This document shows, piece by piece, positions 1 to 64,000 of a stretch of DNA of 64,000 nucleotides (within the stretch, counting starts at the first letter, position 1; every line of letters starts with the position of its first letter). Made by a program: the position numbers and the translations under genes. The notes under the pieces were generated by a model. The model saw nothing but the letters and a program-made list of their open reading frames with translations, was not told the DNA's origin and made no database searches. The DNA is taken from the NCBI RefSeq assembly GCF_000143415.4, contig NW_003314265.1:1446446-1510445 (forward strand), in the 5' to 3' direction. The DNA is from Selaginella moellendorffii (taxonomy: Eukaryota; Plantae; Lycopodiophyta).

Positions 1-2521
1 CCTCCGAGGGACGCTCGGAGGTAGCTAATGGTGCAGCGGCTAGGTGAACCAAGGACTATAGAATTTGTTCAAGGTAGCCAAAGCACCGATGAGGTACTTC
101 GACAAGTGAGAGTCGAAGTAGGGACATGGAAAGTAGACATGGATTTCACCATGTTGGACATGGTGGGATTTGACGTGATCTTCGGAATGGATTGGTTCAA
201 TCGGTTCGTGGTAGCCCTGCATGGATAAGGTAGGAACCTTGTGGTACTGGCGAATGCCCAAGGAAGAAGATCTAGGGTGGAGGCTCAGGATCTAAAGGTA
301 GGGCAAAGCAAGGCCAAAGATTCCTGCTTAAACTTGGTGTCCACGAGAGGACAACTCACTAAAGGAACTAAGGCAGCCTTTTTGTGCTTACTCTCGGTGA
401 AGAGTGACAAAAAGATAGGAACGGAAGAAGTACCTTTAGTGATCCAACGGGTGTTGGACCAATTCCAGGATACCATGCAGGAAGAGCTACCGGCGAGGTT
501 GCCCCCCGCACGACCGATAGAACATAAGATTGAGCTGGTTGAGGGTGCTGAGGCGATGGTTCGTCCCCCCTATCGTTTGAACGAAAAAGAACTCAAGGAG
601 CTCAAGTGCCAACTAGAGGAGTTGGTGGACAAAGGGTATGTTAGGTTGAGCAAGTCGCCGTATGGGGCACCGGTGTTATTTGTGAAAAAGAAAGATGGTT
701 CTATGCGCATGTGCATAGACTACTGGTTGCTTAACAAGTATACAAAGAAGAACAAGTACCCTTTGCCAAGAATTGAGGACCTATTCGATAGGTTGGGAAA
801 GGCAAAATACTTCTCGAGGATTGACCCAAGGTCAGGATACTACCAGATCAGGGTAGTTGAGGAAGATGTCGAGAAGACAACCTGTCAAATGAGGTATGGG
901 AGCTTTGAGTTTCTAGTGATGCCCTTTGGGCTATGCAATGCGCCGGCAACGTTTTCGGCGCTGATGAACCACATCTTTGTACCCTATCTAGATCACTTCG
1001 TGGTCGTTTATATTGACGACATCCTGATCTATAGCGAGACACTAGAGGAGCATGTCGAACACTTGGCGAAGGTGTTTGAGAAACTAAGGGAACATAAACT
1101 GTATGCTAAAGAGAGCAAATGTGACTTTGCTCAACAAAAGGTAAAGTTTCTCGGGCATGTGGTGGGCCAGGACGGGCTCAAGGTGGACCCGGAGAAGGTC
1201 CAAGCGATCCAGGAATGGGAGCGACCATCGAATATACATGAGTTGAGGGCATTCTTGGGGCTATGCAACTACTACCGAAAGTTTATCAGACACTATTTGA
1301 GACTAGCCCTGCCCTTAACGGACCAAACAGGAAAAGGGAAGATGGTATGGACAGCGGAATGTGAGGCGGCATTCGTCCACCTCAAAGGGAAGTTGAGGAA
1401 GGCTCCCGTGTTGGCATTACCAGACTTTGGTAAGGACTTTGAGGTAGAAACAGATGCTTCGGACTTTGCGTTGGGCGCAATTTTGAAGCAAGACAACCAT
1501 CCAGTAGCGTTCTTCTCGAAAAAGTTGGACAAGGCTCAACGGAAGTGGCCTGCCCATGAGAAGGAATTGTTTGCGGTGGTAAGGGCACTCAAGGAGTGGC
1601 GACACTACCTTGGGAGACACTTCAAGGTTTACACGGACAATGTGGCAACGAAACACTTCTTGTCGCAGCCCGACCTAAGGGGAAAACAAGGTCAGTGGGC
1701 CAATGCTTTGGCCGAGTTTGATTATGAGATTCTGTACAAGCCTGGGAAGAGCAACATCGTGGCAGATGCGCTAAGTCGAAAAGTGAGCTTGAGGTTGGCG
1801 ATATCCAGCACAACAACAACCTTCTGGGACGATGTGCGAACAGCATATGAGAACAATGGTCTAACACAAGAAGTGTTGCTGAGGAATCTAGAGGCACAGG
1901 AAGCTCACCAGAGAGGTGAGTTGCCAACGGAAGAGAAAACGGGCTATGTGGAATGCAACGGACTCATCTATTGCAAACAAACGAGGGTGTATGTTCCAGA
2001 AGGGGAACTAAAGAAGGTAGCCTTAGAAGAGTGTCATGACGGACCTCTTGCGGGACACGGCAGAGTGCCTAAGACGATGGGCTTATTCAAGAGGAAGTAC
2101 CATTGGCCAGATATGGCTAAGGACCTCCAAGACTATGTAAAGACATATCCAACATGTCAGCAGGTCAAAGCCGTGACTAAGGCTAGTGGGGGCTTGTTGC
2201 AAAGCATCCCAATTCTAGATCGTCCATGGAAATGTCTTATGATGGACTTCATCACGGGACTCCCCCCAAGCGAGGGGTTTGATGCGATATTCATGGTGGT
2301 GGACCGATTTTCGAAAATGGCACAGTCCATACCCACCACAACGGAAGTGGATGCGGAAGGTGTGGCGAAGCTGTTCTTCGAACAAGTGGTTCGAGTGCGG
2401 GGAAGGCCGGAAGAGATCATCTCAGATCGAGATAAGATCTTCAGTAGTAGGTTCTAGAGGACTTTCCTGGAACAGTATCACACCAAGTTGAAATTTAGCA
2501 CAGCCTATCACCCACAGACAG

Positions 2522-2568
2522 GTATGGGATATTAAGTCAAGTTTGGTGGTACTAACACTTCTTGACAG
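2522..2568 (+). other. Putative 47-nt spliceosomal intron 1 in the integrase core
   Basis: GTATGG...TACTAAC...TTGACAG; removal restores HPQT-D-GQTERVNRQLEDYLRCY exactly. Confidence 0.85.
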
Positions 2569-2986
2569 ACGGACAAACGGAAAGGGTGAATAGGCAGCTG
2601 GAGGATTATTTGCGATGCTATGTCTCGGGAGACCAGACCGATTAGGTAAGTCATTTGGGACTTGCAAAAATGTGTTATAACAACTCACCACATTCGAGCA
2701 TCGGGGTGAGTCCATGGGAAGTCATCAATGGGCGAGCTATTGAAGGTCCTGTGGAACTTGGTGTGGCCGAGTATCATGGAGAGTTACCCGTAGTGGAGGC
2801 ATTCACGGCGAAAAGACTCAACATTTAGAATCTAGTGAGGGATTCCTTGGAACGAGCTCAACAAAGGCAAACTAAGTACGCGAACCAGAAGCGCCGGGAT
2901 GTAGAGTTCCAAGCTGGGGAGAAGGTGTGGCTGAACACCAAGAACCTCAGGCTACCAAGTGGGATCAGCCAGAAGTTGACCCAAAA

Positions 2987-3038
2987 GTAAAAATGCATGT
3001 ATTCCTGTAAATGAATTGATCTTGAGTTCCTTAAGCAG
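2987..3038 (+). other. Putative 52-nt spliceosomal intron 2 just before the GPY/F motif
   Basis: GTAAAA...TTAAGCAG, AT-rich; removal restores KLTQ-K-FAGPYEI exactly. Confidence 0.85.
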
Positions 3039-3801
3039 GTTCGCGGGGCCTTACGAGATTGAGGCTCGAATCAGTAAAGTGGCTTACCGACTCCGACTTC
3101 CTCGAGAGATGGAGAAGATGCATCCCGTGTTCCACGTGAACTTACTCAAGCCATATTTTGAGGATCCGCTTCACAAGGACCAAGTAAGACCTTTACCTGA
3201 GGTTATCCAAGGGGAAGAGGAATACGAAGTCGAAGCCATCCTCAATGCGCGCAAGAGCAAGCGACAAGGACGCGAGGTGAGAGAGTTCCATGTGAAGTGG
3301 AAAGGATTTCCACACTGCGAAACAACATGGGATCGAAGGAGAACCTAGCGAACGCGCGAGATCTAGTGGAGGAATTTCTGCAAGGCAGAACTCTATGTAC
3401 TTATGCAAAGTTCAATTAAAAGTATCAATTTAAGAAGTTGAGCAATGGCATATGTTGGGACCCGAAGGCGCGCCGAAGGTAAGCTAATTAGCATGGGTTA
3501 ACTAGGTCGACTAGGCGTAGGGAGCTACGCCCGACTCCCTGCGGGGATGTCGAATCCGTAGACGTATTCTACGGAGGTTGGGTTCGAGTCCCAACCCCTT
3601 AGTAAAGCAAGGCTGGGTTCAAGTCCCGACCCCATACTAGGGCGTCGTGAGGTGAGGAGTATAGGGACACCTATATTCCGTTGTAATGGGCTCTTGGCCG
3701 GGGAGGCTAACTTGATGCCCTCGGAGACATGGTCAACAAGTCGTAGGATAAAAAAGAGACATTCGATGTGAGCATCGAACTTCTTCTATGGGTGGTGGAG
3801 T

Positions 3802-4938
3802 TGTAAGGAACCAACTCGCCGAGGTGTCGTAGGCTAAAGGAGCCCTGAAAGCATAACCAAAATGATAAAGAGTTCATCGAATTGGACCAAGTCTAAGATT
3901 GAGTCCAAGACCGACTCTAAGACCAAGTTCGAGATAGAGTCCGGAATCGAGTCCGAGACCGACTCGGAGACCGAGTTCGAAACCGAGTTCGAGACGGAGT
4001 CCGAGATCCGAAATCGGGTCCGAGACTGAGTCCGAGGTTGAGTCCGAGGTCGAGTCCGTGATCGGGTCCGAGATCGAGTCCGAGACTGAATCCGAAGTCG
4101 GATCCGAGATCGAGTCCGAGATCGAGCCAGAGACTAAGTCCGAGTACTAATACGAGTCAAGGGGTGAAAGCCCAAAGCGTGCATCGCCCAGAGGAGAGGG
4201 GGGCTGCAGGAGGTTCCAAAAGTATAGTAAGGATAGTGAGGTCCAGGAACCAGTTTTGAAGGAACTCTCCAGTGGGGCTTCCAAACTGACATGAGGTTGG
4301 GACTGGGACCGAGGGGCCTTGGGTGGGAATGAGCATGGCCTTGGTTGGTGCCGGAGGGACCATCCAAGGAAGTGCTCAAGAGCAGCTCCCACTCCCGAAA
4401 GGAAAACCGACTGCGGTGCTCCCGGCTCATGTGGAGTGGTGCCCCACTTGAGTACCATGCGGCTCATTGGTCCTCGCCCTTCCTAGGGGCTTGGACCTTC
4501 CCTTCGGGATGGAAGTGGGGGGGTAGAGGTACCCATACCGGGCCGTTAGGCCACGGTGTTTCGCCCCGGCGTCCCGAAGCAAGTGTTGCACCCAAGACTT
4601 GGGATTTAGAGGGTCCCATGATCAAGTCTTGTGGTACCAAGGGAAGTTAGGAACCTGGAAGCTTGGTGTGCTTGGTTGCTTGTGCTTGTGGGGAGTGTAG
4701 CCGAACCTTAAGTCCAGTCTAACTCGGGGAGGGGGATTGGGAGAGATTTGGGAATCCGTGGATGGATGGCTAACACTCCGTTGCTCGTGCAATGAGTAGC
4801 TGAAACCAAGTAGGACCAAGTACGAACTGGTACCATAGGCGGGAACCTTGGTAAGGGAACTTAGCAAAAGCCAAGGCAGTGTTGGACGGATAGACGAGGT
4901 AAGCTGGCAAATTGGAAAGGAAAAATTTGTGGCTTACA
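3802..4938 (+). repeat. 3' LTR of chromovirus A, containing a degenerate GAGTCC/GAGACC tandem array (~3890-4145)
   Basis: TGTAAG...CTTACA inverted termini directly after the PPT; its 3' ~370 nt is re-found, diverged, at 4939-5308. Confidence 0.85.
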
Positions 4939-6110
4939 TTCCCCTCTAGAGTCCTGAAGCAAGAGATGCATCCAAAGTATGGTATTTAGAAGGTTATATC
5001 ATCAATCAAGGGATGTTATGAATTTAGAAGCTTGGTATGCTTGGCTGCTTGTGCTTATGGGGAGTGTAGCCTAACCTTAAGTCTAATTTAACCTAGGAAG
5101 AGGGATTGGGGGAAAATTTAGAAATTCATAAATAGATGGCTAACACTTTGTTGCTTTTGCAATGAATAGTTGAAACTAAGTAGAACTAAGTAAGAGCTGA
5201 TACAATAAACAAGAACCTTGGCAAAGGAACTTAACTTAAGCCAAAGTATTGGTGGTCAAATAGACAAGATAAGTTGGCAAATTGAAAAGGAAAAATTTAT
5301 AATTTACAATTTGGTATCCAATCCTTTTCCTCAGTTTTAGCAAAGGATAGAGGCAGATTGCTGGGAGATGGCTAAAACAAAGTGTAAGCAGACTAAGGCA
5401 AAAACAAAACTTCCTCCAAAGATAAAACCTTTGATCAAACAAGAAGTTATGAATGAAGAATCCTTATATGAGGAGGACACTAGTGAGGAAACTTCTCACT
5501 AGAGAATAGGAGTCCGGTGCTGAAATTTGGTCATCCAAAGCTTAATTGGACGTTTTAAAAGGATAATTGGCATAGATCAATGCCCTATTACAAACCCTTG
5601 TAAATAAACTAAAGCATGATAAAAAGTGGAAAAAAAGGCAAAAGACTACAAATGTTGGTAGTGTAAAAAGTGTGGACCCTTCGGTAGGGACTAAAGTAAA
5701 ACCGAACAAAGTTTAGCAAACTAAAGTAGAATTAATCCCTCAAGAAATTCCCAAGTATAAACTAAAGCCTTCATCTATCTTCAAGGGAGTAAATAACTAT
5801 AAGGTGGTAGAAGATTGATTTTATAATATGGAAGATTACTTCCAAGCGTTATACTTACCAAGCTAAAAAAATGTCCCATATGCAAAACCATACTTAATAG
5901 ACAATACTAAGTCTTAGTGGAGAATAACAAATGCCAATGAAAGACTAATGGCCATTTGGGAAGTGATGAAGGCAAAAATTAATGCAACTTATGTTTCTTC
6001 AAATACTACTATGCACCTAAAGGATGAGTTAAGTAGATTGAAGTAAATAGGAACCATTCAAGAGTATGTGAATGCATTTATGGCCAAAAGGATCCTTGCC
6101 ACAGACATGG

Positions 6111-9100
6111 TGTGAGACACAAAATCCCTATGCCCCAAAGTGGAGCCGAAAGGGTGCCACATGGTAATGGCTGAAGCGAAAGCCAAACGAGTGTAACATA
6201 TTTGGACTAAAAGCTCCAACTTGAAAAGGTTGAGAGTGGGAGTGGAACTCCCAACGAAATGCTCGAAGAACAAGCACGAAGTGAGCAATGAGTGAGTCTT
6301 TAGAAAAGGGACACAAGAGGACCAAAACATGACACATGGAGGAGTCTGAGATGGAGTTCGAGATGGAGGCCGAGATAGATCCGAAATGGAATCTGAGATA
6401 GACCCAAGATGGACCCGAGATGGAGTCTGAGATGGACCCGAGATGGACCCAAGATGGAGTCCGAGATGGACCCGAGATGGACCCGAGATGGAGTCCGAGA
6501 TGGAGTCCAAGATGGAGTCCGAGATGGAACCGGGATCAAGATCGAGACCGAGACCGAGTCCGAGTCCGAGGCCAGGACCGAGACCGAGTCTGAGTCTGAG
6601 TCCGAATACTAATACAGGCAGTTGGGTGAAAGCCCAAAGCGATCATCCCCCAGGGGGGGGGGGGGGGGGGGCCAAGGGGGGTTCCGGGGGTTCCCAAAGT
6701 ATAGTAGGGAGAGTGTGGGGGTTGGAGCCCAGTGGAGCCAGTTTGGCCAGGAAAGGCCAGTTTGGCCTAGGAAGGCCATACCCAGTGTTAGGTGATGAGC
6801 TGACCACTAGGAAGTCCAAGACTAAAGTGAACAAGCGAGATAGCTTGGTGAAGTGTTCAAGAGCCAGCTCTAGTTCCCCTGGGAGATCGAATGGTCGATG
6901 CTCCCAGTCCAAGTGTGGGTGGCACCACCTACTTGGATACTTGATGTGGCTCAACGGAACCTCGCTCTAAGCCCATGGCTAGAGCACCCAAAGGTGGAAG
7001 GCAAGGAGAGTACCCATGAGACTCGCGTAGGGCTACGATGTTTCGAAATGTTGTCCCAAAGGCCCAGACTGTGGAAAGGAAGAGAAGCAGTCTTTTGGGG
7101 TAGTGACCAAGGATACAGTCGTGTGGCAAGGAAGTCCCAAAGGACCGTGGGGCTTAGTGGTTAGGCCTGTGGGCCTTGATCTAGTGGCAGTGTTGGCGAA
7201 CAGGGCCATGGACAGAAAGGGACTTGGTGGGGACCGGAAAAGGGATATTGGGGAAGGCTATTCCCCATGTTTGTGGGCATCCTAAGGATGCTAAGGAGTG
7301 GATCTGAGACGATCACTCATGAATGGATGGCCCAGTCTTTGAGAGATGGGACTGTGATGGAGGTGGTGTCAGACCACTGGTGTGACCAAGGTGAATGAGC
7401 ATGGCCTTAGCGTAACGGGCTGATATGTTGGTGGTACCTTGGGGTGTTGATCATGGGATCGGACACGTGGAGCACTTGGACCAAGTGCAATGGTTGAGTG
7501 GCATGGATGTCATTCTTGGGGCTAGCAAGTCCTTAATTCCAGAATAAGATTTATGGAGGTTGTGAGTGAGACTCCTCCAAGTGGTCGGAGGTGTGGTTAA
7601 GTGACTAAAGTAGACTGGAAAATTTAGTCGCTTACAATTTGGTATCAGAGTTGTTCTTTAGTCCAACTCTTATTGGTGGCCAAATATATCACCACTTGTA
7701 TTGGCATCGGAAGGTCCTAGGATCGGACCTATCCTAGAGGAACAGCATGTCAGGAGGACATGGCTCCCCACTACAGTTCGTGTGTGAACTTGTAGGCAAT
7801 GTGGTGGATAGAAAAGGGCCAATAAGGGAACGACTTTGGGATCTTGGGAATAGTATAAGGTTTTTTCCTCAGAGAGTTGAGGGTGTGATCCAGATGAGCA
7901 TTTAACTTAGCAAACTGGTTAATGTAGTTGTGGTAAACAACTATAGTTGGGATCACAAGAAAGATAGAGACTCCAAAACAATAAAGGAGTCACAAGATTA
8001 CCCTCATATAGTTGAGGCTAGTGCTCATAAATTTGAGACCAAAATTGATGACCGTGGGAGATCAAATACGGAAGAGGACACAAATCCTTAAAATGGTAGC
8101 CAAGGCTACCTTTAATAAATGCTGGAACAACTCAAGGAGTTGGGGGTGCACTTAGAAGATGAGTTGGTATTCTCATCATATGGATAAGTAGTCCTAAGGG
8201 GCAAAGGTTAGTCCCAGAGAACAAAATCAAGTGTCAAAGTAACACTTGTAAAGATGGTCCTTATGAGTAGGGCGTGAATACATGAAATTGTATTTTAGTG
8301 AGTTAACACCTCAAAAATAGGACTTCATGGTCGTCTGATTAGCAAAGTCTAAAAAGTTGGATGACTCGAGTAGAGTCAAAGAATAATCCTAAGGGATTAA
8401 TGGAAGCATTTGGACTGAGGTGTGTTATACCCCACGAAGGATGGGGAGGATCTTACGATCCAAGCATGAGAATAGTGGGTATTTCATTGATGGTAGAATG
8501 TGCCATGCTAAAGTCGTGGGAAAGAGTTTCCCGAAAGAAAACAACTTTGACACAAAGTTGTGTGTAAACTATATGGTATAGTGCTAACGGATAGTTGGCA
8601 TAAGAGACAACTGTATTAGTTTTGACAAAAACCCTAGACACAAGTAAGAAGTGTCATAGAAGTAGGCTCGTAGAGCCTATGTGTGGAAACACCGAATATG
8701 CCAAGGCGTGCTACCTTGAAGTCAAGTTGGCGAGTTTGTGAGAATCCCTTCCAAAGGAATCCCAATGGAAATAAGAATGGCATAGCCTAAGCTGGAAGGC
8801 ATGTGGTTAGAGTGTGGTGACCCAAATAATGATGGAGGTGTGAAAGCACCAGCAATGAGTTGTAGGACTTGACAACTATGAGACAACTAAGCAAAAGGTG
8901 CAAAATAATTAGTTAAATTGTTAAAAGGTAACTATCTAAAACTTCTTATTGGGATAAGGAAATTAGATATACCCTTATGGGGGAGAAACTGCTTATGTTG
9001 CGATATAGTAAATCAATGTCGTAAAGGGAATGCTCATTGCCAAAGAAGGCCATCATTGAGACACTCAAATACTCTAAAACACTAGAAAGTGGTGTTTGGT

Positions 9101-12100
9101 GTCGTGAGGGCATTAGATAAGGCCCAAGGGACTAAGTCCCTAGCAAATGATGGATAGGAGGTGCTATCCAAACGTCCAAGGTTGTGGAGACGGGAGAAAT
9201 CCGTCTACTCAATTTGGACAAAGCCAAAAATGGGATTTTGGCAAGGTTAGTGAAGGGTATATAGAGGCCCATAAGTAGCAACGTTAATCCCGATATGTGG
9301 GATTATAAGGTAAGCATGCCCAGATATAGGAACCACTCCCTAAGCTATCGGGTAGGTTCATCCCTATGAATATTTGCTAAGACATGGTAAAAGGTGCAAA
9401 GCTATCCTCCTAATTTTGAAGAGAATAACCGAAGAAAATATATGAAGCCAAAAGGCAAGTAGTATTGGGATAGAACTGAACTATAAAAATCGAAAGGCAT
9501 AACCAACAGTGGTTATGCAAGTTGGGAGTGGAGAATCAAGGGGTGCTTGAGGATGTTGTTACTAACAACCGCGATGTCATGGAAAGTTTAAAATGTGGAA
9601 TTATCCATGTTAGACCATATGGTGAGTAAGGAGCTTGCAAAAGAGAAGCCTTAGTAAGCTAAGGAATAGAGTTCCTTGAAAGTTCCCAAAAACAATTCTA
9701 AGTAGATAAGTATCTAGAAAGCCAAGTGTAAATGGTTCCTAGAGCACGCTAAATTAGAGTGGTGCAGCAAGTGCGTGGTCTTGAAGCTGGTCATGAGGTG
9801 AGGCTATCAAGGTTGGGGAAGTAGTTCCCGAGTGTTCAAAGAGAGGGCTTTAAACAAAAGTTGATGGTTAAGGACTTTCATGCTTATGCATAAACCATGT
9901 TACGGTGGCTGGATGACTTGCTAAGTGAGATTGGCAAGTCAGGGGAACAAATCCCTTAGTTGAAGGTGCTAACTTCAAAAGGGGTGGCCCATGGGGCCGA
10001 GCATGGAGGAGTCTATGCATGATCACAGACTTGTCAAGTGAGAGGACTTGGCAGTGCGGAGGAATTAGGTTCCTAAGCTGTGATTTATAGCGCGCTTTAA
10101 GTATAAGTTAGTGCACCAGTGTGGGGAGTCACGCTAGGCATCTTGGGTGATGCCATCTGTAAATGCATATACGGAGGTTGGGTTCGAGTCCCGACCCTCT
10201 AGTGCTTGGGTTTGAGTCCCAACTCATTAGAGCGTGGTGATGGTTTGGAATATGAGGACACTCATTTTTCAGTGGTCATAGACTCTCAGTAAGGAGATTA
10301 ACTTGGGCACACCGCCAAGAAGGGGATGCCCCGAAGTTGTGATGCATGGTTAGATTGCTTAGTGTGGCTCGATATATCTAACTTAAACACTTTGGTGCTA
10401 GTAGCACTAAAGGTGTGGTGAATGAGATGGGGACACCCAATCTTAGTTGTTATGGACCCTTGGCCGGAAGGGCTGGTTTGGGTGCACCGCCAAGTGTGGG
10501 GGATGCCCCCAGGGTCATGGTGAACAACTTAAAGGTCTAGAAGACCTAATACCTATTAGCAAACCTGTTAAAGTGCCAAGGTTAAATCACTAAGTGATCT
10601 TATGGCTAAAACAAGGACAAGGTCCTTGTGAGGTTAAGGAATAAGGTTCCTAATTCAAAGTGTTGATTTGAACTATTGATGATGGTGTGGCTTGGGCAAG
10701 GGGACTAAGTGGGAAGGACACCTAAGGGAAATGAGCTATGTCAAAATGATGGCATAGTGCGTCTGAAGAAAGTAGTTTCTATAAAAGACCCATGGGAGGG
10801 TCACTAAGTTGGGCCGTGGATAAAGCCCACAATAAAAAAATGCTAATGAAATGTACTAGGGGTGAGCACCCGCTAGACTTAGCAAAGTAGAGCCCTTGCC
10901 ATGGAACCAAAAAGATACCTCGAGAATGGAGGTAGTGATCCTATGTTGCTCAGTGCAACAATCAATGGATAAAAGCAAAAGACTAGTGGCCAAGTGTGGG
11001 TCATGGAGTTCATTGGAAGGAATCCAAATGGCAAAGTTAGGCATAAAACACTAATGTGTTGGATGCTAACGGATTGTGAGAAAGGAAGTGTGCTTCCAAG
11101 GATGGATTCCCAAATGCTCCAAGTTGGCGAAAGTGGAAGCTCCAAGGGGGGGGGGGGGGGAGCGGTAAGGTAGCCAAATAATAAGGCTATGGGCACAAAT
11201 TATGACAACTGGAATTTAGTGCCAAAGGTGGCACGATATCGAAGAAAGGATGATGGTGCCCTCAAGTAAAGAACTTCAAAGGATGGGGAAGTGGAATTGC
11301 ACCATGTGCAACGTAAGGTGTCGGAGACACCTAGGAAATTGACTTTGAGAAGTCAAAATTAAAAGTTCCAAAGTGCAAAGGTTATGTCGATGGAATCTGA
11401 GACTACTCGAGAATGAGTAGTGGAATTGAGTTAGAGAAGGTGTCTCTAACGAGTTTAGTAGGAACTGAACCAATAAAAGGGAGCAAATCATCCCAGGTGG
11501 TCAAATGAGTCTTTAAGTTGGAAAGACTATACTCCTTAAAGGATGGACAAGGTATGGTGAGCTTTTGGTGTCAAACCATAGACAAATATTGGCTAGGTGC
11601 CAAGGATGGAAATGATAATACGTGCAGATGTTACTTTATAAAAGGGTTTACTGTTCGATGAGGACATCGAATTTCGTCTATGGGTGGTAGAGTTGTGAGA
11701 CACAAAATCCTTATGCCCCAAAGTGGAGCCGAAAAGGTGCCACGTGGTAGTGGCCGAAGCAAAACCCAAACGAGCGTAATACGTTTGGACTAAAAACTCC
11801 AACTTGAAAAGGTCGAGAGCGGGAGTGGAACTCCCAACAAAGTGCTCGAAGAACAAACACGAAGTGGGCAATGAGTGAGTCTCTAGAAAAGGGACACAAG
11901 AGGACCAAAACATGACATATGGAGGAGTCCGAGATGGATCTAAGATGGAGTCCAAGATGGAGTCCGAGATGGACCCGAGATGGACCTGAGATGGAGTCCA
12001 AGATGGACCCAAGATGGAGTCCGAGATGGAGTCCGAGATGGATCTGAGATGGAGTCCAAGATGGAGTATGAGATGGACCCGAGATGGACCCGAGATAGAG

Positions 12101-13442
12101 TCCGCAATGGACCCGAGATAGACCCGAGATGGACCTGAGATGGAGTCCACGATGGACCCGAGATGGAGTCCGAGATGGACCTGAGATGGACCCGAGATGG
12201 AGTCCGAGATGGACCCGAGATGGAGTCTGAGATGGACTTAAGATGGACCCGAGATGGACCCGAGATGGAGTCCGAGATGGACCCGAAATGGAGTTCGAGA
12301 TGGACCCAAGATGGAGTCCAAGATGGAGTCTGAGATGGAATCGGGACCAAGACCGAGACCAAGACCGAGACCGAGTCCAAGTCCGAGGCCAGGACTGAGA
12401 CCAAGTCCAAGTCCGAGTCCGAGTTTGAATACTAATACAAGTAGTTGGGTGAAAGCCCAAAGTGATCGTCCCCCGGGGGGGGGGGGTTCCAAAAGTATAG
12501 TAGGGAGAGTGTGGGGGTTAGAGCCCAGTGGAGCCAGTTTGGCCAAGAAAGGCCAGTTTGGCCCAAGAAGGCCATACTTAGTGTTGGGTGATGAGTTGAC
12601 CACTGGGAAGTCTAAGACTAGAGTGAATACAGACTGACAAACCAGGTAGTTTGGTGAAGTGTTCAAGAGTCGGCTCTAGTTCCCCTGGGAGATCGAATGG
12701 TCAATGCTCCTAGTCCAAGTGTGGGTGGCACCACCTACTTGGATACCTGGTGTGGCTCAATGGAACCTCTCTCTAAGCCCATGGCTAGAGCACCCAAAGG
12801 TGAAAGGCAAGGAGAGTACCCATGAGGCTCGCATAGAGCCACGATGTTCTGAAATGTTGTCCCAAAGACCCAGACTATGGAAAGGAAGAGAAGCAATCCT
12901 TTGGGGTAGTGACCAAGGATACAGTCTTGTGGCAAGGAAGTCCCAAAGGACAGTGGGGCTTAGTGGTTAAACCTGTGGGCCTTGATCTAGTGGCAGTGTT
13001 GGTGAACAGGGCCATAGACAGAAAGGGACTTGGTGGGGACTGGAAAAGGGATATTGGGGAAGGCTATTCCCCATGTTTGTGGGCATCCTAAGGATGCTAA
13101 GGAGTGGATCTGAGACGATCACTCATGAACGGATGGCTTAGTCTTTGAGAGATGGGACTGTGATGGAGGTGGTGTCAGACCACCGGTGTGACCAAAGTGA
13201 ATGAGCATGGCCTTAGCGTAACGGGCTGATATGTTGGTGGTACCTTGGGGTGTTGATCATGGGATCGGACACGTGGAGCACTTGGACCAAGTGCAATGGT
13301 TGAGTGGCATGGATGTCATTTTTGGGGCTAGCAAGTCCCTAATTCCAGAATAAGACTTATGGAGGTTGTGAATGAGACTCTTCCAAGTGGTCGGAGGTGT
13401 GGTTAAGTGACTAAAGTAGGATGGAAAATTTAGCCGCTTACG
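6111..13442 (+). mobile_element. Non-autonomous large LTR element (LARD-like), family N copy N1, inserted in gag of element B
   Basis: LTRs 6111-7636 and 11694-13442 (TGTGAG..CTTACA/CG); PBS TGGTATCAGAG at 7640; PPT before 11694; TSD CATGG/AATGG; ~4.06-kb internal region without long ORFs. Confidence 0.9.
7640..7650 (+). promoter_or_regulatory. Primer-binding site complementary to the 3' end of initiator tRNA-Met
   Basis: TGGTATCAGAG, 3 nt after the LTR-terminal CA. Confidence 0.85.
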
Positions 13443-16400
13443 AATGGGTGATATAAATGCATTCCATGCTTTTATATAAGGTTTACAGACCTAGGCTTGG
13501 GGCAAGTTGATGCATTAAAACCTAACCAACTACAAGGAAGTATTAGATGTAGCTATTAAGATGCATTTCAATAATAACTTGTAAAAAGGGAACATAATGG
13601 GATTGAAATTCATGTTTAGCAAAAGAGCCAAATCAAGGGGGATATATGGCAAAAGAAAATTTAGAAAGAATTTCTTTAAGAATGAATCCTCGAGGTTTTG
13701 GAAAGGTAAATCCAATGGCCAAAGAGTAATAACATAGGGGAGTCAAGCAAAATAGGACAAACCCACTAATAAAAAAACAAAGTCTACTAACAATTTAGGA
13801 AACAATATATGCTACAATTGCAATAAAGCGGGACATTTCTCAAGAGAATATCCTTACCTGAAAAAAGCCAAAGTCAATATAGTTATTAAGTCAGGTGAAA
13901 TCTAAATTGAAGTGTATAATCTAGTCCCTAACTTAAAAATACTCATTATATGAGCAACTTTGGTAGAGAGTCATTCATGACTGCTCAACAAGTATATAAA
14001 GAAGAATAAGTACCCTTTACCAAGGATTGAGGATTTATTTAATAGGTTGGGAAAGGCAAAATACTTTTCAAGAATTAATTTAAGGCAAAAAAACTAGCAA
14101 AGGAAGATATTAAGAAGACAACATGTCGAATGAGATATAGAAGCTTTGAGTTTTTGGTGATACCCTTTGGGTTGCAATGCACTGGTAATGTTCTCAACAT
14201 TGATAGACTATATTTTTGTATTTTATTTAGATCATTTCATAGTAAAACGCTAGAGGAGCATGTTGTACATTTGACAAAGGTGTTTAAGAAACTAAGAGAA
14301 TACACATTGTATGCCAAAATAAGCAAATATAACTTTGTTCAATAAAAGGTAAAGTTTCTCAAATATGTGGTGGGCAAAAAAGAGTTCAAACTCTTAAAAA
14401 GTCCAAGCAATCTAAAAATAAGAATAACCATCAAATATACATAAGTTAAAAGCATTTTTGGAGCTATGCAACTACTATCGAAAGTTTATCAAACACTATT
14501 ACCAAACTTCAATAAGGATTTTGAGGTAAAAATGGATATTTCAAACTTTGTGTTAGATGCAGATTTGAAGTAAGATAACCACCTTGTGGCATTCTTTTTG
14601 AAAAAGTTGTACAAGGCTTAGCAAAAGCTTTGTACAACTATTCAAGTCAGAGGCAATAAGCCACCTTACCAATTAAACTTGATTAAAAAGTTATACAAGG
14701 CTCAAATTGGTAAGGTGGCTTATTGCCTCTGACTTCTCTGGGAGATATAAAAGATGTATCTTGTATTCCACATAAACTTACTCAAGTTATACTTTGAAGA
14801 CCTACTTCGCAAAAACCAAGTAAGACTTTTACCCGATGTTATTTAAGAGAAGAGAGAATACAAAATCGATGTATATGCAAGAATAAGTGACAAAGATGTA
14901 AAGTGAAAGAGTTCTATATAAAATGGAAAAGAGTTCCACTTTGCAAAGTAATATAGAAACCAAAGGAGAATTTGATGAATGTGTGAGATTTAATGAAGGA
15001 ATCTTTGTAAGGTAAAACTTTATGTACTTAGACAGTTCAGTTAAAGTATTAAGCAACACCAAGATATAAATATTTTATGTTTAATAAAATAAATATTTAT
15101 CTTTTAGTAATGTAAAGTCTTTTAAATATGTTTTTCATTACACCATTAAAATATTTTTTCTTATAAAACTATGTTTTATTAAATTTTCATAAAATAGTTT
15201 TCTTTATAAATCTGAAAATAAAAAAGGTTGGATTTTAAAATAATGTATAATAATTTATATTATCTTAAAATGAAGAGTTTTAATTTGATTTTTATTGAAG
15301 TAGTGATTGTGCACTATATAAGAAATTATATTACTAATAATTGTTATAACTTATAATAAAATAAAAGGCTATACATAAAGTTTAATTTCACAACTCAAAC
15401 ATTTTTATTTATATTGTATTACTTTTATATTATCTTTTAATTTTTTATTTATAATTTTTACTTAATGTTTAAAGTAAATATTCTAAGAATTTGATATTTT
15501 TATAATATTTATGAAATTAACATCTGATTAATAATATAGTATATTACAATTTATATGCTCTCTTTAAAATAAAAATTTAAAACTCATTTACATAGTTACA
15601 AGGATTATCAAAGTCTTACAAATCTATTTTCTAAGAGTTGAATTGGTGCTAGAAAAACTAACTTCATAATTTTTTTAAAAATGATGGACTATTAGAAAAA
15701 GGCTAATCATCTAAAAAACTCTAAGACCATTTAATTATAAATTAATTATGATATTTTAAAGAGTGTTATATGAAATTAATATTTTATTATATAAATGCCT
15801 AAAATTTAACAAAATTAGACTCACTAATCAGTCATAATAATGTATATTTTGATATTTTAGGATATTCTACTATCTAATGGTTGTTATTCATTTAGATTAA
15901 TCTTGTATTTATAATTTATAAACTTGCTTAAACACTTTCTAGTATATTTTTTTTATTCTACCATCTAATGGTTGATATGCAATAAGATTAATCTTGTGTT
16001 TATAAATTATAAACATGTTTTTAATTATAAATTTTTATTTGATCAATTGGATTAATAAGTAGGAATAACACTATTATTAAAAAAACCAAGCGTTGCTAGA
16101 TGCAACACATAACAAATTATTTATTTAAATGAAGCTAGCTTGAAAGCAAATATTGTAGATTTTCTACAAGATATTTGATGAGATTATAATTCTTATATTT
16201 TTTGTTTTATTTATTAGTAATTCTTTATTGAACCATCATTTTAAATACCTTAAAAAGCTAAAGTAAGTTTATTAGTTAACACATGGTAGACTTTCTGCGA
16301 GTGTTTAGCTTGGACCTTCACTGAGCTGACTGATCTGACGACCCCCAGCTCCAAATGAAGGTAAAAGCTAAGCACCGTCTCCCGGAACGAGAGAACGAAC

Positions 16401-16443
16401 GTACAACAGAGAAAAAAGTAGGGAGAAAAAATAATCTCGGTGC

Positions 16444-18094
16444 TTAGCTTCCTAGCCATTGCACTGCAGCAACAGCAGCTCTTTTGGGGACGAGATTGCC
16501 AAGACTGCTAAGTTCATCGTGCTTGCCAAGCTCGCCTGCCTGCACTGGAGTTGTAAGAAGAAAAGCTCTACATGGCATTACAAGTGAAGTCGATTTTACC
16601 TCGAGCTGTCCTACTAGTCTGACATTAGTGTTGCATCTGCCTTGCAAGGAATGAATCAAACCTAAACTATATAGAATGCAGCCATCATTACCTCGTGTTG
16701 CTCCAGTCGTCGCGTCCGCTGGAGCTGGAATTTGGAGACTGCGCCTCCTCTGCCATCTCCTCCATGTTTTTCTCTGCAAGAGAGAGGGCGGGGCGGACTT
16801 CCATGAGCATAAATAAATCCCGAGCACCAAAAGGAGAGAAAATAATGCACAATTCCTTGCAGCTCACCTGTCAACGTAGCCTTGTCCGTTGTCTTCACCG
16901 TCCTATACATCTGCCATTCAAAATTTCAACCAAAGAAGATCTCTCAGCCACAATTCAAGAGGAAGAATAACAAGAAGAAGAAAACAAAACACCACAGGAA
17001 AAAAACTCCACTGTCCTGCCATCCTTCCGAGACTATGAATTTGCAAAGTACCTGGAGATGGCTTTTTACGTGAGCCAGCGTGAGCTCCTTGACGTTCATC
17101 AATTCCAGGACCGTCTTGGGCGTAGCTCCTGCGCAAAGGAAAGAACCATAAGTAACGAAACGAAGGAAGAATGAATGACGTGACCAGCGAGAGCGAGAGA
17201 GGACCAGCTATGGAGGTAATACATGCGAGGTACCGCTGCTACTATATACACTCGAGAAGCAAGGAAGGAATTCGTCCATGACACACACAGTGTAGAGAGG
17301 AAAGGAACGCGAGAGGAGGGGTGGGCGGTACAAAGCATGAGAGGGGCGTGGAGAGGAGACGTACTTTCGTGGCCTCCAAGCCTTTCAACCGCCTTCACGA
17401 AGTGGGCATGGAGATTGCTGGTCCAACGCATCCTCTGTGCACGTGCACTGCGCTTCACGGGCAATTTGGAGATGATCCGCGAGCGCTGCTGCGATGGAGC
17501 ACTGACGACGATCGACTCCCGCAGCGAATTCTCACTCCCGCCCATCTTCTCGATCTTCTTCTGCTGCTCCTGGCAATGACCACTGTGGGAATTCGAATTC
17601 CCCACCGCCGGAGCTGGATCGTGATGCTCCTGGGTGATCTCCGTGACTGGAGCAAACCGGAGGCCATACGCCGGCGCGCGGGAGAGGAAGTCGATGCCTT
17701 GGCGGGGATAGTGATCGCCATCCGGGCTGGATGATCTCATTCCAATCCGGAAGAGGCCATCGATGGAGGAATTGCGGTCGCTCCTGGCCGCATGCATTGA
17801 GGCATGGTGGTGGTGGTGGTCGATCTCACCGCTGTGCGCGCGATAGAGGAAGCTCCTCCCCAGGCTCAATTCCGTGGACGCCTCCACGGCCTCGAGGTGG
17901 TGGTGCTCGCCTCGCGGGGAATAGTTGCTGCTGGAGCAGTCGCTGCTGCTGCTGCTGCCCCCGGATTTCTTCCAGATCTCAAACGCCGACGTGCCGTCGT
18001 GGTGCGATCCTCCTCCCCGGATCGCTGGAGGCGTGCTGATGCGCAGCGACAGATCGGGCTCGGCCGGGGCGAGGAGCCTGATGGGCATTTCCAT
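16444..18094 (-). CDS. KAN: KANADI-like GARP (SHLQMYR) transcription factor, multi-exon; 3' exons uncertain
   Basis: Exons 18094-17365, 17128-17052, 16910-16868 and 16773-16692 join to PDLSLRIS..KRSARAQRMRWTSNLHAHFVKAVERLGGHERATPKTVLELMNVKELTLAHVKSHLQMYRTVKTTD, with GT-AG junctions. Confidence 0.88.
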
Positions 18095-20097
18095 TTGTGC
18101 AGCGGGCAATCAGCGAGAGATCTGGAATGGATCGCTTGCCGAGGAGGAGAAGACGATCGCTGGTGGCAGTGTCCTTGGCGTCGAGGAGGGAGCCAATACA
18201 TATAGAGATGTGACTGCCAGAAAAGAGAAAAGGAGAGGAATGCTCGCTGGAGAGATGAGAGATGCCGCCTATTGCGTGTAGAAGCGATGTTTATCCTCAC
18301 AAAAATGTGTAGATGCCGCTGCTGGCGGCATCGCGAAGGAAAAACCCCATTTCTTCTTTTTCAGAGCTCCAAGGCAAGAAAAGAAGCTCCCTCTCCAGAG
18401 AGAAAGAAGAAAGGAGGGAGCAAAAGCCCTGGCGCGATCTCTCGACACAAGCAAGGAATCTGCCGATCAAGTCCAAGGAATCTGGGAGCAAATGCGTAGA
18501 AAAGCAACCTGGGGAGCGAGAGAGAGCGAGAGATAAGAGAATGGAAATCGTTCCAAAGCGAGAATATCGATCGATCAATCCATCGATCGCAGCGCCTCCA
18601 AATCTTTATCCCTTCCCGGGCCGAGTCTTGGCGATCCCCAGCTGGTCGATCGATCCGGCGTCGTCAAATCTTGCCCCGCATTTTCTTGGAGAGCAAAGCG
18701 CGACCAAAGAAAATTCTTTTTTAACCTAAAACGCCATGCCGCAAGCGGCGCGCGAATATTCCGTCGCCCCTGTGCGTGGTGGCAGTGTACTTGGATCATT
18801 TCTTGTGGCAGCGGCTACGTCGATGATAAGACGATCTCCGTATGGATCATGAAACCAGCGCCGCAAATCAACGGTGGTTACGACAAGCGCCACCCTGGGA
18901 ATCGACGGCGGTGTCGAGCGCAACCAGCGAGAAGAACAAATTTAATCGAGTCGAGAGGAGAATCCCCTCTCGAGACTGGAGAACAAGGAATTTCCGGTCG
19001 ATTGGATCAATCGATCGATTGATACAAAGAGCGATGATCGATATCGATCCAACAAGGACACGCGTGTCTCGTTGCTAGGCAATAGCTAGTCATGGAAAAA
19101 ACTATGCAAGGAAGACGAAAATTCCGTCACTGGAAACATTCCTCGCGCAACAACAGGTCCGCGACTGCGATGTGTTTGAAAGTTTTTTTTTTAAAAACTA
19201 CCGGATGATGACGTGGACGTGGTTTTTTGCCACATTGACGTGGCGCGGATATGCTTTTCAGTGGGGAGGGAATCTTCTTCCTTGGGTGAAATCAATCATT
19301 GTATGGGAGGGAAAGGAAAAATTCCATGAAGATTCCACCAGTGCCTTGCTTCATGTCAAAGCATATATGCGCCATTAGGGGGTAATTTACTCGAAAGAAA
19401 CCACGCGACTCAACGTACAAACAATAGCCTAAAAATCAAACAGTGACAAGGTGGGACTTTGTTGTGTGTCCCCAGAAAAAAAATTTGAGGTTTTTGGGAG
19501 GGTTTGATTTGGCACTTGGGGTGGTGGGCTTGTGAATAAGCCCACATCTTTGGCATTTTCAAAGCGGCTTTGGCAAATATTCCACAGCACCCAGAGACAA
19601 GCGACTTTAGAACGCAAAGAGCAAAGTTTCAGGCCTTTCTCTTTCTTTCTCTTTCTCTTTTTTGTTTTCTTTCTTTTTTTTTTTTTTTTCGTGTGTTGCT
19701 TCGTCCTCTCTTCGCAGGAAGCCATTTGCGGGAGACCAAGTGGCAAGTGTCCAAAGCGATTTGATTGTGTTTGTCTCGACTTGATCTAGATTTTCTCTTG
19801 CTCGGCACGACTTTGCTCGAGCTGCCAATCCAAAAATGTTGATCAAATTTGGATTTGATAAATTCCAAGTTAACTACAAATGAGACTGTTTCTAGAATCT
19901 AGATTCGTCACACTGTAGTTTCTATTTTCTGCCACCAAGAAGATCAATTCTTTTTTACAAGCAGACCTTTTATACTTCGAAAGAAAAATCCAATGTAAAA
20001 AGAAAGAAAAAATGAAAAAAATTTCAAAGTTTACTCACAGTATGGCTCTTTTTTTCTTTCCCATGCCATCCAACGCTATGGTACACATCAACGTCGA

Positions 20098-23000
20098 TCA
20101 TCGCCTCCCAACCGGTTGGAACACCCCCGAGAAGTTTGGAATCCTGTTGAGGTGCTTGAGAGACTTCTCCGCCAGCTGCCTCGACCTGTAGTTGCCATGG
20201 CGGAACGCGTCCACCAGCGAGCTGTGCACGTCGCCGCTCCCAGCGATGGTCTGAGCCGCCTCCGCGCTGCGGAGAACTCTCTCCAGGATCCACACCGATC
20301 GCTCCCTCAGCCCCTCGGTCCGGTGCTCCTGGAGGATCGCCATCACCGGCGGGATGGCCCCCGCATTGCTCAGCACCTGGACGCCTCGCTCGACGTCGCA
20401 AGGCTCCTGGATGAGCGTCGACAGCGCCTGGAGCGTCGCCTCCACGATGTCCGTGTCCCTGTGCTCCAGGCACGCCACCAGAGGATCCACGGCCCCGGCC
20501 TCGACCAAGCAAAACGTGCTTTTGGCGGAGCACCGGCCCGAGTGGACTGGACAGAGCCCCGCCGCCGGTTGCCTGCTCGGCTTCTTGAAGCAGCTGAACC
20601 ACCCGCCTGCTTGAGCCGGAGGCTCCGGAACCTCCGAGAGGTGCTTCGACTTCATGGACATGTTCTCGAGAGCTATGGCCGACCAGCGCTGGACTTCGTC
20701 CAGGGACACCGTCTGGAGCAAGGACGTGAACAGCGTGCACAGGTTGTTGTCCGTGGCAATGTTGAGCATGTCGGGGTCGTCCAAGTCGTACGTGAACCTC
20801 GCCAGAATGGTGACGAGACCCGACTGGAACGGTCCCACGTACTTCCCGGCTCCGATTCTCACCACCCCGCGCTTGAGATCGTTGATCCGGCTGAGGAGAA
20901 TGGAGACGACTCCTTCCTCCATGAGTGCCCGAGTAAGATTGTAGTCCGTGACTGGGAGGTTTGCTAAAAGCCCCGCAGCCGCTGCCATTTCCACGTTCAC
21001 TCCGCTTTGTCCCAGTAACTTGACGAGCGTCCCCAGCTGCCGAGTTGTTATTCGTAAACCGTCCGCTAGATCCTGTCCCATGTATGGAGAGAGGCAGGAC
21101 AGCAGCCTGACCGACGTAACGAGTAGCTCTTTCTGCTGCGCTTCCAGGAACTGGATGAGAGTTACCAGAGCACCGGCACTCTTGATGTGGGAGACGACGT
21201 CCGAGACACCGCGGGGCGAAGAGGCCAACCCGAGAAGAACTTGGAGAAGCTTTGCTCCTATTGCTGGACCCGTGTTGCTGATGAGAAGTAGCAAGTTGTG
21301 AACGTACTGCTCTGATGTTAACGTGTTGCCTTCGTTGTCTACTGCCACATCCTCCCAATCTGTGCATGAGTTTACTACGTTGGCCAGTACCGTGGCGGCG
21401 ACCTCTTTCAACTTTGGAACCTGACTTATTCCCGACATGAAGAGGTCCCTCAGCAACGGTGGCAGTATGCCGGCTTTAATCAACAAACAACCGTTGCTGT
21501 CAAGAGTTGAAAGCGCTCGCAAAGCTTTCAACGATACCTCTCGATAGCCAGCCTTGTTGCTCTCTAGCATCTCTATCAAAACGTTGCTTCCCGACTCAGC
21601 AAGCCTCTCCTTTCCCTCGCTGTTAAGTGCTATGTCCGCGATATAACTAGCCATTTGTATTCTCAGTTCATCCGGACCTGTGAAGACATTCAACGGAAAA
21701 TTAGAGAAAACTTCTCAAACCGGGAGCTTACCCTCTAAGAGACGTGTAATCAAGGGCTTAAGTCGTCCATTCTCCGCCATTTGCCGTACGTTCGCATCGC
21801 ACATTTCAAGGTTGTTAAGTGTGTCGTCCGCTCTTTGGGCTGACAGCACATTTTCGGACTTGCTGCTTGTCATTCCGACGAGTATCAGTATTGCTCCACT
21901 AGAAGCTCCAATTTTCTCGCATAGCGTGTATGACTTTGAGAGTTCCAGCAGCAATGACACGGCTTCTTCTCGTTCACGTGATAACTCGCGAGACAAGCAT
22001 TTGACAGCACTCCAGACAGCAGTTGTTTGCCCAATCGCTTCCTGTCGCCACTCCAAAATATTAGTATATTCTCACTTGTATAGAAGAGCTTTACCTTGAT
22101 ATCGTCATCATCCTCGGCAAGAACTCTTAAAGTCTGGAGTGCCTTGCATCGAACTTCCTCCCCATTCTTGAGACGATCCACGAGAATCGGTATCAGCCCT
22201 TCATTTCTAACTTTCGCCTTGATGTGCCGATTGCGACGACAAAGCTCCTGTATGTCCTCCATAGCCTCAATCATATCCGCTTCTGGACTTCCTGCGTCCA
22301 GCATTGGAACAGCATTTTCGATACGAGTTGACTCATTCCTGGCATGCCATTCCTCAATCGCGTTTCTTATCGCGATGCTGGCCTTCAAGTCCAGACTTTG
22401 CAGCTTCTTTGATGTCTGAGGGCAGATGGCAGGCTTCTTGTTGTCTTGGCAGTTCGCGAAAAAGGCCTCGATGGCCTTCCGCTCGTATGTTTTCCCCGTC
22501 TCGACAATCGTCACTGGATCCGACATCACTCTCCCAGTCAACGGGCAGAGAAACGCCTCGTAAGGATCCTCGTAGCGTCGCCGCTGCCGAGACTCGTGGT
22601 AGTTACCGCTGCTGCGTCCATGATGTCTCTTGACAACGTTATCAAACATGACAGCGATCAAGTTGGACATGTGAAGGTCGTCCGGCCCCTGGATGTCCTT
22701 CTTCAACAGATCAATGTGGTTCTTGAGTGCGTGCGGGTTATTCGAAAAGTCCTCCACACCAACAGTCCGCGCAATGTCCACCAGCAAGCTGTTTTGGAGG
22801 GCGAGATCACTTCGAATGCTGCTCGTCTCCCTTTCTAGAGCACGACAAATCCGGTCCTCGGACTCCTTCACCTGGAACCGTATCCGCTGCATCTCCTGCG
22901 AAAGGTTCCCGACCATCTTCTTTGTCTCGTCCGTCCCAGGCAATGACGCCACAGGAACAAGCTCCAGGCTTTTCCCCATGTCGTGAGTGACACTTTCTAG

Positions 23001-23267
23001 CTGCCTTACCACGCTTCTACAGTGCGTGAGCAAGTACATCTGGCTCTTGTTGTTACACAGGCTGATGAGATCAGTGGCGGACTCCAGATCCTTTTCAAGC
23101 ACCTGGACCAAGTCGTCATGCTTGCTCCCTTGCTGTAGCTCGAGGGCAATTGGAACCAGCTTTTCCAAGTACCCAGCCAGTTGCGAGAAGCTGTCGTGCT
23201 CGAACTTCACCTGGCGAGCAGACTGAGCTACGGTCGTCAGCTTCTCAGAAAAATGCCGCCCTGACAT
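20098..23267 (-). CDS. U-box/ARM-repeat E3 ubiquitin ligase (PUB43/PUB44-SAUL1-like), 3 exons
   Basis: U-box FLCPLTGRVMSDPV..TYERKAIE..CP; ARM repeats; C-terminal CPVHSGRCS..FCL motif; introns 22042-22094 and 21678-21731. Confidence 0.92.
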
Positions 23268-23537
23268 TGCTTCCGTCCAAAGGCAAATCCAAATCCCTGC
23301 TCGGTCCGGCCCCGAATGCGACTAAATTTCTAAGCGAAGCATTGCTGCCTCGATTCTCCTGGAAAATCCTTGCTACGCTGGGCTAGCAACAACGAATCGA
23401 GCTTCTGCTGCCGAGACACCGAGACATACCGCTCAATCCCTGGACATACCCCGCGGCATTCGCATTGGAGCGCAATGCGAGATCGTGCCTCCGACCCCTG
23501 GCGCCGCCGCCTTCGCCTTCGCATCCGTGCTGAGCGA

Positions 23538-23549
23538 GCTAGGGTTTTG
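23538..23549 (-). promoter_or_regulatory. Telo-box-like motif (AAACCCTAG) in the shared divergent promoter/5' region of the U-box gene and PGRL1
   Basis: CTAGGGTTTT on the + strand within the ~520-bp head-to-head spacer. Confidence 0.4.
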
Positions 23550-23786
23550 AAATAATCTTCGTTCGCGCAAGCTAGTGTGCGCTGGATCCGCGTTGGTCCA
23601 GCTATAGAATATACTATTCCTTCTCATCCCTGCCGTTGGGCACTGGACGGCTCGATTGGTAAGGCAAATACTTAAAGATCTTCTATCCAAGCCGTTCACG
23701 TTTCGGACGGCCTGGATGGTGTTGCTCAAGATTTTGATGCTGCTTCCTGTGGTAGCCAGTGTGTTTGAATCCTAGGGCTCGTGGGA

Positions 23787-25273
23787 ATGGCTCTGTGCCT
23801 CAAGATTGGAGCTTCTTCTTCCACTCTCCAAAGGGCCGGATTGCTACATCGATCGACGCAGGCAAGCTCGTTTGTAGCGCACTCTCACCTTAGAAATGGC
23901 CAATCCCGCTCAAGGAATGCGAGAATTGTGATGAACGCGTCTGAGAATCAAAGTAAATCTAGAATTTTTGTACCACGCCTCGTTAACTTGTCATTTCTAG
24001 CAGCTGTTGATCAAGAGGAGCTGAGTGACAACAAGATTCTGCCGTACTGTAGCATTGACAAGAAGAAGGATAAGAAATCGGTTGGAGAGCTCGAGCAGGA
24101 ATTTTTACAGGCGCTTCAGGTGGTTTTAAGTTGCGATGAATGCGCGTGTAACACTTTTGGTTGCAGTCGTTTTACTACGACAAGAAACCTATGATGACCA
24201 ACGAAGAGTTCGACAATCTAAAGGAAGAGCTGCTTTGGGAAGGCAGTAACGTGGTGATTCTGAGTAAGTAAATCCATACTGGAACTTTCGCAGGCGAAAA
24301 AAATCTAGGAGTTTTTTATTTCAGGTCCTGACGAGCAGAGATTTATGGAGGCATCGTTAGCATATGCAGCGGGAAAGCGTCTCATGTCCGATGAAGAGTA
24401 TGATCGACTCAAACTAAAGCTTAAGGTACTTCTCTCTAGTTTTGAGCTTTGAACTGAGAGCAATTGCTGGCAGAAATCAAATAGCAAAGTGGCAATCGAA
24501 GGTCCAAGGTGTAGTTTAAGAAGTAAAAAGGTAATGCAAAGATTCGGTCCATCGCTGCAATGTTTTATCTATTTTCTTTGACAGGTCTATAGCGATTGTA
24601 CTGTAGACTATTTGAAGATGACACTCCTGAACTTACCAGCAGTCCTTATCTCCCTCCTTGTGTAAGCTTGAATTACTTTCTTCTGCTCAAACTTGTTTTT
24701 GTGTAGTGTGTTCTTTTTAGATGACTTAACGGGATTTGAGATAACATATCTTCTTGAGGTGAAGTTGATGCTGTTAATTCTCTTACTTCCTCTCATCCAT
24801 CACACTCTCTTTGTATAGTTGCCAGAACCATATGGCTTTATTTTTACCTGGTCTGTGGTGCTACCGGCTACATTTTTTGCTGCAAGATTTATCACCAACC
24901 TGGTTTTCAAGGACGCTCTTATATTGAAGGTCTGTAACTTATGATTTTCATTATAGAGATAATGTTTTCCATCACAGGGTCCTTGTGCAAATTGTGGAAG
25001 TGAAACAAACTCCTACTTTGGAACAATACTAGGTGTTGCGAGTGGTGGCTCAACCAATGATGTAAAATGTGAACAGTGAGTGCTTTGAAGAGGTTGTTCG
25101 CTACTGTTAACAAGGTTCGTACAGGTGTAAGGCTCTCCTAAAATTTGATTCGGAAACACGTCTTATAACCCTTGAAAAACTTCCAGGAATCAAGGTAACA
25201 ATGCAAGTTTGTCTTTTCGATGTTTTTAAATTTTCTAGTTGCATTACAGGACAACCGAAAGATGGCCATTTAA
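23787..25273 (+). CDS. PGRL1: PGR5-like photosynthetic phenotype 1 (thylakoid cyclic electron flow), multi-exon
   Basis: Transit-peptide-like N-terminus; ILPYCSIDKK, EQEFLQALQSFYY, NEEFDNLKEELLWEGS, EGPRCSLRSKKVYSD, FFLDDLTGFEITYLLELPEP and GPCANCG recovered across ~50-nt GT-AG introns. Confidence 0.95.
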
Positions 25274-25384
25274 TCTACCTGTTAATTTTAAATTAATCAA
25301 CAATTTTAACTTTTTATGTAGCACTTGAGATGTGTCAGTGCTAAAGCCCTCTGCGTTTACCATTTAGTAATGATTTGTTTGGCC

Positions 25385-25847
25385 ATGAATGCAAAAGCAT
25401 TAGCTAGAATGCAGAAGGTGATAATTTTGGTTTTCACTTTGTCAACATCACTTGAGGTATATATGTTATTGGATTAAGGCTATATTTTTTCTCCCTTCCT
25501 TACTCTAGTTTTCTTTTCTTTGTTTTTATTTTTAGGCTTGTGGTGGGTATTCTCAAACATGTAGTAATTCTTCAGTCAATTTTGCTGGTGTTCTATGGTC
25601 ATTTTGTGCTCCATCAAAGTGGTTGTACAGTAATTTGCCTTTGGATACTAAGCTAGGGAATGATAATGGCAAGCTTGTTCTTGGTAGAGATTTCTGGAAA
25701 ACATGCAATCAATTCTTGGTGGATTCCAAAGGGATGCTCTTTGGAGTTTGTAAAAATAGGACAAACCAGGATACTTCTACAGTATTTCCCTTGGATAACT
25801 TTGTCACAAATGAGGATGGTTCTTTAAAATTTTGCTATATTATGTGA
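25385..25847 (+). CDS. Secreted cyanovirin-N homologue (CVNH) lectin, ~127 aa, 2 exons (25385-25456, 25536-25847)
   Basis: Signal-peptide-like exon 1 followed by ACGGYSQTCSNSSV..LWSFC..SNLPLDTKLGNDNGKL..DFWKTCNQ..LFGVCKNR..STVFPLDNFVTNEDGSLKFC, matching the two-repeat pattern of cyanovirin-N. Confidence 0.85.
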
Positions 25848-27018
25848 ATTTTTTGAAGCATTTTATTTGAATAAATGAGAAGTGGATGAAAATACATTAG
25901 CTTTTAAGATGATAAGCTTACCAATCTGAAATATATCTTTGCAAATATATAGAGATTCATTTGACCATCTGGATCTGGAGTGGTTCTCTCCCTTTCATTG
26001 GTTTAATTCTCACTAAATCAGTTAGAGATACTTTTTCTATCTCAATCCCACTACCTATTCTTGAGTAGTTTCAACATTTATCAATATAACCATTCCTCTT
26101 TGGAACTTTTATTTTTTACTTCTTGAAGTTAATTTCCTAGGTGTCTCCGACATTTTTCATTGCACATATTGTGCAAACTCTACTTCCCCATTCTAGGAAG
26201 TTCTTTCCTTGAGGGCACTTTTCTATTTCATGCCATATTTGGCATTAAGTTCTAGTTATCATAAGTTGTGCTAAGGTTATTTATGGCTCTATCATTTGGC
26301 TACTTTGCCATTCCCTCCTTTGGAGCTTTCACTTTTGCCAAATTGGAACATTTGGGAATCCATCCTTGGAAATACACTTTCTTTCTTGCAATCCATTAGC
26401 ATCTAACACATTAGTGTTCCTCACTTAATTTTGCTATTTAGGTTCCTTCTAATGAATTTCATGGCTCATATTTGGCCATTAGTCTTTTTCTCTTATTTGT
26501 TAATTATTGCACCAAACAACATAGGATCACTACCTCCATTCTCGAGGTATAATTTTGGTTCCATGGCAAAGGCTCTATTTTGCCAAGTCCAGATGGTGCT
26601 CACCCCTAATAGGTCTCCTTAACATCAAGCTCCATTGACAACCCAACTTTGCGACCCTCTTATGGGTCTTTCTTAGATGCTACTTTCTTGGACTTATTAT
26701 ACCATCGTATTGGCACAATTGATTTCCCTTTAAGTGTCCTTCCCATTTGGTCACCTTGACCAAACCACACTATTATCAATAGTTCAAATCAACACTTTGA
26801 ACTATGAACATTATTCTTTAACTTCATAAAGACTTTATCCTTGTTTAGCCATAAGATCACCTAGTGATCTTCCCTTAATAAGTTTGCCAATAAGTACCAA
26901 ATTTTCCAGACTTTTAACTTGTTAACCATGACCCCGGGAGCATCCTCCATATTTAGTGGTGCACCCAAGCTAGCCCTTCCAACCAAGGGTCCATAGCAAT
27001 TGAGAATGGGTGTCCCCA

Positions 27019-27949
27019 TGTAGCACACGTGGTTTTGACCCTTTATCCTATGGTGATTTACCATAGGATAACACCACGAAGCAGAACCTAAACCCTCTTT
27101 GTGCCACGTGACAGATGCCACATGTCACATGCCACGTGTCCATGCCACGTGTCCATAAGAACCCGAGGTTCAGGGCCTTGGGCCACTAAACGAAGGAACA
27201 GTGCCAAACTCCCAAGCATAGAGCCGAGGAGTGACAGAAGCGAACCACGGAGCAACTCCCAAGCATAAAGCCCAAGGAGCGTAGGGACAGGAGCCCGGAG
27301 TGACTTGGAACAGTCCTGGAGCAACCAACATCCCAATGCCAGGACCAGCACACAAAACGGAGCCAAATGGAGCCTGGCGCTATTTCGGCATATCGGTGGT
27401 CTAACGTGAGGATATGGGTACTCCACCAACTAGCATGGAATGGAACTTGGGCTTAGACCCAAGCCGGACGCAGAACAAGGACAGGCACGCAAGCAGGAGC
27501 TAGACTATGCCTCAGGTTGGTCAGCCATGCCCGACCTACCCACTATCCCTACTATACATTTGGAACCCCCCACAGCCCCCCCCCCCTTGAGGAACACACG
27601 CTTTGGGCTTTCACCCCAAGCCTCCCTTAGTATCAAGAGTTATCATGTAGCGATATTGAGGGACCAATCTCAATACGCGAGGGTTCTTGTCAAGCCAGTG
27701 CAAGATAGAGCAAAAGAGAACTAACAAGCCGGGCCAAGTATGCTCAGCTAAATAGACACTTACGAATTCCTTCCTTATGCTCATCCGGCCAAGTACAGAT
27801 GCAAAGTCCAATTTACTAACACTTGAACAAGAGGGACTGATAAAGGGAACTAGTAGTACCGACCTCCTGCCATCGTGGCAGTAAGGTAAGAGTGTCCGTA
27901 AGGACTGGTCGACAGGTAACTTTCGATACCCAAAGTTACATTCGCGACA
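27019..27949. mobile_element. Solo LTR (931 bp) of a third LTR family inserted in N2
   Basis: TGTAGC...GCGACA termini; perfect 5-bp TSD CCCCA (27014-27018 and 27950-27954); host sequence rejoins across it. Confidence 0.88.
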
Positions 27950-30900
27950 CCCCATCTCATTCACCACATCCTTGGTGCCACTTGCACCAAAGTGTTCAAG
28001 TTAAATATGTCAAGCCATATTAAACAATCTAACCGTGCATCACGACTCTGGGGCATCCCCCGCTTGATAGTGTGCCGAAGTCAGTCTCCTCCTTGAGAGT
28101 CTATGACTATCTAAAAATGAGTGTCCTTATATTCCAAACCATCACCACGCCATAGTGAGTTGGGACTTGAACCCACGCACTAAAGGGTTGGGACTCGAAC
28201 CCAGCCTCCGTATATGCATCTACAAACGGCATTACCCATGATGCCTAGCGTGACTCCCTACACCGATGCACTAACTTATACTTAAAAGCACACTACGAAT
28301 CACAGTTTAGGAACCTAGTTCCTCCATATTGCCAAGTCTTCTCACTTAACAAGTTTATGATCATGTATAAACTCCTTCATGCTTGGCCTTATAAGCCACC
28401 CCTTTTGAAGTCAACACCTTCAATTAGGGCATTTGTTCCCCCTGACTCGCCAATCTCACTTAGCAAGTCAGTCGACCACTGTAAAATGATTTATGCATAA
28501 GCGTGAAAATCCTTAACCATCGACTTTCGTTCAAAGCTATCCCTTTAAACACTCGGGAACTAGTTCCCCAACCTTGATAGTTTTACCTTATAGCAAGCTT
28601 CAAAACCACACTTCTGCTATGCCACTATGATTTTGCGCGTTTTATGAAGCATTTACATTTACCTTTCTAAGTACTAAGCTACCTAGAATTGTCTTTGGGA
28701 ACCTTGAAGGAACTCTATCCCTTAACTTGCCAAGTTCTTTCCTTTCGCAAGCTTTCTAATTGCTATATGGTCTAACATGGATAGTTCCATATTTTAGACT
28801 TTCCATGGTATTATGATTGCTAATAACAACACGTAAAAGCACCCACTTGATTCTCCACTCCCAACTTGCATAACCACCCTTGGTTACGCCCCTTTAATTC
28901 CTACGGTTTAGTTCTATCCCTTCACTACTTGTTTTTTGGCCTCATACGTTTCTTTCCTCTAGCCTAGAAGGATAGCTTTGCACTTTCTACCATACTCTAG
29001 CAAGTATTCTTAGGGATGAATTTGTAAATGATGCTAGACTTCTCATAAGTGATCTCCACTTCCAAGAGCATCAATCCCTCCTTCCAAAGCTTGATTGCCA
29101 TCCCAAAGGGAGTAATTCCTCCATCTGGGTATGCTCACCTTATAATCCCACACACCGGGATTAACGTTGCTACTTATGGGCTTTTTATATACCCATCACT
29201 AGCCTTGCCAAAATCTTTTTTTTGGCTTTGTCTAATTCGAATAAATGAACTTCTTTCATATCCACAACTTTGGACGTTTGGATAACACCTTCTATCCATC
29301 ATTTGTTAGAGACTTAATCCCTTAGGCATTAATGCCCTTATAACATTAAACACCACTTCCTGGTGTTTTAGAGTGTTTAAATGTCCCAATGATGGCCTTC
29401 TTTGGCAATAAACATTCCTTTTACAATATTGACTTACTATATCACAACATAAGCAATTTATCCCCCTATAAAGGTTTGTCTAGCTTTTTTATCTTAATAA
29501 AAAGTCTTGGGTAGTTACTTTCTACCATTTTAATAAATTATTTTGCACATTTTGCTTAGTTGCCTCATAGTTGTCAAATCTTACAACTCATTGTTGGTGC
29601 TTCCATACTTTCATCATTATTTGGGTCACCACACTTTAACCGCATGCTTTCCAACTTAAGTTATGCCATTCCTATTTCTATTAGGATTCCTTTGGGAAAG
29701 GGTTCTCATGAACCCGTCAAATTAACCTCAAGGCATTATGCCTTGGCACATTCGGTGTCTCTACACTATCGGCTCCACGAGCTTACCTTTATAACACTTC
29801 TTATTTGTGTTTAAGTCTTTGCCAAGACCAATACAATTGTTTCTCATGCCAACTATCCGTTAGCACTACACTATATAGTTTATACACAACTTTGTGTCAA
29901 AATTGTTTTCTTTTGGGAACCTATTTCCCACAACTTTAATATGGCACATTCTACCATCAATGAGATACCCATTGTTCTTATAATTGGATCTTATGATCCT
30001 CCCCTTCCTCCATGGGGCACCACACACGTCGGTCCAAATGCTTCTATTAATCCCTTATGACCATTTCTTGACTCTACTTGAGTTATCCAACTTTTTGAAC
30101 TTTGCTAATCCGATGACCTATAGGGTCCTACTTTTAAGGTGTTAGCTCACTGAAATACATTTCTTGTTTTCACGTCCTACTCATAAGGACCATCTTTGCA
30201 AGTGTTACTCTAACACTTGATTATTTTCCATTCTTTATAGGCAACCTTTGCCCCTTAGGATTATTTGTTCATATGATGGGAATACCAACTCATCCTCTAA
30301 ATACACCTCTAACTCCTTAGGTTGTTCCAGCATATATTGAAGGTAACCCTGGCTACTATTTCAAGGACTTGTGTCATCTTCCGCATTTAACATCTTATAG
30401 TCATTAATTCTGGTCTCAAATTCATGAGCATCAACCTCAATTATATGAGGATAATCTTGTGACTTCTTTATTATTTTAGAGTCTCTATCTTTCCCGTAAT
30501 CCCAACTATAGTTATTTACCACAACTACATTAGCCAATTTGCTGAGTCAAATGCTCATCTGGATCACATCCTCAACTCTCAGAGGAAAACTTTATACTAA
30601 TCCCAAAGTCGTTCCCTTATTAGCCTTTTTTTATCCACCACCTTTTTGTAAGCGACTAAATTTTTCCATTCTACTTTAGTCACTTAACCGCACCTCCAAC
30701 CACTTGGAAGAGTCTCATTCACAACCTCCATAAATCCCACTCAGGACTTGGGGCTTGCTAGCCCCGAGAATGGCATCCATGCCACTCAACCTTTGCACTT
30801 GGTCCAAGTGCTCCATGTATCCGGTCCCATGACCGACACCCCAAGGTACCACCGACATATCAGCCTGTTACGCTAAGGCCATGCCCATTCACCTTGGTCA

Positions 30901-33900
30901 CATCGGTGGTCTGACACTACCCACATTACAATCCCGTCTCTCAAAGACTAGGCCATCCATCCATGAGTGGCTATCCCAGATCCACTCCATAGCATCCTTA
31001 GGATGCCTGCAGACATGGGGAATAACCTTCCCCAATGTCTCCTTTCCGATCCCCACCAAGTCCCTTCCTATCCATGGCCGTATTCACCAACACTGCCACT
31101 GGATCAAGGCCCACAGGCCCAACCACTAAGTCCAACTGTCCTCTAGAACTTCCTCACTGTGTGACTGTGTCTCTGGTCACCACACTAGAGGGCTACTCCT
31201 CTTCCTTTCCACAGTCTGGGACTTTGGGGCAACATTTCGAAACACCGTGGCCCTACGTGGGCTTCGTGGGTACTCTCCTCGCCTTCTGCCTTTGGGTGCT
31301 CTAGCCAGGGGCTTAGAGCGAGGTTCCGTTGAGCCACACCAAGTATCCAAGTAGGTAGTACCACCCACACTTGGATTGGGAGCATCGGCCAGTCGATCTC
31401 TCGGGGGAACTAGAGCCGGCTCTTGAACACTTCACCAACCTACCCCGCTGGTCGGTCCGTGTTCACTCTAGTCTTGGACTTCCTAGTGGGCAGCTCATCA
31501 CCCAACACTAGGTCCGGCCTTTTTGGGCCAAACTGGCTCCACTACAATCCTCCCCCTACTATACTTTTGGAGCTCACCAAACCCCCCAGGGTCTGGGAGA
31601 CGAACGCTTTGGGCTTTCACCCTCTTAGACTCGAACTCGGACTCGGACTCGGACTCAGACTAGGACTCGGACTCGGGCTCAGTCTCGGCCTCGGCCTCGG
31701 CCTCGGTCTCGGTCTCGGTCCCGGTCCCGGTCTCGGTCTCAGTCTCGGTCCCGGTCTCGGTCTCGGTCTTGGTCTCGACTTTGGACTCCATCTCGGGTCC
31801 ATCTCGGACTCCATCTCGGACTCCATCTCAGACTCCATCTTGGGTCCATCTCGGACTCCATCTCAGACTCCATCTCAGACTCCATCTCGGACTCCATCTC
31901 CGGTCCATCTTGGACTCCACCTCGGGTCCATCTTGGACTCCATCTCGGGTCCATCTCAGATCCATCTCGGACTCCATCTCAAATCCATCTCAGACTCCAT
32001 CTCGGGTCCATCTCGGACTCCATCTCGGACTCCATCTTAGGTCCATTTCAGGTCCATCTCGGACTCCATCTCGGGTCCGTCTCAGACTCAATCTCGGATC
32101 CATCTCGGGTCCACCTCAGACTCCATATTGGGGTCCTTCTCGGACTCCACTTCGGACTCCAACTTGGGTCCATCTCGGGTCCATCTCGAACACTTCCACA
32201 TGTCATGTGTTGGTCCTTTTAGGTCCCTTTTTGGAGCCTCGTTTATTGCTCGCTTCGTGCTCATTCCTTGAGCACCTCGTTGGGAGTTCCACTCCCACTC
32301 TCAACCTTTTCAAGTCGGAGCTTTTAGTCCAAACGTGTTACGCTCGTTTGGCTTTCACTTCGGCCGCTACCACGTGGCACCCTTTCGGCTCCACTTTGGG
32401 GCCTAGGGATTTTGTGTCTCACAACTCCACCACCCATAGACGAAGTTCAATGTCCTTATCGAACAATAAACTATTTTATAAAGTAATACCAACTTGTATT
32501 ACCGTTTCCATCCTTGGCCCCTCGCCAATATTCGTCGATGGTTTGATATTGAAAGCTCACCATGCCTTCCCCATCCTCTAAGGAGTGTAGTCTCTCCAAC
32601 TTAGAGACTGATTGGACCACTTGTGGTGGTTCTCTCCTTTTTACTAGTTTAGTTTTCACTAAACTTGTTAGAGACACCTTCTCTAACTCAATCCTACTAT
32701 TCATTCTCGAGTGGTCTCACTTTCCATCGATATAACCCTTGCACTTTGGAACCTTTTAATTTTGACTTCTTAGAGTCAATTTCCTAGGTGTCTCCGACAC
32801 TTTACGTTGCATATGGTGTAACTCCACTTCCCGTCCTAGGAAGTTCTTTATTTGAGGGCACCATCATCTTCTCTTCGATATCGTGCCACTCTTGGCACTA
32901 AGTTCTAGCTATCGTAATTCGTGCTAACGTTGTCTATAGCCATATCATTTGGCTACTTTACCACTCCATCCCTTGGAGTTTCCCCCTTTGCCAAATTGGA
33001 GCAATTGGGAACTTATCCTTGGAAACCATTGCTTTCCAATAATCCGTTAGCATCCACCACACTAGTGTTCCATGTCTAACTTTGCCATTTGGATTCCTTC
33101 CAATGAACTCCATAGCCCACACTTGGCCACTAGTCTTTTGCTTTTATCCATTGATTGTTGCACTGAGCAACATAGGATCACTACCTCCATTCTCGATGTA
33201 TCCTTTTGGTTCCATGGCAAAGGCTTTACTTTACTAAGTCCAGCGGGTGCTCACCTTAGTAGGTCTCTTTAGCAATTTTTGCTCCGGGCTTCATCCACGG
33301 CCCAACTTTGCGACCCTTCCATGGGTCTCTCCCTGAGACTACTTTCTTGGACTTACTATACCATTGTATTGGCACAATTGATTTCCCTTTAGGTGTCCTT
33401 CTCACTTGGTCACCTCGACCAAGTCACACCATTATCAATAGTTCAAATCAACACTTTGAACTAGGAATCATATTCCTTAACCTAAACAAAGACCTTGTCT
33501 TTGTTTAGCCACAAGATCACCTGGTGATCTCCTTTTGACCCCTTAACAGGTCTACCAATAGGAACTAGGTCTTCCAGACCCTTTTAAATTGTTAATTATG
33601 ACCCTGGGGGCATCCCCCACACTTGGCGGTGCACCCAAGCCAGCCCTTTTGGCCAAGGATCCATAGCAACTAAGACTAAGTGTCCCCATCTCATTCATCA
33701 CATCTTTGGTTCCATTTGCACCAAAGTGTTCAAGTTAGATATGCCGAGCTTTCACTCTAAACAATCTAACCGTGCATCACGACTCCAAGGCATCCCTCGC
33801 TTGGTGGTGTGCCCAAATCAGTCTCCCCACTGAGAGTCCATGACCACCGAAATATGAGTGTCCTCATATTCCAAACCATCACCACGCCCTAGTGAGTTGG

Positions 33901-35693
33901 GACTCGAACCCAAGCACTAGAGGGTCGGGACTCGAACCCAACCTCTATATATGCATCTACGGACGGCATCACATAGGATGCCTGGCGTGACTCCCCACGC
34001 CGATGCACCAACTTATACTTAAAGCGCGCTACAGATGACAGCTTAGGAACGTAGTTCCTCCGCACTACCAAGTCCTCTCACTTGACATGTCTATGATCAT
34101 GCATGGACTCCTCCATGCTCGGCCCCATGGGCCACCCCTTTTGAAGTTAGCACGTTCAACTAGGGGATTTGCTCCCCCCGACTTGCCAATCTCACTTAGC
34201 AAGTCATTCGGCCACCGTAACATAGTTCATGCATAAGCATAAAAGTCCTTAACCATCGACTTTCGTTCAAAGCTATCTCTTTGAACACTCGGGAACTACT
34301 TCCCCAATCTTGATAGCCTCTCCTCATGGCAAGCTTCAAGACCACACTTCTGCTGTGCCATTTTGATTTCGCGCGTTCTATGAACCATTTACACTTGGCT
34401 GACTAGGTACTTATCTACCTAGGGGAACGTTCAAGGAACTCTGTTCCTTGGTTTGCTAAGGCCTCTCCTTTCGCAAGCTTGCCAATTACCATATAGTCTA
34501 ACATGGACAATCCCATGCTTTAGACTCTCCATGGCATCCCAGTCGCTAGTAATAACATGCTTGAGCACTCACTTGATTCTCCACTCCCAACTTCCATAAC
34601 CACCCTTGGTCATATCTGTCAATTCCTATGGTTCGGTTCTATCCCTATACTACTTGCCTTTTGGCCTTATACATTTCCTTCGATTATTCTCTTCCAGACT
34701 AGGAAGATAGCTTTACACTTTCTACTATGCCTTGGCAAGTATTCATAGGGATGAACCTACCCGATAGCCTAGGGAGTGGTTCCTCAGTCTGGGTTTACTC
34801 ACTTTGTAATCCCACACACTAGGATTACTGTTGCTACTTATGGACCTTTATATGCCCATCACTAGCTTTGCCAAAATCCCTCTTTGGCTTTGTCCAATTT
34901 GGGTATACGGACTTCTCCTGTCTCCACAACCTTGGACATTTGGATAGCACCTCTTATCCTTCATTCGCTAGGGACTTTGTCCCTTGGGCATTATCCATTG
35001 CCCTCATGACACCAAATACCCCCTTCTGGTGTTTTAGAGTGTTTGGGTGTCCCAATGATGGCCTCTCTGACGATAAGCATTCCCTTTTTTACATTGACTT
35101 ACTATGTCGCAACATAAGCACTTTATCCCTTATAAGGGTATATCGAACTTCCTTATCCTAATAAGAAGTCTTAGGTAGTTGCCTTCTATCAGTTTATGAA
35201 TTATTTTGCACCTTTTACTTAGTTGCCTCATAATTGTCAAGTCCTACAACTCATTGCTGGTGCTTCCACACCTCCATCATTATCTGGGTCACCACACTGT
35301 AACCGCATGCCTTCCAACTTAGGGTATGCTATTCCCATTTCCATTGGGATTCCTTTGGAAGGGGTTCTCATGAACCCACCAACTTGACCTCAAGGCAGCA
35401 CGCCTTGGCACCTTCGGTGTCTCCACACCATTGGCTTCACAAGCCTACCTTTATGACACTTCTTACTTGTGTCCAGGTATTTTTGCCAAGACCAATATGG
35501 TTAATCTCTCAGGCGAATTATCCATTGGCATTGCACCATAGAGTTCATGCACAACTTTGTGTCAAAGTTGTTTTCTTCCAGGAAACTCTTTCCCACAACT
35601 TTAGCATGGCACCTTCTGCCATCAATGAGATACATACTGCTCTCATACTTGGATCTCAACATCCTCCCCATCCTTTGTGGGACACCACACACC

Positions 35694-38600
35694 TGTAAGC
35701 GACTAAATTTTCCATTCTACTTTAGTCACTTAGCCACACCTCTGACCACTTGGAGGAGTCTCATTCACAACCTCCATAAGTCCAATCCAGGACTTGGGAC
35801 TTGCTAGCCCCGCGAATGGCATCCATGCCACTCAACATTTGCACTTGGTCCAAGTGCTCCACGTGTCCGATCCCATGACCGACACTCGAAGGTACCACCG
35901 ACATAGCAGCCCGTTACGCTAAGGCCATGCCCAATCACCTTTGCCACACTGGTAGTCCAATACCACTTGCATCACCGTCTTGGCTCTCCAAGACTAGGCA
36001 AACCATCTGTGAGTGGTCATCTCAGATCCACTCCTTAGCATCCTTAGGATGCCCACCGACAAGGGGAATAGCCTTCCCCAATATCCCTCTGTCAGTCCCC
36101 ACTAAGTCCCTTTCTGCCCCTGGCCGTGTTTGCCAACACTGCCACTGGATCGAGGCCCACAGGCCCGACCACTAAGTCCCACGGTCCTCTGGGACTTCCT
36201 CACCACCCGACTGTGTCCTTGGTCACTACCCCAGAGGACTGCTCCTCTTCCTTTCCACAGTCTGGGCCTTTGGGACAACATTTCGGAACACCGTGGCCTT
36301 ACGCGAGCCACCTGGGTACTCTCCTCGCCTTCTGCCCTTGGGTGCTCTAGCCATGGGATTAGAGCGGGTTCCGTTGAGCCACACCAGGTATCCAAGTAGG
36401 TAGTGCCACCCACACTTGGATTGGGAGCATCGGCCAGTCGATCTCCCGGGGGAACTAGAGCCGGCTCTTGAACACTTCACCAAGCTACCCCGCTTGTCGG
36501 TCTGTGTTCACTCTAGTCTTGGACTTCTCAGTGGGCAACTCATCACCCAACACTGGGTCCGGCCTTCCTGGGCCAAACTGGCCTTTCCTGGCCAAACTGG
36601 CTCCACTGCAGTCCTCCCCCTACTATACTTTTGGAGCTCACCAAACCCCCCAGGGTCTGGGAGACGAACGCTTTGGGCTTTCACCCTCTCAGGCTCCGGA
36701 CTCGGACTCGGACTCGGACTCGGACTCGGATTCGGACTCGGACTCGGGCTCGGGCTCGGTCTCGGCCTCGGCCTCGGTCTCGGTCTCGGTCCCGATCTCA
36801 GTCTCGGTCTCGGTCTCGGTCCCGGTCTCGGTCTCGACTTCGGACTCCATCTCGGACTCCATCTCGGACTCCATCTCGGGTCCATCTCAGGTCCATCTCG
36901 GACTCCATCTCGAACTCCATCTCGGGTCCATCTCGGACTCCATCTCGGACTCCATCTCGGGTCCATCTCAGGTCCACCTCGGACTCCATCTCGGACTCCA
37001 TCTTGAACTCCATCTCGGACTCCATCTCGGACTCCATCTCGGGTCCAGCTCGGACTCCACTTCGGACTCCAACTCGGGTCCATCTCGGGTCCACCTTGGA
37101 CTCCACTTTGGACTCCATCTCGGACTCCATCTCGGGTCCGTCTCGGACTCCACTTCGGACTCCAACTCGGGTCCATCTCGGACTCCTCTTTGGACTCCAA
37201 CTCGGGTCCATCTCGGACTCCACTTCGGACTCCAACTCGGGTCCATCTCGGACTCCACTTCGGACTCCAACTCGAGTCCATCTCGGACACTCCCACGTGT
37301 CATGTGTTGGTCCTTTTGGGTCCCTTTTTGGAGCCTCGCCTTTTGCTCGCTTCGTGCTCGTTCCTCGAGCACTTCGTTGGGAGTTCCACTCCCGCTCTTG
37401 ACTTTTCAAGTTGGAGCTTTTGGTCCAAACGTGTTACGCTCGTTTGGCTCTCGCTTCAGCCACTACCATGTGGTGCCCTTCCGGCTCCACTTTGGGGCCT
37501 AGGGATTTTGTGTCTCACAACTCCACCACCCATAGACGAAGTTCGATGTCCTCATCGAACGGTAAACCATTTTGTAAAGTAACACTCGCATGTGTTACCA
37601 TTTCCATCCTTAGCACCTAGCCAATATTTGTCAAGGGTTTGACATTGAAGGCTCACCATGCCTTTTGCATATGCCTCAATGGTTTGACACCAAAGGCTCA
37701 CCATGCCTTGCCTATCCTCTAAGGAGGGTAGTCTCTCCAACTTGGAGACTGATTGGACCACATGTAGTGGTTTTCTCCTTTTATTGGTTTAGTTCTCACT
37801 AAACCTCTTAGAGACCCTTCTCTAAGTCAATCCCACTACTCCTTCTCGAGTAGTCTTAATTTTCATCTATTGAATATTTGCACCTTGAAACTTTTACTCT
37901 TTTGACTTTTTGAAGTCAATTTCCTAGGTGTCTCCAACACCTTGCATTGCACAGATTGTGCAACTCCACTTCCCTATCCTAGGAAGTTCATTACTTGAGG
38001 GCACCATCATCCTCTCTTCTATTTCGTGCCACCTTGGGCACTAAGTTCCATTTATCACACTTTGTGCTAGGGTTGTCCATCGCCCTATCATTTGGCTACC
38101 TTACCGCTCCCTCCCTTGGAGCTTCCACTTTTGCCAAATCGGAGCAATTCGGAATCCATCCTTGGAAACACACTTCCTTTCCCGCAATTTGTTAGCGTCT
38201 AACACATTAGTGTTCCTCGCCTAACTTTGCCACTTGGATTCCTTCCAAGAGATTCCACGGCCCTATCCTGGCCACTCATCTTTTGCTCTTATCCGTTGAT
38301 TGTTGCACCCAGCAACACCGAATGTCTACCTCCCCCCTGGAGGTATTCCTTTGATTCCATAGCAAAGGCTTTGCTTTGCCAAGACTAGGGTGTTCACCCC
38401 TAGTAAGTCTCTTTAGCACCTTCTGCTGTGGGCTCTATCCACGGCCCAACTTTGTGACCCTCCCATGGGTCTCTTATAGAGACTACTTTCCTTGCTCACA
38501 CTATGCCATCGCAATGACATAGCTTACTTCCCTAAGGTGCTTTTCCCACTTGGTCACCTTGACCAAGCCACACCATCATCAATAGTTCAAATCAACACTT

Positions 38601-41600
38601 TGAACTAGGAACCTTATTCCTTAACCCAAACAAAGACATTGTCCTTATTTAGCCACAAGATCACCTAGTGATCTCACCTCGGCACTTTAACAGGTTTGCC
38701 AATAGGTACTAGGTCTTCTAGACCTTTAAATTGTTGACTATAACCCCGGGGGCATCCCCCACACTTGGCGGTGCACCCAAGCCAGCCCTTACGGCCAAGG
38801 GTTCATAGCAACTGAGATTAGGTGTCCCCATCTCACTCACCACGTCCTTGGTGCCACTTGCACCAAAGTGTTCAAGTTAGATATGCCAAGCTTTCACACT
38901 AAGCAATCTAACCGTGCATCACGACTCCGAGGCATCCCTCGCTTGGCGGTGTGCCCAAACCAGTCTCCCCACTGAGAGTCCATGACCACCGAAATATGAG
39001 TGTCCTCATATTCCAAACCATCACCACGCCCTAGTGATTTGGGACTCGAACCCAAGCACTAGAGGGTCGGGACTCGAACCCAACCTCCGTATATGCATCT
39101 ACGGACGGCATCACACAAGATGCCTGGCGTGACTCCCCACGCCGGTGCACCAACTTATTTTTAAAGCGCGCTACAGATCACAGCTTAGGAACCTAGTTCC
39201 TCCACACTGCCAAGTCCTCTCACTTGACATGTCTGTGATCATGTATGGACTCCTCCATGCTCGGCCCCATGGCCCACCCTTTTGAAGTTATCACCTTCAA
39301 CTAGGGTCTCTGTTCCCCCGACGTGCCAATCTCACTTGGCAAGTCCTCCAACCATTGTAACATGGTTCCTGCATAAGCGTGAAAGTCCTTGACCATCGAC
39401 TTTCGTTCAAAGCCCTCTCTTTGAACACTCGGGAACTACTTCCCTAACCTTGATAACCTTGCCTCATGGCAAGCTTCAAGACCACGCTCTGCTACGCCAC
39501 TCTCATTTCGCGCGTTCCATGAACCATTTACACTTAGCCTTTCTAGGTACTACGCTACCTAGAATCGTCTTTGGGAACCTTGAAGGAACTCTGTCCCTCA
39601 GCTTGCTAAAGCCTCCCCTTTCGCAAGCTTTATAGTTGCCATATAGTCTAACATGGACAATTCCATATTTTAGACTCTCCATGGCATCACAGTTGCTAGC
39701 AACAACATCCTTGAGCACCCTCTTGATTCTCCACTTCTAACTTTCATAAGCACTGTTGGATATGCCCTTTGATTTCTATGGTTCAGTTCCATCCCAATTG
39801 CCCAGAGAGTGGTTCCTCAATCTGGGTATGCTCACCTTATAATCCCACACACTGGGATTACATTGTTGCTTATGGGCCTTTCCATGCCCATCACTAGCCT
39901 TGCCAAAATTCCATTTTTGGCTTTGTCCAACTCGGGTAGACAGTTCTCTCCTGTCTCCGCAACCTTGGACATTTGGATAGCACCTTCTATCCATCATTCG
40001 CTAGGGACTTAGTCCCTCGGGCTTTATCTATTGCCCTCGCGACATCAAACACCACCTTCTGGTGTTCTAGAGTGTTCGGGTGTCCCAATGATGGCTTTCT
40101 TGACAATGAGTATTTCCTTTTATGACATTGACTTACTATATCGCAACACAAGCAACTTATCCCCAGTAAGGGTATATCCAACTTCCTTATGCTATTAAGA
40201 AGTCTTGGGTAGCTACCTTCTACCCGTTTAACCAGTTATTTTGCACCTCCTGCTTAGTTGCCTCATAGTTGTCAGGTCCTACAACTCATTGCTTGGTGCT
40301 TTCACACCTCCATCATTATCTGGGTCACCACACTCCAACTGCATGCTCTGCAACTTAGGCTATGCCATTCCCATTTCCATTGGGATTCCTTTGGCAAATG
40401 GTTCTCATGAACCCACCAACATAGCCTCAAGGTATCACACCTTGGCAGATTTGGTGTCTCCACACCATCGGCTTCACGAGCCTACCTCTATGACACTTCT
40501 TCTTTGTGTCTAAGTCTCTGCCAAGACCAATACCGCTCTTTCTCATACCAACCATTTGTTAGCACCGCACCATAGAGGTCACACACAACTTTGGGTCAAA
40601 GTTGTTTTCTTTTTGGGAACACCTTTCCCACGACTTTAGCATGGCACATTTTGCCATCGATGAGATACCCTCTGTTCTCATCCTTGGATCCTATGATCCC
40701 CCCCCCCCCCCCCCCCATCCTTTGTGGGGTACAACACACCTCAGTCCAAATGCTTCCATCAGTCCTTTTAGGACCATTCCTTGACTCTACTTGAGTCATC
40801 CAGCAGTTTTGGACTTGGTTAATCCACAGACCCGTAAGGTCCTACTTGTGAGGCACTAGCTCACTGGAATACACTTCTTGCATTCCTGTCCTACTCAAAA
40901 GGACTATTTTCACAAGTGTTACTCCGACACTTGATTTTGTTCTTTGGGGGCAACCTTTGCCCCTTATGACTACTTGTCCATGTGATGAGAACACCAACTC
41001 ATCCACTTAATACACTCCCAACTCCTTGGGTTGTTCCAGCATTTATTAGAGGTAGCCCCGGCTACCTTTTCAAGGACTTGAGTCTTCTTCCGTATTTGAC
41101 CTCCCACGGTCATTACTTCTGGTCTCACATTCATGAGCACCAACCTCAACTATATGAGGAAAATCTTGTGACTCCTTTATTGCTTTGGAGTCTTTATCTT
41201 TCCCGTGATCCCAACTGTAGTTGTTTACCACAACTACATTAGCCAGTTTGTTAAGTCAAACGCTCATCTGGATCACATCCTCAACTCTTTGAGGAAAACC
41301 ATATACTGTTCCCAAGATCCCAAAGTCGTTCCATTATTGGCCCTTTTCTATCCACCACCTTGTCTACAAGTTCACACATGAACTGTAATGGAGAGCCATA
41401 TCTTCCCGACCTGCTACTCCTCAAGGATAGGCCCACTTCTCGGACCTTCCGTTGCCAACACCAGTGGTGATATACTTGAGCACCAATAAAAGTCAGACTA
41501 AGGAACGGCTCCGATACCAAATTGTAAGCGACTAAATTTTCCATTCTACTTTAGTCACTTAGCCACACCTCTGACCACTTGGAGGAGTCTCATTCACAAC

Positions 41601-42613
41601 CTCCATAAGTCCAATCCAGGACTTGGGACTTGCTAGCCCCGCGAATGGCATCCATGCCACTCAACATTTGCACTTGGTCCAAGTGCTCCACGTGTCCGAT
41701 CCCATGACCGACACTCGAAGGTACCACCGACATAGCAGCCCGTTACGCTAAGGCCATGCCCAATCACCTTTGCCACACTGGTAGTCCAATACCACTTGCA
41801 TCACCGTCTTGGCTCTCCAAGACTAGGCAAACCATCTGTGAGTGGTCATCTCAGATCCACTCCTTAGCATCCTTAGGATGCCCACCGACAAGGGGAATAG
41901 CCTTCCCCAATATCCCTCTGTCAGTCCCCATTAAGTCCCTTTCTGCCCCTGGCCGTGTTTGCCAACACTGCCACTGGATCGAGGCCCACAGGCCCGACCA
42001 CTAAGTCCCACGGTCCTCTGGGACTTCCTCACCACCCGACTGTGTCCTTGGTCACTACCCCAGAGGACTGCTCCTCTTCCTTTCCACAGTCTGGGCCTTT
42101 GGGACAACATTTCGGAACACCGTGGCCTTACGCGAGCCACCTGGGTACTCTCCTCGCCTTCTGCCCTTGGGTGCTCTAGCCATGGGCTTAGAGCAGGTTC
42201 CGTTGAGCCACACCAGGTATCCAAGTAGGTAGTGCCACCCACACTTGGATTGGGAGCATCGGCCAGTCGATCTCCCGGGGGAACTAGAGCCGGCTCTTGA
42301 ACACTTCACCAAGCTACCCCGCTTGTCGGTCTGTGTTCACTCTAGTCTTGGACTTCCCAGTGGGCAACTCATCACCCAACACTGGGTCCGGCCTTCCTGG
42401 GCCAAACTGGCCTTTCCTGGCCAAACTGGCTCCACTACAGTCCTCCCCCTACTATCCTTTTGGAGCTCACCAAACCCCCCAGGGTCTGGGAGACGAACGC
42501 TTTGGGCTTTCACCCTCTCAGGCTCCGGACTCGGACTCGGACTCGGACTCGGACTCGGACTCGGACTCGGATTCGGACTCGGACTCGGACTCGGGCTCGG
42601 TCTCGGCCTCGGC

Positions 42614-42650
<37 letters not shown>

Positions 42651-43314
42651 CCGGTCTCGGTCTCGACTTCGGACTCCATCTCGGACTCCATCTCGGACTC
42701 CATCTCGGGTCCATCTCGGACTCCATCTCGGACTCCATCTCGGGTCCATCTCAGGTCCACCTCGGACTCCATCTCGGACTCCATCTTGAACTCCATCTCG
42801 GACTCCATCTCGGACTCCATCTCGGACTCCATCTCGGGTCCAGCTCGGACTCCACTTCGGACTCCAACTTGGGTCCATCTTGGGTCCACCTTGGACTCCA
42901 CTTTGGACTCCATCTCGGACTCCATCTCGGGTCCGTCTCGGACTCCACTTCGGACTCCAACTCGGGTCCATCTCGGACTCCTCTTTGGACTCCAACTCGG
43001 GTCCATCTCGGACTCCACTTCAGACTCCAACTCGGGTCCATCTCGGACTCCACTTCGGACTCCAACTCGAGTCCATCTCGGACACTCCCACATGTCATGT
43101 GTTGGTCCTTTTGGGTCCCTTTTTGGAGCCTCGCCTTTTGCTCGCTTCGTGCTCGTTCCTCGAGCACTTCGTTGGGAGTTCCACTCCCACTCTTGACTTT
43201 TCAAGTCGGAGCTTTTGGTCCAAACGTGTTACGCTCGTTTGGCTCTCGCTTCAGCCACTACCATGTGGCGCCCTTCCGGCTCCACTTTGGGGCCTAGGGA
43301 TTTTGTGTCTCACA
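35694..43314 (-). mobile_element. Family N copy N4 (youngest, structurally complete) nested in N3; LTRs 35694-37519 and 41523-43314
   Basis: Near-identical LTRs; perfect TSD ACACC (35689-35693 and 43315-43319); PBS at 41508-41519; PPT from 37520; ~4.0-kb non-coding interior. Confidence 0.93.
36698..37287. repeat. Compound tandem array inside family-N LTRs (6-bp CTCGGA/CTCGGT, then 12-bp GACTCCATCTCG and 11-bp GGTCCATCTCG units)
   Basis: Also at ~6340-6605, 11920-12425, 31628-32190, 42527-43082 and 45281-45742, with variable copy number. Confidence 0.95.
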
Positions 43315-43860
43315 ACACCTCAATCCAAATGCTTTCCTCAAGCCTTTAGGATTATTCCTTGACTCTATTGGAGTCATTCAACCTTTTGGACTTTGTTAAT
43401 CCGACGACCCATGAGGTCCTACTTTTGAGGTGCTAGCTCACTGGAATACAACTCCTTGTATTCATGTCCTACTCACAAGGACCATCTTTTGCAAGTGTTA
43501 TTTCGACACTTGATTTGTTCTCTAGAGGCAACCTTTCGCCCCTTATGACCACTTGTCCATGTGATGAGAATACCAACTCATCCTCCAAATACACCCCCAA
43601 CTCCTTGGGTTGTTCCAGCATTTATTAGAGGTAGCATTGGCTACCATTTCAAGGACTTGTGTCCTCTTCTGTATTTGACCTCCCGCGGTCATTACTTCTA
43701 GTCTCAAATTCATGAGCACCAGCCTCCACTTCATGAAGGTAATCTTGTGACTTCTTTATCGTTTTGGAGTCTCTATCTTCCCTGTGATCCCAACTATAGT
43801 TGTTTACCACAACTACATTAGCTAGTTTGCTGAGTCAAATGCTCATCTGGATCACATTCT

Positions 43861-44053
43861 TGTTAGCAACCAAAGGGAACGACTCGAGAGACGATCCATG
43901 GGGTTCAAATATAGAGGGAAAGGGCCCATGAACAAGAGTGCACCCCTTTTCCAATTGGTTAAAGGTCTTGGGATAGTTGGAGTTAAGTGTCCTTGGGTTT
44001 GAATAGTACTGGGTTGGGTGACCTCCCGGGAAGTCCAAATTCAGGAGCTTACA
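43861..44053 (+). mobile_element. Cassandra-like TRIM solo LTR (193 bp) with a 5S rRNA-related segment, inserted in N3
   Basis: TG..CA termini; TSD ATTCT/ATCCT; AGTTAAGTGTCCTTGGG..TAGTACTGGGTTGGGTGACCTCCCGGGAAGTCC at 43981-44036 resembles the 5S A-box/IE/C-box region. Confidence 0.85.
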
Positions 44054-45384
44054 ATCCTCAACTCATTGAGGAAAACCTTGCACTATTCCCAAGATCCCAA
44101 AGTCGTTCCATTATTGGCCCTTTTTCTATCCACCACCCCACCTACAAGTTCATACATGAACTGTAATGGAGAGCCATGTCTTCCCGACCTGCTACTCCTC
44201 AAGGATAGGCCCACTCCTCGAACGTCCTGATGCAAACATCAGTGGTAATATACTTGAGCACCAATAAAAGTTGGACTAAGGAATAGCTCCGATACCAAAT
44301 TGTAAGCGACTAAATTTTTCCATTCTACTTTAGTCACTTAACCGCACCTTTGACCACTTGGAGGAGTCTCATTCACAACCTCCATAAGTCCCACTCAGGA
44401 CTTGGGGCTTGCTAGCCCCGAGAATGGCATCCATGCCACTCAACCTTTGCACTTGGTCCAAGTGCTCCATGTATCCGGTCCCATGACCGACACCCCAAGG
44501 TACTACCGACATATCAGCCCGTTATGCTAAGGCCATGCCCATTCACCTTGGTCACATCGGTGGTCTGACACCACCTACATTACAATCCCGTCTCTCAAAA
44601 ACTAGGCCATCCATCCATGAGTGGCTATCCCAGATCCACTCCATAGCATCCTTAGGATGCCTGCAGACATGGGGAATAACATTCCCCAATGTCTCCTTTC
44701 CGGTCCCCACCAAGTCCCTTCCTATCCATGGCCGTGTTCAGCAACACTGCCACTCGATCAAGGCCCACAGACCCGACCACTAAGTCCAACTGTCCTCTAG
44801 GACTTCCTCACTGTGTGACTGTGTCCCTGGTCACCACACTAGAGGGCTACTCCTCTTCCTTTCAACAATCTGGGACTTTGGGGCAACATTTCGGAACACC
44901 GTGGCCCTACACGGGCTTCATGGGTACTCTCCTCGCCTTCTGCCTCTGGGTGCTCTAGCCAGGGGCTTAGAGCGAGGTTCCGTTGAGCCACACCAAGTAT
45001 CCAAGTAGGTAGTGCCACCCACACTTGGATTGGGAGCATCGGCCAGTCGATCTCTCGGGGGAACTAGAGCCGGCTCTTGAACACTTCACCAACCTACCCC
45101 GCTGGTCGGTCCGTGTTCACTCTAGTCTTGGACTTCCTAGTGGGCAGCTCATCACCCAACACTAGGTCCGGCCTTTTTGGGCCAAACTGGCTCCACTACA
45201 ATCCTCCCCCTACTATACTTTTGGAGCTCACCAAACCCCCCAGGGTCTGGGAGACGAACGCTTTGGGCTTTCACCCTCTCAGACTCGAACTCGGACTCGG
45301 ACTCGGACTCGGACTCGGGCTCAGTCTCGGCCTCAGTCTCGGTCTCGGTCTTGGTCTTGGTCTCGGTCTTGGTCTTGGTCCCGA

Positions 45385-45422
<38 letters not shown>

Positions 45423-47467
45423 CCGGTCTTGGTCTCGACTTCGGACTCCATCTCAGGTCCATCTCGGACTCCATCTCGGGTCCATCTTGGACTCCACCTC
45501 GGGTCCATCTCGGACTCCATCTTGGGTCCATCTCGGATCCATCTCGGACTCCATCTCGAGTCCATCTCGGACTCCATCTCGGACTCCATCTCGGGTCCAT
45601 TTCAGGTCCATCTCGGACTCCGTCTCGGGTCCGTCTCAGACTCAATCTCGGATCTATTTCGGGTCCACCTCGGACTCCATATCGTGGTCCTTCTCGGACT
45701 CCACTTCGGACTCCAACTCGGGTCCATCTCGGGTCCATCTTGAACAATTCCACGTGTCATGAGTTGGTCCTTTTGGGTCCTTTTTTGGAGCCTCTCTTAT
45801 TGCTCGCTTCGTGCTCATTCCTCGAGCACTTCATTGGGAGTTCCACTCCCACTCTTGACCTTTTCAAGTCGGAGCTTTTAGTCCAAACGTGTTACGCTCA
45901 TTTGGTTTTCGCTTTGGCCACTACCACGTGGCACCCTCTCGGCTCCACTTTGGGGCCTAGGGATTTTGTGTCTCACACTTACCTACAAGTTCACATATGA
46001 ATTGTAATGGAGAGCTATGTCCTCCCAATTTGCAACTCCTCAAGGAAAAGCCCACTCCAAGGACTTTCTGATGCCAACACAAGTGGTGATATATTTGAGC
46101 ATTAATAATAATCAGATTAAGGAACAGCTTCGATATCAACTTGTAAGTGACTAATTTTTCCATTCTACTTTAGTCACTTCACCACACCTCCAACTACTTG
46201 GAGGAGTCTCATTCACAACCTCCATAAGTCTAATCCAGGACTAAGGGCTTGCTAGCCTCAAGAATGGCATCCTTGCCACTCAAACTTTATACTTGGTCCA
46301 AGTGTTCCACGTGTCCAATCCCATAACCAACATTTAAAGGTACCACTAACATATCAACCCGTTACGCTAAGGCCATGCCTTTTCACCTTTGTCACACTGG
46401 TGATCCAATACCACTTGAATCACAATTTTATCTCTCAAAGGCTAGGCCATCTGTACATGAGTGGTCATCCCAAATCCACCCTTTAGTATCCTTAGAATGC
46501 CCACAGATATGGGGAACAACCTTCCCCAAGATCCCTTTTCCAGTCCCTACCAAGTCCCTTTCTGTCCATGGCTATATTCGCCAATATTGCCATTGGGTCA
46601 AGGCCCACAAGTTTGACTATTGGGTCCCACTATCGTTTGGGACTTCTTTACTATATGACCATATCCTTAATCACTACATTAGAGGACCATTCCTCTTCCT
46701 TTTCACAAATTAGGACTTTATGACAACATTTTGGAACACTGTGGCCCTATGCGAGCCTCATGGGTATTTTCCCACTTTCTGCCTTTTGGTGCTTTAGCCA
46801 TGGGCTTAGAGTAAGGTTCTATTGAGCCACGCCAGATATCCAAGTAAGTAGTGCCACCCATACTTGGACTGGGAGCATTAACCATTCGATCTCCCAAGGG
46901 AATTAAAGCCAACTCTTGAACACTTCACCAAGTTACCCCGTTTGTCGGTTCGTATTCACTCTAACCTTGGACTTCCCAATAGTTATCCTATCACCCAACA
47001 TTTGGGTACAGCCTTCTTGGGCCAAACTGGCCTTTTCTAGCCAAACTGGCTCCTCTAGGGTCCAACCCCCACATTCTCCCTGCTATACTTTTGGAATCCC
47101 CTACAGCCCCCCCACCCCCTCGGGGAACAAACACTTTGGGTTTTCACCCAATATCCTATATTAGTATTTGGACTCGGACTCGGACTCGAACTCGGACTTG
47201 GACTTGGACTCGGCAAGTGTTGGATATGGGGAGCTGGTGTTTTTAGGATTGAGATTGTACTAAACCCTCATTTTGTAATAGAATTAACTTGGAGTTCAAC
47301 TCCAAATTTAGATCCGCTATAGTCTTTTTTGGAAATTACTTTCTTGGTCTTACAATACCATTGTATTTTACATATCATTTCACCTAAATGTCTTTTCCAC
47401 TTGGTCTTTTTAACCAAATCACACCATACCACTTGTTCAAACCATTTCTTTGAACTAAGAATATTGT

Positions 47468-48069
47468 TGTAACAAATTAAAGAGAACAATTTGAAAGATG
47501 ATTTATAAGGGTTTAAATATAAAGAAAAATGTCCTATGAATAATTGTGCACCTCTTTTTCCAATTGGTTAAAAGGTCTTAGGATACTTAGGATTGAACGT
47601 CCTTTGGCTTGAATAGTATTGGGTTAAATAACTTCTTGGGATGTCCAAATTCAAGAATTTACATTTGGTATTAAAGAGGTTTTGAATATGACTTTATTGG
47701 TTGGTTAGACGAATTACACGGATTGATATTTTGTACATATATTTTTCTTTTAGTTGCGCTCAACTCGAGGGGTAGGGGGTCAAACTCTATTAATTGGTTA
47801 AAAGAATCATACCACATCTTAAAATTGATATCTGGTAGGTCAAATTTACCTTTGGTTGGGCTCAACTTATCAAAAGAGCAGGGCTCTTGGGAGAGGATTA
47901 ACAATTCATAAGGGTTCAAATATAAAGTGAAAAGGCTTATAAATAAAAGTGCATCCCTTTCTTTTTAATTAGTTAAAGTTCTTGGGATACTTGGGGTTAA
48001 ATGTTTCTAGATTTAAATAGTACTGAGGGTTGGATGACCTCTTGGGAAGTTTAAATTCATAAGCTTACA
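47468..48069 (+). mobile_element. Decayed two-LTR Cassandra-like TRIM
   Basis: Two diverged copies of the 43861-44053 LTR (~47468-47663 and ~47900-48069); degenerate PBS TGGTATTAAAG at 47666; ~230-bp interior ending in purine-rich GGGAGAGGA. Confidence 0.75.
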
Positions 48070-48119
48070 TTTGTTCTTTAACACAATAATGAGTCTGTTT
48101 TTAATTAATCAACTATAAG

Positions 48120-49280
48120 ATCACTAAACCCAAGCTTGATACCATGCTAGCTAATGGAGTATGTATATCCTTGTGTTAGGCCACTAATATGTTAAAATAA
48201 CACTAAATTTCATTTACCTTTATTTACATATTAGTCATAATATTGGGATGTTAGATAGAGCATGCATCAATGAAGATATTAATCTTTTCAAGGGGGGGAG
48301 CATGTTGTGAATGTGATTATAAATATCAAAAGTTACAGATTAATGAGTCCTTTCAAATATTCTTTTCTACTACTATGATAACAAAAGATTAATATTGTTA
48401 ATTCCTTTTGTTAGTCCCTCTTGTTCAATTGTAGTAAATTAAGTTTAGCATTTGTACTTAGCTAAATAAACATAAAGTAAAAACTCCTATATATTTCTTG
48501 CTAAGCATATTCAACCTAACTTTGACATAACAAGAACCCTAGCATATTAAGCATTAGTCTCTCAATATTGCTATATAATAGATTACTATATTTGCTAAAT
48601 ACTCTCACTATCATACCTTACATGTTGGTCGTATTTCAGTCTTATTAAATATTTATAGAATATGTTTAGAAACATATCTATAGAATGTAGAGATTATTTT
48701 AAACACAATTGAGGGTTATAAGGGGTTTCAAATGTATAATAGAGATAGTGAGTAAATCAAATATGGCCTACCAACTTGAGACATTTTATAGCTCCCCAAT
48801 ATTTGTTCTTGTTTTGCATTTGCCTTAGGCCTAAGCCTAAATTCCATACCATGTTAGTTGGTGGGAAACCCATACTCTCGTATTAAGCCATTAATACGCT
48901 AAAATAACATTAGTCTTTATTTGGCTTTATTTTACTTGCTAGTCTTATAATAAAATACTGATTAAGTAAATTCTAGGATTAAAAGTTCAAAGTGTTGGGA
49001 TACTAGATGCTCTAAAATTAATCTAATATTACTCCATGTTCCTGTTCTTTCACTCCTTGGCTATATGTTTGAAAGTTGCTTTATACTTCTACTCCTTCAC
49101 TCCTTAGTTGTATATTTAGGAGTTGTTTTATGTTACAATTTTTTCACTCTTTAATTATATGCTTGAGAGTTTAGCTCTATCCTTTCATTATATAAAGCCC
49201 TAAAACTTGAATCCCACTCTATTGCCCTTGGCACACATGTTCAAGAGTTAGGTTTCACTCCATAGTTATCTTATAATAAT
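48120..49280. repeat. AT-rich degenerate repeat/LTR remnants
   Basis: 48135-48230 resembles 48835-48935; PPT-like AGGGGGGGAG followed by TGTTG at ~48291-48307; ~45-bp degenerate tandem units at 49045-49270. Confidence 0.35.
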
Positions 49281-50628
49281 TTACCATAGGGTATAAGCTA
49301 AAAACCACATATGCTATAATATCAAATTTAAAATATGATTAAATTTCATCCTGATTATTGTAGCATTTTCTATTTAAATTCACTTCTATTACTCAAGAGG
49401 TAGGGAGTTCAATACCTAATAATACATTACGTACTATTAAGTTAACACCTTATTCTCATCCTCTAGTTATGTCATTAGGCATATAGTGCTTGTAAGGATT
49501 ATAGAGGTAGATAACTAGCACCTTTTGTGAATTTAGCATGTAGTGCTTGTAAGGATCATTGGATAATTAATACCTTTGTGAAGTCCTCTTTGCTGGATTA
49601 GAAACCTCATTCCAGAAAGTGTTGTATAATATTATGATTATATGCAACATCTAGTTGTAGTGACTAAATTAGAATCAAACTAAGAGAAAAGATCCATATA
49701 TTAGAAACACCATCATGGGAAGAGGTGTCAGCTTTAACATAATCAACTTGGATTAAGTTTGTAAATATAAATGCTTAAGAGTCTTGAAGGTTGCCTTTGA
49801 TATTTCATTTAGGACCATTGTGACTACTAACTTAGTCATGATGAGTCCTTTGTTGTCATATGCTTAGTCTAAACAAAAGAAACTAGTGGCAAAATATGCT
49901 AAAAAATACTATATATCTATTAGTGTATTAATATATTTGAGTAATAGAAGTCTCTAGACTAATTGTATATTCCTAAAGTCTATCATACTTGGAACCATTA
50001 AAGTACCAACACCTGGAACTATTGGTGTAATAGGAATTTTGCTAGCTTGGAAAAAAATTAATGATATAGTTTTTTTGTCAAAGGTAGTTATAGTGTATGT
50101 GATTATGGGATGAAATTTGAATATATTATCACTATGAATTCTTGGAACTCGAAAGGATAAAATAGCCATTAAAGACTCTCTTATTAAGAAATTACCCTTT
50201 TCTAATTGAGAAAGGTATAAAAGAAAATGGCATAAGTAATGTACAAGTAATATAATGGTAATTATGTTGTATTATAATGTATTTAAAATATAATATTAAA
50301 CTGAAATCATATATAATAAATATCCATGAGTACATCCTTCATCTTACTTAGCCCCATTTGCAAGCCATTATAGGATTTACACATTTTTTAGTTAAAGATT
50401 GCTATACTACTATACATTAAGACATTTGATTGGCTAGGATTACATAACCAGCCAAAAAACTTCTCTAATTGAATATGGGCTTAAGTCTATAACTAACTAG
50501 AACTAGAACTTTGTACAATACAATTTTGGCTTACATACTCTATCACATTGAACTATATGATTGGACTAAGACACTGCATCGATATCACCTCAGAGGCATC
50601 AGGAATGCAAGAGCAGGGACACATTTAA

Positions 50629-52152
50629 TTATAAATGTTCCACCCAACTGTTGGCAAGCAATACCACCGCGCCACTGCCGGGTTGTCTTCCAAGAATTTG
50701 GGAACCCACCTCAGCTCCAAGCTTAAAATCTGTGTGGCTTCTGCAGGCAGCGGCAAAGCACACCCAGTCCAGAGCCTTGGCAATAAAGGGCATGGTACGC
50801 AACAGTTCCAGGGCGTCGCCGAGATAGCCAGAGCGGCCCAAGAGATCAACCATGCTCGAGTAGTGGTGCCTGCGAGGCTCCACTCCATAGTCAAAGCTCA
50901 TTGATGCCAGGAAAGTCCGGCCCTGCTTCACTCGTCCCTTCTTGCTGCAAACGCTCAGAATCGACAGGAAGCAAACATGGTCGGGATGATGCTCCATGTT
51001 TGCTGAATGAAAGAGAAAGAATGGATCGTTAGCACCATCACATCGATCTTCATGCTTATTTTGGGATGAGAAGGACGAGGAGACGGCTGCCAGCATTGAG
51101 CTCCACGACACGATGGAGCTCTCCGGCATTGCGCGGAACAAAGATTTTGCCTTTCCCAGATGCCCAAGCTGGGCATATGCCTGAAGCATCAGATTCCAGG
51201 AGCGCTGGTCACGGTCAGGCATTTCCATGAAAAACGACGTACTATCAAACACTAATCCATGTTGTGCGTACGCTGCTAACATTATGTTATAAGACGTCAA
51301 GCATTTTTTTTGCATGGAGTTAAACCATTGTCTTGCTTCGTCCAGATACCCGTTCTCGGCATATCCTCCAAGGATAGTGTTACAAGTCACCGTAGTAACG
51401 TATGGCATTTGGTTATAAACAAGCCTAGCGTTCTCAAGCTTCTTGTGACGTACGTACGCTACTATTACTGCCGTAAAAGTAAACAGGTCTCTTTGCGGAA
51501 TGATATTAAAAAGGTTCTCAGTTTCATGCAGTTCTCCTAAACGGGCATTTGCGTTAAGTATGATGTTCCAGCAAAAAAGATCACGGCATGGCATTGTATC
51601 AAAAATAAACTTTGCTTCGTTAAAATTATTAAATTGGGCGTAAGAAAGTAAAATAGCGGTCCAGGACATTAGATCATGCTCTGGCATCTCATGAAGTAAA
51701 CTCTTAGCAAGGTCAGATTGCCCTGACTGGGAATACACATAGAGCATTGCATTGCAGCAAATCACGTCAAAGTATGGCATCTCCGAGAAAATCCGGCTGG
51801 CATGGTGCGAATATCCTTCTTCCGCCGCCAATCGAAGCATCGCTGTGGCGGAGGCGAGGCTGTGCTGTGGCATCGAGTCGAAGAAACGCCGCGCCGCCTC
51901 CAAATGCCGCGCTTGGGCATAGGCGATGAGCATGAGATCCCAGGTGTAGCGATCCCTGGGCGCCACGCGATCAAACACCTCGCGCGCGCGAGCCGGATCG
52001 CCGCAGTTGCCATACATCTCAATGAGCTTGTTGAGGAGGAATGTGTCGCGGCTGGCGGCGACGCACGAGTGCAAGCACCGGGCTCGCGAGAGGGATCGGC
52101 AGTCGCGGAGGCGGTGGAGGAATTCCTGGCGGCGATCACACTCCTGGAGCAT
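50629..52152 (-). CDS. PLS-class PPR protein with a run of 31-aa (S/SS-type) motifs and a short E-like tail; no DYW domain
   Basis: Intronless 507-aa ORF; ~9 consecutive 31-aa repeats ending mostly in MP; HYSSMVDLLGRSGYL..MPF..W..ACRSH. Confidence 0.92.
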   Translation of the reverse strand: MLQECDRRQEFLHRLRDCRSLSRARCLHSCVAASRDTFLLNKLIEMYGNCGDPARAREVFDRVAPRDRYTWDLMLIAYAQARHLEAARRFFDSMPQHSLASATAMLRLAAEEGYSHHASRIFSEMPYFDVICCNAMLYVYSQSGQSDLAKSLLHEMPEHDLMSWTAILLSYAQFNNFNEAKFIFDTMPCRDLFCWNIILNANARLGELHETENLFNIIPQRDLFTFTAVIVAYVRHKKLENARLVYNQMPYVTTVTCNTILGGYAENGYLDEARQWFNSMQKKCLTSYNIMLAAYAQHGLVFDSTSFFMEMPDRDQRSWNLMLQAYAQLGHLGKAKSLFRAMPESSIVSWSSMLAAVSSSFSSQNKHEDRCDGANDPFFLFHSANMEHHPDHVCFLSILSVCSKKGRVKQGRTFLASMSFDYGVEPRRHHYSSMVDLLGRSGYLGDALELLRTMPFIAKALDWVCFAAACRSHTDFKLGAEVGSQILGRQPGSGAVVLLANSWVEHL

Positions 52153-52523
52153 CGAAATGGATGATCGATCAAAGAGGAAGAAGAAGAAGAAGAGTCATCT
52201 CAGCTACCTATCCAACGTTCGATTCCGAGCGTTGACGAGAATAAAAAATATAATGGCGAAGGAAGGCACGTCGCCGCGATGACGATGACGCTGCGTTCTT
52301 TGATTTGTTCGTCGCCAATGAAGGATGGATGGATCGTCGCGTTGCCGCGCGGCGGCACCCTGGCGGCGCCGCTCGCCGTGTCCTCGTAGCCGGTGCACTC
52401 TAAAGAATCCCTCTTTCTCTTCCCCTCCTCTTTCCTGTTCTTGCAAGAAATCTCTTTCATTTCCCGGATGCGTTCCCAGGGCGCGGTACCAAGCCGCGGC
52501 AGGAAATAGGGTTACGCCGATCG

Positions 52524-53318
52524 ATGGATCGACAGGAGAATCCCAGGTACAGTAAGAGGCTGCGAGCCAAGGCGGAGGAGAAATCCCCGGTGAAGCGCGA
52601 GCCGCCAAATGCGGATGAAATCCTCCTCCGCTCGGCGCTGGATCGGCCGGAATACCATCCGGATTTTGGGATCGTGATGAGCGCCCAGCAGCTGGACGAA
52701 TTGCGGCGCCAGATCGCCGTCTACGCCACGATCTGCCAGCAGCTGGTGGAGATGCACAAGGCGTCAATGGCGAATCCCAACGGTATGGTCTTATAGGTAC
52801 CATTTTTTTTTCCTTTTCGCTTAGCTTAGAACGAAAGAGAACTAAGGACAAAGTTTATATGATGGACAGGAACTTCTAGCTCTAGACCACCGCCGCCATC
52901 GCCGCTACCGCCGCCCGTGAAAGCCACCACTCGCCAGAGGTGGGCGCCCAGCCAGGCCCAGGTCAAGCTCCTCGAGAGCCTCTACGACGTTGGAATGGGG
53001 ACGCCACACAAGCAGCGAGTGCGAGAGATCACGGCGGAGCTCAGCCAGCTTGGGCCGGTGAACGAGTCCAACGTTTACAACTGGTTCCAGAACCGAAAGG
53101 CCAGGACGAGGAGGAGGAATCGGCAGCAGCCGAGTGCTCTGGGAGGCCTGGAGCCACAGAACTTTCCTCACAGGGAGCTCGAGGAGGTGGATTCGGAGGT
53201 GGACGCCATGGAAGGTGGTGGTGCTCGTGGGTCTCCGGGAGTGTTGAAAAGGCTCAAGCCAGAGGGCGCTGGTCCATCAACCGAGCACGCTCCACACTCC
53301 AACGCAAGTCTCCTGTGA
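52524..53318 (+). CDS. WOX13: WUSCHEL-related homeobox protein, WOX13/ancient clade; 2 exons (52524-52782, 52870-53318)
   Basis: QLDELRRQIAVYATICQQLVEMHKA motif plus homeodomain RQRWAPSQAQ..NVYNWFQNRKAR; frame-consistent GT-AG intron. Confidence 0.9.
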
Positions 53319-53780
53319 CGGTTTTTCGATGCAGTTCTTCGGCTTGTTTTTTTTTTTTGTTGTTGCTCGAGGACTTATATACCGAAATTGTGCAGGTTTT
53401 CGGTCGTCCTCTCGAAGTAAGACAAAATTTTGCAACTGAAACTACTTTTTTTTTTTCTTTTTTCTTCAGTGTCAAGCGGTCCGTGGTTCAATTCCAGCCA
53501 TTTTGACGTCGTGACATTATTTTGTGGTGTCTGGGACAACGGCGCTCCTGCGCCATAGCTCCAGGTAAAGTGTGTGTGTGGTAGTCTGGTTTAAGCTCTT
53601 AGAGCTGCTTTGGAACATGTTTGGAGCTATGCTCTCTAGCGAGCCGAGCTGAAACGACGCATTCCATCACAGATTAGGTCTCAGCAGCTTAGGAACAGTG
53701 TTCGATTGTTTGAGCAAGAGTCACTGACTGAAGATTTGTTTGTATTTTTTTTGTTTTCTTTGTTTTTTGAGCAGAGAACT

Positions 53781-54397
53781 ATGGCTTGTACTCTTACTCA
53801 GGTAGCGCATTTGTGGCCCTCTACTTCACAAGTATCGAGATTCAACACAATCTTTGCTGGTAAGGTTGCTATTTCCTCGTTGGTCCTCGACCGCTCATCT
53901 GTTTTCCATGAACCAGAGGCAGATAAGTGTCACAAATGCTTCACGAGGATAATTGCGAGCCATGCAGTCCGTGCAGCCTTACCCGGTGGCCTCGGTGGTG
54001 GCGTTCTCGACAAGCCTGCGATTGAAACGGCCCCGACCCCAGGCCGTGAATCAGAGTTCGACCTCCGGTAAGCGGAAAGTTTTCACGAACTTTGAGCCGG
54101 ACGTGAGTGACCTTACTGCTTTCGAACTCCAGGAAGAAGAAGAAGATGGCTCCTCCCTACCGGGTCATTCTCCACAACGACAACTTCAACCGGCGGGAGT
54201 ACGTCGTCCAGGTGCTGATGAAGGTGATCCCGGGGATGACTCTGGACAACGCGGTGAACATAATGCAAGAAGCGCACCACAACGGGCTGTCCGTAGTCAT
54301 AGTTTGCTCCCAGGAGGACGCGGAAGAGCACTGCACGCAGCTCAGAGCCAATGGCCTGTTGAGCTCCATAGAGCCGGCGAGCGGTGGAAGCTGCTGA
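53781..54397 (+). CDS. CLPS1: Chloroplast Clp protease adaptor ClpS1
   Basis: GGGVLDKP..PGRESEFDLR | KKKKMAPPYRVILHNDNFNRREYVVQVLMKVIPGMT..AEEHCTQLRANGLLSSIEPASGG. Confidence 0.93.
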
Positions 54398-56317
54398 ACA
54401 GGAAAAAAAGGTTTTTGGAGGACTGGTGATGGTGCTGCTGTACATGGGGGACGGACGGGAACGCTTTTAGGCTGGTGTCTGTACAATGGATTCAGAGGCT
54501 AGATTGCTACTCAAATTAGAAGAACAGAGAATAGAGAGATCGCACGCATCAGTACCAACGGGGGACTCGAAGAACAGGCCGATAGGATAGCGAGGTCGTG
54601 AAAGGTTGTCTGGGAGGGAAGGAGACAAGGCTTATCATTCTTATCTTTTGGGTGTCTAGCTTGTCCGTGCTTGTCCTTGGCTGACCAAGACGTTAAGATG
54701 TTTGCTTGATGGTTTGTTTTTGCAGCTGTAGGCCGGGCATGCACGTACCGGAGAGGACGATACCAATGTCATCATCGTGCGTGAGTGTCTCCTTTGTTCG
54801 TTTTTCTTCTTTTTCTCTTGCCTTGACTGACTTGATTCGTGCTTGTTGGCAGTAAATCGCAGCGACGCGAAGGGAATTTTCCTGCTGTTGGAGCTACAGG
54901 GCCTGTCAAGGTCGGTATTGTGGAGCATCTTTTTTTTCTTGTACAGGCAGTCCCCGACAAGGCGAGCTGCTCGAATCGGGAACGATCGTCAAAACGGTAC
55001 AAAAGGATTTTGCTGCTTTAGGGGAGTGGATTCTCACGAATCCCCTCCCGCTTACTTACGACGTTTAGCACTTGTTCTACAGCGCTTGTTTGCCGCGAGA
55101 AGTGTCAGCGGTCATGGCTTGGAAGTCGGAGGAATCAAAAGAAAAGGATGATCATAGGCTATGCGAAGACTGTCCCTCCGCCGCTACATCACCAAGCGCT
55201 ATGCTTACGTGCGTAGTGCCCTGTCACAATCATTTGGGAGAAACAACAACGAAAAAAAAGAGAAGGGGTGCATGGAAGTCGAAGTGGCTTGCTTGCTTTT
55301 GCTTTTGCTTTTCGGCTAAGTACTTACAAAGGATTAGTTTGACCGGGAGGACTTCCATTGACCGGCTGGAAGAATGTTCTGTAGGATCAGTCAGGGCCGC
55401 ACGTACTTAAATTATAAGAATTGAAAAAGGTGGCAATTGTCTTTGCACAAAGTTTCAAGGGTTAAAGACACATGTCCAGCTTTGACTGAAACCAGCAAGC
55501 CAGAAAGAGGCAGTCAAACATGTACCTGAAACCCAACTATAAAGTTTTTCCATCTTTTTCCTTTCCATTGTAATTCATTCATTATTGTGAAGAGTTCCTG
55601 CTTTGCTCTAATCTGTTTTAAGAAGTGAGTGGATGGCTAGACTGGATTGGAGGCGCCTTTGGGATTTGGAAGGTGGGGTCTTAAGTTCAACTTTTTTCTT
55701 CCCGGGGTCAACAACACTGCTACTACAAAACGAGGAAAATTTTGATCTTTCTCGTTACGTACAGGGCGCCCGTACCGCAGGCCCGTGGAGGCGGGGATAT
55801 ATTCTCTTATCGCTTGCCAGTAGTGGCTAGCACTAGTGAATTTCTTTCCCTTTTCTCAGACCTCTTTTTGCTTGCTTCAATTCATTCTTTTCTTTGACTC
55901 TTTTCTCGTCAGCCTTCTCGTTGTCTGTAGCACGCACTAGCGAGTTTGGAAGATCCTTGGATTGCGGCTTTGCTTATCAGAGCGAGTTAATGGTGTTTGA
56001 TCCTCTTTGGCCTGGTTGACTGACCGTTCGATCCTTCCATGGAACTAGAAGAAATGCCGCTAATGTTCCAGAGATAGAACTTTGACCAGGGAGTCCAAAC
56101 CACAAACTCCCAGGCCAGGTACCAACAACACCAACACTACAGGAAACGAAAAAAAAAAAAACAAGAGAGATGGGAATCCGCATTGATGAACAAAGTGGTA
56201 CCATCTTTTACGCATTTAAGTGCCATGCAGGGTTTCGAGCTTTCTTATTGTTTTTCGTTTTTTACCTTTTGTATGTACATAGATAGTTCTGAAGATTCTC
56301 TCTTTTTTTTTCGTATA

Positions 56318-59124
56318 CTAGACTTGTAGATATGGAATGGAACCAGGCGAAGCTAGGAATCCCTGGAACGGCTGGTGAACCAAGTCGAGATCGGGTTCTT
56401 GCTGCTCCAGCTTTGGCGGTCTCGACATGACCATGCTGCTTAGATCTTGGGCCGGGCTTGTGTGGTAAAACCCCGAGCCGAAGTTTTCACTAGAGCTAGC
56501 GCTACTGCCGAAGTTAAACGACGGAGCCGCCGGTGGTAGCTCCCGGTTCATCGAGAACATGTTCGTCACGCACGACGATGGCGAGCCCAGGCTCCCAAAC
56601 GAGGCGTTAAACTGGTGGAAGTGCTGGTTCATCGCCTGTTGCTGCGAGTGTTGGTGGTGGTGGTGGTGGTGGTTTTGTTGATCCAGAGGTAGCGGCGGGA
56701 GTAAAGTGGAGGATGATCTCATCCCCAAGTGAGGGAGAGATGGCGAAGTTTGGAGCAAGCTTGTTTGATCGTTGCTGCCATTGTTGGTGGTGGTGGTGCT
56801 GCTGTTGTTAGCGGAGATGTTATTGGCAGCGGCGGCGTGCTTTGGAGCTGGAACATCGTGGTTGTGCTTGCCTTCGTAAGTTGTGATAACAGACTTTGGA
56901 TCGTTGGAGGCGCGTTCGACGTGCTTGCGCACGGCGCAGCCGCTGCTAGAGCACTTGTAGTAGCTCCTGTTCCAAAACAAAATAAAAAAGACAAGGAACG
57001 AGTCAGCTCTTTGGATCAATCCGGAACAGGGTCACGCGGTTCTCAAGAAGTAAAAAACACTACCGTGGATGTGGATTGCCTTTGACGACTTTCTGCCCAT
57101 ACTTTCTCCAGCGGTAACCATCATCGAGAATGTCGATCTCGCTCAGCGTCTGGACTACAACTCGAGGCTCGCGGATTGTTCTCTGGATGGCCGTCACCTG
57201 GTTCGATCCATCCATTCTCCTGACAGAAACAAGAAAACCAAGTTAGCTGACGAACAAGTTTCCGCGGAAAACCAACCTTTTCTTGGACTCGCTCTCCTCG
57301 TCGTCGTAAACATCCTCGCCAAACTTCTCGTCGTCCAAGCTGGAGCATGGAGACAAGTGCTCGTAGCCAGCAGCGACCGGCGGCGGGGTGGCGCCGCTCC
57401 TCGGCTGATCCTCCCCAGCGGCGTCGTCGGGGATCACGGCAGCGCCGGCGGTGGAGCTCATCGCGCTCACGCTGTTATTGTAGATCGAGCAGGCGGAGCG
57501 GCGGCTGAGCTGCGGCTTGGCGTGGCAGTGCTCGCCTTTGTAGACAATCTCCGTGACTTGGCCGTCGTAGGATCTCTCCACCTTCTTCTTCACGGGGCAG
57601 CTCGGGTGCGTACACTTGTAGTAGCTTCGGGGGAACTCGCTCCCCTTGACTTGCTTCTGCCCATACTTTCTCCAGTTGAATCCATCCTCGGATGGCCGCT
57701 CCACAAAAGCTGGAAAGTTCTCTTGCTGCTGCTGCTGCTGTTGTTGTTGCAGTGGCTGATGCTGCTGCTGCTGCTGCTGCTGCTGCGTGATGTGTTCAAG
57801 CTGCTGATGGTGATGCTGTGGCTCTTTGAAGCTTGCAAAGGCTTGCTCGCTGTGATCGAAGCCCTCGGCCATCAAACGCGTGAGGGAGTTTGAGTTTTGG
57901 TCCGGGTGGTGATCCATGAAAGCGGTCGAGTCGCGGAGTTGGCTCTCCTGCTTGATCGCCAGGTGGTGCTGCTGGGACATTTGGATCGGGAACTGCGCAA
58001 AGTCCTGGTGAAAGTCCCAGCCAAGTCAGAGGACAGAATACTTGTTTGACTGGAACTCTTACCAAATACGGAGGTTGCTGCTGCTGCGCAAATGGCTTGA
58101 ACACAAAGTTACTGTTGCTGGAGTTGGAGTTTGAGTTCATGGATGGATCCATCTTAGTTTCCTGCGATGCGGAAACGAGTGTCCCGGTTGTGGGCGACGA
58201 TGCCTGAAAAAATCGAGCCCAAAGATCAATTAAGTTGCGCGCCGGAAAGAGAAAGGGAGAAAGCGATCGAGTGAAAGATTTATGAGTGAGACAGTGTGAT
58301 CTTCTTTAGCAGCTCTCTTCCTCTCTGGCTCCATCCATAGCCAGCCAGCCAGCCAAGCCAGTCAGTCAGTCAGTCAAAAGATGCTCTCGAGCAAAACCAT
58401 GAAAGCGAGACCGAAGACCGGGTCAAAGTTCCTCGTGCACGATCTAACGAACGCTCGCTAAAACTAGAGACCCATGAGAAAATCCGGTAGACGGCTCGGC
58501 TGGACGCATCAGAGAAAACAAAACGAAGAACACTGGAGAGAGTGGACAAAGCTTGTATAGTTGCGCTCTCCAAACGACTCCAAGAACCAAAGACTGGAAA
58601 GGGGAACTAGAAGAAGAATTTGATGGGAGAGTGAGTCTACAGACCTGGAGCTTGGTGGAGCTGAAGAGGACTGGCGAGTCGAGCAGCAAGCTCGAGGGGC
58701 TGATGCCGATCCCGGCGGGGATGGTGAAGCAGTTGGAGCGCGCCGGGGTGGAAATTGGATCGATTGATCGGCACCCATTTGGATTGTCTCCGCTGGCGGC
58801 ATTGTTCCTGGCTGCCAGGCGCTCCGCGAAGGATGAGGACGACGATGAAGAGGAGGAAGAAGGAGCCGATGAGAGCAAGCGCCCTGGTTGGGAGGAAGAA
58901 GCTATGGAGGAAGAAGAAGAAGGAGAGGAAGACATGGAAGGAGGAGGAGCCCTATTCTCCGAGCGGCGATGGTGGTCTTCCGTGGGCGAGCAAAGGAAGC
59001 TGGAGACCAATGAGGTGATGGGCGTGAGCGGTGGCCTTGGATTCCCCTTGCGCATCACGAAATCGCTCATGTCCGGCCACGGCAGCGACGATCGGCTGCT
59101 GTTCTCCGATTCCTCATCCATCAT
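56318..59124 (-). CDS. Group I WRKY transcription factor (two WRKY domains), multi-exon
   Basis: [28 protein letters not shown] and [19 protein letters not shown]|RSYYKC..HNH; N-terminal SP cluster ([19 protein letters not shown]); polyQ. Confidence 0.95.
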
Positions 59125-60538
59125 CACTGGCGCGCGCGCGATCTCCGATCGAGAAGCAAAGAGGGCGAAACGAATGGAATTATTGGGGATTGGAATGCTC
59201 TCTTGTGATCTTCACGGGACCAATTCCTCGCTCGCTCTCTCGCTGCCGATTCACGTGGTCAAACAAAGAGAGAGGGGTCTTCTTCTTTCAATCTGCCAAT
59301 CCTTGGCAGTGACAGGAAGAACAAAGCAATGCCATGTCTGGAGGTGAGAGAGAGAGCGTTTCGGCAGACCCAATCCACATGGACCAAGAATGAATGCGCG
59401 GGTGCACGAGCAGCCTTCGCCATCGCCCCATTAACAGGTTAAATACAACGCGCGAAATACATCCTGGCCGCCCACAGCGGGGAATCCGACGGCTCTCCCA
59501 CGAGAGGGGATCTGCACCGTCCGACCCCTCCGACGGGTAAGATTCGCGTTAACCCGGTCAGAATGATCTCGGTCGTCGGGTGTCAATCCGACGGACGTCG
59601 TTGTGGGATCCAATGGCTGGCATGCCATCCATGCATGCAGCTGCGCCCACGTCCACGTGTGCTGGCCGTGTTCGTTGGATCTCTGCCGATCGGAGGGCCC
59701 CTGACTGGTCAAAGCCCTGAAGTGAGTTTCTAGCTTGTTGCTAGGAAACCCATGGCTTGACTTGGACTGGCCACCGTAGGCAACGGGAAGGGCATATTCC
59801 ACGGGATAATCACGTCAAAGCGCGTGATCGCTTCGCGCGCATTACACTTTTGTGATCTCTCCCTGTGTTGCTCTTGGCGATTCATATCTTTTCCGCGTAA
59901 ATCTCTTGGCCACTCGAAGACGCGCGTAGAATCCCACAGGAGATGGGGTCATTGGTGAAGCTGCTAGGCAAGAAGGCGGGGAAATGTGAAGTTTCGGGGA
60001 GGGCCTGGGCAGATTCTCACGAGCGATTCTGTCCTAGCCAGATGATGCAGCAACTAAATTCAATCTCTCCTTTGGGCGGGTCCAGTCTCAACTCACAGCA
60101 CGAAATAGCTACAAGAGAGAGCATTCATTGGTATTCTTCGTTGAGATTCTTAATGGTTGGACCTTAAAGAATTGTAACATGTCTGTGTATATTTGATTGG
60201 ACAATATAAAGTTTTCTGTTTCCTGGAAGCAATGCCTTGCAAATTAGATAGTTTGGGTCTTTCACAATAGCAACAGTCCTAATATTCCCACTCAGTAATC
60301 TTACAAAACTGGATAAAAAGTCAAACTATATCTACATACAAGAAGATTTTACGAGAAGTGCTCTCATGTGTTTTGAATGAGGATTTTGCTTTCTTGAGAG
60401 CTGCCATGATAAAACACTACCATGATAATAGAGTGGCTTGCCTGTTAATAATAAACTAGAGCTTATGATACTGAGTTAGAGGCACATTAAATATATTAGT
60501 AACCTTTTAAATTAAAGTCCATCATTAGGGTTCATAGC

Positions 60539-62008
60539 ATGTTAGGGCGGGAGCGCTTGGAATGGGAAGTGGCCACTCGCAAGATTGGAGTGGTGGTGCT
60601 TGATGCTGATCCTCCGGCCAAGCCCCAGTGCGCTGCGATGCTGGTGCCGCAGGGGCGGGAGCTAGACTGGATCTTTTCGTCAAAATCAGGGCAGCAGCAG
60701 CTACTGGCATCATCTGGCGTTGCGACGCTTATTCTCCTCTCCAGGGGAGGGCTTGGATCCGAAGAAGAAGGTCCAGCTCTGGATGAATGGGAGCTTGACG
60801 AAGAAGAGGACGAAGACGAGGAGCTCAAGAAATTCCTAGGCCCGTTTCTCCTCCAGCTTGTGAGGAACAAGGCGGGGCTAGACGAGATACAAGAGGTTCC
60901 ATTCGCGTGCTACCAGGACAATGTGGTTTGGTCTCGGGTTCTAGAGCGAGCTTACTCTCGCAAAACAGGCATGATGCTCGTCGAGGACGTCCGCCTCGAG
61001 GGTGGCCATCTCCGGAGGAGGCTCCGCTTCAAGAGCCTTCCAAATCTCATACAGACCGAGGTGCCGCTGCTGGGTGGCGATCTTGATCTCGGTCTCGATC
61101 GAACGGACTCTCCCTCGGCCTGTTCGATCGATCACGGGGTGCTGGTTCACGCGTACTTGGCCCCGCTCGTGGCTGGCTTCAGCTTGATCAGCCGCTGCCT
61201 TGAGTCGTGCTCGGCGGCGGGAGATCCCGCGGGGGTGCTGTGCGTGGGGATTGGAGGCGGAGCTCTGCCAATGTTCTTGAGCTCCCGGATGGACGCGGCG
61301 GTGGCGGCGATGGAGGTGGTGGCGGTGGACGTGGACGAGGTGGTGGTGGACGTTGCCAGGCGGCGCTTTGGTCTCGTCCCCGCCGAGAATCTCCGCGTGC
61401 ATGTGGAAGACGGCGTGGAGACTGTGAGGAACATCGCTAGGTCGCGGCTCGAGGACGGTGGTGGTGCCGAGAAGGAAAAGATGGCGGAGCATTTCTTCCA
61501 CGCGATCGTGGTGGACGTGAGCGACGGATCATCGAGGAGCTGCCCCCCGGAGGAATTCGCGGAGGGGGAGTTCCTGCGCGACGCTCGATCGGCGCTGGAT
61601 TCCGGAGGGATGCTGGCGATGAATGTGATGCCCCTGGGGGAAGAATCACACCGTGGGCTGTTGAAACGCATTGGTGAGGTTTTCGACGAGGTTTACCAGT
61701 CGGAAGTGAGCAGCGGTGACAACTTTGCTGTTTTCGCACTGAAGAATCCTTTGCGTGGTGTTTCGGTGCCACTCACTTGTAAGATTGGAAACTTGGTTGG
61801 CAGTGAGCTGCTAAGCAATATATTCAAAGTTGAGACTTCATATTTCTTGTGGAAAGAAAGCTTGGGATCGCAAACGAAGTTTTCTTGCTCGGAGAATCAA
61901 AATTTGCTCTGGTCTTTACTCGTAGGATCACAACTAGTTAGCAAACACGAGAGAAAAGGAAATGAAGCGAGCTTGTCTAGTAAGACAGAGGATCTAGCAC
62001 TGCCTTGA
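60539..62008 (+). CDS. SAM-dependent methyltransferase, spermidine-synthase-like fold (resembles the METTL13/eEF1A-KNMT C-terminal domain)
   Basis: AAMLVPQGRELDWIFS, RRRLRFKSLPNLIQTEV, VLCVGIGGGALPMFL, EDGV, IVVDV, GGMLAMNV; intronless 489-aa ORF. Confidence 0.85.
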   Translation: MLGRERLEWEVATRKIGVVVLDADPPAKPQCAAMLVPQGRELDWIFSSKSGQQQLLASSGVATLILLSRGGLGSEEEGPALDEWELDEEEDEDEELKKFLGPFLLQLVRNKAGLDEIQEVPFACYQDNVVWSRVLERAYSRKTGMMLVEDVRLEGGHLRRRLRFKSLPNLIQTEVPLLGGDLDLGLDRTDSPSACSIDHGVLVHAYLAPLVAGFSLISRCLESCSAAGDPAGVLCVGIGGGALPMFLSSRMDAAVAAMEVVAVDVDEVVVDVARRRFGLVPAENLRVHVEDGVETVRNIARSRLEDGGGAEKEKMAEHFFHAIVVDVSDGSSRSCPPEEFAEGEFLRDARSALDSGGMLAMNVMPLGEESHRGLLKRIGEVFDEVYQSEVSSGDNFAVFALKNPLRGVSVPLTCKIGNLVGSELLSNIFKVETSYFLWKESLGSQTKFSCSENQNLLWSLLVGSQLVSKHERKGNEASLSSKTEDLALP

Positions 62009-62820
62009 CTTCAGGAAGCTTTTCTTCAGCAGCAGTGAGCGCCTTTTGCCTCAGCTTGAGTAATTCCTTCTTCTTCTGGTAGAACACAAGAGCCTTCGCC
62101 TTCCTCTTCTCCTCGAGTTCCTGCAAATCCAGTGTTTGAGGAGGGCAGCCGGAGTAAAGAAACGAGGACAACTCACCTTGATCGTCTCATGGTGGTGCCA
62201 CCCGACTTCCTTGGACAACTGACCCAGGAGACAGAACTTGTGCCCGGGTTTCAACCGCAAGACCCTGTTTCGATCCGATCGTCAGCCATCCTTGAAAGAA
62301 GAAAAAAGTGGAGGCTTACTTGAGAGCGTCTGGAACGACCATCTTCTTGGTCTTGTCATACGGAGGTGGGCATCCTTCGAAGACCTTGAGCCTCTCCAGA
62401 GCAGCGGCACCGCGCTTGGTCTTATGTGGGATCATACTGGAAAACATAAAGAAAAGAGTGCTCCAGATCCAAGGCAAAAGAAATCTCTTACCCTCTGATC
62501 GTCCTCCAGAGAATGCGGGCAGGAGCACGAAAATGGATCGGCCCCTTGCTGGGCTTCGTGTTCATGCGCTTCCTCAGAAACCTCAGGTACTTCATCTTCT
62601 GGCGGACGAGGCCGCCCGAGAGAGCAATCTCCTCGCATCGCGTGATAACCTGGAACACAGTGGAAAGAGATCAATAGCGCATTCTAAGATCGCGAGATTT
62701 TTCTACCAGGCGCTGTCCGTTGAGGAGCTCCTTGGCGGCGATCGAGGCCAGCCGGCCAAGCATGTGATGGCGCGCATCGATCACCACCACCCGCGCGCAA
62801 GCTCCCGACCCGCTCACCAT
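61977..62820 (-). CDS. RPL13A: 60S ribosomal protein L13a (uL13), 5 exons
   Basis: [71 protein letters not shown]; GT-AG introns; three AAGCCCTA telo-box-like motifs upstream. Confidence 0.96.
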
Positions 62821-62929
62821 CGCGTCGCCGCCTGATCCAAAAGCCCTAGGAAAGCCCTAGAGAAGCCCTAAATCACGGGTTTCTATCGGACGGCTGGAAT
62901 TCGTAGCATTTTAGGGCATGATATTTTCT

Positions 62930-64000
62930 CTAGCAGTTCGGTTCCAATCCATGGCCGCGGCCGCGACCGCGTCGATTCTCATCCGGATTCCAGCCGAGAG
63001 ATTTCCCCGGCGCAGAAGAAATGGAATGGCCAGGCACGGCCCGATCACCAGAGCGCGAGAGACGCTCTTTCGGCGTTCGAGAGAATCCACATTTTGCGTA
63101 CAAATCCACCAGCAAGTTGCCACGAAAGGATTGGACACGTCTCCACTCCTCCTCGCGCTCTCGTGGATTTTCCTCGCGCTTCTCACATCGCCGGATCTGC
63201 GGCGCGCCTTGAGTGCCGTGAGAATCGCCCCAATGCTCGGCCTCCGGCCCTGGTGCTGGTAGCGTGGAGGAAACCAGACAGGTGTTCGAGAGCATGGAGC
63301 GGCGGACAGTGGTGTCGTGGAATTCGATCATCTCAGGCTATGCTCAAGGTGGCCAAGGCGAGATCGCTCTAGAGCTCTACTCGCGAATGGAGAGAGATGG
63401 TTGCGAGGCCGACAGCGTCACGATCTTAGCAGCACTCAAGGCCGTCAAGAACTCAAGCTCGTCCAAGAGAACAAGCTCGTGAGACTCCAGTGACTCGAGA
63501 AGGGCCGGGCGATCCATCGGCGAACCACCAAAGCTGGGAGTGACTCGGGCGGCTTTGTGGCGAATACGCTGGTCGACATGTATTCCCAAGTGTGGGGCTT
63601 GGAAGAAGCTCGCCATGTTTTCGAGAGGATTGCCCGTCCCAGCATCGTCTCGTGGAATTGCATCATTCTCGGACACGCACTGAGCGGAGAAGGAGAGCTG
63701 GCTTTCGAGTTCTACTCGCGCATGCAACACGAAGACTGTGAGCCAGATCGAGTGACTCTTCTCGCAGCGCTCATGGCTTGTTCGTGCTGGGCCGAGAACG
63801 AGGAGGTCGACCTCGTTGGTGGCAAAGTCATGACACGAAGATCTCTTGAGAAAGGCCGGGAAGTTCATACTCTAGCTGCGGCAAACTGGAACCCGATGTC
63901 ATCGTTTTGGCGACGTCGCTGGTCGATATGTATGGGAAGTGTGGGAGCTTAGAGGATGCGCGTCGTGTCTTCGAGGCCGTCCGGCACAAGGATGCCGTTC
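62930..64000 (+). pseudogene. Frameshifted PLS-class PPR pseudogene running off the window; first ~300 nt on the opposite strand
   Basis: + strand ETRQVFESMERRTVVSWNSIISGYAQ and NTLVDMY..IVSWNCIILG in shifting frames with stops; - strand PPR-like text at 62990-63250. Confidence 0.8.

Follow-up and report, generated by a model that had tools for sequence, protein, structure and literature searches.

Two host-sized GT-AG introns in the integrase of a chromodomain Ty3/gypsy family of Selaginella moellendorffii, with labour likely divided between two RNAs

That a mobile element passes through RNA is classically proved by showing that it loses an intron when it transposes. Foamy viruses use a spliced pol mRNA from which gag is removed, which is not the restoration of a split enzyme. 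Penelope-like elements, which are not LTR elements, keep introns in their DNA copies, and the introns in the brtn genes of Boty-like elements run antisense to the genomic RNA and are for that reason never spliced from it.

For plant LTR elements, the accessible text of a 2025 review names just Ogre and EVADE as bearing introns, and treats them as exceptions (PMC12786077). In Ogre (Ty3/gypsy, Tat), the intron lies between protease and RT, and splicing is needed for Pol (PMC6317226). The family described here, a chromovirus, works like Ogre, in that a sense-strand intron is kept in the genomic copies and removed from part of the transcripts, which makes the downstream Pol domains translatable. 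It does not, however, carry an Ogre-type intron: where Ogre has one, this family has two of about 50 nt, in the catalytic core and the SH3 domain of the integrase, and RT and RNase H lie upstream of them, open in the ORF at 229-2457. In BARE, capped, polyadenylated and partly spliced RNAs without R are translated, and an uncapped, unspliced RNA is packaged (PMC3735527). BARE1 and Arabidopsis EVD (both Ty1/copia) resemble what we propose here in using spliced RNA for translation and unspliced RNA as template, but their polarity is opposite: splicing yields Gag only and the unspliced RNA codes for the whole polyprotein, whereas the unspliced RNA of the present family cannot code for a working integrase. 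Copia-type splicing makes Gag (PMC5580714); among Arabidopsis Ty3/gypsy elements the same paper found no splicing that is conserved. A search of the open literature (Repbase, theses and subscription journals lay outside its reach) turned up no paper that describes a retrotransposon integrase with introns in it, and the accessible text of PMC2864245, PMC12477816 and PMC5718144 holds nothing on integrase introns.

Architecture of the element and its two inserts

The window, by which we mean the whole stretch of 64,000 nt that was analysed, begins with the 3' portion of a Ty3/gypsy gag-pol (1-3419), and the 5' end of the element falls beyond the window edge. Pfam matches and the sequence identify a chromovirus, with the order RT-RH-IN, a C-terminal GPY/F-SH3 domain and chromodomain, an LTR and a polypurine tract (Table 1). 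Exon 1 additionally carries the integrase core (rve) as far as HPQT, including the first two catalytic Asp residues. The decayed 3' LTR of this copy shows no canonical TATA box. The same window holds a second, decayed copy, which has lost the integrase core and is uninformative on the introns, as well as non-coding dependants that share the LTR ends.

Table 1 Features of the element at the start of the window
Feature	Position	Strand	Details
Exon 1 (in-window part of gag-pol)	1..2521	+	ORF 229-2457, Pfam, tblastn
RT (RVT_1)	about 682-1161	+	Pfam
RNase H (RT_RNaseH)	about 1348-1719	+	Pfam
Integrase zinc finger (Integrase_H2C2)	about 2005-2172	+	Pfam
Intron 1	2522..2568	+	47 nt, GT..AG, phase 1, splits Asp codon of HPQT-D-GQTE
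Branch-point-like CTAAC of intron 1	2552..2556	+	
Exon 2	2569..2986	+	catalytic Glu 2580-2582, remaining integrase core, start of GPY/F-SH3
Intron 2	2987..3038	+	52 nt, GT..AG, phase 2, directly 5' of FAGPY
Exon 3	3039..3419	+	SH3_Tf2-1 (GPY/F), then chromodomain
SH3_Tf2-1 (GPY/F), PF24626	about 3040-3156	+	Pfam E=4e-15
Chromodomain, PF00385	about 3223-3330 and on	+	Pfam E=2e-8
Polypurine-tract-like stretch	3787..3801	+	
3' LTR	3802..4938	+	1137 bp, TGTAAG...CTTACA

An earlier note, made from the sequence alone, had proposed that two inserts of 47 and 52 nt, each beginning with GT and ending with CAG, interrupt the integrase gene, and both their positions and their ends were borne out. The inserts are poorer in GC (0.38 for the first and 0.33 for the second) than their flanks (0.46-0.51). 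Six equivalent cut registers exist for insert 1 and three for insert 2, and just one in each case is GT..AG. As the note had also claimed, excising both restores the integrase motifs, giving HPQTDGQTERVN and KLTQKFAGPY through the joins HPQT-D-GQTERVN and KLTQ-K-FAGPY, and when a related single-ORF protein is aligned to the window, extra bases numbering exactly 47 and 52 break the match into three blocks. The Glu of GQTER, which lies in exon 2, holds its assignment as the third residue of the DD35E triad, with 35 residues between the second catalytic Asp, the first D of SDRD, and this E. The in-frame stops expected on retention are present at 2533-2535, four codons into intron 1, and at 2988-2990 in insert 2. 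From the sequence it follows that unspliced RNA would code for Gag-PR-RT-RH plus a truncated integrase that lacks its catalytic Glu as well as the SH3 domain and the chromodomain, and that a complete integrase would require both splices, as had been suggested.

The branch-like signal of insert 2 is weak in the window copy (TTGAT, 3016-3020), while the loose-end consensus of 10 diverged contigs contains a CTAAT branch-like motif. Both inserts match the introns of the host in size, the two examined, in one U-box gene of the window, being 53 and 54 nt long; the host genes of the window are of land-plant type and include PPR, WRKY, homeodomain and U-box genes. Neither insert shows similarity to the other, to its own flanks or to the rest of the window (shuffle p 0.41-0.98), and on this ground an origin by tandem duplication, or of one insert from the other, was rejected. 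An introner, an intron-generating transposon, would be expected to leave many similar inserts with target-site duplications across the genome; in this window the two inserts are unlike each other, and the ends of intron 1 bear a direct repeat of 5 nt.

The element itself has probably been described before, as SM1-Galahad of S. moellendorffii (Novikov et al. 2012, PMC3350952), a family of hundreds of copies that are about 95% alike and among which no intact copy was found. The match, made by sizes and not by sequence, is close on four measures. In SM1-Galahad a main ORF of 3885 bp ends in core integrase and is followed first by a 316-bp ORF and then by one of 309 bp that encodes the chromodomain; the window ORF likewise stops in the core integrase, at 2533-2535, and is followed by ORFs of 318 and 308 bp, again with the chromodomain in the last. 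The published LTRs, above 1 kb with TG..CA ends, measure 1076/1146 bp against 1137 bp in the window, and the published element is about 7.5 kb long against 7428 bp plus leader, a figure computed with the paper's ORF length. The LTRs of SM1-Galahad contain poly-G tracts of 11-25 bp; the longest pure run in the window LTR is 7 G, in a copy heavily decayed from G to A. SM1-Galahad was published as three ORFs, and neither 'intron' nor 'splic' appears anywhere in the main text of PMC3350952; what is new is the intron reading of the gene structure. According to the same paper, a sister family, SM2-Galahad, has an intact single ORF of 1577 aa and hundreds of copies in the same genome. A placement in the Tcn1 clade was dropped, SM-Tcn1 having 440-bp LTRs and an unbroken pol (PMC3350952).

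The inserts in DNA and in RNA

To follow the inserts through the family, we used contigs aligned to the window at 80% likeness from three runs treated as DNA, namely X1 (7389 contigs; its DNA status is a guess), X4 (108; it has a second organism label) and X5 (7). Both inserts are covered in the contigs of each run, as are all 30 bins, and one X5 contig covers 2470-3065 free of gaps. In X1, 5019 of the 7389 contigs are 90-99% alike. None of the 12 joints listed among the 7504 contigs of the three runs skips 47 or 52 bases, some of these joints having a depth of 2 or sides of 21 nt, although contigs demonstrate presence and not absence, and rare intronless copies may be hidden. Depth in X1 falls over insert 1 to 0.50 of the exon median, where the lowest exon bin stands at 0.62, and is 0.76 and 0.96 of that median in the bins of insert 2. 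A half-share of intronless copies would, on the other hand, be expected to give a joint of very high depth. The proposal that the inserts are a trait of the family and not of this copy is thus confirmed. If SM1-Galahad is the same element, its multi-copy consensus with the same broken layout (PMC3350952) adds independent support.

Spliced forms were found in two runs. A single aligned contig of 2500 nt from X15, a run whose RNA status is guessed, is 90-95% alike and skips both inserts exactly, and in X22, a recorded RNA-seq run, insert 1 is missing from a single read, cut out at GT..AG. By bin arithmetic this read accounts for all the depth of its bin, so that 1/1 reads crossing intron 1 in X22 is spliced. 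The junctions predicted by the earlier note were hence seen at both sites in the X15 contig and at intron 1 in X22; the absence of intron 2 from RNA is so far a thin observation, made on the one X15 contig. Retention was seen too: another X22 read runs into intron 2 unspliced, and a contig of X18 (also guessed to be RNA) retains intron 1 and enters intron 2, and may represent pre-mRNA, genomic RNA or carry-over of DNA. Both forms therefore occur in RNA-like runs, on thin evidence. Expression of the family is very low in X22 and X23, which contain 9 and 3 family reads (the latter all less than 90% alike) from about 9.2 million reads each; X24, with 0 reads from about 9.2 million, counts as no test of splicing. 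Of the data sets listed as containing the stretch, none is recorded as RNA, which speaks neither for nor against splicing. Singly spliced RNA, with intron 1 out and intron 2 in, was found in no contig or read among the RNA-like runs.

With GT..AG ends and a branch-like motif, and kept in DNA while gone from RNA, both inserts are real introns, probably of the spliceosomal U2 type. The earlier note had named three findings that would count against it, namely inserts unique to this copy, splice signals that are not conserved, and a lack of spliced reads; each was looked for, and none was found.

Variation behind the first stop

We asked which changes the family tolerates in the exons behind the first stop by using 30 of the 40 variable sites shown, 10 having been dropped at less than 10% of X1 depth, with 32 further sites lying outside the 40. 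Twelve sites split the family (10-85% of depth), 3 of them in intron 1 and 9 in exons 2-3. All nine of the family-level exonic variants among the sites shown are synonymous third positions (7/7 in exon 2 and 2/2 in exon 3), as against 5 of 13 private exonic changes of the window copy (Fisher p=0.006; the neutral share is 0.22-0.34). Since the family-level variants are synonymous throughout while the private ones are mostly not, the spliced integrase was under purifying selection, and this was so in intron-bearing lineages: contigs of X5 and X18 have insert 1 as well as several of the synonymous variants. The density of family-level variants is 3 in 47 nt in intron 1 versus 9 in 582 nt in the exons (p=0.053), and among the 40 sites shown the three intronic ones avoid GT, AG and CTAAC, which answers the note's call for conserved splice signals around a variable interior.

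The window copy itself is dead, as had been noted. The RNA-type contig of X15 has none of its three stops (2455-2457, 2643-2645, 2826-2828) and also lacks its frameshift near 3331, and both of the exon 2 stops are absent from 98-99% of family depth. Of its 17 private variable sites (at least 85% of depth differs), 16 are of the deamination type, consistent with the heavy G-to-A decay of this copy, and the private changes include the two exon 2 stops and the first base of TACTAAC. The 'perfect TACTAAC' of the earlier note accordingly stands in its CTAAC core, which is found family-wide, but not in its first base, which differs in 99.5% of family depth.

Proposed division of labour, alternatives and origin

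We read these data as a chromodomain Ty3/gypsy family with two host-sized GT-AG introns in its integrase and labour likely divided between two RNAs, a reading to which we give a probability of roughly three in four. The doubly spliced mRNA would be the sole source of complete integrase, and the unspliced RNA would likely be the only one that is reverse-transcribed into new copies. Spliced RNA would have to be excluded from reverse transcription, since copying it would build up a stock of intronless daughters and none was seen; it is from these missing copies that we infer a selective packaging of unspliced RNA. By analogy, the likeliest route of exclusion would be that of BARE, with a spliced, capped and translated RNA without R and a separate, uncapped and unspliced RNA that is packaged; alternatively, a packaging signal might be lost or masked upon splicing. 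A daughter without introns could supply all its own proteins and might be expected to take over, and its absence hints at tight exclusion or at a cost. One candidate is that integrase is held low compared with Gag, which would be a likely effect of the arrangement in an element with a single ORF. Fission-yeast Tf1 lowers integrase relative to Gag through integrase degradation. Against this reading, unspliced RNA that is translated would have an early stop and might be degraded, and the family may be inactive today.

A stronger form of this reading is possible, though we advance it tentatively and would not call it probable: that the family gained two introns of ordinary host type in the active site and targeting module of its integrase, that it multiplied to hundreds of copies from a template RNA that codes for no integrase, that each integration needs the spliceosome, that spliced RNA is excluded so tightly that no intronless daughter survives, and that splicing sets the amount of integrase and the chromodomain targeting of each particle. 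If true, the introns would amount to a natural indicator of retrotransposition that never fires. Each genomic copy would record packaged RNA and each RNA read spliced RNA, and natural data could in this way address how LTR elements part the RNA that is translated from the RNA that is copied. What the data already show is that two sense-strand introns in an essential enzyme survived a large expansion of the family, during which the enzyme remained under selection. There is also a warning here, in that splicing may make intact a family whose annotation says 'no intact copy'.

The earlier note had gone further, towards a regulated three-state switch in which the integrase would be dead, untargeted or chromatin-targeted depending on whether none, one or both of the introns had been removed, with the cell or the element tuning the outcome. 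The site of intron 2, just 5' of GPY/F where retention halts translation at once, would suit such a switch, as would the co-occurrence of spliced and retained forms and the X22 read that enters intron 2. However, what was seen is the doubly spliced form and a form that retains insert 1 and enters insert 2, and never the intermediate with intron 1 out and intron 2 in; two RNA pools, moreover, need no third isoform, and we consider the switch unlikely. We find it less likely still that a few intronless master copies supply both the integrase and the apparently 'spliced' RNA, with the insert-bearing majority riding on them. Contigs do drop rare variants, the nature of X15 is guessed, and X1 depth halves over insert 1, but even joints of depth 2 were listed and none in the 7504 contigs of three runs is a skip, both cuts fall exactly at GT..AG, and the lineages that show synonymous-only variation are ones with inserts, as seen in the contigs of X5 and X18. 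The survey of 2012, too, found no intact copy (PMC3350952).

Two other accounts strike us as very improbable. The inserts could be disabling, with splicing incidental and the family non-autonomous for an integrase that it borrows from SM2-Galahad; the same genome is reported to harbour an intact single-ORF sister family with copies in the hundreds (PMC3350952), and non-coding dependants with shared LTR ends lie in the window. This would demand that two independent insertions both became, by chance, exact frame-restoring GT..AG introns, and it conflicts with the purifying selection on exons 2-3 (9/9 synonymous), which are 41-48% identical to the sister clade; nothing speaks more strongly against dead insertions and an integrase taken from elsewhere than the synonymous-only variation. 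To much the same degree we doubt that the introns were gained in one copy and then spread by duplication at the DNA level and not through RNA. Such a spread would explain their retention without any sorting of RNA, but the element has an LTR and a polypurine tract, hundreds of copies are reported (PMC3350952), and the codon-aware selection seen among subfamilies implies that a copy could spread only with protein of its own.

The relatives of the family bear on where the introns came from. Among long relatives, 46 of 50 have an unbroken HPQ(T/S)DGQ(T/S)E, although these are proteins and as such biased to open frames, and of 120 relatives of middle length none ends at HPQT like the window ORF, 99 reading through and the rest lacking the motif or ending elsewhere. 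In the DNA of 82 related loci, no insert was found at site 1 in the 77 that cover it or at site 2 in the 68 that cover it, loci which, belonging for the most part to a single sister clade and a handful of data sets, are not 82 independent cases; as a control, the window run through this alignment gives +47 and +52, and small frameshifts were all that appeared, in 3 loci at site 1 and 9 at site 2. Because the covered loci of the sister clade are all without inserts, the introns were likely gained within the family, which would make them an example of intron gain inside a retroelement.

No close family member emerged from protein searches (the best identity being about 53% over partial or RT-RH-IN stretches) or from the viral collection, which held 2 distant loci, and the exact DNA pattern of the family matched 0 stretches in metagenome contigs. 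In a FastTree analysis of 47 rows, from which 5 of 51 picked proteins were left out as not fully covered, the window element falls within a group of 23 rows (SH-like 96) together with chromodomain Gag-Pols, of which the named ones are from angiosperms. No row bears the label Galadriel; the name of a Galadriel-related clade comes from PMC3350952.

Ends and donor site of the integrase introns

Intron 1, which lies inside the integrase core of the chromovirus, is bordered by a 5-nt direct repeat (2517-2521 and 2564-2568), and intron 2, ahead of the FAGPY motif, has an AG|GT context at both of its ends (2985-2988 and 3037-3040) in 99.5% of family depth, that is, of the coverage by genomic contigs of the family aligned to the window copy. 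Both features are compatible with the introns having been gained, either at proto-splice sites or through staggered-break repair. The subfamilies differ at donor positions +4 and +5 of intron 1 (2525-2526), and the usual G at +5 is missing in 75% of family depth; partial retention of this intron in RNA would fit such a weak donor.

A probable dependant of the chromovirus family

The LTRs of the non-coding element measure 1.5-1.7 kb and are about 89% similar to each other; its PBS, at 7638, is of Met type. Its 4-kb interior contains no ORF longer than 106 aa and gave no match to the fetched retroelement proteins. Because its PPT, the end of its LTR, a motif in its 3' UTR and a tandem repeat of GAGTCC type are similar to their chromovirus counterparts, the element is likely a non-autonomous dependant, which would require the integrase of the chromovirus family. 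It splits a second, AT-rich and strongly degraded chromovirus copy, which also keeps RT and SH3/chromo remnants and from which the integrase core has been deleted.

Features of the window
Feature	Position	Strand
Non-coding LTR element (LTRs, PBS, interior)	6111-13442	+
More copies of this element	about 25900-47200	-
Second chromovirus copy, two pieces	4951-6110 and 13443-15052	+
LTR piece of second copy	within 4951-6110 / 13443-15052	+
PBS of second copy	5310	+
gag remnant of second copy	5750-6079	+
Ordinary host gene	20098-23321	-
Ordinary host gene	50629-52194	-
Ordinary host gene	52863-53318	+
Ordinary host gene	56318-59211	-

Host genes

The host genes at 50629-52194, 52863-53318, 56318-59211 and 20098-23321 are of PPR, homeodomain, WRKY and U-box/ARM type, the U-box/ARM gene having introns of 53 and 54 nt.
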